A stretch of DNA of 59,757 nt from a virus (Duplodnaviria; Caudoviricetes). Of this stretch, positions 1 to 59,757 are shown in pieces (positions within the stretch are counted from its first letter, which is position 1; each line of letters begins with the position of its first letter). A program made the position numbers and the translations under genes. The notes below the pieces were generated by a model that worked only from the letters and a program-made list of their open reading frames with translations, had not been told where the DNA came from and made no database searches. The stretch covers positions 1-59,757 of IMG/VR virus record IMGVR_UViG_3300027983_000018. The stretch is one strand, 5' to 3'.

Positions 1-1
1 A

Positions 2-172
2 TCATCACAAGCACAGGGCTTCACTCTTGTAGAAAAGCCGTTGGGAGAAGAATGCTTTCCGTATTTTTATTGGACCCCCACAAGGTTCAGGTTACTTACT
101 GAGGCAGAATCTCTGCACATGAGTGAATCTATTGCTGATTTAATAAAAAAAGATGATTTCCAGACCGCTTAA
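2..172 (+). CDS. hypothetical protein, 5'-truncated by window edge
   Basis: Frame 2 is open from the window start (SSQAQGFTLVEKPLGEECFPYFYW...DFQTA*) and overlaps the next start; not in the ORF track. Confidence 0.6.
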   Translation, partial: SSQAQGFTLVEKPLGEECFPYFYWTPTRFRLLTEAESLHMSESIADLIKKDDFQTA

Positions 173-527
173 TAAAACTAAAAGGAAGTTGGATGAGAGT
201 TATGAGAAAGACCTACGTCTGTCTTTGCTTTTGAACATGAATACCAAGCTGTCAAAGATTGCAACTATCTTTAATATGTCGGAACATGAATTAATCAATT
301 GGATCAAGATTAAGCGTAAGTTCCGATTTGAAGATATGAAGGGTACTTTGTATTTTGGTTCAAAGGATAGTCCTTATTATGAGACGGAATTAGACATGAT
401 TCATTCGTTGAATGGTCATAACTACACGTATTCAAGCTTATCTCCTTCTGAGAAAGAGATTTGGAACACAACAGAGAATGAGTATAAATCATGGGTTATT
501 GAACGAGAAATACGTTCAGAATTTTGA
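153..527 (+). CDS. hypothetical protein
   Basis: 124-aa ORF in a tightly packed + strand run. Confidence 0.65.
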   Translation: MISRPLNKTKRKLDESYEKDLRLSLLLNMNTKLSKIATIFNMSEHELINWIKIKRKFRFEDMKGTLYFGSKDSPYYETELDMIHSLNGHNYTYSSLSPSEKEIWNTTENEYKSWVIEREIRSEF

Positions 528-546
528 TTTAGTACCTATTGGTGAG

Positions 547-978
547 ATGGTGGTTTCTGAAATGGTTATGGAGTTACATTACTACAAAACTTATTTCAGA
601 AAGTATCATGGCAGAGATAAGTATTATGTCTTAATGAGAAATTTCGTTGCTAAGAAATTACGTCTTGCTGGTTACAGCTTGCAGGAGATAGCTACAGTTT
701 TTGGTTTAGCCAATCACACAACGATAAAAAATGTAATAGAGAATTTCACTCCACCTGCTGATCACAAAGAGTTTTTACTTAAAAACTTTGATCGCTATAT
801 AAAAGAGTTCATTTATCCAATTTCAATAAAGCATAGGGATCACCACAAGGACAGGTCTTATAGAGAAGTTAAAATTGAGGGAAACGTAGAAATTATTAAA
901 ACAAAAAAAAATAATGCTGAGAAAAAACAAACACAGAAATTTCAATCTAAGAACAAGGGACTCCCTAATGTTATTTAA
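547..978 (+). CDS. HTH DNA-binding protein (DnaA C-terminal/TrpR-like)
   Basis: GYSLQEIATVFGLANHTTIKN resembles the DnaA domain IV signature (SLxEIGxxFGxRDHTTV). Start moved to ATG 547 to avoid a long overlap. Confidence 0.6.
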   Translation: MVVSEMVMELHYYKTYFRKYHGRDKYYVLMRNFVAKKLRLAGYSLQEIATVFGLANHTTIKNVIENFTPPADHKEFLLKNFDRYIKEFIYPISIKHRDHHKDRSYREVKIEGNVEIIKTKKNNAEKKQTQKFQSKNKGLPNVI

Positions 979-1060
979 GACATCTCTTGAAAACAAGGTT
1001 AAGAAAACACCTGGATTAAAATCTTATTACTCAAAAGAAATCGATTTAATAAATGGCTAA
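914..1060 (+). CDS. possible small hypothetical protein (48 aa)
   Basis: MLRKNKHRNF...IDLING* fills the gap and overlaps both neighbours; below the ORF-track cutoff. Confidence 0.35.
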   Translation: MLRKNKHRNFNLRTRDSLMLFKTSLENKVKKTPGLKSYYSKEIDLING

Positions 1061-1616
1061 CATGTGTTCCAACTATGTTAGATTTACTGGTGAAAAAGCT
1101 AACATAGAAAATCTTTTTTTAGTTTTAAAAGAGATGCTTAAACGATCTGAAGAAACAGGATTTGGTGTAATACCTGTGTTCCAAGAGAAATCGTGGGAAG
1201 GTTATTACTTTAACCTTCAGATTATAAATGATGACATTGATGCTGAAGTATCAATTAGTTATGAAACAAAATGGAATCCAATCATAAAAGATTTAACTTG
1301 GCTTGCAATTAAAATGGGTGTTTCTTTTGTTTCTGATTCTAGCGAATCAGGCAATGACATTTACATAAGTTATGAGTACGTTCATGAATCAGGAGAGTTA
1401 TCCTTTAGTGAACTTACAAGTGATGAAATAGATGAGTGTATCTTTTGGCTGACAGAAGATGATGAAATGGTTAAGTCCCGTTATGATACTACGGAGAAAG
1501 AAGAAGAAGAGTTTGAACAATTAAATTATTATCTTGATGAAGATTATGAGATGCTTGAAAACATTCTTTCAGAAAAATCAAAGGAACTAATGGATCCTTT
1601 TGATTTTAATCAGTAA
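1053..1616 (+). CDS. YubB/DUF1281 (Api92-like) ferredoxin-like domain protein
   Basis: N-terminal MANMCSNYVRFTG, SYETKWNP and ESG motifs typical of the MPNWCxN...FxTAWxP family; acidic tail. Confidence 0.6.
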   Translation: MANMCSNYVRFTGEKANIENLFLVLKEMLKRSEETGFGVIPVFQEKSWEGYYFNLQIINDDIDAEVSISYETKWNPIIKDLTWLAIKMGVSFVSDSSESGNDIYISYEYVHESGELSFSELTSDEIDECIFWLTEDDEMVKSRYDTTEKEEEEFEQLNYYLDEDYEMLENILSEKSKELMDPFDFNQ

Positions 1617-1630
1617 CTTAAAATAAAGTT

Positions 1631-1963
1631 ATGAGTAGAAAATTCAGGATTCCTTTTCTGACAAATAAGATAGTTTTGTTAGTAGAAAACAATCGTTACA
1701 CTGTTGAAGACGCAAATTTAAAGATAGCTTATTGTGATTTATCTTACATAGACGAGATGCATGAAGAAGCGTTAGAAGTTTTAGAAACTATGACTCCCAC
1801 TTCATTGAACTCGTTTTTGAAAAAAAATTCTTTTGAGCTTGTTGAATACAAGACGACAGTAGATATGATTGAGAGTATCCTTCAAGGTTATGTAGCAAAC
1901 AAGTTAAAGCTTGGTATAAATCCTTACATTGAATCGTTCACCATTAAACACATTAACAAATGA
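1631..1963 (+). CDS. hypothetical protein
   Basis: 110-aa ORF with an ATGA overlap into the next gene. Confidence 0.7.
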   Translation: MSRKFRIPFLTNKIVLLVENNRYTVEDANLKIAYCDLSYIDEMHEEALEVLETMTPTSLNSFLKKNSFELVEYKTTVDMIESILQGYVANKLKLGINPYIESFTIKHINK

Positions 1964-2133
1964 CAATACCAGAACAAATAGCTGAGCTTAAGTCTAAGCT
2001 AACAGGAAATCTTTTTGCTGATGGAGAAACCATGCAGCAAATATATGAGTTAAAGAAGAAACTTAACCCTGAAATTGAAACAAATCCTGAACAGGATGAT
2101 GAAGATGAAGGGTGCTTATACTGTGGAAGCTAA
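1960..2133 (+). CDS. 57-aa micro-protein with C-terminal CxxC (DDEDEGCLYCGS)
   Basis: Not in the ORF track. ATGA overlap at the start and TAATG overlap at the end indicate translational coupling on both sides. Confidence 0.8.
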   Translation: MTIPEQIAELKSKLTGNLFADGETMQQIYELKKKLNPEIETNPEQDDEDEGCLYCGS

Positions 2134-2525
2134 TGAAAAAAACATTCGTAATACGATACGTTAAAAGAAGTGGAAAACTTATTCCTAAAGATAACTTATC
2201 CAAGATAAAGCTTAAAGAATACATTAATTCAATAAGTGAAAATGACATCATTGATGTACTGTTTGAAGCTGATGAACCAAACAATACAAAGTCACAGCTG
2301 GCAAAGGTTCACGTAATGATTAATGCTATAGCAAGTGAGACAGGTGAAGATGTTAAAAAAACAAAGATTGACGTAAAGGATCAGTGCGGGTTAACTTATT
2401 ATCAAGATCAGCAAAAGAAGTTCAAATCTTTTGCTGATCTATCAAGAGCTGAGCTTTCCGATGTAATTGAAAAGCTTTATTTAGTTGGAGAATTTGTTGG
2501 CATTAACTTTCAGAAGGACTTGTAG
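2133..2525 (+). CDS. NinB/Orf-like recombination mediator (tentative)
   Basis: SQLAKVHVMINAIASETG and KSFADLSRAELSDVIE patterns resemble NinB/YbcN-type proteins. Start placed at the TAATG overlap. Confidence 0.5.
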   Translation: MKKTFVIRYVKRSGKLIPKDNLSKIKLKEYINSISENDIIDVLFEADEPNNTKSQLAKVHVMINAIASETGEDVKKTKIDVKDQCGLTYYQDQQKKFKSFADLSRAELSDVIEKLYLVGEFVGINFQKDL

Positions 2526-2811
2526 GTAGTATTTCCTCATCAGGAATTTCAAACTCTTCATCAACTGTTAAGTTGTTTTCAACAGCAGCTTCCTCAATAG
2601 ATTTAATCATCATCATGTGATTTCTAATCACATATTCGTCAAGTGTTAATTGACCGTTAGATTGTATTTTTTCAAGACTCACTAAAGGTTCTTTTAAATT
2701 TTCAACTAAAACAATAACGGCATCTTTAAGCATCTTATAAAACCCTCCTGAAACCTCAATTGTAATAACAACATCGTCTTTAATAACCGGTAACATAACT
2801 TTTTTTCCCAT
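2503..2811 (-). CDS. hypothetical protein (lone antisense gene)
   Basis: Protein-like ORF (MGKKVMLPVIKDDVVITIEVSGGFY...) filling an otherwise empty 285-bp gap between + genes; alternative start at 2796. Confidence 0.7.
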   Translation of the reverse strand: MGKKVMLPVIKDDVVITIEVSGGFYKMLKDAVIVLVENLKEPLVSLEKIQSNGQLTLDEYVIRNHMMMIKSIEEAAVENNLTVDEEFEIPDEEILPTSPSES

Positions 2812-3373
2812 GAACAATACAGATAAAATTAAACAATTAAGTGCGAAGTTAACAATTAAACATGAGCAAAGCACCTGGTCACCATTGCTAACCGATTTCT
2901 TTTCATCTATTCAACACGAAATGTTGTTAGACAACTTGCTTACAGATTTAAGCGAAGGAATTAAGTTTGCACCACCATTAAAAGAATGGTATGATGAGTA
3001 CGACAAGGACATGTCTAAGATAAAATTCATTGCCGTAACAACGGATTACGAAACAAAATTTAAAGAAAACCCGTTTGTTTTTAACCTCGTGTGCGCTCGA
3101 ACATCAAACCTTAAAACAAACCACATTTCATTTTGGAATCATCTTACCGAAGAAACATTAAGACATGCTTCAGAAAAAATACCTGGAGTAGTTGTTATAT
3201 TCTTAGGACCAAACACGTACAGGTATGCAAAAGTTCTAAAAGAAGGGACAGCTAAGTCATTTGTACCTGCACCAGATTCTGAATTTTGGTTAACAAAAAA
3301 AGGAGTTTCTCTTTACGAAAAGAAACTAAAAAAACAGGCTAGCTTAGATGAAAGTTCTGAATTATTTAACTAA
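2810..3373 (+). CDS. degenerate uracil-DNA glycosylase-like protein
   Basis: Family-1 UDG scaffold is recognisable (W..LL..FF, FAPP, ART...H...W, GVVVIFLG...Y), but the GQDPY and HPS catalytic motifs are absent. Confidence 0.55.
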   Translation: MNNTDKIKQLSAKLTIKHEQSTWSPLLTDFFSSIQHEMLLDNLLTDLSEGIKFAPPLKEWYDEYDKDMSKIKFIAVTTDYETKFKENPFVFNLVCARTSNLKTNHISFWNHLTEETLRHASEKIPGVVVIFLGPNTYRYAKVLKEGTAKSFVPAPDSEFWLTKKGVSLYEKKLKKQASLDESSELFN

Positions 3374-3387
3374 GTTTGTAACCCTCT

Positions 3388-3975
3388 ATGAAAAAAGAAC
3401 TAAAGCAAAATTCATTACTTTCTCGGTTAAAATACCATAAGATAAACTTATCTGTGTGGTACGTTTTAGTTAAGTTGTACAACGAAGAACCTGTAAAAGA
3501 AGAGCTTCTGAAGAAGGTGAACCCTTCCCTTGCGGTAGATGGAAAGCTAACTCAAAAAGGAATCGATGTACTTAAAAGTATTGATGACTTGTTTGCAACA
3601 AAAAAGAAACTCAAGTCTGAACAACTTATGGGTGACGATTATCAAAATAAGATTGAAGAATACCTTGACTTGTTTCCAATAAAAAAGTTACCTAATGGTA
3701 AGTATGCTAGAGGAGATAAACGAAACGTGGAAGTTAATTTCAGATGGTTTTTTGAGAACTACAACTACAGCTGGGAAGTTATTCTTGAATCAACAAATAT
3801 GTATGTAAAGGAGTATGCACAAAAGAACTTCTTGTACATGCGAACTGCAAAGTATTTTGTTAGAAAAGATGACGGAACACGTAATGTAAATTCAGACTTA
3901 GCAGATTACTGCGACAGGTATGTAGATCACGGATGTTACGTAGAAGAAAAAACATTTAAAACAAAAGTTATTTAA
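3388..3975 (+). CDS. conserved crAss-like replication protein upstream of the helicase (putative loader/initiator)
   Basis: Winged-helix-like N-terminus (GKLTQKG), EEYLDLFP motif, TAATG coupling to dnaB. Confidence 0.55.
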   Translation: MKKELKQNSLLSRLKYHKINLSVWYVLVKLYNEEPVKEELLKKVNPSLAVDGKLTQKGIDVLKSIDDLFATKKKLKSEQLMGDDYQNKIEEYLDLFPIKKLPNGKYARGDKRNVEVNFRWFFENYNYSWEVILESTNMYVKEYAQKNFLYMRTAKYFVRKDDGTRNVNSDLADYCDRYVDHGCYVEEKTFKTKVI

Positions 3976-5009
3976 TGGATGTAGTAATCTCAAAACCAAA
4001 ATGGGTCAGTCATGCAATGCACTATAAAGATGCATTGAAGTACATGAAGGGCAAGCAGCAAGGAAATATAACAAGTTACAAGACTCCTTGGCCAAAGTTT
4101 AATGACGCAACCATGCAGGGTCTTGAGTTCAATACAATCACATTGATTGGAGGAAGACCTGCATCTGGAAAAACGCTACTGGTAGATCAAATTGTAAGAG
4201 AAGGATTTAAGTTGAACCCTGGAATGAATTTAAGAGTTCTCCAATTCCAATTGGAAATGTTTGGTAGAACATCTAAGCTTAGGGAATTTTCAGCAATAAC
4301 AAGTAAGACTTACAAGGAGCTGTGTTCTTCATCAGATGACTCGTCCGTTATAGATGATAAAACAATTGAGTTGTGTCATAAACACGCGATAGAAGCAGCC
4401 AAGTATCCAATTGATGTAGTAGATGATCCGGTATCTGTTGTTGAGTTTAAGAAGACAATAATTTCCTACATGGAAACACATGCTTCAAGCTTAACAAAAG
4501 TAGTTAAAGGACACCCTGTAAAAATAAAGCAATACAAAAAAACAGTAGTCACATTAGATCACTCTGTTTTAATTAAGAAAGATAAATCAGAATCAAGTAA
4601 GCAAGAAACTCTTGCGAACCTTGGTGAAGCTTGTACAGAATTAAAAAAGAAATACCCTATTGCATTCATACTTCTTACTCAGCTCAATAGAGAGACAGAT
4701 AGACCTGAGAGAAATGAAGATGGTAAGTATGGGAATTACATTTTAGAATCTGACATATATGGAGGTGACGGTTTGCTGCAACATGCAGACATAGTTATCG
4801 GGGTTAATCGTCCAGCAAAAAGATTTATTAAAACGTATGGTCCAGACAACTACATTATTGAAGATGAGAATACATTAGTTTTCCATTGGATAAAATCAAG
4901 GAATGGTGAAACGGGAATGAGTTTTTTCAAAGCAGAGTTCCATAAGATGTCTATTGCTGAAATGAATACACCTGGACAAAGTTCAAGTTTTAAACCAACA
5001 AGAAAGTAA
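3975..5009 (+). CDS. dnaB: DnaB-like replicative helicase (SF4)
   Basis: Walker A GGRPASGKT, QLEM, TLDH, LTQLNR, QHADIV and KSRNG motifs. Confidence 0.92.
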   Translation: MDVVISKPKWVSHAMHYKDALKYMKGKQQGNITSYKTPWPKFNDATMQGLEFNTITLIGGRPASGKTLLVDQIVREGFKLNPGMNLRVLQFQLEMFGRTSKLREFSAITSKTYKELCSSSDDSSVIDDKTIELCHKHAIEAAKYPIDVVDDPVSVVEFKKTIISYMETHASSLTKVVKGHPVKIKQYKKTVVTLDHSVLIKKDKSESSKQETLANLGEACTELKKKYPIAFILLTQLNRETDRPERNEDGKYGNYILESDIYGGDGLLQHADIVIGVNRPAKRFIKTYGPDNYIIEDENTLVFHWIKSRNGETGMSFFKAEFHKMSIAEMNTPGQSSSFKPTRK

Positions 5010-5013
5010 TTAA

Positions 5014-5544
5014 ATGGCAGAAGTTGTATTAACACAAAAACAACAAATGATTGAGCTGAGAGTTCATCATGAAGAATTGTTAGAGAAAATAGGAAAAAAG
5101 AATGGAACGTACTTAGCAAAAGCTAAGTTCAGAAATACAGATAAAGGAGAAGACTGCATTTCATTTTGGGAAGCAGAGCTGGAACAGGAGCAAGATTTTT
5201 TTATAGAAATTGTGGCACTAATAAATAAAGTGTTTATTCGGTCACAAACAAGAACTCTTTACAAGTGGAAGTACAATCCATTTTACAAGGAAGAATATAC
5301 AATGCGAGCACCTTATGGGAACATGACTAACAACACATATTTAATTCCTATAGATGAATTGGAAGAAGTAATTGTTCCAAAAAAACAAAGACCGTCAAAA
5401 GAAATAACATTTGATTTTGACTTACCAAATCCAGACTTGGATTTACCGTTTGACCAAATGACCATAAGAGATTATGCAGCAATTCATTTAGGGAAAGCAG
5501 TAAGTTTTAAGCCATGGTTAAACGAAATTATTAAATCCAAATAA
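5014..5544 (+). CDS. hypothetical protein
   Basis: 176-aa ORF in the replication operon; C-terminal MTIRDYAAI motif. Confidence 0.75.
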   Translation: MAEVVLTQKQQMIELRVHHEELLEKIGKKNGTYLAKAKFRNTDKGEDCISFWEAELEQEQDFFIEIVALINKVFIRSQTRTLYKWKYNPFYKEEYTMRAPYGNMTNNTYLIPIDELEEVIVPKKQRPSKEITFDFDLPNPDLDLPFDQMTIRDYAAIHLGKAVSFKPWLNEIIKSK

Positions 5545-5546
5545 GT

Positions 5547-5972
5547 ATGAGCGAAGATTTTATCCTTCCGACAAAGCCTACTAAGAGTAAGCTTATCAAT
5601 CCACAAAAACTTTTAATCTTCGGTAAGCCTAAGATTGGAAAAACGACTGTTGTAGCTGCACTTGAAAACTGCTTAGTAATTAACTTTGAAGACAAAGTTC
5701 AAACAGCAGACGGAATGATCTTGTATGCACCAGACTACAAATCATTAATGTTAATCTTAGATAAGATTGTTGCTGGAGGGAAACCTTACAAGTACCTTGC
5801 TGTAGACACTTTAACAAAGTTAGAAGACCTTTGTATTCACGAAGCAGAAAAGCTGTACATGAAGACTCCAATGGGTAAAGAATGGTACGTTAAAGATGAG
5901 CAAGGAGTTGTTAAAAAGACTTGCGGTAAAGCAAAGTATGGTAACATATTGTTCTTACCTAATGGATCGGGT
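5547..5972 (+). CDS. Sak4-like/AAA_24 ATPase, exon 1
   Basis: Walker A FGKPKIGKTT and Walker B LAVDT. The exon ends LPNGSG and joins YQYLRQAF after splicing (258 aa total). Confidence 0.88.
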
Positions 5973-6048
5973 GAAAGGTTGCCCGTACTTATCTAATTGC
6001 TGGGATCTCCTAAAGACACATTACTACAAAATAATTTGAAAAAATAAG

Positions 6049-6077
6049 TTTGAATGTTAAAAAAATGTGTATGTTTG
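6049..6077 (+). promoter_or_regulatory. Bacteroidota sigma70-type promoter inside the intron
   Basis: TTTG (6049-6052), 17-nt spacer, TATGTTTG (6070-6077) matching TAnnTTTG, just upstream of ATG 6101. Confidence 0.55.
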
Positions 6078-6100
6078 TCGTAGATATAATTAACAAGGTT

Positions 6101-7072
6101 ATGAACGACAACAATGGACAATCAGCAGCCAAGCCTCTAAGCTCAAATGAGTATGAGGAAGGTTCAACGACTATCTCCCGGAAGGAGAGTACAACACATC
6201 AAGTGTTGGAAAAGGTAAGCATTAAACATTATAGATTGAACGAGAAAAAATTCTCCTCAGAACAAGGAGTGTATGCAATTTATTGTTTAGAAAATAAAAA
6301 AGTTTATGTTGGATCATGTATTAACTTACATGCAAGATTGATAAGACACAAGTCATATTTAAAAAACAAAAGACATCACGCAGTAAAACTTCAAAGAAGT
6401 TACGACAAGCACGGAATAGATTCCTTTGTTGTCTATTTAATTGAAGAGTTAAAAGAAAGAAGTCAAATTACAATTGAAGAATCAAAATGGATTAAGAAAC
6501 TAAATAGTTTTAAAGAAGGATTAAACTCAACAGAAAAAACAATTAACTTAAAACCATTTAAGTTAACGACAGAGCAAATTGAAAAACGAATAGCTCATTC
6601 AAGTAAACCTGTTGTGTGTTTAGATCTTAACGGAACATACTTAGTAACATACAAATCTATTTCTGATGCAGCAAGAGCAATAGGAGATCAATCAACAAAC
6701 ATAAGCGGATGTTGTAAAGGAAGATTAAATTACATAAAAGATTTCATCTTTGTGTATGAATCAGAATATGACAAAAATAAAAATTATCAATTAACACCAA
6801 GAGAATACAATTTTAGCAATGATCACAAACAAAAAATTTCTAATGCCTTAAAAGGAAGACAACTTTCTGACAAAGCAAAAGAAGCGAATAAGTTAAGATC
6901 AAGTAAACAAATAAACAAATACAACGCAATGGGTGAATTAGTTAAAAGATATAAATCAATAACTGAATGTGCTCAAAGTGACTCGTTTGATAACAGAACC
7001 CTGGTAAAGTACATTAAAAATAATAATCCATTAGGGGGGTTTCTGTATAGGTTTAATGAAGATATAGTCTAG
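6101..7072 (+). CDS. intron-encoded GIY-YIG homing endonuclease with NUMOD1/NUMOD3-like DNA-binding repeats
   Basis: GVYAIYCLENKKVYVGS, R..RH and E..WI motifs; YKSISDAARAIG...ISGCCKG; HKQKISNALKG; YKSITECA. Start uncertain (6050-6101). Confidence 0.9.
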   Translation: MNDNNGQSAAKPLSSNEYEEGSTTISRKESTTHQVLEKVSIKHYRLNEKKFSSEQGVYAIYCLENKKVYVGSCINLHARLIRHKSYLKNKRHHAVKLQRSYDKHGIDSFVVYLIEELKERSQITIEESKWIKKLNSFKEGLNSTEKTINLKPFKLTTEQIEKRIAHSSKPVVCLDLNGTYLVTYKSISDAARAIGDQSTNISGCCKGRLNYIKDFIFVYESEYDKNKNYQLTPREYNFSNDHKQKISNALKGRQLSDKAKEANKLRSSKQINKYNAMGELVKRYKSITECAQSDSFDNRTLVKYIKNNNPLGGFLYRFNEDIV

Positions 7073-7099
7073 CCTGTGGCGAAAGTTACAGAACAAGCG

Positions 7100-7450
7100 T
7101 ACCAATATTTGCGCCAAGCTTTTAAGAAAGTAATCTTGAAGTTGGAATCATGTGCAGAAAACATTATCTACATTGCTCACGTTAAGGAAACAAACATCCT
7201 TAAAGATGGTGCAGAATTTACTTCTAATGACATCAACTTAGTTGGTAAAAACAAGCAAGCTATTTCAGCTGATGCACACGCAATAGGTTACATGACACGT
7301 ATAGCAAATAAAAACTATTTGTGTTTCCAACCAAGTGACGATGTGCTTGCAGGCTGTAAGATTGACAGGCTTGAGGGAAGAAACATATTGATAAGTGAGT
7401 ATGATGAACAAGGAAAATTTGTTTCTCACTGGAATGAAGTTTATATTTAA
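7100..7450 (+). CDS. Sak4-like/AAA_24 ATPase, exon 2
   Basis: YQYLRQAF...IIYIAHVKE...ADAHAIGYM continues the AAA_24 fold. Confidence 0.88.
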   Translation, partial: YQYLRQAFKKVILKLESCAENIIYIAHVKETNILKDGAEFTSNDINLVGKNKQAISADAHAIGYMTRIANKNYLCFQPSDDVLAGCKIDRLEGRNILISEYDEQGKFVSHWNEVYI

Positions 7451-7511
7451 GCTAACTTTGTATTCCGAATTAAAATTAAATAAATAAAAACAACAAGTAA
7501 AAAAAAGTAAA

Positions 7512-8264
7512 ATGGCAGGATTAGATTTATCAGGAATGAAGAAAACAGGGTTTGTATCGAAAGAGTTCAAACCAGGAAACGTAACAGCAAGAATCGTTGA
7601 TGTTAAGTTTGAGAAGAAAGAAACACCTTTAAACAAAAAGGGTTTAGATGAGTATGAGTTATCATTCTACTTAGAAACACCGCCTCTTGCTGACGGGTTC
7701 GTTGGGTTTGACAAAGTGTTTGGTGATCCATCACAAGGACAATACACAGGACAAGTGAGATGGGTTAAAACAAGTGACTGGCCAATTAAACATGAAGAGT
7801 TTGTAAGCAAGAAAGGTGAGAACATTACACGAAGTGTAGCTGTTCAAGTTGCTGAAACTTTAGAAACATTATCTGCTCTTTATGGTAAACCAAATTGGTT
7901 GCATGAAACAGCAGCAAAAGTTTCGAAAGTTGAGGACTTAGTTAAGTTTTTCGTGCAATCAAAAATGTACAAAGATGTATACTTAGACTGGTTGATTGCT
8001 GGACAAGAAGACATGAACGCAAAAGGATACAAAGTGTACTACTGTTACTTCCCAACATACAAAATGAAAGTAGATTCTTTTGTAAACTTGAAAGGTAAAG
8101 AAGTAGATACTTTTAATTCAAGCATTCACATTGTTAAAAGCAAACGTATGACTGAAGCAAGTGAAAGCTTGAACAATGACAACGACGAGCCAGAAACAAC
8201 AGCAGAAAACCCATTTGAAACATCAGATGATGATGACGATGAGTTGTTTGACATGGAAGATTAA
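7512..8264 (+). CDS. putative single-stranded DNA-binding protein
   Basis: Directly follows the Sak4-like gene; KPG...ARIVDV N-terminus and acidic-aromatic C-terminal tail (DDDDDELFDMED). Confidence 0.6.
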   Translation: MAGLDLSGMKKTGFVSKEFKPGNVTARIVDVKFEKKETPLNKKGLDEYELSFYLETPPLADGFVGFDKVFGDPSQGQYTGQVRWVKTSDWPIKHEEFVSKKGENITRSVAVQVAETLETLSALYGKPNWLHETAAKVSKVEDLVKFFVQSKMYKDVYLDWLIAGQEDMNAKGYKVYYCYFPTYKMKVDSFVNLKGKEVDTFNSSIHIVKSKRMTEASESLNNDNDEPETTAENPFETSDDDDDELFDMED

Positions 8265-8281
8265 TTTATTTTATTAGTAAC

Positions 8282-8312
8282 AAGGGCTGATGTTTGTCAT
8301 CAGCCCTTTTTT
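8282..8312 (+). terminator. intrinsic terminator
   Basis: AAGGGCTGATG-tttgt-CATCAGCCCTT stem followed by a T run. Confidence 0.85.
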
Positions 8313-8322
8313 ATTTAAACAA

Positions 8323-9330
8323 ATGCTTGCAGTAAAAAATTACAGTAGTGAAAATTTCCCAATAGATAGCGGTTTAGTTTTTGAAAAGGTTTTAAATTTA
8401 GACGAACCTTTAACAGGGCAGTCTGTAAAAATAAATTCAATCTTTAATCCCGGAGATAAAACACCGTCAATGATTTTGTTTTATTCAGAGCAAGGGTTTT
8501 ACAGGTTCAAAGATTTTTCTACAGGAAAGTATGGAGATGTTTCGGACATAGTAATGTATCTATACAAAATAGATTCAAGACAAGACGCATTTGTTAAAAT
8601 TTTAGAAATCTTTGATAAGACTGATTATGTTCCTGTTAACTTATCAAGTGCAGGTTATGTAAAAATCGTAAAAGAAATAAGCAAATACAAAACAAGAAGA
8701 TGGTTAAAGTACGACGAACTTTTTTGGAAAGAATTTTACATAGGAGGACCTTTCTTAAAAGAATATCGAATCTTACCTATTGATTCATTTACAATAACAG
8801 CAACAGAAAATACAAAAGTAACACACATGGATTTCAATCCTGCTGTAGCATACGGATACTTCAACAAAAAAAACGAACTGTGTAAAATCTACACTCCGTT
8901 GAATAAGAAAATGAAGTTCTTGAAAGTTAACAATATGATCCAGGGACATGAACAATTAAAATACAACACCAAGTGTTTAATCATTGGATCTTCTTTAAAA
9001 GACATTGGCGCATTTAAGTCTATGAAGTTTAAAGAATTTGAATTGGTAGCCCCAGACAGTGAAAATGTTGACATACCAAGAGAAATAATTGAAGAGTACA
9101 AAAGCAAATACACCTACATCTTTTCAATGTTTGACAATGACATTGAAGGAATGAAGGCAATGAAGCATTACAAAAAAGAATACGGCATTCCTTATATTTA
9201 TTTCACAGTAGAAAAAGATGTAGCAGAATGTGTAAAACAACATGGTCCGGAAAGCTCTCGTGTTTTTTTCAAACCAATTTTAAGAGATGCAATTAGAAAA
9301 GAAAATATTAGACTTAATAACAAACAGTGA
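8323..9330 (+). CDS. DnaG-type (TOPRIM) primase, crAss-like
   Basis: DKTPSM...FKDFSTG N-domain, SSLKD, APDSE and FDNDIEG (DxD). Start moved past the terminator. Confidence 0.85.
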   Translation: MLAVKNYSSENFPIDSGLVFEKVLNLDEPLTGQSVKINSIFNPGDKTPSMILFYSEQGFYRFKDFSTGKYGDVSDIVMYLYKIDSRQDAFVKILEIFDKTDYVPVNLSSAGYVKIVKEISKYKTRRWLKYDELFWKEFYIGGPFLKEYRILPIDSFTITATENTKVTHMDFNPAVAYGYFNKKNELCKIYTPLNKKMKFLKVNNMIQGHEQLKYNTKCLIIGSSLKDIGAFKSMKFKEFELVAPDSENVDIPREIIEEYKSKYTYIFSMFDNDIEGMKAMKHYKKEYGIPYIYFTVEKDVAECVKQHGPESSRVFFKPILRDAIRKENIRLNNKQ

Positions 9331-9718
9331 TCCCGAAGTATCAGAGCTTGGATACAACATGCTAACAGCAAGACTTGACACAACAAACGTCATATATTGG
9401 CACTACAAACTTAAAAAATTAAGAAAAGAAAAAGACTTTAAAGTTAACACTGGTCCAAAAGCTAAAGACCTAATACATAAGTCTCATTCGCTAGTTGGAG
9501 TAAATCTAATGGATGATGGAGAAGCTGCAGGAATAGTAGCGTTCATAAAAAAACACATCGATTACATATCAAATGATTCCATCAACGCATACTTTGAAAA
9601 CCTAAACACAACAATGTTCTGGAACCTAACGGTAAACTCAAACAAAACCGTTGACGAAATACACGAGTTCAAGAAACAAATTAAAGCTTTAAACAATGAG
9701 CATAAACCTTCAGAATGA
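9287..9718 (+). CDS. hypothetical protein
   Basis: 143-aa ORF overlapping both neighbours. Confidence 0.7.
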   Translation: MQLEKKILDLITNSDPEVSELGYNMLTARLDTTNVIYWHYKLKKLRKEKDFKVNTGPKAKDLIHKSHSLVGVNLMDDGEAAGIVAFIKKHIDYISNDSINAYFENLNTTMFWNLTVNSNKTVDEIHEFKKQIKALNNEHKPSE

Positions 9719-10928
9719 GTTAGCCTCAACCTGTAAAAATATAATGATTGAACAACCCTACTACGGACTACTACTTTTGAATTTACAAAAAGAGTTTACC
9801 TCAGTAGGAATCAAAACAGCAGGTGTAGGATTACAAGGTATTAATTACAAACTTCTTATCAACCCAGAATTTTGGGAAACATTATCCCCAAGTAAGCGCA
9901 AAGGATTAATAATCCACGAGTTACAGCACATTGCATTCTTCCATATAACAGAGTACGACCACCTCAAGCAACAAGACACAGCAAACATTGCAATGGATCT
10001 TGAAATAAATCAGAACATCTCTGATGAATACCTGCCTGATAACGGTTGTACACTAGACAAATACCCAGACAAAGGATTACTACCACACGAAGGTACCAAC
10101 GCATACTACAAGAAACTTGAGAAAGATGAGTCAGGTGACGGAGCAGGTGGTACAGGAAGCATGAGCCAACAAGTAAATCAAGCAAAACAAGACGCTAAAG
10201 GTACAGGGCAACAACCAACAACCGGCTCAGGAACAACAACAGCAAAGATACCCGACCATCAATGGGGACAATGCGCTGACATGAATGAAGCACAAGTCAA
10301 AATGGCAAACAAGCAATTGGAAGTCATAATGAATCAAGTAGCTGAACAAGTTAGGAAAAGCCAAGGTAGCATCCCATCTGAGATAGATGCCATCCTAAAG
10401 CGTCTCGCTAACATTGAGCCACCAAAGTTTAACTGGAAAGCTTACCTAAGAAGATACATTGGGAACTCAGTAAGGAACTCAATTAAAAAAACAAAAAGAA
10501 AACAATCAAGAAGATTTGTGGAAGAAAACGGTATAAGGATACAAGAGTTCTCCCACATACTAATTGCAATTGATTCGTCTGCATCAGTGTCTAACAATGA
10601 AATACTAGAGTTCCTAAATGAAATACATCACATGTATAAATCAGGACACGACTTTACGCTAATTTTCTGTGACACAAAAATGCAAGCACCAATCAAATAT
10701 AAACCAAACATAGACCTGCCTATAAAAAAAAGAGGAGGTACTGATTTCAATCCCGTGTTGGATTACTATCATCAACACAAGCGTAAATACTCCACGTTAA
10801 TTTACCTAACGGACGGAGAGGCAAATTTGCCAAAAAAGATTGCAAAGAATATGTTGTGGGTACTATCTACAATCAGTTCTGATGCTGATCATTTAAAAGA
10901 ATGTGGTAAAGTAATAAAACTTAATTAA
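9696..10928 (+). CDS. DUF2201-type metallopeptidase-vWA domain protein
   Basis: HELQH (HExxH), NIAMDLEINQ, G/Q linker, MIDAS IDSSAS, GGTDF, YLTDG. Confidence 0.88.
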   Translation: MSINLQNELASTCKNIMIEQPYYGLLLLNLQKEFTSVGIKTAGVGLQGINYKLLINPEFWETLSPSKRKGLIIHELQHIAFFHITEYDHLKQQDTANIAMDLEINQNISDEYLPDNGCTLDKYPDKGLLPHEGTNAYYKKLEKDESGDGAGGTGSMSQQVNQAKQDAKGTGQQPTTGSGTTTAKIPDHQWGQCADMNEAQVKMANKQLEVIMNQVAEQVRKSQGSIPSEIDAILKRLANIEPPKFNWKAYLRRYIGNSVRNSIKKTKRKQSRRFVEENGIRIQEFSHILIAIDSSASVSNNEILEFLNEIHHMYKSGHDFTLIFCDTKMQAPIKYKPNIDLPIKKRGGTDFNPVLDYYHQHKRKYSTLIYLTDGEANLPKKIAKNMLWVLSTISSDADHLKECGKVIKLN

Positions 10929-10934
10929 GAAGAG

Positions 10935-12125
10935 ATGAAGGTAGAATTGAACAGTTTAGAGTTAAAAGAGACAATTAAGTATATGATACTTAATAACCGA
11001 AAATTGCAAGTAAATGGTAAAAACCCTGTTGCAGTTTCAATATGTGGTCCTGCTGGTTTAGGTAAGTCAAGTGTTGTAGAACAGCTTTCTGAGGAGATTA
11101 AGTTGAACCACATAGAGTTGATTAATTTAGCTCAATTAGATGAGTTAGGTGATCTGATTGGTATTCCAATTAAAGAATACTACATGACTATACAAAAAGA
11201 CGGTAAAGCCGTTGGTAGATACATTGATGAGAGAGTAATTGCTCAATATGAAAGTCAGGGCTACACTCTTACAAACAACTCAAGAATGAGTTACTCTAAA
11301 CCAAGTTGGTTATCGGGTAAAGGTGAGAATGGTGTTCTTATATTGGATGATTTCAATCGTGCGTCACCAAGATTCATGCAAGCAGTTATGGAGATTGTAA
11401 ATAAGCAGCAATATATTTCATGGAAACTTCCTAAGAACTGGACTGTGTTGCTTACAGAGAATCCTTCAGATGGAACTTATGATGTTACTGAAGAAGATCC
11501 TGCGTCAAAATCAAGACGTTCTACATTCAATATGAAGTGGGAAGTAGAATCATGGTCTCAATGGGCTGAGAAACAAAAGTTGGACTCACGAGCAATTAAC
11601 TTTATGTTGATGAATAAGGAAATTGTAAAACCATCTACTCCTGAGATTAATCCAAGGTCGTTGGTGAATTTCTTTAATGCTATTTCTGGTGTAGAAGATT
11701 TTGATAAGCAGTTGCCATTGATTCAAAACATTGGTGAAGCGACGGTAGGACCGGAAGTTGCCATGATGTTCACACAGTTCATCAATAACAAGTTGGACAA
11801 AATGATTACTGTTGAGGAAATTCTTAACGTTAAAACTGATTTTGAGAAAGTAAATGCTGAGCTTAAATCATTTGTTAAAAGTGGAACTGATTACAGAGCT
11901 GACTTAGCGTATGTAATTACAACAAGGTTGATTAATCATTTGAATGAAACTGTTACTAATAGAGAAGTTACACCTGCCTTCATAAACAGAATTAAAGATT
12001 TAATGCTGAGTGATACTTTAGGAACAGACTTGAGGTTTGTTTTGACTAAGAAAGTAATAAACTCCAATGACAAGTTTAATGTGTTGTTGATGGATTCAGA
12101 TGTTGTTCAAATGATTTTAGATTAA
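10935..12125 (+). CDS. MoxR-like AAA+ ATPase
   Basis: GPAGLGKS, ILDDFNRA, ENP, NPRS sensor; adjacent to the vWA partner. Confidence 0.88.
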   Translation: MKVELNSLELKETIKYMILNNRKLQVNGKNPVAVSICGPAGLGKSSVVEQLSEEIKLNHIELINLAQLDELGDLIGIPIKEYYMTIQKDGKAVGRYIDERVIAQYESQGYTLTNNSRMSYSKPSWLSGKGENGVLILDDFNRASPRFMQAVMEIVNKQQYISWKLPKNWTVLLTENPSDGTYDVTEEDPASKSRRSTFNMKWEVESWSQWAEKQKLDSRAINFMLMNKEIVKPSTPEINPRSLVNFFNAISGVEDFDKQLPLIQNIGEATVGPEVAMMFTQFINNKLDKMITVEEILNVKTDFEKVNAELKSFVKSGTDYRADLAYVITTRLINHLNETVTNREVTPAFINRIKDLMLSDTLGTDLRFVLTKKVINSNDKFNVLLMDSDVVQMILD

Positions 12126-12126
12126 T

Positions 12127-13083
12127 ATGAAAAAAAAAAATAAAATTGCATCGTTGCCTAGTAGGTTCTTTAAAGATGTAAGTAAAAGAACAATGACCGT
12201 TTCTCCAATTGAAGAAAACAATACCGAAAGTTTAAAGTTTTATTATAACTATGCGTCAAGCAGTCACAATGATGTGGTTAACGGAGAAAATGAAACCGCA
12301 GAAAGAACTAAACAGGAGATGTTTTTTGATGACCCAAAACTGTTGCTGCATAAAGAATTTCCAAATGTTCATTGTGAAAATGAAAGTAAGTACAAGTACA
12401 AGTTGGTTACTTCAAAATCAATGGTTAACGTAAAGTTAGTTAGTGTAGTTGAGATTTTACGTTTTGTGCCAAAAACTTACTATAATAAAGAGTTTGATGA
12501 CGTTAAAAACATTCTTACTCAAGCCATTCTTTTAGATGAAATAGACGAAAGCACTTTTGTTTATATTCCTGGATCTACAGATAGAAGTTATAATGGAGCA
12601 GCTTCTTGGTACGATGAGATGATTCAAAGTAGAATCTTAGTTGATTCCATACGTTGCTTTGTTTCTAAAGAAGACATAGAGTTGATTCACATACACGAAT
12701 TAATATATCACAGCGAACGGAAAGTTTTATCTAACCCTGACTTTCACACTCTGTCAGGAATGTTTAAAAATCACGAGACTTTAACTATAGCTTGTAAGAT
12801 TATTAACCAGGCAAACATTTCAAAAAGTGTAATCCTAATTCTTCTTTTGATTAATCATTTAGATCAAAAAGATTATGCTAAAGTTAAGGCTTCCATAAAA
12901 TTAATCCCTCAATATTTTGACATTCACGGAAGAAGTGTAGACCAAATTGTTTATACAGCTACTAATTTGCTTTCAAGAGAATTGAAAAATGAGGAGTTGG
13001 AAATGATTGCTGATTTATATGCGTCAGATCTAATGCAGAAGAGTAACATGTTTGAGTTTAAATTAAAAATAAAAAAAAAGTAA
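12127..13083 (+). CDS. hypothetical protein
   Basis: 318-aa ORF coupled to the MoxR gene. Confidence 0.75.
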   Translation: MKKKNKIASLPSRFFKDVSKRTMTVSPIEENNTESLKFYYNYASSSHNDVVNGENETAERTKQEMFFDDPKLLLHKEFPNVHCENESKYKYKLVTSKSMVNVKLVSVVEILRFVPKTYYNKEFDDVKNILTQAILLDEIDESTFVYIPGSTDRSYNGAASWYDEMIQSRILVDSIRCFVSKEDIELIHIHELIYHSERKVLSNPDFHTLSGMFKNHETLTIACKIINQANISKSVILILLLINHLDQKDYAKVKASIKLIPQYFDIHGRSVDQIVYTATNLLSRELKNEELEMIADLYASDLMQKSNMFEFKLKIKKK

Positions 13084-14103
13084 ATGGAAAGTCTAAACCC
13101 AGAACAATTATTGGCCGTAAGTAATTTTTACGAGCAAGAAAACATTGCACTAAGTCCAAGTGCATTAAAGTTATTAATGACTAGCCCTGAAGCATACTAT
13201 AAGAAGTATGCTTTAAAGGAAGAAGAGAAAGTTAAAAAGAAGTTTTTTGATGAAGGTTCTCTTTTACACGCACTGGTTTTACAGCCAGACGAAGTAGCTG
13301 ACATGTTTGTAAACATGGTTGTATCAGCACCGCCAGACAGTGCAAAAACATTGTGTGATTATTTATTGGATCTTAATGATTTATCAGATCAGTTAGAGAT
13401 GTATGAAGAGCAGATCTTAACTTATTTAGCTGAGATAAATCTTCACCAGTCATTAGTTGATGATAAAAAAGCACCTTTTAAAACAGGGGATGAAAAGAGA
13501 TTAGAGAAAGTAATAACTGAAAATGCTATTCTTTATTTTGAATTAATGCACACCAACAAAGATAAAATCATTGTTGACAATGCATCTTGGGAGAAATGTG
13601 TAGACAAAAAAGATGCAATTCTTAAAAGTCCTTACGCAAAAAAGTTACTTTTAATTGATGGAGAGAAGCAAGAAATAAGTAAAGAATTGTTGTTGACAAA
13701 CAAGCACGATGGTATAAATTACACATTGAAAGGAATTTTAGATTGCATCAAAGTTGACAGAATTAATAAAAAGATTTATGTTACCGATTTAAAAACAACA
13801 TCTGCCTCTTTAAAAGAATTTGTGAAATCTGTTGAGACTCATGGATACTGGTTACAGGGAGCAATCTACTACCTTTTAGCGCACTCGTTGACTCAAGGTA
13901 CAGCAATGAATTATGAGATTGTAGTAAATTTCTTAGTTGTAGATGGTAAAAATCAAGTTTACAACTTTGAGGTTTCAAGTGAAACAATGGAGAGTTGGTT
14001 AATAAGATCAGAAGAAGTTATCAATGTTCAGTTTGAGTATCACTACAAGAATAAAGATTTCACTTTACCTTATTCTTTTGCAAATAATTTAATAACTTTG
14101 TAG
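13084..14103 (+). CDS. PD-(D/E)XK exonuclease (DUF3799/RecE-like)
   Basis: LSPSALK, GSLLHALVL, KGILD, DLKTT, YWLQGAIY motifs. Confidence 0.85.
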   Translation: MESLNPEQLLAVSNFYEQENIALSPSALKLLMTSPEAYYKKYALKEEEKVKKKFFDEGSLLHALVLQPDEVADMFVNMVVSAPPDSAKTLCDYLLDLNDLSDQLEMYEEQILTYLAEINLHQSLVDDKKAPFKTGDEKRLEKVITENAILYFELMHTNKDKIIVDNASWEKCVDKKDAILKSPYAKKLLLIDGEKQEISKELLLTNKHDGINYTLKGILDCIKVDRINKKIYVTDLKTTSASLKEFVKSVETHGYWLQGAIYYLLAHSLTQGTAMNYEIVVNFLVVDGKNQVYNFEVSSETMESWLIRSEEVINVQFEYHYKNKDFTLPYSFANNLITL

Positions 14104-14118
14104 TCTAAAAAAAAAGAT

Positions 14119-14508
14119 ATGGCTGAAAAAAATCAAGGAAACATGATGATTGTTTCTCAAGAACATTTAGGTAAAAAAACATTCTCTTTAATTCCTGTAA
14201 CAACAGATTGTCCTTTTGTGGAATGCATGTACCTTCCAGAAAGAAAAGAGTTAGCAATAATCTCTAAAGTAAAGAAGGAGACGTTTCATTTCTTCACACG
14301 AGTTGATGCTCAAGGAGACGTTGTTCCTACTAAAAAAGCAAGAATTAACGGTAAGACTCATGCTGAAGAGAGAAAACAAATTGAAACTTTTTATGAGTAC
14401 TATCTTACAGCTGAGAAAGATATTTTGGCGTTCATCAATTTGTTTGCTTTAAATTCTGAAGGATTTAAAATTTCAAGTTACATTCAACCAGTATTGAAGA
14501 AAGTGTGA
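14119..14508 (+). CDS. hypothetical protein
   Basis: 129-aa ORF ending before a terminator. Confidence 0.75.
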   Translation: MAEKNQGNMMIVSQEHLGKKTFSLIPVTTDCPFVECMYLPERKELAIISKVKKETFHFFTRVDAQGDVVPTKKARINGKTHAEERKQIETFYEYYLTAEKDILAFINLFALNSEGFKISSYIQPVLKKV

Positions 14509-14527
14509 TGACGAATTATTAATTTTT

Positions 14528-14555
14528 AAAGGGGTGTTTACGCACCCCTTTTTTT
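14528..14555 (+). terminator. intrinsic terminator
   Basis: AAAGGGGTG-tttacg-CACCCCTTT followed by a T run. Confidence 0.85.
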
Positions 14556-14565
14556 ATCTAAAAGA

Positions 14566-16593
14566 ATGGTACTAGCAAAAGGATACATATATGATTACGA
14601 AACAGTTGTTAACTGCTTTGTTGCTTGTTTTGTGAATGTACAAAACTCTAACGACATTATTATTTTTGAAGTTAGTGATGAAAAAAATCAAATCAAAGAG
14701 TTCATTGATTTCTTAGAACAAGCAATAGAAAAAAAAACATTTCTTGTTTCTTACAATGGATTAAAGTTTGACAACCAAGTTTCCAGACACATCTTAGGAA
14801 AGAAAATTACGTTACTTCGTTCAACGAGCAAGGAAGTTTACGATTACATTTATAAAGGAGCTCAAGAAGTTATTAAAAGATCTAGGGATAGAGAGTTTCC
14901 AATGTATCATCCAAAAAACAATGAGTTTAGGGAATGTGATATTTTAGCAATCAACAACTACGACAACCCTGCTAAGATGAGTTCTCTTAAATGGTTGCAG
15001 TACAGTATGGATTGGCACAATGTAGAGGACATGGAAAAACCGTTTAATGAATTACATAACTCGCAAGACATCCTGTGCCTTAAAGCTTACTGCATCAACG
15101 ACTGCCTGTCAACAAAGAAATTGTTAATTAAGAATAAGTCTGAAATTTTATTGAGACAGAACTTAACCAAACATTTCAAAATTCCTTTACAAAATCACTC
15201 TGAACCAAAGCTAGCAAAAAGCATTTTCCTAAAACTTCTTGCAGAAAAAATGCAGATTTCCGAAAGCACTTTAAAGCAAATGAAAACGTACAGGAAAAAG
15301 ATAAAACTAAGTGAGGTAATTTTACCATACATTCGTTTTACAACTCCTGTATTGAAAGGAACATTATCTACATTTAAACGATTGGTGTTGGATGGAGAGA
15401 ATTTAAAAGGCTCTTTCAAAGAAGAAGTTACTTACCGAGGATTAACATTGTCTTTTGCATTAGGTGGCATACACGGAGCTAAAAAAGGCATCTATAAGTC
15501 ATGTAAAGATTTTATTATAAAGTCTTTTGACGTAACTTCATATTACCCAAATTTAGCCATAAGAAATAAATGGGCTCCAGCACATATTCCAAAAGAAGCT
15601 TTCTGTGAAATTTATGAAAGTTTCTTTGAAGACAGAAAGCTTTATCCTAAAAGCAATCCACTAAATTACGTTTACAAAATTTTATTAAACGCAACTTATG
15701 GGTTGTCAAATGAAGATAATTCTTTCTTAAAGGATTCTTTGTTTACCATGCAAATAACATGCAACGGACAGCTACTGTTAGTTATGTTGATGGAAGATAT
15801 TTGTGAAAACATTCCAGGGGCAAGACCTTTGATGATTAACACAGATGGTAGTGAGATAATTATACCTCGTGAGTATGAAGCAAAGTATCTTGAGATTTGT
15901 GAGAAGTGGGAGAAAATAACAAGCCTGAACCTTGAGTACGAAGATTACGAAAAGCTAATCATTGGAGACGTAAATAATTATATTGGTATTTACAAAGGAA
16001 AAGAAATCAAAGAAGAGGAAGCTCTTTCATTGATAAAGCAAACACCTAAGCCATTAATTAAAAAGACAAAGGACGGAAAGTTCAATCACTACAAAACAAA
16101 AGAAAAAGGTCGATTTGAAATTGACAAAGCTCTTCACAAAAACAAAAGCTACAGAGTAAACAGGATTGCCTTATACAATTACTTTGTACACAACAAGCAA
16201 CCAGAGATGACAATAAGTGAAAACAAAAACATTTTTGATTACTGTGCAGGAGTAAGAATGAAAGGTCAATGGAAGTTAAACGCTACTTGTGTAACAGATG
16301 GAAGCGTTATTGGAACCAAGCTACCAAAAACCCTAAGATACTACATTGCAAACAAAGGATGTAAGTTTATAAAAGTAAAAGAAATTTTTACTGAGGGAGA
16401 ATTAACTGAGGTTAAAAACATAAAACTCGAAGCACAAAACTGCTTAGAGCAAGAAGCAAATAGAATAAATCCAGACAAAAAATTTGAAGAGTACAACTTA
16501 AACTTGTCCTTCTATATTAAGAAAATCAGAAAAGAAATCGAAAGTCTTGATCCAAAACATTCACAAGCAGCAATGAATTTTTATGAAATCTAA
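14566..16593 (+). CDS. polB: family B DNA polymerase
   Basis: Exonuclease motifs YDYE, YNGLKFD, YCIND; polymerase motifs DVTSYYP, KILLNATYG, NTDG. Confidence 0.93.
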   Translation: MVLAKGYIYDYETVVNCFVACFVNVQNSNDIIIFEVSDEKNQIKEFIDFLEQAIEKKTFLVSYNGLKFDNQVSRHILGKKITLLRSTSKEVYDYIYKGAQEVIKRSRDREFPMYHPKNNEFRECDILAINNYDNPAKMSSLKWLQYSMDWHNVEDMEKPFNELHNSQDILCLKAYCINDCLSTKKLLIKNKSEILLRQNLTKHFKIPLQNHSEPKLAKSIFLKLLAEKMQISESTLKQMKTYRKKIKLSEVILPYIRFTTPVLKGTLSTFKRLVLDGENLKGSFKEEVTYRGLTLSFALGGIHGAKKGIYKSCKDFIIKSFDVTSYYPNLAIRNKWAPAHIPKEAFCEIYESFFEDRKLYPKSNPLNYVYKILLNATYGLSNEDNSFLKDSLFTMQITCNGQLLLVMLMEDICENIPGARPLMINTDGSEIIIPREYEAKYLEICEKWEKITSLNLEYEDYEKLIIGDVNNYIGIYKGKEIKEEEALSLIKQTPKPLIKKTKDGKFNHYKTKEKGRFEIDKALHKNKSYRVNRIALYNYFVHNKQPEMTISENKNIFDYCAGVRMKGQWKLNATCVTDGSVIGTKLPKTLRYYIANKGCKFIKVKEIFTEGELTEVKNIKLEAQNCLEQEANRINPDKKFEEYNLNLSFYIKKIRKEIESLDPKHSQAAMNFYEI

Positions 16594-18037
16594 AACAACA
16601 ACAGAAGAATTTTTAAGAAACACACCGCTTCCAGAACAAACAGAAACTTATACTGTTATCTCACACGGAAGCGTAATAGACAAAGCTAGAGAAGTTCTAG
16701 CTTTAAACGGCTTTACCATAAAGGAAGAGCTATATAAAGGATCAGCAACAGGAGAAGTAGCATTGGGGTTTTTCCATTTGGAAAACGACAATGATCCTGA
16801 CATGGGTATGACTCTTAACTGGGCTAATTCTTACAACAAAAAGTTAAGATTTGGTTGTAGTATTGGAGGATTTATTTACGCAAATAAAGTGCAATTTGTA
16901 ACAGACGAAAGTAAAGCAAATTGGATTAGAAAACATACAGGTACCGCATTAGAAGAAACAAATGAAATAATTACAGCAATGGTTGAACAAGCACACGATC
17001 ACTTTGAGAAGATTATTAAAATGAAAAACAAATTCATTAAGCAAGAAGTGTCTGATAAAGATTACGCAAAGCTGATGGGTCTTCTTTATTTTGATAAACA
17101 AATAATGACTTCTGAGCAAATCAATGTTGTAAAAAGAGAGTACAAAAAACCGTCATTCCAATGTGACCACAAAGGAACATTATGGGGACTCTACAAGATC
17201 ATCATGTATGCAGTAGTAGATCAAACATCAGACAAGTGGTACAACCAACAAGTTCAATTGAACAATTACATCCAGGTGATGTTTAACATTGCCAAAGAAG
17301 AAATTGTATCTGAATTTACCATAGATGATATGGATGATGACATTGAAACATTACAGGAAGATTCTGAAGAGACTCAAGAAAACAACCTTACTGAAGAGCA
17401 AATAGAATTAATCAAAGAAGAGTATGAACCAAAAACGTCAGGTGATGATTTTGACATTGATGTAAAAACCACAACGTTTCCTAAGCCAACAATATTTGGT
17501 GCTGAATCTCAAGAAGAAGAAGATGAAGTAATGAAGGCTTTGATTGAGGCAGGGTTAGCTCCAGAACAATTAACAAGTTCTGACAAGGCTATGATGGCAG
17601 ATGTGATTGATGAACTAGAGCACGAAGAAACTATACCCGAAGTACATGTTCCTTGGAAAACGGATGAAGATTCAGATGAATGCATTCTTCCTAAAGCAGA
17701 AAAGAAACAAGTCTTAGAATTAGATTTTGATGAAGTTGAAGAGATAATCTTTTTAGAAGAAGACGAAGACTTCGTAATACTAGAAGAAGAAGATGACTTG
17801 TTAAGCCTAACAGACGATGAGGAGTTAACGTTGAAAGTAACTTTAACCGCGGAGGAAATGGTAGCTCCTGTAAAAATAATTGCTCCGCCAGTTAAGCCTG
17901 TTGAAGTTGATGAAGAAGCATTAGCGTTTGCTAATAAGCATTACTCATCAGTTATTGATCCTGAAATTAAAGTAGTCGAAGGAAAGAATTGCAAAATATG
18001 TACGATTAAAAACACAGGTGACACGTTTGTAATTTAA
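16583..18037 (+). CDS. DUF932-like protein with a long acidic C-terminal extension
   Basis: TYTVISH, NSYNK, RKHTG and TLWGLY in the N-terminal ~235 aa; the remainder is D/E-rich. Confidence 0.7.
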   Translation: MKSKTTTEEFLRNTPLPEQTETYTVISHGSVIDKAREVLALNGFTIKEELYKGSATGEVALGFFHLENDNDPDMGMTLNWANSYNKKLRFGCSIGGFIYANKVQFVTDESKANWIRKHTGTALEETNEIITAMVEQAHDHFEKIIKMKNKFIKQEVSDKDYAKLMGLLYFDKQIMTSEQINVVKREYKKPSFQCDHKGTLWGLYKIIMYAVVDQTSDKWYNQQVQLNNYIQVMFNIAKEEIVSEFTIDDMDDDIETLQEDSEETQENNLTEEQIELIKEEYEPKTSGDDFDIDVKTTTFPKPTIFGAESQEEEDEVMKALIEAGLAPEQLTSSDKAMMADVIDELEHEETIPEVHVPWKTDEDSDECILPKAEKKQVLELDFDEVEEIIFLEEDEDFVILEEEDDLLSLTDDEELTLKVTLTAEEMVAPVKIIAPPVKPVEVDEEALAFANKHYSSVIDPEIKVVEGKNCKICTIKNTGDTFVI

Positions 18038-18044
18038 TAAACTT

Positions 18045-18068
18045 ACGGTCCAGGTAAATCTGGGCCGT
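18045..18068 (+). terminator. intergenic hairpin (weak terminator or processing site)
   Basis: ACGGTCCAG-gtaaat-CTGGGCCGT 9-bp stem with an offset T tract. Confidence 0.5.
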
Positions 18069-18081
18069 TAAATTTTTAATA

Positions 18082-19368
18082 ATGAAAACAATTTTTGAAT
18101 CTAGAAAAACCGAAATAACATACACTGCTGGACAAACAGAAGCATTAACCAAAATCAGCAATTTTTTAAAAACAGATGATTCATTTTTCTTATTAGCAGG
18201 TTATTCAGGTTGCGGTAAAACGACAATCGCTGAAAACATTGCTAACTTTACAAATGCAAGTATTTTAGCACCAACCAATGCAGCATTAAACCGACTGAGA
18301 GAAAAGATAGATAATGAAAAATTAAGTTACGCTACAATCCATCGTGCATTATATGGAGGGATAGATACATCTAAAGTACAAAGAGGACTTTTACCAAGAA
18401 AAACATACATCATTGATGAAGCATCTATGATTGATGCATTCATCCTGAATGACTTAATCAAGCAAGCAATATTAAAGAGGAACAAATTAATAATTATAGG
18501 TGACAGTTTTCAATTAGAACCTGTTGGAAAAGACCCTTTCCTGTTTAAGTGGAATTTAATAAAGCCCGAAATATTTAAAAAAGAAAACTTTCATGAATTA
18601 AATGAAGTAAAAAGATACGACGGAGATTTACTTACAATTGCTACGAGTTTAAGAACAAATAATAAACCCGAAATAAAACTACCCGCTTCAGGTGATTTAA
18701 CAATCGTTAGTAAGTTTTCTAAACAATTGAGTAAAGACATAAAAGAAAATAGCTCTTATGTTGTAATAACATCAACAAATGCTACTCGCGTAGACTACAA
18801 CAAAAAGATAAGAGAGTATCGATACAAGTTAGATCCAGAAGAACTAAACTACATTCAAAAGAATGAAAAAATAGTTAGTGTTTCAAATTCTGTTTTTTAT
18901 TCAAACGGTGAAATTTTCACAGTAAGTGATCCAAGATTAGAGTATGAGTTTGAAATTACAAAGCTTGACAAAAACGAGGTTGAAAAAAAATACAAGGTTT
19001 TAATTTACGATTATGACAATGGAAAGAAATTGTTTTTTGTGCCTGATTTAATGGAGCCGTCTTTACATGGAGCAGAATTAGTTGAAGCATTTGAAAACAA
19101 CAAGTTTCAATTCCCTTACAAATTAAGAAATCTGTTGTTTGAAAAAACTTTCAAGTTCTTGAAATTCAACAGAGTTTATACAATCTGTACTTACGGATAT
19201 GCAATTTCATGCCACAAAGCTCAAGGTCAAGAATGGAACAACATATACATAGACGCGTCGTGGCTAATGCCTATATGGAATCACGCAAGATGGTTCTACA
19301 CAGCAATTACACGAGCTAAGCTAAAAGTAGAAATTAAAAAAACAGCATATCTTAAAATAATAGAATGA
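18082..19368 (+). CDS. Dda/RecD-like SF1B helicase
   Basis: GYSGCGKTT, APTN, IIDEASM, GDSFQLEPV, HKAQGQEW, YTAITRAK. Confidence 0.92.
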   Translation: MKTIFESRKTEITYTAGQTEALTKISNFLKTDDSFFLLAGYSGCGKTTIAENIANFTNASILAPTNAALNRLREKIDNEKLSYATIHRALYGGIDTSKVQRGLLPRKTYIIDEASMIDAFILNDLIKQAILKRNKLIIIGDSFQLEPVGKDPFLFKWNLIKPEIFKKENFHELNEVKRYDGDLLTIATSLRTNNKPEIKLPASGDLTIVSKFSKQLSKDIKENSSYVVITSTNATRVDYNKKIREYRYKLDPEELNYIQKNEKIVSVSNSVFYSNGEIFTVSDPRLEYEFEITKLDKNEVEKKYKVLIYDYDNGKKLFFVPDLMEPSLHGAELVEAFENNKFQFPYKLRNLLFEKTFKFLKFNRVYTICTYGYAISCHKAQGQEWNNIYIDASWLMPIWNHARWFYTAITRAKLKVEIKKTAYLKIIE

Positions 19369-19402
19369 GAACCTGGACAATACGTAAAATAAAAGAACAA
19401 GT

Positions 19403-19663
19403 ATGAGCTTCTCAATTACAATCAGTGCAGAATCGTTAAGCGTCAATACACCGCACAGTTCAGGAACAATGTCAGTAGAGCTAATAGTATCCAGCGTATC
19501 TGAAGTTTTAGATCAAATAGAAACCAAGGATATGCTAAAAAACCTAGAAGATGATCTAACTACAGATTTTTGTTTAAACAGAGTAACCATTGAAGAATGC
19601 ATTGAACACTTTGGTGTTGCAAAAATGAGAGACGCAGTTATAGAAGCATTAATGTATGAGTAA
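19403..19663 (+). CDS. hypothetical protein
   Basis: Small ORF in a cluster of overlapping small genes. Confidence 0.7.
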   Translation: MSFSITISAESLSVNTPHSSGTMSVELIVSSVSEVLDQIETKDMLKNLEDDLTTDFCLNRVTIEECIEHFGVAKMRDAVIEALMYE

Positions 19664-19925
19664 AGCAAAAAGCATATACCAAAATGCAAGAGAAAAAGGA
19701 ATCCATTTAGAATGCACTTGTGCTCAAATACCTGAATACAAATGGGATGAGCTATATGAAAATGCTACCAGAGCAAACAAAAAAATTGTAAACAAAATTG
19801 TACGTGACGCAGGATGCTGTGACGGATGGTTAACTCACAGAAGAAACCCGTATCAGTATTTTAAAACTAAAACACATTTGATTTTAGTACACTCTGCAAC
19901 AGATTACTTCTTTAAAATAAATTAA
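19656..19925 (+). CDS. hypothetical protein
   Basis: 89-aa ORF overlapping the upstream stop. Confidence 0.7.
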   Translation: MSKAKSIYQNAREKGIHLECTCAQIPEYKWDELYENATRANKKIVNKIVRDAGCCDGWLTHRRNPYQYFKTKTHLILVHSATDYFFKIN

Positions 19926-19926
19926 C

Positions 19927-20070
19927 ATGGCAGGGACAATTAAAATATTCTTTTCAGAAGAAGACTTAGAAGAATTACAAAACGGTGAAACTTTTGAATG
20001 GACATACGCCACAGAAGAAACAAACCAAGAAATAACAGTAATCCTGAAAAAAGGAGATAACCCCGATTAA
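19927..20070 (+). CDS. small acidic hypothetical protein (47 aa)
   Basis: MAGTIKIFFSEEDLEELQNGETFEW...; exactly fills the gap; not in the ORF track. Confidence 0.7.
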   Translation: MAGTIKIFFSEEDLEELQNGETFEWTYATEETNQEITVILKKGDNPD

Positions 20071-20075
20071 GTAAG

Positions 20076-20645
20076 ATGCTAATTACAATACAAAACATTA
20101 CTTGGAACTATTCAGAGTTAAGTCAATATGACGAAGAACATTTAGGTTTATCTTACGTTGGTATTCCTGATAACATGTTAAAAAGATTCATAAAAGAATG
20201 TGCTTGGGATTCTGATTTAAAAGTTCCACCCCATTATTATGAAGAAGATTTAGAAAGCATGACTGGAGGACATGAGTGTTACAATGCAGACACACAAATT
20301 GTCCTGATGAATTGGTTGAATGATAAAAGAAGAAAATACAATTTAGATTACAGAGGTTCTGATCCATATTGGGTATTTCATGACAGCTGTCATTCTAAAT
20401 CAGATGTTTATGGTTATGAAATGAGCCCAGTAAATGCAGATTTAGAACATTGTAGATTGTTTGAAGGAGCAGAAATGGCTAAGCATAACGGAATATATAT
20501 AAAACCTAAAACCGTTATTGAAATAGAAGAAATTTGGGATCACAGATTTGGAAATCAAAGCCAAAAATTCAACGGAAATGAAATGGTTCCTTATATGTCA
20601 GAATTAGGAGCAGAAGAATATGAACGTTTAAGGCAGGTGGACTAA
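20076..20645 (+). CDS. hypothetical protein
   Basis: 189-aa ORF containing HDSCH (HDxxH), a possible metal-binding site. Confidence 0.7.
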   Translation: MLITIQNITWNYSELSQYDEEHLGLSYVGIPDNMLKRFIKECAWDSDLKVPPHYYEEDLESMTGGHECYNADTQIVLMNWLNDKRRKYNLDYRGSDPYWVFHDSCHSKSDVYGYEMSPVNADLEHCRLFEGAEMAKHNGIYIKPKTVIEIEEIWDHRFGNQSQKFNGNEMVPYMSELGAEEYERLRQVD

Positions 20646-20654
20646 TATATAGAA

Positions 20655-20972
20655 ATGGAAAAGAAAGAAACCGAAGAACCCTTAATGTCACTCAGAGGGA
20701 ATGCCACACCACAGGAAGAACTCCTGTGGTTATGGAACGAAAACAAAGAACTAAAAATAGAAATTCAAAATCTAAAAATAGAAATTGGAACGTTAAACTC
20801 AGAGCTAGATGAGTTTAAATATGAAATGAAATCAACTCAGATAGGTGCAATTCTTCTAAAGCATAAAGGACACAAAAAACAAATAGAAAGTCTTAATCTG
20901 AAACTGAAAGAAATAAAAAAGGAAAACTCCACTTTCCTGGAAAAAATAATCAAACTACAAAAACCATGTTAG
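20655..20972 (+). CDS. coiled-coil hypothetical protein
   Basis: Heptad-rich 105-aa ORF. Confidence 0.7.
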   Translation: MEKKETEEPLMSLRGNATPQEELLWLWNENKELKIEIQNLKIEIGTLNSELDEFKYEMKSTQIGAILLKHKGHKKQIESLNLKLKEIKKENSTFLEKIIKLQKPC

Positions 20973-21175
20973 GACAATCACTTGAACAAGACATGCTGAT
21001 AATTAATGAGCTAGAAGCAGAACTGATTAGAGCATTAAGAATAACACAAGAGTACAAAGACAGAGTAGCAAAAGAAATGATTATGTACTCATACCCATCC
21101 TCAAAAATGAAAGAACGAGGAGCACTAAAAAGAATGCCACTCGATTTAAAACAAACACTAAACAAAGTAAAATGA
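20966..21175 (+). CDS. hypothetical protein
   Basis: Overlaps both neighbours. Confidence 0.65.
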   Translation: MLGQSLEQDMLIINELEAELIRALRITQEYKDRVAKEMIMYSYPSSKMKERGALKRMPLDLKQTLNKVK

Positions 21176-21438
21176 AACACAACCTAGACCATAATAAATT
21201 TGTGAACTGGATGATTGAATCAGCAGACGACCTAAAACTATTTGGAGATAAAGTTAGAGATGCACTGCTGGAAAAAGGGGAGTTTACTATCACTACGCAA
21301 CAGTTGCTTGATGAATCGGCATACATTCCATACCACATATTATCTGATGACACGTTAGATGAATATGACCCAGACGACTTTGATAACGAATTTGAGTTGA
21401 TAAATTTACCAATTAAAGATAAAACACATGAAGATTGA
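21172..21438 (+). CDS. hypothetical protein
   Basis: ATGA overlap with the upstream gene; acidic. Confidence 0.7.
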   Translation: MKHNLDHNKFVNWMIESADDLKLFGDKVRDALLEKGEFTITTQQLLDESAYIPYHILSDDTLDEYDPDDFDNEFELINLPIKDKTHED

Positions 21439-21826
21439 AATTATAATAAAAGAAGCACCAATGTTTACTTCATACACCATTGGAGGACAATCATTTGATC
21501 TTAACAAATTAAAAATAGAGAAGGTTATAACTATTGAGGCTTGTCGTGTTGGTAAAACCAGGGTTAATACAACTATTCAGCAAGGTCAGTTCAGAGCTTC
21601 TTTTAATTGGTTAATTCCAGGATTCAGGTTAGATGCAAAAAAAGCAAGGTCTTTTATGGATTATAGTGAAAATTTGGTGTACTACTTTAAAAAGAGCAAG
21701 GTACAAGACTTAGAGTTGTATAAGAACTACATAAAGCTTTTGATGCACACTCTTATTGTTGACCAGAAAAAGTGTTCAGACATGCCCGATTTCACAATAG
21801 AATTAATTCCAACTGCATTCTTATGA
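21428..21826 (+). CDS. hypothetical protein
   Basis: 132-aa ORF in the packed cluster. Confidence 0.7.
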   Translation: MKIEIIIKEAPMFTSYTIGGQSFDLNKLKIEKVITIEACRVGKTRVNTTIQQGQFRASFNWLIPGFRLDAKKARSFMDYSENLVYYFKKSKVQDLELYKNYIKLLMHTLIVDQKKCSDMPDFTIELIPTAFL

Positions 21827-22365
21827 CAATTAAGAAGCACGATATTCTAACTGCATCATATGAAGATAAAATAAAGCTCATCAGAATCAATGTGAAGATG
21901 GTGAGCTTACTTGAAGAGTCAGATTCCTTGTACGCAAAGTATGAGAATAAGACGAGCAAGTATATAAAGTACAAAGTCAAAAAACCGTTCTTGGATTACA
22001 TTAAGTTTGTTGACAAGTTCAATTCAGTTTTTATGAAGCAGATGGGGTTGCATGCGGAAGACAAAACGATAGAGTTGATAAAAATGTTCAATGATGCATC
22101 AAAAAAAATTGATTTACTGAGTGAGGAAAAAACAGAATTAGTTTTGTTTTATTGTAAAGTATCCAGTGTGTATGATGATTTAATCTTAATGTACTACACG
22201 GATTTAACAATGGAGCATTTAAAAGAATTGTCATTAAACGTACTTGAGGCAATAGAAAAACAATTTAAAAACGTATTAACAATTACAGATCCAGAAGGAA
22301 ACGGGGTGTCAGACATCACTAAGTCCTTCAATAGATTAGGAAACAACATCTTATATAAAGTATAA
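21823..22365 (+). CDS. hypothetical protein
   Basis: Start placed at the ATGA overlap (21823); TAATG overlap at the end. Confidence 0.7.
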   Translation: MTIKKHDILTASYEDKIKLIRINVKMVSLLEESDSLYAKYENKTSKYIKYKVKKPFLDYIKFVDKFNSVFMKQMGLHAEDKTIELIKMFNDASKKIDLLSEEKTELVLFYCKVSSVYDDLILMYYTDLTMEHLKELSLNVLEAIEKQFKNVLTITDPEGNGVSDITKSFNRLGNNILYKV

Positions 22366-22745
22366 TGAATAAACAATTAGAACAGGTTAAGGAATTTCAC
22401 CAAAAATTCCAACAAACAATTAGTGAAACACCTACATTGTTGAGTATTGCAGAGAGTAGACTTAGATTCAAGCTAGGTGAAGAAGAAGTGCTCGAGTACA
22501 AAGATGCAGCAGAAGAGGAAGACTTAGTTGAAGTCTTAGATGCCTTGGCAGATCAGTTGTATATCTTGTGCGGAACAATTCTAAAGCATGGTCTTCAAGA
22601 CATGATCATTCCTGCATTTGATTTAGTACACAGTAATAACATGGCTAAGCTTGGTCCGGATGGCAATCCAATCTTCAGGGAAGATGGAAAAATAATAAAG
22701 CCAGAAGGATTTCAGAAAGTCGAATTAAAAACCTTATTTAAATAA
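22365..22745 (+). CDS. MazG-like/PRA-PH all-alpha NTP pyrophosphohydrolase
   Basis: VKEFH, EEEVLEY, EVLDALADQLY, VHSNNMAK, REDGKIIKP (DR2231-like family pattern). Confidence 0.88.
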   Translation: MNKQLEQVKEFHQKFQQTISETPTLLSIAESRLRFKLGEEEVLEYKDAAEEEDLVEVLDALADQLYILCGTILKHGLQDMIIPAFDLVHSNNMAKLGPDGNPIFREDGKIIKPEGFQKVELKTLFK

Positions 22746-22748
22746 TTT

Positions 22749-23285
22749 ATGAACTTAGTTAGAGATTTAAAGCAATACGTTCAAAAAAGTACGTTATTTG
22801 CTTGGCCTTTGTTGAATTTAAAAACAAATATTAGCCCCATTAACACCTATTTTAAAATAGATGGAATTGATTTCAAAAAACCAGTTATCGTTGGACTGTT
22901 TCACCAGAGTGATTCCAACTTTCAATTTGTTAAAAGTGTACTTGTTAATCACAAGTTGTATGATTCAGTAATTGAAGAAGATGGTTATCATTATTTTGTT
23001 TTTGACTTAACTTCTTTCGATGAAGATGTTGAAAAAATAATGACTGGTAACTACTCTAAAATCAATACTTCAGTAAAGATTAAAATTTCCGTAACTTCTT
23101 TTAAGAAAATAGTAAATGTCGGACTCTATCCTGAATTGTTTTATGAAGAATACGCGTTGCAGTTTAACAGTTCAATTTTTAATGGGGACGATAAGTTAGA
23201 ACTTATAGATGCCCCATGTTTAGAAAACGAAACTATTTCTTTAAGAAATGTGACGTGTTTGGAATTAAATGAAAAACACAACTAA
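22749..23285 (+). CDS. conserved crAss-like hypothetical protein
   Basis: KSTLFAWPLL...GNYSKI pattern; last gene of the + strand arm. Confidence 0.7.
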   Translation: MNLVRDLKQYVQKSTLFAWPLLNLKTNISPINTYFKIDGIDFKKPVIVGLFHQSDSNFQFVKSVLVNHKLYDSVIEEDGYHYFVFDLTSFDEDVEKIMTGNYSKINTSVKIKISVTSFKKIVNVGLYPELFYEEYALQFNSSIFNGDDKLELIDAPCLENETISLRNVTCLELNEKHN

Positions 23286-23288
23286 CTT

Positions 23289-23327
23289 AAAAGGGGACTT
23301 AGCATATTGCTAGGTCCCCTTACTTTT
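23289..23327. terminator. bidirectional terminator between convergent genome arms
   Basis: AAGGGGACTTAGCA-tat-TGCTAGGTCCCCTT 14-bp stem flanked by A and T tracts, lying between convergent stops. Confidence 0.85.
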
Positions 23328-26300
23328 TTATTGTCTTTTCTTGTTGCTGATTCTGTTTTCTAATCCAAAAACGGGATCCATAAAACTACCGTCTAGTCCA
23401 AACTGAGCTTTCATGATTATGTTCCATGCTTTATTTGAACCTTCATTTTGAAAGCTCCAAGGTCCAGAGTCTTGTTTGTAAAAACTATCAGGGTTCTTGT
23501 CGTCTAGTAAATACATCCCTGCTTGAATGTATTCCATAACTGCAGGTTTACTTGACTGAAGAACACCTTTACCAATCAACATGTTATACGTTGAATTGAG
23601 TAAAGGAACTTTCCCTTCAGTAGTGTAAGGAGCAAATGTTTCCATTTCATTAGCTACCATCTCACCTAAATCTAAAAACGAAACTTTTAAAAAGTTTTCT
23701 AAATCAAAACTTCTACCCCCAGTAGAGGTTCTTGTAGGATCTATTTCTAAATCAACAGCTTCAAAAAACGAAGGTGCTTTTAAAGCGTTTGTGCTGTAAC
23801 GAAGCATATTGTAGATACCGTCTCTGTCTTTATCAAAATTGAAATAAGCATCTTCATCTTCATCATCCCCATCAACATTAGCGTAAATTTTCATAGAGCC
23901 AATTATAGCAGTGTGAATTTTATTAATTAAAAACAAAGCTACCACTTGCAAAGCTCCAAGATAATTCCTTGGTGAAACGTACTGACCTCTGGTTCTTATA
24001 AGTTGAAGAATTGTTTCAATTGACCCCATATACGTACCAATCTCATACCTTCCAGTAATAGGATTTACCCGAGGAGTTATTCTCAATCCTCCTTTTGTGG
24101 TAACAGTTCCTATTTTTATTTTATCCGTAAGCATGTTTGGAAAAAACTTAATTAAGAACATGGTGAATCTTGCTATAGTTGACCTGTAAAATTCAGGCAA
24201 ATGTAAATCATTAGATGCACCAATTGTTTTTAACAGAGTATCTTGATGGATTGCCATTAGTTTTTTTATTCCTTTACCCAATGAAGCAACTCCGTCAATG
24301 TACTTGATCTGATAATCTTCAGGTACTCCTTTTACAGTTTCTAAAGAACCTTTGTCATTAAGTGTTACTGCATCATAAAGAGGAATTAATTTTCCGTTTA
24401 CGCTTATTTTATTTTTATGCAAAATAGCTAAGAACTGATGAACAGATGCGGAGTTACCAAAAAACTTTCTGTCAACAAAACCTATGTGTGAAATGCTTGC
24501 ATCTTGAATTATACTTCGAGACCCAGCTAAGCGATCATTTTTTATACGATCAGGTATTGCGTCCATTACATCTGACAACTGTAAAAGAGCTGGAAGAGCT
24601 GCCCTTGAGTAAGATTTAGCCACGATCATTGCCATCAGTCTTGCAGAAAGAACTCTGGTTTTAAGCAAGTCGGTTCTACTAAATAGCTTTTTGTCAAAAG
24701 CTTTTAAATAAATCATCATCTTTGCACCATTGTAATTAGTCAAAGATTTCTTTATGTTAAAGATGAATGAACGAGTTGCCATTATTCCCTGATTGGTGGA
24801 AATAATCCTTAAAGCACCTGTAACGTATTTTTTATCAAAGTACTTGTTTTCATAGCTTATTTGCTCACCGCTAATGTGTTTGTCCATTAACCCCCTAATA
24901 AATTTAAGTCGCTTAGATAAGTCAGGAGTAACATTTTTTTGAAATATGTTTAAGTCTTTCATCTTATCGCGAAAATCTTTAATTTTCGGATCAGTACTTA
25001 ATGAAGAAATTGTTTCTGTTAACAGCTGAGAGAATGGATTTACCTCACGAGCTCTAATAAACTCTTCTTTTGAATAGTTCCAATCTGCAAGTAAGGATAA
25101 AATATTTGTACCTGTTTCACTTATGTCTAAATGATGTAGTCCGTGAATAGGTCGAGTAACTCTTTCAGATATAGAAGAACTTACTATTGATTTATTTTCG
25201 GCATACAATCCTTCTTCCAGGTTATCTATTTCGTCAAACCCAAATCCAAAGGCTCTAGTAATTTTACTAACTCTTCTTTTAAGAACAGCTTTTGGACCTC
25301 CTTTATAAAGACGACTTACTCCACCCATACGTTCTTTAGGGTAGGTAAGATAAGATCTCTGGGAGATATCTAATTTATCTTGCTCAGATAAATAAATGTT
25401 TTTCAAGTAATCTAAAGCACGAAACGCTGCGGGGTCGTTTTCCAACAACTCCATGAAACTTTTATCAATGTAGGTTGCATCACCTCCATTTTGTTCTTCC
25501 GTTTTTGGAAGCCATCTTCCTTTATTGTCCTTGTTTGCTAATGCATTAATTGTTGCTTCATCTTTAGAATTAAAAGAAATGTCATCTCTTAAAACTTCTT
25601 TGTTTATCATGCTGTCAATCGCTTTCTTTTCTTGGTAAGACATGTTAGGAACACGAGGTCGCTTGCTTTTATCCTCAACGAACCCCTTGCTAAAAAAAGT
25701 AATTGGTGTTGAATGAGCTATGTAAGAATTAGTTTCAGTAGGTCCACTAAACTTCCATGCAGAAGACGCACTGTAAACATCAATTACTCTTTTGTTTCCA
25801 GAAGCACTTCTGCTTATTTCTGATTTTTCAAAATGATTAAGTCCAAACCATTCTTGAAATTCAACACTCTCTCCTTTAAGTTTTTCAACTAATGTTTTAT
25901 TTTTAAGAATGCTTTTTAAGAAAGACTCACTTAAATAATGAATCTCAACCGTGTCTTTGTACTTATTTAAGTCAGATTCTTTTAAATTTTTAAGCAAAAT
26001 TTCCATAGCCGCAGGACTCTTAGAAAGAATGTCTAAAAATGTTTGTTTGTAAATAGGAGTAAATGAGGTAAAAGAATTGTTTTGAAGCTGACTGTTAATT
26101 AACTTAATCTTATTTAAATCCTCTGATGCTTTTAAATAAGCGTTTAATCCAGAAATAATTCCTAATCTTAAAAGAGCAAGTTTATCTTTATCATCTTTAC
26201 TTAATCTTCTGATTGATTCCTCGTTTTCTAAGTTAATTAACTTTTTGTTATCTTCTTCAGTAAGTCCTGTAGAACCAATGCTTTTTTCTTTTGACTTGTA

Positions 26301-29300
26301 AATTTCAATATCTTTGTTTTTAATTTCTTCTTGTAATTCTTTAGACATCATTGTTCCATCATACATTCCGTCAGAATTTCTTGTTGGAGACAAGTTTGCA
26401 GAAAGGTATTCGTATCCTTCTTTAAGAGAAATTAAATTTTCTGCTTCTAATTTTTCAATGTTTTTTTCAAGTAAATTAGATAACAACAAATCTCGTTCGT
26501 CAGTTAACTTTTTTCTGTCTTCGTAATAAGAAGGATCTACTTGAATTTTTGTATTTCTTTCAATCCATTTATCAACAGCCATAAGGTATTCTTCAGAATC
26601 AGTGCTTTCAAATTGTTCAGAAAGAACAGTCATGTACTCGGTAAGAGCAAGTTCAAATTTATTAGGAATGTACTCGTAAGTATGCTTATTTAAATTTAAT
26701 TCTTTTTGTTTAATTAAAAGAAGAGCAATCTCTTTATCTTCTCCCGTTTTTTCTACTCCATTTTTATCATAAATGTTGCTGAGCTGACTGTATTCATAAA
26801 ACAATCGATTCATCTCTTCAGCATCGGTGAAATCAGTAGGATCTTCGTTAAATGAATTTTGGTAAAGATTTATTTCCTCAAAAATAGAAGTAACTTTTCT
26901 TTTTGCACTACGACCAACATCAGTCAATTTATTGTTTTCATAAAACAAATCATCAGCTTCGTAATACGAGTCAATGTTGTCTCGATTCATGTACTTTGCT
27001 TCAAACAAATATTTAGCCGCAATAGCATCTTCTAAAATTACTTGTTTCGGTTCAGTTTTATCAGCAGCAAAAGCTTTAGCTGCTATACTTATTGAATTGT
27101 CCAGTTCTTTTAATTTAAACCTAAAGCCTTTAAAGTTACTTTTGAAAACACGTTCCTCCCTAGCAACAACAACGTCCGGAGTAAAAACAACAGGTTTATT
27201 TTTATCAGTATTTTTTTCATTAGGTTTTTCAACTTCTCCAAAAGTATCAATGCTAGCTATTGACCTACCAAATGCTTCTTCACCAAAAATTCGACTGTCT
27301 TTTGTTCCTTTTAAGATTGATTGCAAACCATGCATCATTTCATTAGTCATTTTGTTTTGAGAAGCTCCTATAGTAGAAAAAGCTTTCTTTAAAAAAGAAT
27401 CAAACCCACTTATAACTAAATCTTGATTTTTAATCGCTGTACTAAAGTAAGACATAAAACTTTTTGAATCTGATAAAACATTTGCTGCAATAAGTCTAAC
27501 TTGTTCTTTAGTTATCTTCCTGCCGCTGTTCATTAGTAATTCTAGTTCACGAAACCTCTTTAAATCTTCTGGGTTTTTTTTAATTGTTTCAATGTTTAGC
27601 TTTAAGAAAGCGTTGTATTCATTTTCTTCGGACAAAGAAAATCCATAATGATCCATGTAAAGATTGTCATACTCTTGAAACAAACCCTTGTCATAGAGAG
27701 TCTGTAATTCTTTTCTTGTCTCAGTCTCGATTGGTTCATTTAATTCAATTATGTGATCATAAAGACTTTCAAAAACTAGATCTCCAACTTGATTGTTCAA
27801 GACAGTATTTAAATCAGTTAATTTTTTATTAGTTTTATCAAATGCCTCCTTTAATAAACCTCCGTTGTTATTTGTAAAATAATCGGCTAACTTAACATTA
27901 AAAAAAGCAACATAGTTTTTAACGTAAACATGAATCGAATAAAACTTTTCTATTTTTTCTGAATCGTTGTTAAAGTCATCAGTAGACATTTTAGCAAGAG
28001 TCGAAGAGAAATGATCAGCAAGTGCATCTGCTTGACCCATTATTTTTGCAAAAGTTCTCAACTTACGATCAAATAAATCTAAACTGTTGTCTGCATCTTT
28101 AATTGCTTCAGGTGAAGAATTAACAACCTTGGTGTTAAAACGATCACTTTCTAAATTACTAACGGTAGAATTAGTTGCGTTTTGAGAAATCAGGGCTAAA
28201 TCTTTTTTCATTTTTTGCAAAATAGAATCGTTAAAGTCAGTAGACAATTCTTCTTTAAGTGAAGAAAGAGAACTGTTCTCTTTAGTTAACTCTCCTAGCA
28301 TTTTTGTAACAACATCGTAAAACTCATTTACAATTGCTTGAGTTTTGTCAGAAGATATTTTTTTTAATTCAGCAACCTGAGCGTCATACATTAAAGCAAA
28401 CATTTCTACATCTTCTCCTTTAAGGAAATCAACATTCAAATTAAAAGCATCCCCCTCGTTTATCATAGAAAGAAGTTCTTCTAAAGTAGTAGCTGAACTT
28501 AAATTAGAAATGTTTATTTTTTTACCTAAGACTTTTCTCAAAAATTGCTTTATTTGAAAAAACAATTCTTTAAAAAAGCCAGGCTTAGAATCTAAGTTAT
28601 TTTTAAAAGCTTCAGTTAATGCGTGAACAATTGCTTCTTCCTTAAAGTTAGAACCATTCAAGTTGTATTCAGCATAACCTTCTTTTAAAGAATCAATAAT
28701 CGTTCTTCCTTCTGGAGTCAAAGAAAGGTTTTCGTAAAGTTTATCAAATAGCTCAGGATTATCTGAACTCATTGATTTAATTATAGCGTGAGCAAATTCA
28801 TGAAAAACCGTGTCTTTATTTAAACCATCTTGAATCAAATAAACTTTCCCTTCTTTAAACATACCAGCAACTAATCCTCTGCCAGGAAATTGAGTTTCAA
28901 ACTCGCTCCTACTCATAAGTTCATAAGGAACTTTAAGTTGCTTGGACAGCTTAATTACTGCTTCAATTGCAATTATTTTGTTGTTGTTCTCTACGATTTC
29001 ATTAACACTTCCTACTAATTCAAGCGCAGTAGAGTTTTCAGAATTGTATGCAGAATCAGCAGCATCATTATCAAAAAACGGATTCTGTTGACTAAGGTCG
29101 TTTTCAAAGGATTCAGTTTCTAATAATAAAACTTTCTCTAATACAAGCTCAGGACTTCTAATTACTTTTTCATACTCTAAGTAATCACGCAATGCTTCAG
29201 TTTCACCTACAACTTTAATTACCTGATTGTATTTTTCTAACTCTTCTTCGTTAAAATCCAAAGCGTTGTTGTCTAAAAAGATACTTAATGTTTCATCTGA

Positions 29301-29552
29301 AGTAGGTGTTCTTTTTAAATTAACCGGAGTTTCCCAAGTGTTTTCAACACCTAACATTTCAGCAACAGGATTTGTTTCGCTCTCTTCAAAAAAAACGTCT
29401 TCAGAAATTCCCAACTCACTAAGAGTTGGGAATATGTCAGTGTCATTAGTTTCCATGTACTCTGAGACAAGTGAAGCCAGTAAGTCTGGATGAAAATTAG
29501 TTTTTTTCTGTAACAATTTAAACTCTGCGTGTGATCTATTTATACATTTCAT
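23328..29552 (-). CDS. giant virion cargo (ejected) protein with a zincin-like domain
   Basis: 2074 aa; adjacent to the vRNAP; HEFAH (28788-28802) plus downstream EEA; hydrophobic C-terminal segment; N-terminal MKCIN. Confidence 0.8.
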   Translation of the reverse strand: MKCINRSHAEFKLLQKKTNFHPDLLASLVSEYMETNDTDIFPTLSELGISEDVFFEESETNPVAEMLGVENTWETPVNLKRTPTSDETLSIFLDNNALDFNEEELEKYNQVIKVVGETEALRDYLEYEKVIRSPELVLEKVLLLETESFENDLSQQNPFFDNDAADSAYNSENSTALELVGSVNEIVENNNKIIAIEAVIKLSKQLKVPYELMSRSEFETQFPGRGLVAGMFKEGKVYLIQDGLNKDTVFHEFAHAIIKSMSSDNPELFDKLYENLSLTPEGRTIIDSLKEGYAEYNLNGSNFKEEAIVHALTEAFKNNLDSKPGFFKELFFQIKQFLRKVLGKKINISNLSSATTLEELLSMINEGDAFNLNVDFLKGEDVEMFALMYDAQVAELKKISSDKTQAIVNEFYDVVTKMLGELTKENSSLSSLKEELSTDFNDSILQKMKKDLALISQNATNSTVSNLESDRFNTKVVNSSPEAIKDADNSLDLFDRKLRTFAKIMGQADALADHFSSTLAKMSTDDFNNDSEKIEKFYSIHVYVKNYVAFFNVKLADYFTNNNGGLLKEAFDKTNKKLTDLNTVLNNQVGDLVFESLYDHIIELNEPIETETRKELQTLYDKGLFQEYDNLYMDHYGFSLSEENEYNAFLKLNIETIKKNPEDLKRFRELELLMNSGRKITKEQVRLIAANVLSDSKSFMSYFSTAIKNQDLVISGFDSFLKKAFSTIGASQNKMTNEMMHGLQSILKGTKDSRIFGEEAFGRSIASIDTFGEVEKPNEKNTDKNKPVVFTPDVVVAREERVFKSNFKGFRFKLKELDNSISIAAKAFAADKTEPKQVILEDAIAAKYLFEAKYMNRDNIDSYYEADDLFYENNKLTDVGRSAKRKVTSIFEEINLYQNSFNEDPTDFTDAEEMNRLFYEYSQLSNIYDKNGVEKTGEDKEIALLLIKQKELNLNKHTYEYIPNKFELALTEYMTVLSEQFESTDSEEYLMAVDKWIERNTKIQVDPSYYEDRKKLTDERDLLLSNLLEKNIEKLEAENLISLKEGYEYLSANLSPTRNSDGMYDGTMMSKELQEEIKNKDIEIYKSKEKSIGSTGLTEEDNKKLINLENEESIRRLSKDDKDKLALLRLGIISGLNAYLKASEDLNKIKLINSQLQNNSFTSFTPIYKQTFLDILSKSPAAMEILLKNLKESDLNKYKDTVEIHYLSESFLKSILKNKTLVEKLKGESVEFQEWFGLNHFEKSEISRSASGNKRVIDVYSASSAWKFSGPTETNSYIAHSTPITFFSKGFVEDKSKRPRVPNMSYQEKKAIDSMINKEVLRDDISFNSKDEATINALANKDNKGRWLPKTEEQNGGDATYIDKSFMELLENDPAAFRALDYLKNIYLSEQDKLDISQRSYLTYPKERMGGVSRLYKGGPKAVLKRRVSKITRAFGFGFDEIDNLEEGLYAENKSIVSSSISERVTRPIHGLHHLDISETGTNILSLLADWNYSKEEFIRAREVNPFSQLLTETISSLSTDPKIKDFRDKMKDLNIFQKNVTPDLSKRLKFIRGLMDKHISGEQISYENKYFDKKYVTGALRIISTNQGIMATRSFIFNIKKSLTNYNGAKMMIYLKAFDKKLFSRTDLLKTRVLSARLMAMIVAKSYSRAALPALLQLSDVMDAIPDRIKNDRLAGSRSIIQDASISHIGFVDRKFFGNSASVHQFLAILHKNKISVNGKLIPLYDAVTLNDKGSLETVKGVPEDYQIKYIDGVASLGKGIKKLMAIHQDTLLKTIGASNDLHLPEFYRSTIARFTMFLIKFFPNMLTDKIKIGTVTTKGGLRITPRVNPITGRYEIGTYMGSIETILQLIRTRGQYVSPRNYLGALQVVALFLINKIHTAIIGSMKIYANVDGDDEDEDAYFNFDKDRDGIYNMLRYSTNALKAPSFFEAVDLEIDPTRTSTGGRSFDLENFLKVSFLDLGEMVANEMETFAPYTTEGKVPLLNSTYNMLIGKGVLQSSKPAVMEYIQAGMYLLDDKNPDSFYKQDSGPWSFQNEGSNKAWNIIMKAQFGLDGSFMDPVFGLENRISNKKRQ

Positions 29553-29553
29553 C

Positions 29554-32500
29554 TTAACAATTGTTTTTATCTTTTATCATGTTTTGTTGACGGTCTAAAG
29601 GTAAATCATTAAAATAAGATTCAGACATAGTTCCCCCTAAACTTTTGTATTCTGCAAATAAATCAGCAGAAACAGGTTCGCTTGATTGAGAATTGGTTAA
29701 TTCAATACCTATAGATTTTAACACTTTTCGTCCATTCTCTGACTTAGAATATTTTGTATTTATGTCATCAGCAAATTTTTCTAAAACTTGTTTTTGTGTA
29801 GAAGCACCTTCCGTATAAATAGTAAATACACCGCCTTTAGTATTTACTTCAATAAACCAGTTAAGAGCTGCTACATTGCCTTCCGAATTATAATGCTCCT
29901 TAGTCAAATACAATTCTACATTAGGAAATTCAGGGATTGTTATTTTGTAACCGGTTTTTGTTTGGTTCTCTTTTATGTAATTATTAAATAAAGTATATGT
30001 AATTTTTGTAGTTCCTTGTTTAAGCGCAGATACATTAATCGTTCCGGTTGCTTCAGTAGAAACAGGTTCGCTTGATTGAGAATTGGTTTCAGAAAATTCA
30101 GAAACATTTTCAGATTTAATATCCTCTAACATTTCTTTGTACAACAAAGCTTGCCTATCTATTGATGTATCAGGTACATTAGCCCTGTTTTCCCCTCTTG
30201 CAAGTTGATCTTTAATTCTTTGTTTAGCTAAAGCAGGATTTAATTCAAGTAACTTATATTCTACTTTAGTGTTTGGTGACGCAGAATTTATAGCACTTAT
30301 AAAATCTCTTCTTCTATCTTTTTGTAGGTTAGTCGAATCTATAACAACAGATTTACCACTTTTTAAAGCGGCTATAGCTCTTTCTTTTACAGCTTCATAA
30401 ATCTCTTTATCTTTAGATTTATCATCCATATTACCTGTAAATTCTACTCTCATTTCATCAGGTGAAATAACGGTATATTCATCTTTAGATAAAGTTTTAA
30501 TAAATGTACTTTTCCCACTACCGCTTATACCTATTGGTAATAGTATTGTTGCTTCAGTAGAGACAGGATTACTTGATTGAGAATTGGTTGAATTTGCAGT
30601 CCTAACTTCAAACTCTTTTGGTAAAACAATGTTCTCAGGAAGATTTTTATTTTCTAATAAAGATTTCATTTCTTGTTCAGTAAATCCAGCCATGTTAGTA
30701 CCAAATTTTGTAACAAGAAATTTTAATCCTGGATTATTATTAGCTTCTAAGATTAAAGCGTTAATAGATTGTTCTATTCTTGATGGAGGAACGCTTCGGG
30801 TTTTTCCTATTTTTAAAAATCCATTACTTATAGATGCAGCTTTTGTTACAATTCCAAAAGATTTCCCTTCTGTTCCTTGCATAAGTTTGTCTACAATTCC
30901 ATATTCAGACCATTTACCTTTAGTTCCTACAGGTAATGCTTTATACTCAGGAGTTACTGTTCCTCGTTGAGCTAATCCTGCTGTTCCACCTCCGTGTCCA
31001 CCTACTGTGTTTGCACCAAATACAAATACTTCGTTAGATTTTAAAGAAGTTATGTTTTCAGGTGTATATTCTCTTTCAGCACTACTTTGTTTAGTAGTAG
31101 TTGTTTGATTTGACTTGTTGTTTTCAGAATACTGAGGTTGTTTTTTACCAAAGGCTTCATATAAATCCAAATACCATTTTCCAGGCTTATAGTCAGCATA
31201 ATTTACAGTTTTCGTTTGATCGTATAATTTTTTACCATCTCTATCGTATTCATTGTATTGCATCCTAGCTGTTACAAAATTTCCTGTATTTTTAGGAGTA
31301 CTAAATTCAATGTAAATACCATGGTTACCTACCATAAGTCTTTCAAAAGTAGGTTCTTTTATTTTTAAAACTTGTTCGTTTTCTACTTTTAAAGTTGAAT
31401 TATCAGATTGAAGTTCTACTTTACCTAATTCCGGAAACGTATTTTGTAATTCATTTATGTAAACCGTTCTGATTTTATTATTAATGATTCCGATGTCTTC
31501 AGCGGATTTAGAATTAGCTAAATCTCTTATAAATGCTTGATACGTTTTAAGTCCTACATATCTCCAAAATTCACTAAACCAATAATAATTTGACTTGTTG
31601 TCTTTTTCGCTTGTCCCTTGGTATGTAGTTTTACCATTTGATGATTGTGCATTTCTTATGTATTGAGCAAGTACACTGTTAGTGTTTTTCATAAGGTACT
31701 GCTCTAAAAAAGAATCAGAAATAGAAATCCCTATGTCTATACCGCTTTTACTTAAAACGCTTGATGTTCCATCTTGTACATGTAAAACATTAATTAAATT
31801 TAAACGAAGCTTGTCATCTCCTTCAAGTTTTTTATTAATTTTATCAGAAACTATGTCGTAACCGTTAGATGCAATATCGGACTCATCCATGCCTTCAAAT
31901 AAGTTCATGTCATTAAGATACTTTTTTAATTCAATAAAAGGTCCGTTAGACAATCTAATGCCTTTCTTTGGTGAATAAAGAGGAGAAGTTTTTCCGTCGT
32001 AAGATTTAACTAACTCATAGTATTTTCCAATTTGAGCATAACGTATTATTTTCTTGTAACCTTCCTTAACTAAATAATCAATAGCTAATTTATCTATTCC
32101 ATTAGCTGTTCCAACATTAAAAGAAACTCCTTCTTTTATTGCTTTATCGATAACGGGAGCATACTTATTTGTAAAATCGGCAACTAATATTTGCTGGTAA
32201 GAAGTTTCAGTCTCTCCTCCTCTGGAAGATTTAAAGTTTCCTGCTCCAAAAATCCATACTGCATCTGAAGAAACAAATTGTTCATCAAAAGCAGAGCTGT
32301 TAATTTCCTTAATCTTACGAATGTAATTACGGGTAGAACTTTTATTTCCACTAAGGTATTCTGGTGCAGCTTTAGAAGGGAATGCGATTGCTTTATTGCT
32401 ATTGTTAGCCATAGTTTCGTCTTTAACCCAATTGTTTTTTTTCTTGTTAATAGCATCAGCAATAGACAACCCATCTTTTATTTTGAATAAAGGAACTGAT

Positions 32501-35500
32501 TGTAAAACAGGAGACGTTGAAGAATTGTCAACACCAAAGTATTTAAGAAGCAGTGCATTAAATGTTTTTTCATTTATTCCTGGACCGCTTGGTGGAATTA
32601 TTTTATCATCTTGAAATGCTATTTTTTTACCTAGCCATGACTTAAAAAGTTCCTCCAATGAATCAATCGTCATACCAGGCATTTCGTCAAAAAACACACC
32701 TGATTCAACTATAACAAAAAACTCATCTTCTTTAGTAGCATCGTTTAAGTTTTCATAAATGAAAATGTCACCTTCAGTCATTACTGTTTTTTTAATTGTA
32801 GAAGTTGTTACAAAAGCAAGAGGTACGTTTAACGTGTAGTCAGAACCTCTTGATCGTTGCTTATATTCCATTGGAGTAAGGTCATTAAACAGGTTAAAAT
32901 ACTGATCTAACAATCTACCATCTGCCTTATTAATTTTAATGCTTTCTGTTTCCATTTGTTTTTGAATATCAGCAAAAACTTTTAGTATTCTTTCTGAAGC
33001 AAATGTTTTTTGAATAACAGTTTCCATTCTGCTTTTAGTGTCCAACTTTCCTAAATAGTATTTTGATTTAGTATTTGAACCCGCCTGCATTGTTGAAATG
33101 TGAGAGAAATTATCTAATGAAAAAAACGAGTTAATGTCAGGATTACTGTTATTGGACAAGTCAATTAAATTTTCTAAGTACACAGCCATTATTCGTGGAT
33201 CAGTCGTGTCCTGTAAATAAAGATTACTCTTTTTAGAGTTGTCGTTTTTCCTTTCAGTATCTGAACGCAAATCTTCAACAAGAGAATAATGACTTAACTC
33301 GTCAGCATACCTTTCTTTAAGAGCTTTAAATCTTGCAGAAGTACCAATGTTTGAATCAAACATTACAGAAGGAGACTGAGTGTTGTAAGCAGCAACTAAC
33401 TTTGGTATAGCATCAATGTGGTATCTATCAAAGAACCAATGTTTTTCTCGTATTTCTTTTTCTGATACTCCAACAAACGATTCTTTAACATTTCTTAATT
33501 CAATCAAGTATTTAACATACTCTGTCATTTGACCATCTTTGTAAAGATTGTTGATAGTTCTGTCTAGAAACATATCATGCCTTAATTTATTTACATTGTA
33601 AGTTACTTCTCCATTTACTTCGTTTACTTTAATTGCTTCCTTTTGAGTTTTGTTTTCTGTTAGCTTGTAAACAACAGGAGAACCGTTAGCTAACTGAGTA
33701 GAATAACTTACTGGACTGTACATAGCATTTTGATACAAGAACAACGAGAAGTCATTTTTAAATGCGTTAATCATCACGTTTTTAAATACACCTTTTTTAA
33801 CCTTTAGAGACAACGCTTTTTTATTTAAAATTTCGTGGTTTCTTATTTTGAAAAAACGAGTAAATAAATTAATGATAAAGTCTTTGTCTTTAAACAATCC
33901 AATTGGTGTACTTTCAAAACCTTTCTCCCAAGACAAAGGTATAGCAGAAGGCTTACTAAACAGACTTTCTAATTGTTTTTTGTTTTGTTCAGCATCTGTA
34001 ATGTTTGCAATTTTCTTAGTGTCAAACTTATTTGCTTGCTGAAATTCAGTAAGATCTTTTGTTATTAATTCTATGTTTAAGTACTGAGCAAGTAATCTTA
34101 AATCTTCTGAATTAGGAGCTTCTCCAACACGATCCAATAATTGTTTTTCTGTATAAACTTCAGTTTCATTCAAGTTGTTTATTGAACTAAAACTAAGATT
34201 ATCGTATCCAGATGATTTTATTAAATCGGAGTATCTTCTAGCAAGTTCGTCTTGAGCTAATTGATTTACTTTAAAAGAAGTTTCAGAATCAATTATCGGA
34301 TTAGTTCCAGGGTCATTGGAAATATTCGAATAAACACCAAGCATTTCTTTTTTGATTTGATTGTACTCAATAACTAAAGGATTAGAAGATAAGTAAATCG
34401 CATCGCTTACAGGAACACCAGCCATAACCATAAACAACAAGTTAGGAGTATTTTCCTTGTTTCCTTGAACATTAAAAATCCAAGCTTTTTTAGCAACATC
34501 CAAGTAACCATTTATAAGTTGAGAAATCGTATCTGCAATTAACGCAGGTGCTTTATCACTTGAGTATCTTTTACCAATTGTAATTCTTTTATTGTCTCCT
34601 TCTCCTACAGAGTTGTGAGATAGCTTCAATGTCATTGACTTAAACGTGTGAAATATATCCAATGATTTATTTTTCTTATCAGCCTTATTGAATTTTGTTA
34701 AGTCATCAATTGAAGGTGGATTTAAGTTTCCTCCAAACGCAGTAAATGTAGCATAGAAAGTTGAAGTAACCGCAGCAATACCTAAAGCTTCCATTGCTAC
34801 AGAATTTTCTTGATGTTTTTGTAAGTTGTACAAGTAATCAAAAATAGAAGTACCGGAAATTACGCTGTTACTTGTTTGAGTATCCTCAAATTTTTCGTAC
34901 TTGTTGTAATCCCGTTTAACCTTTGCTTCCATGTCATTTGCAATTGGAAGAACTCGGTCTGTTGTATTTGGTGTAACTAAATCAACAAAGTTTTCTGGAG
35001 ATGAAATCTTAGAAATCATTGTTGCTAAAATATCATTCTCCACTCCTTTCGTAGTGTATCCAAGAGAAGCTCGTTCTAACTCAGCTCCTTTGTTTTCTTT
35101 TTGTAATTTAATCTGTAGTCTTACCGCTTTTTTTGCTTCTTTGTTTTTAATGAAAAATTCTTTAAGTTCACTTTTCATAGAACCCGTTGCTTCAAAAATC
35201 AAATCCTCCAACTTTCGATTGTTCTCCTCAAGTTGAGTGTATAAAGAATTTATTTGATTTTCAAGTATTTCTACAATTTCGTGAACCCTTGTGTTGTTTA
35301 ATTTCTGACCTCCAAAAAATCCAGTAACAATTACTGATCCTTTTGTTTTTTTGAAATCGGATATTTGATCAAAAACTTCTCTGGAAGCATTGTACAAAAA
35401 CGAATATTCTTCTGAAGAAAAAGCATCTTTTTGCTCATCATATTTTTTTGCAGACTCGTCATTTAACCTCTCGATTTCTTCATACAACGGTTTCAGAACA

Positions 35501-38500
35501 GTCAGCTCAAATTCCTCAACTTTTTGTTTTGCGTCAGCTGTTCCATTAGTGTCGTAACCAACATACTTAATCATCTCAGGTTTACCATTTACAAAACCAA
35601 AGTTAGGGTACATGAAAAACAACTTGTCAATATCGTAATCTGCTCCAGACTTAGCCACAATTTCTGATGGCAAAATTACTTTAGTTCCAGCGTACTTAGG
35701 TAAAAACTCCGCAACTATTACAGCATCAAGAGCATTCGGCCCTTGTGTTGGAATACGAACACCAGCGAATGTAATAAAGCTTCGGTTAGTTTTATTCCAC
35801 TCAGGGTTTTTAATTGATTCATTCAACCTTTTTAAAGATTCATCATAATCCAATTCTTTTTTAATTTTTCCGTCTACTTCAATTTTAGTATAAGCTGCAA
35901 TCTTTTCCCCACCTGTATGATAATCTAAATGAAACAGTTTTTCAAAGTCTCCTTGAAGTGCAATTTTAACTTCCATAAAAGAAGGAGACCCGTCTAATGT
36001 TTTTCGATAAAACTTTAATTCGTTTGTTGCATCAAACTCTAAGTCATTATCCTCATACATTGTACCAGAAGCCTGAACTAATGCTTCACCATTAACTTTA
36101 AGTTTACGAAGTTTGTTGTCAACCAGAGTAACTAAAATGGATTCTAATTTCTCTGCATTTAATGAATAAGAAAGATCTCTTAGATTTCCTGTTTCGCTAT
36201 TAACAATTGCTTCAATTTCGTGAGGCAAGAAATCACTTTTTGCTAATTCTTTTTGTAAAAACTTAATTATGTTTTCTTGGTTTCCTTCGTATTCTCCAGT
36301 AACATTATTAAACTGCATACCTAAATCGGCAAGGATGTCTTGTTTAAAATGCTCTCTAAGCTGAGTCATTGAACTGTTGTAATCTTTGTACCAACTATAG
36401 TTTTTAGATTCCTTAACTTTTTGTTTTTCATCTAAGCTATCCCAATCAAGAGTGCCTTTATAATCAGTAGGTACTCCGTTGTCAGCAATACCGTGAAGAA
36501 TCATTTTCCTCATTTGTGTAGCCAAGGTAACTTTACCTTTAAATCCTTCTGCTAAGTAAACTTGATTTTTTAAATGCTTTACTGAGATAATGTTTTTAAC
36601 AAATTCCAAACCAGTATTTACCTTTCTGTTTTCGTCATAAAATACATCTGATTTTTTAACCAACTTGTCTGCTTCTTTATCATAGGCAACTTCGCTTAAC
36701 GTAGAAAGTTTAGAACCAGATTGCATTGTAACATAATCAAGACCTTGTTCCATCATGCTATTATGCAAGCTTTCTAATTTCTTGTTTTTAATTAATGCAG
36801 GAATAAGTGGCATTAATGAATACTTGTGGAACGCTGTAAAAGCAGATCCAGGTTGTAAATTTTTATCTGTTGTTACAGGTCCAAAATACTGAAACTTTTT
36901 TATTGGAAAAGTTGTCTTGTATTTATTTGAAGAAATTTTTTCGCCCTTCAACATTTTTTGATACAAGTCTTCCTGACCTTCCGACCATTCATCGCAAGAT
37001 ATGTTCAACAATCTGTATGAGTCAAAAGAGATCCAGCCTTGACCATCCGCTTCCTCCATGTTTTTATAGGTGGACGCAACTTCAGTTCCCATCAGTTCCT
37101 CCATCTCATCAATGTACTTAGCTGAATGAATCGATTCTGAAATAACTCCTGTATTCAACATACCATTGTATGCGTAATCCAAATCAATTCCTTTTGATTT
37201 ATTGTGAGCTTTTGCAAAAGCTCTGTTGTTAAACAAACCTTGGTTATTAACAAACTTTAAAAAAGCATCGTCAGATACAAAAATCTTACCTGTAGAGATC
37301 ATACCAGCATTACGCTTGTGGTAATCTTCTTTCCCAATGTTAAACAATACAGGATCTCCTAAAAACAAAGAAGAGTAGTTCATGTTTTGCAAGAAGTTAT
37401 TTGTGATATGACTTCTGAAAAGACGCTCCATTGTTTCATTTCGGTTGACTTTTTTATTTTCATCTTTGACTTCAAACTTACTCATGATGTTGTCAGGCAT
37501 TTCAACATCTTGCTTAATCTTTAAAAGTTCAGCTGATCTTTTACCAAAATAAGAAACTAAATCTTTTTCTATTTTTTTCTCCAATGCTCTACTTACTGCA
37601 GAATTAATACTGAAACTTTGTAGTTCATTTCCTTTTGCTAAATAGTCAGAGTAAGATTTTAAAAGAGCCTTTTTGTTTTCGTCGCTTATTATGTTAGAAA
37701 AAGAAGACCATTCTTGACCACGTTCTAAAAAGTTAAAATCATAAACATGTTTCTCATCTGGATTATCTTTTATGTATTGGGCTACTTGTTTAAGTCTTAA
37801 AATTCTAATTATTTCCGCCTCGATGTGACCTGAAAAGTCTCCGTATAACATAACTCCGTCATAGTCTTCAGAAAACACCTTGTCTATGGTTTCAATGTCA
37901 AACGCAAGCTTCCCTGTTTTACCACCAATTAAACTTCCAGACTCTGTAGTCTGACTTGCATAAACTGCAAGAGAAGAAGACTTAGCTTCAGACCTTGGTA
38001 TTTCTTGCATACCGTAATCTGTCAATAAAACATCTGTAATGAATTTAGTTTTTTCATCTGATCCAATTGATGAAACTCCTTTATCCACAGTTGTAGTTTG
38101 AGGATTCTCTCCGTTCTTTGTAATTTCCGTGTGAACAACTTTAGAACCAGAAATGTTTTCAATGTAAATCTTAATACCTGTATTTCTTACACCGTGAGTT
38201 GAAGAGGTTACAGGAGAATCTAAATTAAACATTGAAACAATCCACTTGTTTGCAGCTATCTGAGGATTCGATCTAAAATCAAACTTTTCCATTCCTGGAA
38301 TAGAAAGTAATTCGTCATAAGATTGAGCCGCATTAAGTGCTTGTATTTCAATTGTTAAAGAAGAGTTCAAAGACTTCTCACTTGCCATTTCTCCATAAGC
38401 CGTTCTACTCATAAAACTTGAGTTGTCGTTTGAATACTTTTGATGAAGCTTAGCTACAGTAGAAAGAAATCCAATTTTACCTTGAAACTTTACAGGAGGA

Positions 38501-41500
38501 GAGCCTACAGAATAATCTTTAAATAATTGGTCTAACGAGCGATACTTTGATTCTGGCTGATCAATCGATCTTTGTTCTAAGAACTCAGAAAAATAAGAAA
38601 AACTACTAGCCTTTAACTCAAGAGAAGGGTCGCCATACCAGAAACTATCTTTAACAACGGGATCATTTACTAGATCTATACCAACAGCTCTTAGAAAAGC
38701 AACAGGGTCAGCTTCACTTTTTGTGCTAGTTGGGTTTTTAGAGTAAAGTTTCTTTTGGTCAGGACTTAAAGAATTGTACTCTAATATTGTTACATAACCA
38801 ACACCATTAGTTAAATCATGTACCTTTAAGTTTGGTTGAAATTCTAAAATGAATTTTTGCAAATCAAAGTAAGCAGCTCCTGGTGTAACTACTCCATCTC
38901 TTTCAATCATATCACTTGAAGAATAAGGACCTGTTTCCATTTTTCCAATAAACGAATCTTTCCAATCATTTATAACAAAAGCATAACTTTTATTAATATC
39001 TCCAGAGTAAGATTGAGTTGTTGCAGAAGACTTGTCAAAAGCACCTCCTTGGTCAATAGTTGTAGTCTTTTCAATAACCTGTGCTCTTAACATAACATCC
39101 GCTTTGTTAAAAGTTTGCCAAAAAGAAATCCACTGTTTAACTTCACTAACAGTAGCATTTGACAAAGGGTCGCCTAATTTATACAACATTTGATTAAGCT
39201 CTTTGTCTGTTTTTCCAGCTTCAACTAATCGAGCGTACATTACTTGTCGGTCATTTGTATTAGCAAGAAGCTTTGCAACTTTAGCAAACATTGTTTTGAA
39301 AGGAACTAATTTCTGTACGTTTAACGCGTTCATGTTAGATACACCCTTACCGTTTGAACCATAAGAACGAACACTGCTTAATAGCATTTTAGTATGCTCA
39401 TCGGCTAAATCTAGTATAGCTGACTCATTCCCAGAACGATCAAAAATCAAACGAACATTGTCTCCTGAATCAGATTCAGCAAGCTGTTCGTCAATTGAAT
39501 CTTCCGCAGTATCTGTAACTTGAAGTCCACTATAAGAATTAAAAAACAAAGACGAAATGTCTTGATACGTATCTTGAGTAGTGTACGTATTGTCGTTGTT
39601 AAAATCTCCAAAATTGTCAATTATTTTTGTTACAGTTTCAAAAATAAATTTGCTTTTTAAATCAGTTTTGTCATTTAAAAATTTACTTTCAGCAATAACT
39701 TTTTGTTGAACAAAAGAATTTTTCATAAAAAGAAAAGCATTCTTTAATAATACAGGGTGTGTCTTAAAACGAAAAGTACCGTATCCATTAAAAATACTAA
39801 GATTGTCTTTCTTAAATTGTTCAATTTCTTTTTCCAGTGCTGCATATTGAGCCGCCTGTTTAATTGGATCCATACCTGCCAACGTAATAACTCTCATAAA
39901 TTGAGCTCTATCTGGAATTTGTCCTTCCGGAACAATAGCTACAGAATTAACACCAGAGTCAATGTAATTAGAAAGAAAAGACTGCATAGATTCCATAGCT
40001 AAATGAACTTCCTCTAAAGAAAATTCAAGTTGCGTTGTCCCATCTTCATTGATTTTTTTAATTTCAGATGAGTTATACATTGCGCTTAAATTCCTGTTGT
40101 CAAAAGAAGACGATTTTAGGTCTCCTTTATAAAGAGCAGAAAATAAAGCATTGGTCATACCGTTAGTTCTGTTTAAAGCTATTGCCTCTGCAAAAGTGCT
40201 GTTACCAAAGAAAGACTTTAATAAGTTTAACATCTTCTCAAAAAATTCTTTTACTTTTCCTTTTTGAGAAGTAACTCCTTTAACTGCAAATTTTTTAAAT
40301 TCTTCAGCTAAATATTCTTCAAGTTGTAATTCTGTTGCCAAAGAAAAAGAAACACTTGTTTCTTTACCGTAAACAGTAACTGTGAAATAACCAGGCTTCG
40401 TTCTTAAAGTGTCATACATTTCTTTTTGTTGTTCACGACTTAAAACCCCCATAGAAAAAGCATGGAACGCTTCGTGATAAATGTCTGTCTTATCGGAACC
40501 GTGATAAAGAGTAATCATATTATCAACAAACTCAGCAACAAACTGAGGACCTAATGCATGAATTTCATCTGTTAAATGAAGTCTTATTAGTTTTGATAGG
40601 GGGTGATTTTCAAACCAACTTTCTGCATCCTTCTCTTGTTTTTCAGTAACACGAGCTTGATTTTTCTTAGATGTTGACTGAAAAAAAGTATCGGCATTAT
40701 TTGATCCTAGTATAGTTTCTTCTTTAACTTCTTCTTCTGTTTTTTCTGTAATTTTTTCAAAAGAACTTGGTTTAAAAGATAAGTAAGGAGGAACCGATTT
40801 AAGCTCTTTGTTTTTCATACGAATACGAACATTACCGTTTGCAATAACATGTTCTTTAAACTTGCTCTTTTTCATCTCAAAAACTCCATCTTTAAAAGAT
40901 TGGAGAACTGTAACATTTGAATCTAAAGTCGTTGTTTCTTCTTGGTTAAAATTGATTAACGAAAATTGTTTTCTGTAATAAACACCATCCTTAACATATA
41001 CTTGGTTGTTTTCTGTTGCGTTTTGTTCTGAACCAATATCAGTAATATCTAAGTAATTTAAGGCTTTGTCATATTGGATAGAAACTCCCTCGTAAACATA
41101 GTTGCGAAATGCTGTTGTTATTTCAGCTTTATTTGTGTCATTTATTTCAAAACTTGAACCTGCAATTGTAATAGACTTTTCGTTTTTTGAAAAAATAACT
41201 CCTGTTAAATTCGCTCTAACAATAGTTTTAAAAATATTTTTTCTACTTGCTTTCTTCCAAAAAACATCTCCTGTTTTAACTTTGATTTCTCCTTCAAAAA
41301 ATATAAGAGCCAGCAACGCTTCAAATTGATCTTGCGTAATTTTATTTAACGCATTTTCAGAAATATTAACAGGTGTGCTACCACCCTCTGGTATTATGTT
41401 TACTCTTTTTGATTTTTTAGTCATAGAGATTGTTAACTCTAATACATCTAAGTTTTTAATTTCTGAAATAGGAACTACTTCATTTATGTTCATTGACAAT

Positions 41501-42417
41501 ATCTCAGCATTTTTACTCTTAGTTGCATCTATTTCCAAGAAGTAATCTTCACCCTTTTCTAATGCAGAATTGATGTTTAACAACAGTGAAGTGTATTCAG
41601 CAAGAGCTTTTCTAGCTTGCTCTCTTGCTTCAGCAACAGGAATGTTTTTTTGTTTAGCAATTATTCCCGGCAATATGCCTAAAGCATAATTGTTTTCAGA
41701 CTCTGAGTTTTTTATTTTCAAAACGGGTGTACGCATTGTACCGTCTTCATCTTCAAATTTTAAAACATTTCCGTTTAAATCCGTTGGGATTAAAACAATA
41801 TCGTTGTCGTTGATTTGGTAAGGAGTAACATAAGCCTCGTTTTCTTTAACATCGGAATAACGTACCGCTTTTAGTTTATTGTTTCCAGAAAAATCTTTAA
41901 GTATTAACTCAATTGCTTTTGAAACAAAACGACCTTTGCTACTTAAATTCTCTGTTCCTTGAGCAGTAGAGGCAAGCTCCAAGCTTTGATTGTACGTTTT
42001 ATTAAAAATAAAAGATAACGGAGTGAAGTCATTAACAACAGTGGTGATCGTATTGCTGTTTCCAATTAGACTAGAAATCTCTGAAATTACATCCGATAAG
42101 TTTTTGTCAGTTACTGAACCAGCAATAACTTTACCTCTAAGGATTCCGATTTCTTTAAGAAGATTTAGATTCGGCTTAGTTACGGGAGAGTTCATGTGAG
42201 AAAAAATCATCTCTGGAGCAATCAACATGTGTTGAAGAATAAGCTCTTTGTTTTTATTCTCAGTAAACTCAGGAGAAGAAAGGGACAACACAGCTGAATT
42301 AAATAGCTGTGTCATCATGTCTTTTGAAGTTATTTCTGTATTATAAAATGCGGGGATTGTTTTTTTAAAATACGCACTAAATAATTTTATTGAATTTGGA
42401 GTAATACAAATGTTCAT
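29554..42417 (-). CDS. virion-packaged DNA-dependent RNA polymerase (phi14:2 gp66-like) with N-terminal zincin and C-terminal accessory domains
   Basis: GADYDIDKL catalytic motif (35626-35640), RIPTQ, DGQGW, KYSLMPL; HEAFH...EEYLAEEF zincin at ~40300-40480; 4287 aa. Confidence 0.92.
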   Translation of the reverse strand: MNICITPNSIKLFSAYFKKTIPAFYNTEITSKDMMTQLFNSAVLSLSSPEFTENKNKELILQHMLIAPEMIFSHMNSPVTKPNLNLLKEIGILRGKVIAGSVTDKNLSDVISEISSLIGNSNTITTVVNDFTPLSFIFNKTYNQSLELASTAQGTENLSSKGRFVSKAIELILKDFSGNNKLKAVRYSDVKENEAYVTPYQINDNDIVLIPTDLNGNVLKFEDEDGTMRTPVLKIKNSESENNYALGILPGIIAKQKNIPVAEAREQARKALAEYTSLLLNINSALEKGEDYFLEIDATKSKNAEILSMNINEVVPISEIKNLDVLELTISMTKKSKRVNIIPEGGSTPVNISENALNKITQDQFEALLALIFFEGEIKVKTGDVFWKKASRKNIFKTIVRANLTGVIFSKNEKSITIAGSSFEINDTNKAEITTAFRNYVYEGVSIQYDKALNYLDITDIGSEQNATENNQVYVKDGVYYRKQFSLINFNQEETTTLDSNVTVLQSFKDGVFEMKKSKFKEHVIANGNVRIRMKNKELKSVPPYLSFKPSSFEKITEKTEEEVKEETILGSNNADTFFQSTSKKNQARVTEKQEKDAESWFENHPLSKLIRLHLTDEIHALGPQFVAEFVDNMITLYHGSDKTDIYHEAFHAFSMGVLSREQQKEMYDTLRTKPGYFTVTVYGKETSVSFSLATELQLEEYLAEEFKKFAVKGVTSQKGKVKEFFEKMLNLLKSFFGNSTFAEAIALNRTNGMTNALFSALYKGDLKSSSFDNRNLSAMYNSSEIKKINEDGTTQLEFSLEEVHLAMESMQSFLSNYIDSGVNSVAIVPEGQIPDRAQFMRVITLAGMDPIKQAAQYAALEKEIEQFKKDNLSIFNGYGTFRFKTHPVLLKNAFLFMKNSFVQQKVIAESKFLNDKTDLKSKFIFETVTKIIDNFGDFNNDNTYTTQDTYQDISSLFFNSYSGLQVTDTAEDSIDEQLAESDSGDNVRLIFDRSGNESAILDLADEHTKMLLSSVRSYGSNGKGVSNMNALNVQKLVPFKTMFAKVAKLLANTNDRQVMYARLVEAGKTDKELNQMLYKLGDPLSNATVSEVKQWISFWQTFNKADVMLRAQVIEKTTTIDQGGAFDKSSATTQSYSGDINKSYAFVINDWKDSFIGKMETGPYSSSDMIERDGVVTPGAAYFDLQKFILEFQPNLKVHDLTNGVGYVTILEYNSLSPDQKKLYSKNPTSTKSEADPVAFLRAVGIDLVNDPVVKDSFWYGDPSLELKASSFSYFSEFLEQRSIDQPESKYRSLDQLFKDYSVGSPPVKFQGKIGFLSTVAKLHQKYSNDNSSFMSRTAYGEMASEKSLNSSLTIEIQALNAAQSYDELLSIPGMEKFDFRSNPQIAANKWIVSMFNLDSPVTSSTHGVRNTGIKIYIENISGSKVVHTEITKNGENPQTTTVDKGVSSIGSDEKTKFITDVLLTDYGMQEIPRSEAKSSSLAVYASQTTESGSLIGGKTGKLAFDIETIDKVFSEDYDGVMLYGDFSGHIEAEIIRILRLKQVAQYIKDNPDEKHVYDFNFLERGQEWSSFSNIISDENKKALLKSYSDYLAKGNELQSFSINSAVSRALEKKIEKDLVSYFGKRSAELLKIKQDVEMPDNIMSKFEVKDENKKVNRNETMERLFRSHITNNFLQNMNYSSLFLGDPVLFNIGKEDYHKRNAGMISTGKIFVSDDAFLKFVNNQGLFNNRAFAKAHNKSKGIDLDYAYNGMLNTGVISESIHSAKYIDEMEELMGTEVASTYKNMEEADGQGWISFDSYRLLNISCDEWSEGQEDLYQKMLKGEKISSNKYKTTFPIKKFQYFGPVTTDKNLQPGSAFTAFHKYSLMPLIPALIKNKKLESLHNSMMEQGLDYVTMQSGSKLSTLSEVAYDKEADKLVKKSDVFYDENRKVNTGLEFVKNIISVKHLKNQVYLAEGFKGKVTLATQMRKMILHGIADNGVPTDYKGTLDWDSLDEKQKVKESKNYSWYKDYNSSMTQLREHFKQDILADLGMQFNNVTGEYEGNQENIIKFLQKELAKSDFLPHEIEAIVNSETGNLRDLSYSLNAEKLESILVTLVDNKLRKLKVNGEALVQASGTMYEDNDLEFDATNELKFYRKTLDGSPSFMEVKIALQGDFEKLFHLDYHTGGEKIAAYTKIEVDGKIKKELDYDESLKRLNESIKNPEWNKTNRSFITFAGVRIPTQGPNALDAVIVAEFLPKYAGTKVILPSEIVAKSGADYDIDKLFFMYPNFGFVNGKPEMIKYVGYDTNGTADAKQKVEEFELTVLKPLYEEIERLNDESAKKYDEQKDAFSSEEYSFLYNASREVFDQISDFKKTKGSVIVTGFFGGQKLNNTRVHEIVEILENQINSLYTQLEENNRKLEDLIFEATGSMKSELKEFFIKNKEAKKAVRLQIKLQKENKGAELERASLGYTTKGVENDILATMISKISSPENFVDLVTPNTTDRVLPIANDMEAKVKRDYNKYEKFEDTQTSNSVISGTSIFDYLYNLQKHQENSVAMEALGIAAVTSTFYATFTAFGGNLNPPSIDDLTKFNKADKKNKSLDIFHTFKSMTLKLSHNSVGEGDNKRITIGKRYSSDKAPALIADTISQLINGYLDVAKKAWIFNVQGNKENTPNLLFMVMAGVPVSDAIYLSSNPLVIEYNQIKKEMLGVYSNISNDPGTNPIIDSETSFKVNQLAQDELARRYSDLIKSSGYDNLSFSSINNLNETEVYTEKQLLDRVGEAPNSEDLRLLAQYLNIELITKDLTEFQQANKFDTKKIANITDAEQNKKQLESLFSKPSAIPLSWEKGFESTPIGLFKDKDFIINLFTRFFKIRNHEILNKKALSLKVKKGVFKNVMINAFKNDFSLFLYQNAMYSPVSYSTQLANGSPVVYKLTENKTQKEAIKVNEVNGEVTYNVNKLRHDMFLDRTINNLYKDGQMTEYVKYLIELRNVKESFVGVSEKEIREKHWFFDRYHIDAIPKLVAAYNTQSPSVMFDSNIGTSARFKALKERYADELSHYSLVEDLRSDTERKNDNSKKSNLYLQDTTDPRIMAVYLENLIDLSNNSNPDINSFFSLDNFSHISTMQAGSNTKSKYYLGKLDTKSRMETVIQKTFASERILKVFADIQKQMETESIKINKADGRLLDQYFNLFNDLTPMEYKQRSRGSDYTLNVPLAFVTTSTIKKTVMTEGDIFIYENLNDATKEDEFFVIVESGVFFDEMPGMTIDSLEELFKSWLGKKIAFQDDKIIPPSGPGINEKTFNALLLKYFGVDNSSTSPVLQSVPLFKIKDGLSIADAINKKKNNWVKDETMANNSNKAIAFPSKAAPEYLSGNKSSTRNYIRKIKEINSSAFDEQFVSSDAVWIFGAGNFKSSRGGETETSYQQILVADFTNKYAPVIDKAIKEGVSFNVGTANGIDKLAIDYLVKEGYKKIIRYAQIGKYYELVKSYDGKTSPLYSPKKGIRLSNGPFIELKKYLNDMNLFEGMDESDIASNGYDIVSDKINKKLEGDDKLRLNLINVLHVQDGTSSVLSKSGIDIGISISDSFLEQYLMKNTNSVLAQYIRNAQSSNGKTTYQGTSEKDNKSNYYWFSEFWRYVGLKTYQAFIRDLANSKSAEDIGIINNKIRTVYINELQNTFPELGKVELQSDNSTLKVENEQVLKIKEPTFERLMVGNHGIYIEFSTPKNTGNFVTARMQYNEYDRDGKKLYDQTKTVNYADYKPGKWYLDLYEAFGKKQPQYSENNKSNQTTTTKQSSAEREYTPENITSLKSNEVFVFGANTVGGHGGGTAGLAQRGTVTPEYKALPVGTKGKWSEYGIVDKLMQGTEGKSFGIVTKAASISNGFLKIGKTRSVPPSRIEQSINALILEANNNPGLKFLVTKFGTNMAGFTEQEMKSLLENKNLPENIVLPKEFEVRTANSTNSQSSNPVSTEATILLPIGISGSGKSTFIKTLSKDEYTVISPDEMRVEFTGNMDDKSKDKEIYEAVKERAIAALKSGKSVVIDSTNLQKDRRRDFISAINSASPNTKVEYKLLELNPALAKQRIKDQLARGENRANVPDTSIDRQALLYKEMLEDIKSENVSEFSETNSQSSEPVSTEATGTINVSALKQGTTKITYTLFNNYIKENQTKTGYKITIPEFPNVELYLTKEHYNSEGNVAALNWFIEVNTKGGVFTIYTEGASTQKQVLEKFADDINTKYSKSENGRKVLKSIGIELTNSQSSEPVSADLFAEYKSLGGTMSESYFNDLPLDRQQNMIKDKNNC
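29668..30589. repeat. three dispersed direct repeats encoding the TNSQSS(E/N)PVS(TEAT) linker
   Basis: Copies at 29668-29698, 30047-30088 and 30548-30589; the first two share 31 identical bp. Confidence 0.9.
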
Positions 42418-42420
42418 ACG

Positions 42421-45400
42421 TTAAGCTTTACATTGATTTGTTAATACACTAATAATTTCTTTTTCTAATTCCTCAGTAGTTAAAGCGTCAACACCTGCAT
42501 CTGAGATTTTGTCAAAGTTACTAAAAATATCAGCAAACGATGAGACAATTGGTTGACTTTCTTTTACAGTTACTTTGTCTTCAAAGCTTTTTACTTTTAC
42601 CGCTTCTCCAGATTTTACAGATTTAACAAATGTGGATAGAAACTCTTGAAGCTTTATGCTTTTTGAATTGCCGTTTTCATTAAGAACAACTTCACCTGTA
42701 GCTTTATTAAAACTTACAACTTGGTAAACTTTATTGTCCTTTAACAATACGTTTTCAAAAGTGTTTTCCGATAAGTAAAACCCCGCACCAAATTTTTGTG
42801 CAATAAGATCAAAGATTAATTTTCTTTGATTTTCGTTAAAAAGAAGGGACGAAACTAAATTATAGTACCCTGCTGCAAAAGAAACACTCCGTCCATCTGT
42901 GCTATTATTAATACGATGCTTTATTAAAGTTATAACTTTAAAAGGATTATTCGCTTCAATTAATTCAATAATCTCTAAATTAGATTCCAGTCTGTAAAAT
43001 TCATCTTCAGCTACATTTTCTATTTTTGAATCACGCTCTTGTAAACCCGCTTCAAAAAGATCTATTTCCACTTCTACGTCATCTTCAAAATCAAGTTGAG
43101 TCTGGATCCCTTCTTGAGAAGGAACTTTCGCCAATGGATTCATTTCCACTTCTTCTATAGCAGCGGTGTCTAATTTCTTTTGTTCAGCAATTTTTCTAGC
43201 TTCCTCGGTATCATCAAAAAGAATTTTATCCACCTTAGATACAGTAACTTTTTTAGGAGTAGCTTTCTTTTTAGGAGTACTAACCTTAACCTTGTTATCC
43301 GTTTTTAAAATCCTAGACCTACCACTAGGGCTTATCTCTATTTTTAAAGAAATCTTAGCCCCTTTTAATTTTTTATTTATCGCTGTAGCAATAGAAGGAG
43401 TCAACAAACGAAGAGTTGTCAATTCATTTTTTAGCTTTAACAAATCAGATTTGTCAGTAAACTTCAAGCCTTTTAAATCTTCCGTTTTCTGTTTAATTAA
43501 ATCACGAATATCCATTATCTTTAGGAGAAATTCAGCATTCGTCAACTTAAATATTTCCGGATACTCTCTTTCCAAGTAACTTCTTAAATCATCCGTAATA
43601 TTCACTTTCTGAAGAAGAGCAAGGTTTTCAGTAATTAGTTTTATCGTTTCCGTTTCATCAATAAGAGCTTGTGCCTTTTTAGTAGCCTCAAACAAAATTC
43701 GATTCTTCTCATCACTAATTGCTTCGTAAAAATCAGCAACCATAACCGAAGCGTCACTTCGACTAAAGCCCTCCATAAGATCATTAATGAAGTCATCACT
43801 TACTTCCGTGTACTCAAGAGTTACACCAGCTCTATCAAAAAGAACCTGTAAGTAATCTATGTTTGAAAGTTGAGATTTTCTCTCCTTACTTTTCGTGTTT
43901 CTCTCTGCATCAATTCGCTCTTGCATACTTGCACGATTAGCTTCAATACTTTGCTTGTTGTTAGCACGGGAAGCCTCCTCACTTAAAGAAACGCGATCAG
44001 AAACTTGACTCCTGTTGAATATTGAGTACGCACTAACATACCCTCCGATATTCATAATGGAATTTCTTTTTATAGTACGCTTATCACTTGCTTTCAAACT
44101 ACTTAAACTCTTACGATAAACCGTAGCCAAAAGTTCCTGTAATTCTACGGGATAAGAATCAAAAGGTATTTTATAGTTGTACTCAAGAACATCCCCAAAC
44201 TCATAATTGTAATCATAATCCTCCTCTGAAAAAATAGTTTCAACCAACTCTTCAACCCTCTCCGTTTCCGAAGTAGCAAGAGTAACACTACTCATATCCG
44301 TAAGGGGGGACATCAACCTCAAGTTAGCTAAAAGCTCCATAGAAGTATTAAGGTCAACAATAGCTTTACGTAACTCATTGTTTAAATTAGTCAACTCCCT
44401 AAACCCAATTGCATCAGCACCCTTTAGTCTAAGCCTAATGGCAGAAATCTCAATCTCCTTTCGAGCAATGTCAGTTTCATAACCACGAATCGAATTAGAA
44501 ACCTCAACCTCGTCCATGTCAGAAAATAAACTCTCAGTAGGTGTAGAACTATCCGACGTCTCCAAAAAATCACTAATCACATTAACAGCCCCCGAAACAC
44601 CACTGCCTAAATCAAAGCTCTTGTTTTGGTTTACTATCATATCAACAAGTTTCCATACAGGAAGATCACTATCCAGTTCTGCTATGTTAATCTTCTTGTT
44701 AAACTTATTAAAAGTAATTGCTCTGAATAGTTCTCTGAAAAAATTAGTAAGAGCTGTATCATATTTAGTAATTTTTGAATCAGATGCATTATCTCTTTTG
44801 ATAGCAGACGTCATTAAGTCAATTGATCTAGCAATAACTTCGTGTACAAATTCCTTATTTATTCCCTTAAACTGTGGCCCTTCTGTTGTGCTGTCTATTC
44901 CGTAAACTCTTGTTACATATTTTGCAGCTGTTTCATTAGCTCCTTTCATAGCTGTATTAGAAGCCTCATCAAAAAGGCTCATTATCATTTCTGGATTGCT
45001 TCTCATTGCTTCCTCAATAAACGGATGAGAGAAGATTTCGTGAAGCATTGTGTTTTCGTTAATAGAGTCTGCGTTTATGTATGCTGTGTTTGTATCAGCG
45101 TCATAGAATCCACCTGTTGAATGGTCGTCAATTTGGAAGAAGATGTTTTGTATTAGATCTATACCGTCTCCTAAGCTATCTGCGTTTTTGCTTATGAAAT
45201 CAATCATGTCGTCAAGCTTGCCTGCAGATTGGTATTCTGCAAGTTCCTTTAAGTTTTTTAAGAGCTCTGTAACATTCTTTGACTTTTCATAAACATCTCT
45301 AAGAAGAGTTGAGAACGCAGGATCCTGTATTGTTTTGCGTAGTTCAAGTACCTTTTCTCCAATTTCGTATCCAAATTTTGCTTGATGAAGTATTTCTATA

Positions 45401-48400
45401 AATCTTTGCTCAAGAGGATTAGTAATCGAGTTAAGCACTTTCTCTGATACATCTGATGAAGTTATGATTGATACATTTGTACCAAATCGTTTAGCCATTT
45501 TTTTAGCTAATTTCTCAAGGGCTTTTACTTCTTTTTCTAGCTCTTTACTTTTACGTGCGTTCTCGGAAACCTCTGCTTTTCCGGATTCAACTTTCTTACC
45601 TGTTCCTATTTCATCTAGGTTGTTTGCCCCTGGACGATCTAAAGAGTATGCAGCAAGATTAAGTGCATCGGTCAACAAAGTTTTATTTGTCAATTTTGTA
45701 TCGCGTAGTGCATTTTTTATGGAAATCAAAAGGTTAGTCCATAAACTTTTTTTAGTTGCACTGGTTGGGTCTTCAACTTTGTTTAGTAACTGTTGAAGTT
45801 CCGGATTGTTCATTGCCTCTGTTAAAAACTCAGCGGGGTCATTTAATGTTGTAAGCACTCCAGAACTTAACTCAGGATTAGTTTTTAAGAAATGTTCTTT
45901 CACTAACTCTAAGTACTCATTAATTTTTGCTGAAAGCTCTGGGCTTGTAGCAATCTTACTTGTGATTTTGTGTTGAAGAATTGCTCTTATGAATAAACTT
46001 TCGAATGAAACACTCACTCCAGAGTACCCCTTTGCTGCATAACGAAGATCAATAGTGTAAACACCATCTTCATCCAGTGTTATTGGTAATGCCGCGTCAG
46101 TAACAAACTTCACCTTTGCTTTTGTGTCAGCAACTGCTTCTAATAATTGTTTGTCAATGTTGTTTAGGAAATCACTTTCTGCAATTGCATTTATTAATGC
46201 ATCTCCTTTTGTTGAAGATAAATCAATAACTTGACCAAGTTTAATTCTAAATCTTTTTATTAAATCGGTAACTGTTCGTTTATCGTTTTTTGTTCTGTAA
46301 CCGTTTCGTCTGTATTCTTGAGCGTCCTCTTCAATAAGGATTCCGTTTTTCAACTTGTATCTGCTTTGAATTACTCTTTGTGCTTCCAGCATTCTTTCTT
46401 TACTTACAGGCTCATTGGTATCCTTGTCATAGATGTTTTTAGGCATTACCCCTTTCTGAACAAGTAAGTCCAATTCCTGTGTAGAGAAATACATTCCTCT
46501 TTTTAGAAGTTCCTTAAATATTTTATGTGCTTCTGCTTTTTTCTCAAAAGAAAGAAGTGCTTCATAGATGTGATTTTTCTTATTAGCAATTAAATCTTTT
46601 TGCATACGAATGTATGACTCGAAGTAACTTGCTGTTTTTTCGGGTATAGCGTAAGTGAGCGCAAGATTTTGAAATTCCCTAAGATCTTTTTTAACATTAA
46701 GGAAATCTGAAAACGTGGTGTAAAGATCTTTGTTGTTCGCTTTACTTTCTTCTAAAGTTAAGCCTGTATCTTTACCCAATTCTGTAAGAAGATTTGAGAA
46801 CGCATTTTCCAATTCTGAGTTTAGTTCTTTTGGAAATTCTTCTTGCTCCTTTAAGGAAACTGTTTTATCAAAAACAACCTTATACTTTTCAAAAGCCTCA
46901 AGTTTTTCCTGAGAGCGCGCTAACTTCTTTTTGCTTTCTGCAGACAATTCCAAAAGTTTGTTTCCGCTAACTTCTAGCTTCAATAAAGAAATAGACTCGT
47001 CTAATTTTTTCTCATCGATTATTGATTCAAACTCTAACGATGTTATTGGAAGTTCTTTTGACAATGACGAATGCAATGACTCAATTCTGTTACCTAAAAG
47101 TTTAATTTTAGTTTTTGAGAAAAGCATTTCTTTTTTCAAGTTTTCGTATGCGTGATACCTAATTGCATTATCACTTGCATTTTTGTTACCTGGATTCATC
47201 ATTGATGGAAGAATCGGGTTAATCATTGAATCCTCTAAAGCATTATAGTCTTCTTTTAATTCCTTTATTGTTTTAGCCTTAGTCAACAAAGTTTTTTGAA
47301 ATTCCGCTTTAGTTGCCTCTGTAATATCAATTCTGTTGAATGCTTGATTTAATTCCTTAGCTGAGGAGTTAGTCCCCATTTGTGTTAAATAATCGATAAA
47401 CTCATCTTCCAGTCCTGATTCAAACATGGTACTAATCTGCATTCCAAAAGCTTCTTCTTTTAGATCCTCAAGCTTTTTTTTATCTCCTGTTTGAACAGCT
47501 TTTATTATTTCTTCCTGGATTCCTTTTTGACGAAACAAAGGTTTACTTATTTCTTTCAAAAACGCGTTATCGTTTTGTAGCAAAGTAGTAAGCATTTCTG
47601 CTTTTGCATCTAACTTTGCATAAAAATCTTTCTGTTCTTTCTGGTATAGTTTATTGTTTGAGATTGATTGCCAATTCTTTTTAAGACTTTCAACATTTAA
47701 GTTACTTTGAAGAGTTTGTTGAAATGTTCCAACGGGTCCAGCAAAAACCCCCATTAAAGCACCAGAAAGAAAAGTACTAATTCCTTGCGGATTTCCTTGA
47801 TTCTCTTCTGTTTCATAAAAAAGGTTTTCAAAAGCATTTCCAAAATCATCTATTACCCCTGCGTAATAACCCCCTCGTAATTGTTGTTCTTGTTCATTTC
47901 TTGCAAAGTACTTTTGATTGGCATTAGAAATCATGTCCTGACCAACTTCTTGAGAACCTTCCGAAACAGCACTAACTCCAAAGTTACCCCAGTATGCTTT
48001 TGTAGATAAAGGTTTAATGTGGGTATTAGCCCAGCTTTGACGAGTAATTGAAACCCTAGCCGCTTTACCTTTAGCTGCTTCTTCTAATCTAAAAAACTTA
48101 TTAAGTGTTTTACCACTGGTAAACATGTTATCAAATGCCAACCCATTAGTTAAATAAATTAAACCAAAGTTTTGTTTAATTGTAGAGCTATAAACGTTGT
48201 CTGATTTCTTTCGAAAATCTTCTACCATTTGCTCAGACATTTCTTCATCAGGATTTTCTAAATTCCAATCCGCTACTTGTTTGTCAGAAAACTCTTTACG
48301 AGCCATGTTTGCTTCCAACTTACCTTCACCATAAGCCATCGTGAATTTTCGAGCATCTCTCACTACCGAGCCAACTCCTAATGCAACTCTGGCAAATCCA

Positions 48401-49260
48401 TTTACGTCAGCAAGTTTGTCCATGTTTCGCACAAAATCAATGGTGTTACCTAATGGATTAACTGCGTGAAGAGAACCTCTTCCCAGCGTACCCATAAAAG
48501 TACGAGCTTTGTTTACATCAGTAAGATTATCAAAAACCTTAAAGTATTTGTTTTTATTTGCAGAAACCTTCCACGCCTTACTTAATTTAGTTGAAGCTCT
48601 TTCAATATTTGTTGCCGTCCTTGCTGCAGCCGCTTGTGCTCCTAAACCTCTACTTGCAACAACCATAGCGTAAAGAAGAGTTTCTTCTGCTGCAATACCT
48701 CCAATAATACCCAACGTGTATCCAAAAGACAAAAACGTGTTTGCTGCTCCTCCTGCAAAACCAGTTCTTGTAGTACTGTAATCTCTGTTTATGTCTTCAA
48801 AATCTATGTAGTTATCTTTACTTGAGATTGCTCCTTCAAGAAATGTGTCTTGTAAACCAATTCCGGCAAGTTTACTTAATCCTGTAAAAGCACGTCCTGC
48901 ATCGGTCCAGCCACTTGTTGCATCAATAAATTTCTTGTCCGTAGAACCAACGTCAAAAGGATTAAACCCTATTGATCCAAATGTTTTAGAGCCATACGTT
49001 TTTAATCTACTTAAATTTGTTTCTGAGGGATTAAAGTTAACGGGAGTCGTGTAATCTTTATTGTAACCAGGATTTTTTTCATACTCCTTAGCAATAACAC
49101 TCTTAAACTGATCACTTGGGTTAATGTAATCCTGGTTAAGATTGTCAAGTTTTTCTTTAGAGATTGTTTCATCCAATCCTTTTGGAGAAGATGATCCAGG
49201 TTTACTTCCAGGACCTTTTGTGTTCTCAACTGAATTTTGATACTTGCTTACTATTGGCAT
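42421..49260 (-). CDS. giant virion cargo protein with membrane-like helices and zincin-like domains
   Basis: 2279 aa; Gly/Ala-rich hydrophobic N-terminal helices, EGSQE motif, HEIFSH (45025-45042); upstream of the vRNAP. Confidence 0.8.
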   Translation of the reverse strand: MPIVSKYQNSVENTKGPGSKPGSSSPKGLDETISKEKLDNLNQDYINPSDQFKSVIAKEYEKNPGYNKDYTTPVNFNPSETNLSRLKTYGSKTFGSIGFNPFDVGSTDKKFIDATSGWTDAGRAFTGLSKLAGIGLQDTFLEGAISSKDNYIDFEDINRDYSTTRTGFAGGAANTFLSFGYTLGIIGGIAAEETLLYAMVVASRGLGAQAAAARTATNIERASTKLSKAWKVSANKNKYFKVFDNLTDVNKARTFMGTLGRGSLHAVNPLGNTIDFVRNMDKLADVNGFARVALGVGSVVRDARKFTMAYGEGKLEANMARKEFSDKQVADWNLENPDEEMSEQMVEDFRKKSDNVYSSTIKQNFGLIYLTNGLAFDNMFTSGKTLNKFFRLEEAAKGKAARVSITRQSWANTHIKPLSTKAYWGNFGVSAVSEGSQEVGQDMISNANQKYFARNEQEQQLRGGYYAGVIDDFGNAFENLFYETEENQGNPQGISTFLSGALMGVFAGPVGTFQQTLQSNLNVESLKKNWQSISNNKLYQKEQKDFYAKLDAKAEMLTTLLQNDNAFLKEISKPLFRQKGIQEEIIKAVQTGDKKKLEDLKEEAFGMQISTMFESGLEDEFIDYLTQMGTNSSAKELNQAFNRIDITEATKAEFQKTLLTKAKTIKELKEDYNALEDSMINPILPSMMNPGNKNASDNAIRYHAYENLKKEMLFSKTKIKLLGNRIESLHSSLSKELPITSLEFESIIDEKKLDESISLLKLEVSGNKLLELSAESKKKLARSQEKLEAFEKYKVVFDKTVSLKEQEEFPKELNSELENAFSNLLTELGKDTGLTLEESKANNKDLYTTFSDFLNVKKDLREFQNLALTYAIPEKTASYFESYIRMQKDLIANKKNHIYEALLSFEKKAEAHKIFKELLKRGMYFSTQELDLLVQKGVMPKNIYDKDTNEPVSKERMLEAQRVIQSRYKLKNGILIEEDAQEYRRNGYRTKNDKRTVTDLIKRFRIKLGQVIDLSSTKGDALINAIAESDFLNNIDKQLLEAVADTKAKVKFVTDAALPITLDEDGVYTIDLRYAAKGYSGVSVSFESLFIRAILQHKITSKIATSPELSAKINEYLELVKEHFLKTNPELSSGVLTTLNDPAEFLTEAMNNPELQQLLNKVEDPTSATKKSLWTNLLISIKNALRDTKLTNKTLLTDALNLAAYSLDRPGANNLDEIGTGKKVESGKAEVSENARKSKELEKEVKALEKLAKKMAKRFGTNVSIITSSDVSEKVLNSITNPLEQRFIEILHQAKFGYEIGEKVLELRKTIQDPAFSTLLRDVYEKSKNVTELLKNLKELAEYQSAGKLDDMIDFISKNADSLGDGIDLIQNIFFQIDDHSTGGFYDADTNTAYINADSINENTMLHEIFSHPFIEEAMRSNPEMIMSLFDEASNTAMKGANETAAKYVTRVYGIDSTTEGPQFKGINKEFVHEVIARSIDLMTSAIKRDNASDSKITKYDTALTNFFRELFRAITFNKFNKKINIAELDSDLPVWKLVDMIVNQNKSFDLGSGVSGAVNVISDFLETSDSSTPTESLFSDMDEVEVSNSIRGYETDIARKEIEISAIRLRLKGADAIGFRELTNLNNELRKAIVDLNTSMELLANLRLMSPLTDMSSVTLATSETERVEELVETIFSEEDYDYNYEFGDVLEYNYKIPFDSYPVELQELLATVYRKSLSSLKASDKRTIKRNSIMNIGGYVSAYSIFNRSQVSDRVSLSEEASRANNKQSIEANRASMQERIDAERNTKSKERKSQLSNIDYLQVLFDRAGVTLEYTEVSDDFINDLMEGFSRSDASVMVADFYEAISDEKNRILFEATKKAQALIDETETIKLITENLALLQKVNITDDLRSYLEREYPEIFKLTNAEFLLKIMDIRDLIKQKTEDLKGLKFTDKSDLLKLKNELTTLRLLTPSIATAINKKLKGAKISLKIEISPSGRSRILKTDNKVKVSTPKKKATPKKVTVSKVDKILFDDTEEARKIAEQKKLDTAAIEEVEMNPLAKVPSQEGIQTQLDFEDDVEVEIDLFEAGLQERDSKIENVAEDEFYRLESNLEIIELIEANNPFKVITLIKHRINNSTDGRSVSFAAGYYNLVSSLLFNENQRKLIFDLIAQKFGAGFYLSENTFENVLLKDNKVYQVVSFNKATGEVVLNENGNSKSIKLQEFLSTFVKSVKSGEAVKVKSFEDKVTVKESQPIVSSFADIFSNFDKISDAGVDALTTEELEKEIISVLTNQCKA

Positions 49261-49268
49261 AATTAGAA

Positions 49269-51386
49269 TTATTTTTTAAAGTTTTCTTTGTGAGAGTTCA
49301 GTGTGTTTCTTGCAAGCTTTGCTGCAGTTTCCCAAGACATCTGTCCTTGTGTACCAATTGCTTCATCTATTCGTTCATAGCTTCCTTTAGGAAAAGATGA
49401 AGGCTGGATAAACATTAATCTCATTTCCCCATCTTTTTGATAAAGCTTAACATCTTTGAAAACACTAAAGTCTTCCAGCTTTCGCTCTTTGTTCAAGTTA
49501 TAAACAAACTCAGAATTAGATTGAGATGAGTTCATGTACAAAGGATCTTTTATCTTAGAAAGAACGCTGTTTGGAATAAACAGTGAAACTTGTTTCCCTG
49601 TGTCTTCATCTTTTAAAACATAAGCGTTAAAGCTTTTGCTTCCTCCAGGACTTGCATAAAAAGTAGCTGTTACATTTTCACCAGACGCTTTTAAAAAAGA
49701 ATCCAATTCCGTTGTTTTTTCTGAACGATGTTCGTTAAAGTTAACGTCAAAGTTATTAATTATTTCAGATGTATTACCTGCTTTAATTCCAATACCGCTT
49801 TTACCAATGTTTTGTCTAACGGCATCAACTACTGCATTTACTGATTCCTGTTTACTTGTACCTTTTGATGTTTCCTTGTTGAAGTCTAATCCTTTATAAG
49901 CAACAACAGAAGAAGACATGTCACCAAAGCTTTTCACCTTGTTAAATTCTTTTTTGTACTTGTATGTAAGCTCATTGTATTTATGAACCCAATAGTCTTC
50001 TTGCCAAGGCATCGTAAACCCTTGGTTTTCTAATTTTACTGCGTGAGCATAGCTAGAACTATAAGTATCTCCTACTTTATATAAATACGCTTTCTCTTTT
50101 GAGTTGTTTTGCAGTGACCATACAGGTTTACCGCCTTTTTCAAATTCGTTTTTAAACTCTTGAAATGAACGTGGCTTGTTGTCTTTGCCTAAAAACGCAG
50201 CAAGAAGTTCTTTTGGATCTATATCTGAATCCTCGTATGAGTTTCTTAAAAAATTTGTTGCTTCAGCATTTGCATTTTTTTCGGCATCCTTAAATCTATC
50301 TGCCAAAGCAGACTGGTTTTCTAAAAAAGAACGAGTCCTTCGGCTTCTGTTTTTCTGAGTATCTTCTCCTTCTTCGTTGTCATCATTCTTCCCTAAATAA
50401 TAATCATTATTCAGTGATGAGTTATGCTTATCAAACAAGTATTTTGTTCCACTGTATCCAAGATGTTTAACAAAAGAACCTAAACGATTTGAATTTTCAG
50501 ACATGTACTTGTATTTAAGACGAGGGTCTGTGATTTCATTTATTTCTGAAATCATTGTCTTTGCTTTTAACCTATCTTCTTTTTCAAGTGTCCCGTACTT
50601 TAAAACATAACCTAACAAATCTTGATTATACGTTAAACCTTTTTTAGCATTTTCTACATCTGATTCCGATAATCTTGAATCGTCTTTAGACAGAGCATAG
50701 CTACGCATAGCTGAAGATGACGCAGAGTTCCAAACATCAAATAATTCTTGAGCTTTTGGAGTAAACTGGTTCTTAATTGAACTTCCTCGTTTACTAAGTT
50801 CCGCATACGCAATGTTTGGACTATCTGCTGTTTCATTGCTTCTTACCTGCTTGTTATCTTTATCGATTACTCTTTGAGGACCATCAAACATTTTATCGTA
50901 ATGGTTTCTTGTATAAAGCTTGTTTTCTTTTAAAACGTAACCTGATTTGTTATAAGAGTTTTCCGGATCAAGTTGCTTTTCCATTATTCCGTATGCATTT
51001 TGAAGCTTTGTCAAATGACCAGTTATATCCTCATTTGACAAAGAGCCATTTCTTAATCCTGAAAGAAACTCATTAGCTGAACGACCTAAAGCCTCATAGC
51101 TATTTACAATGGATGATTGGTTATTTAAATTAAGATTTTTTTTTAATGGATTAACTCCATAGTCATCTGCATTTATTTCTTTAAGCGCATGTACTGCTGT
51201 TTTCCCTTGTGTTTTTTTTGCAGTTTCGTAAATTCCTTTAAATTCTTGATTATAAACTTTTCGTAAAACAGGATAAATTTGATCTGCATTATTGAATTTT
51301 AAGTTATTGATTTCAAATAATATTTTTACGTTATCCCAGCTTTCTTGAGGAGCAACGTATTTGTTTTTTTTTTCTTCTTCGGGCAT
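49269..51386 (-). CDS. hypothetical virion-associated protein
   Basis: 705-aa ORF in the structural block. Confidence 0.65.
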   Translation of the reverse strand: MPEEEKKNKYVAPQESWDNVKILFEINNLKFNNADQIYPVLRKVYNQEFKGIYETAKKTQGKTAVHALKEINADDYGVNPLKKNLNLNNQSSIVNSYEALGRSANEFLSGLRNGSLSNEDITGHLTKLQNAYGIMEKQLDPENSYNKSGYVLKENKLYTRNHYDKMFDGPQRVIDKDNKQVRSNETADSPNIAYAELSKRGSSIKNQFTPKAQELFDVWNSASSSAMRSYALSKDDSRLSESDVENAKKGLTYNQDLLGYVLKYGTLEKEDRLKAKTMISEINEITDPRLKYKYMSENSNRLGSFVKHLGYSGTKYLFDKHNSSLNNDYYLGKNDDNEEGEDTQKNRSRRTRSFLENQSALADRFKDAEKNANAEATNFLRNSYEDSDIDPKELLAAFLGKDNKPRSFQEFKNEFEKGGKPVWSLQNNSKEKAYLYKVGDTYSSSYAHAVKLENQGFTMPWQEDYWVHKYNELTYKYKKEFNKVKSFGDMSSSVVAYKGLDFNKETSKGTSKQESVNAVVDAVRQNIGKSGIGIKAGNTSEIINNFDVNFNEHRSEKTTELDSFLKASGENVTATFYASPGGSKSFNAYVLKDEDTGKQVSLFIPNSVLSKIKDPLYMNSSQSNSEFVYNLNKERKLEDFSVFKDVKLYQKDGEMRLMFIQPSSFPKGSYERIDEAIGTQGQMSWETAAKLARNTLNSHKENFKK

Positions 51387-51401
51387 AATTAAATTTTTTA
51401 A

Positions 51402-53228
51402 TTAGTTGGATTTATTTTTAATTCCTTGTGCAATTTCGGACAAAGCTTTTCCTGTTGTAAGCATTGCTTTTTGGTAAAAGTTGTCACTGTCTATTCCGTA
51501 TGCACTTGCAATTTTATCAAGACGTATTCTTTTATCCGTTTCTGATAAATCCGCATACATTAAATAACTACCTGACGCTAAAATTCCTACATCAATGTCG
51601 TTATAATTTAACTTTAAAGCTGCTACCAAAGCGGAACGTCGTTGAGTGTTTCCATCTAAGTTAACATTTTCAACTGCTTTTTTTAATTTGGCAACTACCG
51701 TTGCTGCTTTATCTTCTAAGTATTTGGCACCCGTCCCCTTTTTTAGAGCATTAACATATTCGTTAACAAGAGCCTCAGTGCCTCCTGCTGTACTGAATGA
51801 TGTATCATTCTTCAATTTAGCATATACGAGCAACTTGTAAGCAGCTGGGTTTTTTCCAATGTCGTTTTTCTTTAATTCTTCTTGTGCTTTTAACAAACTC
51901 TCTGCATCTTTTGCTGTAGTGTTTCCTGAAGTACTTGAAAGAGATGCGTTTAAAAGAATTTTTTCTTTAGTGTTCTCAAACTTGATTGCTTCCATATTAA
52001 CGTCATTCTGAAAACCAACTTGTTTTAATTGTAAATCATAATGATGCTTTGCTTCAAGTATTTTATATTCATCCGCTGTTTTTTTAGTTTTGAAACCACT
52101 GTACGACAAAATATTTGCATTTTTGTTGACATCATTAATTAACAAAGATGATGCAAGCTGTCTATCCAATAAGTCTCCTGTTGCATAAACTGTTCCAGCG
52201 TTGTTTATGTTTTCACCTAAAGAAATTGTTTTTTCTAAATAATCACTTGCTTCATCAGAACTTTGTTTTAGTCTCATTAATTCAACTAATTTTTTATGAT
52301 CGTCTGAACCTTCTTCAATTTCATTTCTTTCTGCTTTTGCTTTAAGAATAGAAATAGAAGACTCCAAAGAATCATTATCCATTCTTAAATCAGATTGAGC
52401 AGACTTAATGTTTTTCATGGCCGCTTGATGATTTTCAGTCATGTAACCATGAAGAGCTTCCCCTTCATTCTGGTAGGAACCTTCATTTATTTTTTGAGAC
52501 ATCCAAGACTTTCTTTCAACATAAGCTTGTGCTTTAAACATCTCAAAGAAAGAAGGGTCATTGCTAAACACATTTGTAAACAACGCTGTAAGTGGTTGTA
52601 TGATTTGACTTCCGTTTGTTTGTGTGATAACGTATCCACCAGAAACGTAATCTGTTTCCATTGATAACTTGGAGTCATTAAATGTTTTTAAAGCTTTAGC
52701 GTATGTTTCTTTGTATGGGATGTATGAAACATCGTTAAATGAAAGAGCATCCTGAGCTGTAGCATTAGAAAACTCAGAGCGTTTTAGCTCCATATACTGA
52801 TCACCAATGTCCCAATGCTTACCCCCGCATTTTTCTTCATCGTTACAGTCTTTTAGCATCTGTCCCTTTTGTGTTTCTTTCATGTAGTTTTTAGTCCACA
52901 CCATATCTTTTACAATACCTTTATTTGTGTAGATTGATTTAAAAACACTACCTGCTTTTTGAACATTAGCTTGAAGAGAAAAATCCAACCCACCCATTTT
53001 ACGAATGTCGTTTTGAATTGTTTTAAAAAACTCTTCCTTAGCTAAAGTGTTATCAGTACGGGTTAATGCAGAATTTAATACAGAACCATAAAGTTCGCTG
53101 ATTTGCTCATGCCCTTTATCGTAAGAAGATTGCTTGGTTTGCAAGACTTGTGCATCAAACTGAATGTCATCTTCAACTGGGTTTAATTGAGTAACATAAT
53201 GATCGGGACTATTTGTATATGAAGCCAT
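51402..53228 (-). CDS. putative virion cargo/structural protein
   Basis: 608-aa helical protein (MASY...QVLQTKQSSYD) upstream of the cargo genes. Confidence 0.65.
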   Translation of the reverse strand: MASYTNSPDHYVTQLNPVEDDIQFDAQVLQTKQSSYDKGHEQISELYGSVLNSALTRTDNTLAKEEFFKTIQNDIRKMGGLDFSLQANVQKAGSVFKSIYTNKGIVKDMVWTKNYMKETQKGQMLKDCNDEEKCGGKHWDIGDQYMELKRSEFSNATAQDALSFNDVSYIPYKETYAKALKTFNDSKLSMETDYVSGGYVITQTNGSQIIQPLTALFTNVFSNDPSFFEMFKAQAYVERKSWMSQKINEGSYQNEGEALHGYMTENHQAAMKNIKSAQSDLRMDNDSLESSISILKAKAERNEIEEGSDDHKKLVELMRLKQSSDEASDYLEKTISLGENINNAGTVYATGDLLDRQLASSLLINDVNKNANILSYSGFKTKKTADEYKILEAKHHYDLQLKQVGFQNDVNMEAIKFENTKEKILLNASLSSTSGNTTAKDAESLLKAQEELKKNDIGKNPAAYKLLVYAKLKNDTSFSTAGGTEALVNEYVNALKKGTGAKYLEDKAATVVAKLKKAVENVNLDGNTQRRSALVAALKLNYNDIDVGILASGSYLMYADLSETDKRIRLDKIASAYGIDSDNFYQKAMLTTGKALSEIAQGIKNKSN

Positions 53229-53240
53229 TTGTTTTTAAAG

Positions 53241-53268
53241 TAAAGATATTAATTATTATGTAAACAAA
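53241..53268 (-). promoter_or_regulatory. possible Bacteroidota-type promoter for the cargo operon
   Basis: On the - strand: TTTG-16 nt-TATCTTTA, a 1-mismatch TAnnTTTG variant, 12 nt before ATG 53228. Confidence 0.4.
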
Positions 53269-53270
53269 AA

Positions 53271-55682
53271 TTAGTTAGCCCCGTTTAATGTTTTCAACTC
53301 TGCGTCAGATAAGCTTTCATTATCTTCAAAAGTCATTTTTCCATTGTGAAGTTGAACGTAAGCTTTTACTAAAGTAGCTTCGTCTGTGTCTGCACTAAAA
53401 CCTTCTTTAAACTTAGCGAAACCTTCTGAGAAATCTTCTTTTGGTGATTTAGCATAGATGTCTTTGTCGTTTGCTTTGTAGATTAAACCTGTGTTTGGAT
53501 CTTTCTTAAAGTTTTCCGTCATAGAGTTTAAGTTATAATCTTGCTTAGCATGTTGCAAAGAAGAAACTCTAAACTGATTTATCTTATCTTTAGCTGCACC
53601 CTGAGCTGCTCTAAACTTAGCGTCCATTGATTGATTAGTAGCCCAGGCATCTGTTTGATCCTTAGCGTTCATATCGTTTCTCTGAGTAGCTAAATTAGCT
53701 CGATAGCTTGCGTCGGCATTAAAAATCCCAACATTCTTATCTGAGTAGGAACCAATTGCATCAGCAATGCTTGAAAATGCCTGTGCATTTAAAGCCTGAG
53801 AGTTTGATGCAGCCCCAGCCGCATTTGAAAAAGCAGCTGCGGAATTATTCCCGGAAGCAACATTTTGATTTATAGCAGCAATTGTTCTTTCTGGAGAATG
53901 AAATGCTACATCAGGCATTACGGCATCTGCCGATTTAGCCCAGTACTCCGGTCTTTGTATTTCGTTTTTTGCTTGAATTGCTCTACTCAAACCCATCATG
54001 TCTACATCTCTCATTCCGTAAGGATTAGGTGCAGTACCTCTTGTATCCAGTTCAGAAATAGTAGTTTTGCTGTTGTTTCTTAACTCTTGTTCTGTAGCGG
54101 GATTTGCATTTTTTTCTATATCAAATTCAGGATTTGACGCAAAAGCAAACGCATCAAAATGCTCAAATCCTGAAAGGCCATCGTCTTCATGAGTAGGTCT
54201 ATACTTACCAGCAGCAATTAATTTATCTTCAACTCTTTTTGTAATGTCACTAAAACGATCTTTGTAGTAACTGTCCGACATTATATCTGTTCCTGGGGGA
54301 ATGTCTTTACCTAAGAATCCTAAATACTCAGTTCGTGCTTTTTTAGAACCCTCCTGTGTTTTGTACATTTCATCTAACTCAGTAAATGCTTCATCGTCAG
54401 TAAGACCTTTTGCACGTAGTTGTTCTAGCTGATAACGCTTTTCGTAATGCATTGGTGTAAATCCACCTACAAAAGAACCTGTTCTTTTGTAAACACCTTT
54501 GTTACTTTTACTGTAACCATCTGTTACGCTTTGTTTCTCAATAGAGTAAATGTCAGTTCCAAAAGACTTACCTGATTGATTGATAACATTACTAAGGATT
54601 GTTAAATCTCTAAAAGAAGGTGAGAACTTTCCAGTGATTACTATTTTTCCAGTTTTCTTATTGTGAATAATTGTCTTGTTGTTAATACCTGCTTCTATAA
54701 TAGCATTTGCTTTATCTCTGCTGTCTGAGTTTTCCTGAGATTGTTTAGCCCATTCTGACACAGGACCGTTATAAGTTTGAGAATCTAAAATTGTTGCCGC
54801 AGCTCCAACTTTCGAAACACGTTTAATACTTCCATCTGGATACTTAATGTAGTCACCAACTCTGTATCGAGTTTCTCCTTCTTTTTTAAACTTAGTATCT
54901 TTTGGTAAATCAGAAGCCTTGTAAGTTCTTTCTGTAGTCTTTACAGTTACATCGCTTGGTTCATCTACACCACTAAACTTTTGAAGATTGCCTCCCAAAG
55001 AATATTCTGAAATCGTCCCAGGATCAATTTCACTAAAACTTTTATAATCATTAGTCGGTCCACCGTAAGCCATACGCATTGTTTCACTCACCGCTTTTTC
55101 TTCTTCAGGTTTCATTTGAAAAACTTCCTCTGGAGAAACTCCCGTTTTATCAAAGAAGGGTTGAAAAATTTTAGAGTAACCACTCTGAAATCCTTTCATG
55201 CTTTCTTGAATCAAAGCAGCTTTAGCTATGGAAAGTGCAGCGTTTGATAAATTAAGCTTTGCGGTATTGACACTCATTTTACTTGAGTTTTTATCTATCA
55301 TTACTGCTTTAGCATCATTAACTACTCCTGTAACTTTTGTCATCACCTCTGCAAAAGTCATAGGCTTTTTGCTGTCAACACCAAACTGAGAAAGAATCTC
55401 AGGATCTTCCATTTTTAATTTATCTGAAAAGATAAAAGAAGAACCATCTGGTGAACTTTCTGAGCCTGCGGGAAGTTTTAATGGTGTACCGCCTTTACTA
55501 TGTTTCTTTCCCGCAATTTTATACATCTCAAAGATGTTGCTGTTATCGTTTAACTTAGTATAAGCAATTTCGCCTTTCTCCGCTTCCAAGTTAGCATCCT
55601 CTCTTTTTACAGGAGCTAATGTTCGCTTAGTTGTACCTTCCGAACTTCTATTCGGAAGGCCTATTACTTTGTATTTAGCCAT
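53271..55682 (-). CDS. crAss-like structural protein with GG motifs
   Basis: ANLEAEKGE...GKKHSKGG...FIFSD N-domain; MAYGG and YSLGG motifs; Ala/Asn-rich helical C-terminus. Confidence 0.75.
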   Translation of the reverse strand: MAKYKVIGLPNRSSEGTTKRTLAPVKREDANLEAEKGEIAYTKLNDNSNIFEMYKIAGKKHSKGGTPLKLPAGSESSPDGSSFIFSDKLKMEDPEILSQFGVDSKKPMTFAEVMTKVTGVVNDAKAVMIDKNSSKMSVNTAKLNLSNAALSIAKAALIQESMKGFQSGYSKIFQPFFDKTGVSPEEVFQMKPEEEKAVSETMRMAYGGPTNDYKSFSEIDPGTISEYSLGGNLQKFSGVDEPSDVTVKTTERTYKASDLPKDTKFKKEGETRYRVGDYIKYPDGSIKRVSKVGAAATILDSQTYNGPVSEWAKQSQENSDSRDKANAIIEAGINNKTIIHNKKTGKIVITGKFSPSFRDLTILSNVINQSGKSFGTDIYSIEKQSVTDGYSKSNKGVYKRTGSFVGGFTPMHYEKRYQLEQLRAKGLTDDEAFTELDEMYKTQEGSKKARTEYLGFLGKDIPPGTDIMSDSYYKDRFSDITKRVEDKLIAAGKYRPTHEDDGLSGFEHFDAFAFASNPEFDIEKNANPATEQELRNNSKTTISELDTRGTAPNPYGMRDVDMMGLSRAIQAKNEIQRPEYWAKSADAVMPDVAFHSPERTIAAINQNVASGNNSAAAFSNAAGAASNSQALNAQAFSSIADAIGSYSDKNVGIFNADASYRANLATQRNDMNAKDQTDAWATNQSMDAKFRAAQGAAKDKINQFRVSSLQHAKQDYNLNSMTENFKKDPNTGLIYKANDKDIYAKSPKEDFSEGFAKFKEGFSADTDEATLVKAYVQLHNGKMTFEDNESLSDAELKTLNGAN

Positions 55683-55683
55683 T

Positions 55684-58086
55684 TTAAACCTTTTTTAATT
55701 TTAATCCTTTAGACTCTAAGTATCTTAATTCATCATCTGATAAATCGTAGTCCTCGTCCATGTTGTAAACATTACCTCCAACTGCAAAAGTTCTCTGATT
55801 CATTGAAAATCCATTGTCGGTTGGATTAAAGTTTTGAGCTCCTTGATTAGTACCTCCCATGAAATTACCAAACTGATCGAACCCTTGATTTGAAACACCC
55901 ATTGATGGAGCATTCATAGATGACCTTCTTGCACCATCTCCTACTGGGTCAAAGTTGTTAACTCTTTCCATAAAGCTGTTAACTTTATCAAGTCCTCGCT
56001 TTGTGTCTTCTGCCATAACGGCCCAGTTAATAGGATTTTTCTTATTGGTTGCTGTAATTGTTGATTTTTTCTGTAAAGCTTCCGCCTCACTTGCTGTAAT
56101 CAAATTGCCGTCAGGTCCTTGTACATCTGCTAACTCACCGTTTCTTGTTTCAAAAGTTGTAGCTGCACCATTATCTGCACCAGTAACATCTTTAACCTCT
56201 AAACCATTATCAGCTTTTGGTAGAAACCCTCCAAAGGATCTGTTAATTAAATTATTTGAGGATCCTTTAAAATATTCAGGGTACTTGGAGTATCCGTAGT
56301 CATTAAAAATAGGTTCTGTTGTAACAGCTGGTTCTGGAACAGCTGGTAGTTGCGATGCTTTATTTGAGGATCCTTTAAAATATTCAGGGTACTTGGAGTA
56401 TCCGTAGTCATTAAAAATAGGTGATTCTTCAGGTGTTGCTCCCGTTACAGCAGCAGCTGCTGCTGAGGATGCTTCAGGTGCAAGACTTGCTTTATATAAA
56501 GCTTCCGCCTCACTTGCTGTAATTAAATTACCATCTTTTCCTTGTACATCTGCTAACTCACCGTTTCTTGTTTCAAAAGCATTCAGTTGGTTTCTGTAAT
56601 CTTGCTCCTGAGCTAATTCTTCTGGACTAAATCCTGCCGCAGCTGGTGAAGCTGGTGAAGCTGGATTAGTTTTACTTGCAACGGGAGCCGTTGACGATGC
56701 AGCAGCATTACCCCAATCAATTGTGTACTTATAACTTTTAGGTCTAAATAATCCATTTCTTATTTTTTCTACTTCAGAAACTCTGTAGTCTTTACCTCCA
56801 ATATTTCCTGACATAGGCATTCTTCCTTGAGCAGCTTCTCTAAAGTCAAACTGACTTCCGTCATTTATTCTTACATCAACTCCTGAAGGTTGTCTCCATC
56901 TTCCTTGACCGAATCCTACATTTGAAAATCCTGGATTAAACCCCATCATTCCACCATAGTTGTTTCCATAATTACCACCGTAATTACCACCGTAATTTTG
57001 ATTGTAATTTTGATTGTAATTATTTTGAGGATACATTGCACCAAACGACTTAGCATCATTTGGATTTTTAGACATGTAATCATTCATACCACTAAAGAAA
57101 CCTTTGTAGTCAAATCCAATTGTTTTGTCCGTTACATCACTTGGTCCGTCGGGTCCACTAAACTTTCGAAGATCACCTCCATTTTTCATTTGACCATTCA
57201 TTGATGGGAACTCCTCACCAAGACTTGCCATCATGCTGTTTTTTCTTATGTTGTCAACAAAAACACCATTCATGTTTTTAACATAATCAGGACTTGTCAT
57301 ATCGGGTAAAGTAGTTCCCCCAAGTTTCTTTTTAAGTAATTTTTTAACATTACCTCCAAAATTCATTTGTGGTTCTTGAGGACTTGGTTCACCTTGTTGT
57401 GCTTGCTGTTCAGGTCCCGGTCCTTGTTGACCGCCTTGCATTACTTGTTGAATAACTTGTTGTGCTTCTTGTTCAGGCATACCAATTTGAACCAGTGTTT
57501 GCATAATCGCTTCAGGTGGTACTTGTTGCTGTAACAATTCCATAACGACATCTTGAGGCTGCGCTCCTTGTTCCATCATTTGCTGAACCATCTGCATCAA
57601 CTGTTGCATTTGATCACCACCTCCTTGTTCTTGAGGCATGTCTGAATCATTCATCATACTGCCATCTGGCATTTGATGTTGTCCTTCTTGACCTTGACCA
57701 GGTTGTTGATTTTGCTGTTGTTGCATCATAGCCATTTCTTCAGGAGAAGGTTGTCCTCCACCTTGAAAACGCATTAGTTTTCCACCCAGAGCCATAACTT
57801 GTTCTTGAGGAGTTGGTCCTTGTTGACCTCCGCCCTGCATAGCTTCTTGAATAGTAGTCTGCGCTTGGTCTTCTGGCATTCCCATTTGAACAAAAACTTG
57901 CATGATTGCCTCTGGTGGTACTTGTTGTCCAAGTAGTCCTTTAGCAACATTACCTGGTTCCTCTCCTTGCTCTATAGCTTGTTGAACCATTTGCATTAAT
58001 TGTTGCATTTGATCACCTCCGCCTTGAGATGCTTGTCCTCCTTCTTCCATATATTCAGGTGCGTAAACTCGTACTTTTTTTTTCAT
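55684..58086 (-). CDS. Q/M/G-rich low-complexity structural protein with repeated GG motifs
   Basis: 800 aa; duplicated QQLMQMVQQ...VPPEAIMQ unit; many xxxGG motifs. Confidence 0.8.
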   Translation of the reverse strand: MKKKVRVYAPEYMEEGGQASQGGGDQMQQLMQMVQQAIEQGEEPGNVAKGLLGQQVPPEAIMQVFVQMGMPEDQAQTTIQEAMQGGGQQGPTPQEQVMALGGKLMRFQGGGQPSPEEMAMMQQQQNQQPGQGQEGQHQMPDGSMMNDSDMPQEQGGGDQMQQLMQMVQQMMEQGAQPQDVVMELLQQQVPPEAIMQTLVQIGMPEQEAQQVIQQVMQGGQQGPGPEQQAQQGEPSPQEPQMNFGGNVKKLLKKKLGGTTLPDMTSPDYVKNMNGVFVDNIRKNSMMASLGEEFPSMNGQMKNGGDLRKFSGPDGPSDVTDKTIGFDYKGFFSGMNDYMSKNPNDAKSFGAMYPQNNYNQNYNQNYGGNYGGNYGNNYGGMMGFNPGFSNVGFGQGRWRQPSGVDVRINDGSQFDFREAAQGRMPMSGNIGGKDYRVSEVEKIRNGLFRPKSYKYTIDWGNAAASSTAPVASKTNPASPASPAAAGFSPEELAQEQDYRNQLNAFETRNGELADVQGKDGNLITASEAEALYKASLAPEASSAAAAAVTGATPEESPIFNDYGYSKYPEYFKGSSNKASQLPAVPEPAVTTEPIFNDYGYSKYPEYFKGSSNNLINRSFGGFLPKADNGLEVKDVTGADNGAATTFETRNGELADVQGPDGNLITASEAEALQKKSTITATNKKNPINWAVMAEDTKRGLDKVNSFMERVNNFDPVGDGARRSSMNAPSMGVSNQGFDQFGNFMGGTNQGAQNFNPTDNGFSMNQRTFAVGGNVYNMDEDYDLSDDELRYLESKGLKLKKV
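56074..56579. repeat. nested A-B-B-A in-frame direct repeats
   Basis: A: 83 bp at 56074-56156 and 56497-56579 (near-identical). B: 63 bp at 56252-56314 and 56360-56422 (identical). Confidence 0.92.
56950..57025. repeat. 12-bp-period tandem repeats (NYNQ/NYGG)
   Basis: gtaattttgatt and gtaattaccacc units. Confidence 0.8.
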
Positions 58087-58095
58087 AATACTAAT

Positions 58096-59757
58096 TTAAT
58101 TTATTATTTCAACTTTGTAACCTAATGATCTGTATTTTTTAATTTCTTCGTCTGTTAATTCTTCTTCACTTACATCACCTCCATGTTTAAACCTAAAAAC
58201 AGAATTAGATTGAGGTGTCCTTACAGTTATTGGATTTTGTTTACCTTTTGGAATATAAGTAGTACGAATAGAGTTTAAGACTTTTTCTCCTTTCATTCCA
58301 ATATACGGCCATGCTAAATCTTTTCTTATACCTTTTTGAGTACCAACCATACCTGATGGAAAGTTTCCATCAGCATCTATTGTAGATAATCGAGGAAGAC
58401 CTGTTTCGTCTATTCCAAATTGTTTATTAGTGAAGTTTGTGGGAAGCTTTTTGAAGTTATAGTCTAGATTATTTAAATTACTTGTTTCATAAAAACTTGG
58501 ACCTTTATTCTTAAGCATGTTTTCAACGGGTTCTTCTAAATTAAATACTTTTGAACTAAACTTGTTTTCTATCTCAAATGGCTTTCCACCTAAAAGCTTA
58601 AGAAATTCTAGATTCGCAAACTTATGTTTAAACTTGTTTGGTTCAGTCATATGATTCTTATTAATACTACTTGCTTTTTTTAGAGGTTGAAGATCCCAAG
58701 TATCGGCAGTTTTGAACTCCCAAACACCATCTAAATTTCTCCTAACGTCCATTCTGTAACCTCCCATTACACCATTATTATCTGCAGAATAAATAGAATA
58801 TTCATAGTTTGAGTCTTTAGCTTTTTCTACTACTCTAGTTCTTTTCCAAGGGCTGAAATCACCCGCCTTTTTATTTATAAGACTTGAGAGACCATTGGAT
58901 CCCTCTAAATACTCTCTATTAAAACCTGTGTTTAAATCATAAGATCTATTTATTTCTTTTAATTTTTTTGTTAAATCAGATCCAGATAAAGAATTTTCAG
59001 CTTCGTAAGACATTATATCATGGAGATAGAATTGTTTTTCCTCTTCTGCCATTTTGAAATCTTTAATTCTATACTTATTGCCAATCTTCTCAAAAGTATC
59101 ATACTTTTGCTCAACCCCTAAACCAGTCCTAAATGAGTCTAGTCTATTTTTACCAATTCTTTGTAATTCTCCGGTTGTCTTCTGCGTGTCAATATAGCCG
59201 TCAAGTAACCTTCCTATTTTTTCCGGCCTTTTTGAGGGGTATAGAGTGTTTTGGTATAAAGACCGCGGGGCTTGAATTATTTTTTTCTTCACACCGTAAC
59301 CTACAGGGTCAATTGCTCGGTATATTAATTCTTGTTTAGCCACTTTTAAGTCTCTACCCAGAAGCTTAGCCCCACTCAAAGCATTTTTACCCACACCTCC
59401 CACTCCTGTAAAAGCCAAAAGAGCTTCAGCAGTACCAGCGGCATAGTTTCCCTTATTGAGCTGATTACCAGCACTAGCTCCCCAATTCATAGGGTTAAGT
59501 ATATTCTGTACATCAGATACTTCAAATTTTCCAGGGGTGTATCCAACAGCCTTTAAATAATCCGAATACTCTGGAGAGTCGTGGTTTAACAAACCTTTAC
59601 CCATACCTGGAATATAAGCTTGTTCCCCTGACATAAATCTAGAAGCCATTCCTAATGGATCCACCATAGCAGACTGAACTCTGTCCAAAGCTTTATCACT
59701 AAATGTTCCTTTTTCATATTTCTCCCACTTACTCTTTTTGAAATCAGCTAGTTGTTT
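58096..59757 (-). CDS. GG-motif virion-associated protein with polymorphic-toxin-like layout, 5'-truncated
   Basis: The frame stays open to the window end (KQLADFKK...); Gly/Ala hydrophobic segment, then a globular domain (GVMGGY...DTWDLQP), then FKHGG and the shared C-terminal motif. Confidence 0.75.
   Translation of the reverse strand, partial: KQLADFKKSKWEKYEKGTFSDKALDRVQSAMVDPLGMASRFMSGEQAYIPGMGKGLLNHDSPEYSDYLKAVGYTPGKFEVSDVQNILNPMNWGASAGNQLNKGNYAAGTAEALLAFTGVGGVGKNALSGAKLLGRDLKVAKQELIYRAIDPVGYGVKKKIIQAPRSLYQNTLYPSKRPEKIGRLLDGYIDTQKTTGELQRIGKNRLDSFRTGLGVEQKYDTFEKIGNKYRIKDFKMAEEEKQFYLHDIMSYEAENSLSGSDLTKKLKEINRSYDLNTGFNREYLEGSNGLSSLINKKAGDFSPWKRTRVVEKAKDSNYEYSIYSADNNGVMGGYRMDVRRNLDGVWEFKTADTWDLQPLKKASSINKNHMTEPNKFKHKFANLEFLKLLGGKPFEIENKFSSKVFNLEEPVENMLKNKGPSFYETSNLNNLDYNFKKLPTNFTNKQFGIDETGLPRLSTIDADGNFPSGMVGTQKGIRKDLAWPYIGMKGEKVLNSIRTTYIPKGKQNPITVRTPQSNSVFRFKHGGDVSEEELTDEEIKKYRSLGYKVEIIN

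Follow-up and report, generated by a model that had tools for sequence, protein, structure and literature searches.

The DNA analysed here is a stretch of 59,757 nt from a virus of the Caudoviricetes (IMG/VR record IMGVR_UViG_3300027983_000018; hereafter the window), one ORF of which (P0001) encodes a giant protein whose last ~950 residues form a tail of small modules in the order M0/U1, M1, macro-like domain, Pnkp-type kinase and M4, followed by a short C-terminal cap, M5 (Table 1). The original prediction for this locus was that a virion RNA polymerase carries, after its body, an array of repeat-bounded accessory cassettes. Such an array is indeed present, and the motifs on which the prediction was built lie where they had been placed: VGTANGIDKLAIDYL at residue 3435 (nt 32113-5), RLMVGNHGIYIEF at 3693, KTVNYADYKPG at 3736, YTPENI at 3784, VFVFGAN at 3797, GISGSGKST at 3963 and VIDSTN at 4025. 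P0001 has 52 giant relatives of 2473-7427 aa and is itself flanked by two large ORFs (2279 and 2074 aa), the second of which starts 2 nt past its stop.

Table 1. Positions of the features of P0001 in the window
Feature	Position	Strand	Remarks
Predicted crAss-like virion RNA polymerase polyprotein with C-terminal cassette array (P0001)	29554..42417	-	4287 aa
HEAFH, HExxH zincin-type motif, N-terminal part	40462..40476	-	residues 648-652
RNAP region aligning with phi14:2 gp66 catalytic subunit	35599..37887	-	residues 1511-2273
DYDID	35626..35640	-	residues 2260-2264; aligned with gp66 catalytic motif DFDID
M0/U1, 239-240-aa unit with supposed SLOG motif	31672..32391	-	residues 3343-3582
17-nt repeat copy 1, upstream edge of M1	31588..31604	.	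encodes NKSN
M1 ('YADY') module	31126..31617	-	residues 3601-3764
17-nt repeat copy 2, downstream edge of M1	31108..31124	.	encodes NKSN
M2, macro-like domain, A1S_2505 family	30590..31077	-	residues 3781-3943
Linker repeat 1	30548..30589	-	TNSQSSNPVSTEAT
M3, P-loop 5'-OH polynucleotide-kinase-type domain (AAA_33 / Pnkp kinase)	30088..30547	-	
Linker repeat 2	30047..30088	-	TNSQSSEPVSTEAT
M4, rare domain	29699..30046	-	DNA shared with L011
Linker repeat 3	29657..29698	-	TNSQSSEPVSADLF
M5, conserved ~35-aa C-terminal cap	29557..29656	-	ends in Cys 4287

As judged by alignment, the body of P0001 is a homologue of gp66, the experimentally characterised virion RNA polymerase of the crAss-like phage phi14:2, as had been predicted in more general terms. 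Pairwise comparison gives an E-value of 4e-19 over 805 columns and sets DYDIDK of P0001, which is also the reading in the consensus of the giants, opposite DFDIDK of gp66. Since a phmmer search of the whole of P0001 against the PDB found only the kinase, the link to RNA polymerases needed tblastn and pairwise BLAST. By tblastn, 84 phage records were matched; their organism names begin with, among other words, uncultured (33), Bacteroides (29), CrAssphage (7) and Cellulophaga (2), and the features under these matches included a 'putative RNA polymerase' of the crAss001 type (1e-10) and phi14:2 g066, 'Catalytic RNA polymerase subunit'. Megablast of positions 29000-42500 against the phage collection matched nothing, and a scan of viral contigs with the polymerase core found no relatives. 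A consensus built from 22 full-length giants retains the HExxH motif of the N-terminal part in the form HExFHAF. P0001 and its two neighbours show the same terminal-cysteine pattern as gp65-gp67 of phi14:2; the neighbours have no BLASTP similarity to gp65 or gp67, and their Pfam and PHROG scans gave nothing useful. The phi14:2 genes g065-g067 are annotated from virion MS/MS, and by homology P0001 is probably a giant RNA polymerase carried inside the particle of a crAss-like freshwater phage.

Linkers and modules of the tail

The last cassettes of the tail are bounded by three direct repeats of 42 nt, which are mutually 86-100% identical and encode the expected TNSQSS(E/N)PVS, a peptide with no other occurrence in the six frames of the window. 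More generally, the intermodule spacers are rich in Ser, Thr, Gln and Asn, and their DNA, beyond the peptide, is nearly identical within one genome. Repeated 14-mers number 20 in the tail vs 0-3 in each of eight core windows of equal size. The 14-mer ATTTGACTTGTTGT had been picked out as bracketing the YADY segment; it occurs exactly twice, at 31108 and 31588 (chance expectation 0.15, with 1 of 100 shuffles reaching two copies), and grows to 17 nt with one mismatch. Taken alone this repeat is a weak signal, and its two copies flank M1 as delimited independently by homologues (q3601/3610-3754). The junction repeats of M1 and M0/U1 are both weak, the former being this 17-nt repeat and the latter a 9-of-12 match. 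The cassettes had also been described as more AT-rich than the core, which is clear at third codon positions, where GC is 0.182 in the tail and 50 non-tail windows taken from the three giant ORFs average 0.253 (sd 0.024, minimum 0.209), and marginal in bulk (GC 0.314 vs 0.326, with an sd of 0.014 among 2.9-kb windows). As an observation apart, short-read assemblies of these polymerase genes break at the linkers.

Two of the modules can be assigned to enzyme-like families, both in agreement with what had been proposed from their motifs. M3 matches AAA_33 (7e-21; 75 bits, cut-off 27), phrog_505 'polynucleotide kinase' (7.6e-15) and the kinase chain of Clostridium thermocellum Pnkp, 4jst (6e-4), with which it aligns through the P-loop and the following Asp; a further match to TIGR04075 (2e-12) is partial, covering profile positions 12-95 of 851 with 46 bits vs a cut-off of 750. 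M3 is a kinase domain only, no phosphatase or ligase family having been found in the tail, and a PHROGs scan of 20 window ORFs showed no RNA ligase. M2 matches NCBIfam A1S_2505 at 6e-20, and its Asn and Gly-rich loops are conserved across 77 sequences. In a Foldseek search with its model (pLDDT 89.5), named macrodomain proteins make up 25 of the 44 listed rows, with probabilities up to 0.97-0.99, a best E-value of 0.01 and TM values of 0.43-0.55. Because no Pfam family, Macro included, matches M2 at E up to 10, and because TARG1, at the top of a profile search against the PDB, reaches an E-value of 0.1 only, we call M2 macro-like and a member of A1S_2505. These models and matches support a macro fold with moderate confidence, and M2 may bind or remove ADP-ribose.

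The other modules are more elusive. Scans of M0/U1, M1, M4 and M5 against Pfam, NCBIfam and PHROG yielded sub-threshold noise only (RbcX, Annexin_2, LisH, etc.). M0/U1 had been taken for a SLOG-like domain, an identity that is not supported, as it has neither a family HMM match nor a fold match: its confident model (pLDDT 89.3) has no match in the PDB (best E 0.34, TM at most 0.28), with LOG, DprA and YpsA not among the matches listed, or in BFVD (best E 0.11). M1 also exists as a stand-alone phage gene of 156-183 aa; it has no usable match in the ESM Atlas, and in a profile search against the PDB its N-terminal helices weakly match an integrase fragment (2khq, E 0.0077) and nothing else. Among 1.84 billion representatives, M4 has 16 relatives, of which 8 lie inside proteins over 2600 aa, and scans of viral contigs found no relatives of M4 or M0/U1. 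The cap is conserved, with C in the last alignment columns in at least 90% of the rows of the giants' alignment and a Cys within the last 8 residues in 50 of 53 giants.

Exchange of cassettes between phages, and coexisting alleles

The modules behave as DNA cassettes: phages whose polymerase cores differ greatly have exchanged them, and they are found in differing orders and positions. Each module of the P0001 tail also occurs alone or in other contexts. The macro module is 65-82% identical in P0026, P0039-42 and P0045, whose cores align with that of P0001 at 22-36%, or over 78-276 residues only; P0026 also has an M4, 80% identical, placed ahead of its macro domain. For M1, identity is 58% in P0008, with a core at 36%, and in P0049, which retains a 34-aa macro-domain stump fused to M1. 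The kinase is 61% identical in P0044 and 54-55% in P0011 and P0012, where it is inserted at residues 816-981, between q786 and q797, with no linker-type spacer around the insertion. At the DNA level, phage L011 has in common with the window 527 nt of the macro cassette (90.9%; 31100-30574) and 391 nt of the M4 cassette (91.6%; 30079-29689), in reversed order, next to a polymerase core that is 22-32% identical in protein. Three of the four ends of these homology blocks fall in a shared 15-nt linker core, ACCAATTCTCAATCA, which is identical in all 3+3 copies of both phages, Ser codons included.

Other phages use other linkers. In L005, at least 7 copies of a 21-nt core, ACTCAATCATCTACTAGTGTT (TQSSTSV), one with one mismatch and five sharing 23 nt, separate six cassettes: 2OG-Fe(II) oxygenase, macro-like, NADAR, M0-like, unknown and SF1 helicase. 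NADAR, 2OG-FeII_Oxy_2 and AAA_30 helicase domains were detected in L005 and L003, and varied precomputed Pfam domains (PF08719, PF13532, PF13671, PF18760, PF12694 and PF25176) are present in 17 of the 52 giants. There is one linker type per protein, and since linker DNA differs between phages, recombination between lineages is limited. An exact 18-nt linker sequence had two matches in other viral contigs, neither of them an in-frame linker, and both were set aside (one lies within a Gln/Pro-rich ORF that is unrelated, and around the other there is no ORF longer than 100 aa).

Within the same samples, alleles coexist in which modules are present or absent. The allele evidence comes from contigs only, of other runs, and bears on allele frequency and on linkage to one genome for P0002 only. 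The arrangement in P0001 does not stem from faulty assembly, each of its junctions being bridged by contigs from other runs: one from X3 (record 10) spans 30065-30629, across linker 1; two from X4 (record 17, 27153-30453) and X5 (record 28, 29349-30311) both cross linkers 2 and 3; and one from X1 (record 6) covers 31059-32527, which takes in the macro start, M1, M0/U1 and adjacent core. P0002 is 95.4% identical to P0001 over q780-3351 and lacks M0/U1 and M1, and its macro domain is only 35% identical. In this allele type, M0/U1 is missing as a clean in-frame block of 717 nt (junction 31673->32391), and M1 is missing at a joint 31076->31616 that holds 23 other letters encoding SSSTASKK. Both junctions were found in contigs of X1, X3 and X4, at depths of 35.5, 7.25 and 14.5. 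A further joint, 31092->30055, which puts linker-2 DNA directly before the macro cassette, was found in X1, X3, X4 and X5. We treated P0002 as a fragment rather than a short natural form, since it starts at q780 and stops right after the macro domain without the Cys cap. Two other joints were not retained: 30499->34054, one side of which is only 22 letters, and 30631->31055, seen in X4 only and with intervening letters not known, which we read as a diverged macro core and not as a deletion. Stretches lacking cover and dips of depth in X4 and X5 were likewise set aside.

Comparison of the C-termini of relatives bears out part of the original idea of a recombination-driven plug-in array. Domain order is not invariant; relatives show gain, loss, reordering and exchange of cassettes, the breakpoints lying at linkers, and the objection that an invariant order would raise therefore falls away. 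One part that is not supported concerns M0/U1, which is no recent add-on, since 23 of 23 aligned giants or giant fragments carry it, at 27-46% identity in the segment.

Role of the linkers and of the packaged modules

We think it likely that the phage is a freshwater member of the crAss-like group (Crassvirales-type) and P0001 its virion-type RNA polymerase, with a polyvalent-type string of modules placed before the cap, linker DNA acting as recombination homology and the whole string packaged and ejected. The modules would be small, independently folding units between the polymerase body and the cap. Linker DNA would give co-infecting phages a short, portable stretch of homology at which to recombine, and would also allow deletion or rearrangement within one genome, and the linker peptide would act as a flexible spacer. 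Homology with phi14:2, and the case of crAss001 (PMC10172136), suggest that P0001 is packaged and ejected, the module string entering the cell with the polymerase as gp66 would. The cell might thus receive, ahead of any phage gene expression, a domain that binds or removes ADP-ribose and a 5'-kinase for RNA/DNA, which would most likely undo host defence modifications or damage. More tentatively, crAss-like phages may possess a plug-in system in which short linker DNA, kept identical by recombination, acts as docking sites, effector cassettes of the virion-injected polymerase are swapped, reordered or dropped both across very divergent phages and as standing variation within a population, and the Cys cap may tie ejected cargo head to tail.

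An alternative is that the linkers are polyprotein cleavage sites, at which a phage HExxH protease would cut at TNSQSS.PVS and release the modules as free enzymes, either within the capsid or once ejection has taken place, a role compatible with one in recombination, as both can hold. Candidate motifs are at hand in HEAFH at P0001 residue 648 and in HEFAH at residue 251 of the downstream ORF, like HEIMH at 245 in gp65. In the phi14:2 preprint (10.1101/2020.03.07.982082), fused polyproteins are described as 'likely cleaved' and gp65 is given a zincin-like protease domain, and autoproteolytic release in polyvalent proteins is proposed by Iyer et al. (PMC5512222). A single linker type per protein, different between phages, is also expected if protease and site co-evolve. 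However, selection on the peptide leaves the identical synonymous codons in all copies unexplained, and TNSQSS.PVS is found neither at the remaining domain boundaries of P0001 nor in the neighbouring giants, which makes cleavage appear unlikely, if still worth keeping in mind. A different possibility is that the linkers are mere flexible spacers, produced by tandem spacer-plus-domain duplication, with the tails made mosaic by illegitimate recombination and selection and the linker DNA playing no special part. Sequence rich in S, T, Q, N and P is typical of interdomain spacers; some insertions, such as that of the kinase in P0011 and P0012, have no linker, and the junctions of M1 and M0/U1 have weak repeats only. 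We nevertheless find this quite improbable: the cassettes flanked by linker copies are mutually unrelated, which excludes duplication of whole units, the 15-nt core is identical in 6 copies though the adjacent cassettes differ by ~9% in DNA and the polymerase cores share 22-32% protein identity, and three of the four homology-block ends lie inside that core.

The modules could also serve the polymerase's own transcription, for example in the processing of early transcripts at their 5' ends or in clearing ADP-ribose off the polymerase itself, rather than counter-defence. They are physically fused to the RNA polymerase, and kinase and macro-like domains in other systems can act on RNA ends or ADP-ribosylated macromolecules. 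This reading seems very improbable in view of a relative with a 95%-identical core that lacks two of the modules and has a very different macro domain, of the quite different sets in other relatives (oxygenase, NADAR, helicase), and of phi14:2 gp66, a protein of 2180 aa that lacks such a tail and yet, by the abstract of the preprint, is active.

Returning to cassettes that recombine at linker DNA, the wider interest is that proteins injected before phage gene expression give the phage its earliest response to host defences. If cassette swapping at linkers is true, it would explain very rapid turnover between 95%-identical strains, and would point to a straightforward way of recognising further effectors that act early (M0/U1, M1 and M4, without known function or fold match, being candidates). 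Laboratory systems could then also use the array as a natural scaffold with which to load proteins of choice into phage particles.

Comparison with known systems

At the level of single modules, M2 has a fold-level resemblance to macrodomain ADP-ribosyl hydrolases (TARG1/OARD1, viral nsP3 macro, Poa1p), its weak profile match to TARG1 covering the ..TK.. and GCGL-type loop, and its N...HGGG.AG.A motif resembles the MacroD/viral macro signature; it differs from them in lacking a Pfam Macro match, in its weak E-values and in belonging to the uncharacterised A1S_2505 family. M3 shares with bacterial Pnkp and T4 polynucleotide kinase the kinase domain, as seen in the AAA_33 match and the 4jst alignment, and unlike them has no phosphatase or ligase-related domain. 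At the level of the whole protein, polymorphic toxin systems have a constant N-terminal body and a variable C-terminal end diversified by recombination. P0001 likewise has a constant body and a variable end; unlike these toxins, it has several cassettes in series instead of one toxin tip, and a conserved cap after the array. Neither a silent downstream cassette nor an immunity gene follows P0001, given the position of the next ORF and the absence of the linker motif elsewhere in the window.

The resemblance to phi14:2 gp66 and the RNAP-associated cargo of crAss001 extends across the catalytic region and motif and to the terminal-cysteine pattern, and the setting among giant genes may correspond to the gp67-gp66-gp65 block. 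Unlike gp66, which has no accessory tail, P0001 has an HExxH-bearing N-terminal part and ~950 aa of cassettes. The idea of multi-enzyme proteins delivered with DNA is already published, as the polyvalent proteins of phages and conjugative elements, in which a polypeptide of many unrelated effector-type domains is expected to reach the host cell together with the DNA (Iyer, Burroughs, Anand, de Souza and Aravind 2017, PMC5512222); the main text of that paper includes an ADP-ribosyltransferase fused to N4-like RNA polymerases and raises possible recombinational variation of cassettes, and polymorphic toxin systems are mentioned there as well. Linkers are not discussed in this main text, where the word 'linker' has 0 occurrences. 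Linker-bounded cassette exchange appears undescribed, and the supplementary architecture tables of PMC5512222 and crAss genome surveys may already list such fusions. Like polyvalent proteins, P0001 has several unrelated effector-type domains (kinase, macro-like and three further modules), and its relatives carry NADAR, 2OG-Fe(II) oxygenase, P-loop kinase and SF1 helicase. Unlike the polyvalent proteins in the main text of PMC5512222, the carrier is a two-barrel RNA polymerase of crAss type and not of N4 type, and its array is set between the body and a conserved Cys-ended cap, with DNA-identical linkers bounding the cassettes.

The polymerase body and its neighbourhood

This 59.8-kb phage contig carries a replication module on one strand and a block of giant ORFs on the other, with the cassette array at the end of the ORF encoding P0001. 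The body of P0001 is, judging from sequence comparison, a crAss-type virion RNA polymerase. It is not recognised by Pfam or PHROGs, and tblastn with residues 580–3300 finds matches in 84 phage records, whose organism-name first words include uncultured (33), Bacteroides (29), CrAssphage (7) and Cellulophaga (2). Features under these matches include a crAss001-group "putative RNA polymerase" (1e-10) and g066 of Cellulophaga phage phi14:2, a "Catalytic RNA polymerase subunit"; the phi14:2 g065–g067 annotation derives from virion MS/MS. In pairwise BLASTP, residues 1401–2666 align with the g066 product, gp66 (E 4e-19, 805 columns), up to ...AKSGADYDIDKLFFMYPNF in P0001 and ...TKTGSDFDIDKMYVMLPNF in gp66. 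Two homing-endonuclease-type genes lie within the replication module. The phage also encodes an exonuclease VIII-like protein, no recombinase was identified in it, and the adjoining ORF without assignment could encode an annealing partner.

Features of the window and tail modules shared with giant relatives (identities are to P0001)
Feature	Position	Character	Relatives	Module identity	Core identity
Replication module	+ strand	DnaB-like helicase, primase, two homing endonucleases, exonuclease VIII-like protein, DNA polymerase, Dda-like helicase			
Homing-endonuclease-type gene	6050-7072 (+)	GIY-YIG/HNH			
Homing-endonuclease-type gene	9696-10928 (+)	HNH			
ORF adjoining exonuclease gene	12127-13083	318 aa, candidate annealing partner			
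Exonuclease VIII-like gene	13084-14103				
Giant-ORF block	- strand	2279, 4287 and 2074 aa, among others			
Downstream giant ORF	23328-29552	single Cys, position 3			
P0001 ORF	29554-42417	4287 aa; array at 3' end			
P0001 Cys 4287	29557-29559				
P0001 Cys 4	42406-42408				
Upstream giant ORF	42421-49260	single Cys, 2277 of 2279, two residues before end			
Linker 3	29657-29698	42-nt direct repeat			
Linker 2	30047-30088	42-nt direct repeat			
Linker 1	30548-30589	42-nt direct repeat			
M0/U1	residues 3343-3582	single confidently folded unit, predicted			
M1			P0008	58%	36%
M1			P0049	58%	barely alignable
M2 macro			P0026, P0039-42, P0045	65-82%	22-36%, or just 78-276 residues alignable
M3 kinase		insertion at residues 816-981 of relatives	P0011, P0012	54-55%	35%
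M3 kinase			P0044	61%	22-28% over partial stretches
M4		precedes macro in relative	P0026	80%	22-32%

Identity of the tail modules

The P-loop kinase proposed for M3 proves to be of the AAA_33/Pnkp type: the module matches AAA_33 in Pfam (7e-21), phrog_505 "polynucleotide kinase" in PHROGs (7.6e-15) and positions 12–95 of TIGR04075 (2e-12), and it aligns with 4jst, the kinase chain of C. thermocellum Pnkp, across the P-loop to the next Asp. In the tail, no phosphatase or ligase was found alongside it.

That M2 is a macro-like domain, as the original prediction held, we accept with moderate confidence. M2 scores 71.5 bits (cut-off 45) with NF049995, the uncharacterised "A1S_2505 family phage non-structural protein", to which it belongs; it has further matches to an Atlas lead and phrog_2072, and the 101 homologues found are mostly stand-alone. 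A Foldseek search of the PDB with its AlphaFold model (pLDDT 89.5, alignment of 77 sequences) gave nothing below E 1e-3; among the 44 rows listed, 25 carry macrodomain names (alphavirus and coronavirus macro domains, TARG1, Poa1p, MACROD2), the remainder being 11 designed serine hydrolases, three proteins of unknown function and five unrelated kinases. TARG1 is also the best PDB match of the family profile (E 0.1). A Pfam Macro match is absent, and the family conserves a stretch, ...N..G.HGGG.AG.A, which we take to resemble the classical macro signature. The second half of M2 matches Rhodobacter capsulatus phage genes annotated 'ADP-ribosyltransferase' (H19, H28–H30, H33, H38) and a 'DNA helicase' gene of gut crAss-like phage cr50_1 (H23/H24); the A1S_2505 domain is therefore fused elsewhere to other effector-type proteins.

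The SLOG-like label attached to M0/U1 is unsupported, because this module (model pLDDT 89.3, pTM 0.86, 25-sequence alignment) has no match in Pfam, NCBIfam or PHROG and none in structure searches of the PDB (best E 0.34) or BFVD (best E 0.11). M1 has invariant motifs (RLMV.NHG.Y.EF and VNYA.Y) and stand-alone homologues of 156–183 aa, and yielded no family or structure lead in family, PDB-profile and Atlas searches. It occurs free-standing as a 163-aa ORF on another viral contig (L008:5974-6462; 49% identical to the window's M1), which shows that small stand-alone phage genes and tail cassettes are drawn from one pool. A search of 1.84 billion representatives yielded just 16 relatives of M4, eight in proteins longer than 2600 aa and the others mostly fragments.

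Linkers and the exchange of cassettes

The tail is modular with DNA-identical linkers, modules have been exchanged horizontally with block ends in the linkers, and alleles coexist, all in keeping with the predicted recombination-driven array. When P0001 was compared by BLASTP with 52 giant relatives, the core was conserved to about residue 3470–3600 in P0003–P0025 (31–43% identity), the tails being unrelated past that point, and single modules were far closer in sequence than cores. L011, the contig carrying P0026, shares macro cassette DNA (90.9% over 527 nt, window 31100-30574) and M4 DNA (91.6% over 391 nt, window 30079-29689). Of the four ends of these blocks, three fall inside a 15-nt linker core, ACCAATTCTCAATCA, which is identical in all three L011 linkers (TNSQSD) and all three window linkers. 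In P0049, a 34-aa macro-domain stump joined directly to M1 is a recombination scar. Insertions lacking S/T-rich linkers also occur within cores: the kinase of P0011/P0012 lies between P0001 residues 786 and 797, and a ~190-aa insertion in P0005/P0007 (residues ~2905–3097) between 2907 and 2928. P0007 carries PF25176/DUF7831 at some position.

All the motif and repeat positions originally described were confirmed in the sequence. The linkers encode TNSQSS(E/N)PVS, with the same TNSQS codons in all three copies; two synonymous changes and one altered codon separate copy 2 from copy 3. Repeated 14-mers number 20 in the tail versus 0–3 per equal-size core window. The expected AT-richness of the cassettes is marginal in overall GC, just 1.2 points lower, and clear in GC3 (0.182, below 50 of 50 windows elsewhere in three giant ORFs; mean 0.253, sd 0.024). 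Cassette-separating linkers are general across relatives. On L005, an open ORF (at least 4099 aa) has a core 26% identical to P0001 over residues 993–2273 and six cassettes (2OG-Fe(II) oxygenase, macro-like, NADAR, M0-like at 36% identity to M0/U1, an unknown and an SF1 helicase) separated by its own linker, TQSSTSV, whose 21-nt core ACTCAATCATCTACTAGTGTT is present in at least seven copies (one with one mismatch, five sharing 23 nt), and other relatives have the linker-like peptides QPSTNV, QSTSV and EPSTSV.

The linkers may provide short homology for recombination. They are also possible cutting sites for an HExxH protease, the two roles being compatible, and such motifs are found as HEAFH at P0001 residue 648 and HEFAH at residue 251 of the downstream ORF. 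Identical synonymous codons in copies beside unrelated cassettes show homogenisation at the DNA level, beyond peptide selection. The array order is not an assembly artefact, since each of its junctions is spanned by contigs from other runs. In public short-read assemblies of this phage, contigs are interrupted at every linker (29619-29669, 29970-30138, 30589-30635), so such genes are likely truncated or mis-joined in metagenome assemblies, and the relative P0002 appears to be a fragment of that sort.

P0002 is 95.4% identical over residues 780–3351; its ...NNSNK runs straight into VLADYL..., without M0/U1, M1 is missing, and its macro domain is 35% identical to the window's. Contigs from two freshwater runs (X1, possibly the source sample, and X3) and an estuary run (X4) contain both junctions. 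The joint 31673->32391 is a clean in-frame 717-nt difference, and 31076->31616 has 23 other letters, encoding SSSTASKK. In contig-level data, P0002-type junction depths are 35.5, 7.25 and 14.5, and the window form has about 55 in X1 and about 28–30 in X3. Because all 23 giants or giant fragments that were aligned, and L005 too, contain M0/U1, the P0002 type has lost it. At a further joint (31092->30055 plus three letters), seen in X1, X3, X4 and X5 contigs, linker-2 DNA directly precedes the macro cassette (...TNSQSSEPVST-Q-KQSSAEREY...), an arrangement shared with L011.

Proposed function, precedents and the terminal cap

We propose that the module string would be ejected together with the polymerase, the macro-like domain reversing or binding ADP-ribose marks and the kinase phosphorylating 5'-OH ends produced by host nucleases. 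Phage use of ADP-ribose-reversing enzymes against DarTG1 is a precedent (PMC11825919). Polyvalent proteins, an ADP-ribosyltransferase fused to N4-like RNAPs, and the ideas of cassette recombination and autoproteolysis have already been published (PMC5512222), and crAss cargo proteins have been noted to occur fused as polyproteins (10.1101/2020.03.07.982082). In the main texts of the open full-text literature, we found no description of accessory enzyme cassettes on crAss-type RNAPs, of their linkers, or of A1S_2505/DUF7831 domains in a cassette role; passages from a Crassvirales review (PMC10136315) and from a structural study of crAss001 (PMC10172136) describe none of these, and those of the latter mention disulfides for tail and portal-vertex proteins only.

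The tail ends in the M5 cap, whose motif W.EYK...F..L..EEQ....KNC is common to many giants. Cysteines make up just 0.08% of the giants' residues, and 50 of 53 giants have one within the last eight residues; P0001 has three, at positions 4, 1808 and 4287 (the final residue). Since the conserved cap stands at the very end, new cassettes sit upstream of it, which suggests that it is needed there, e.g., for packaging or linkage to the next cargo protein. Cargo-block proteins are nearly Cys-free except at their ends (the window, L001–L007, L011 and L013), and the ORF after the giant has a Cys at position 3–5, with one or two in total, in eight of eight related loci. These sequence patterns suggest that the ejected proteins may be linked head-to-tail by Cys–Cys in gene order. 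The same pattern is seen in phi14:2, with cysteines at the last residue only of gp67, at residues 3 and 2179 of the 2180 in gp66, and at residue 3 only of gp65.
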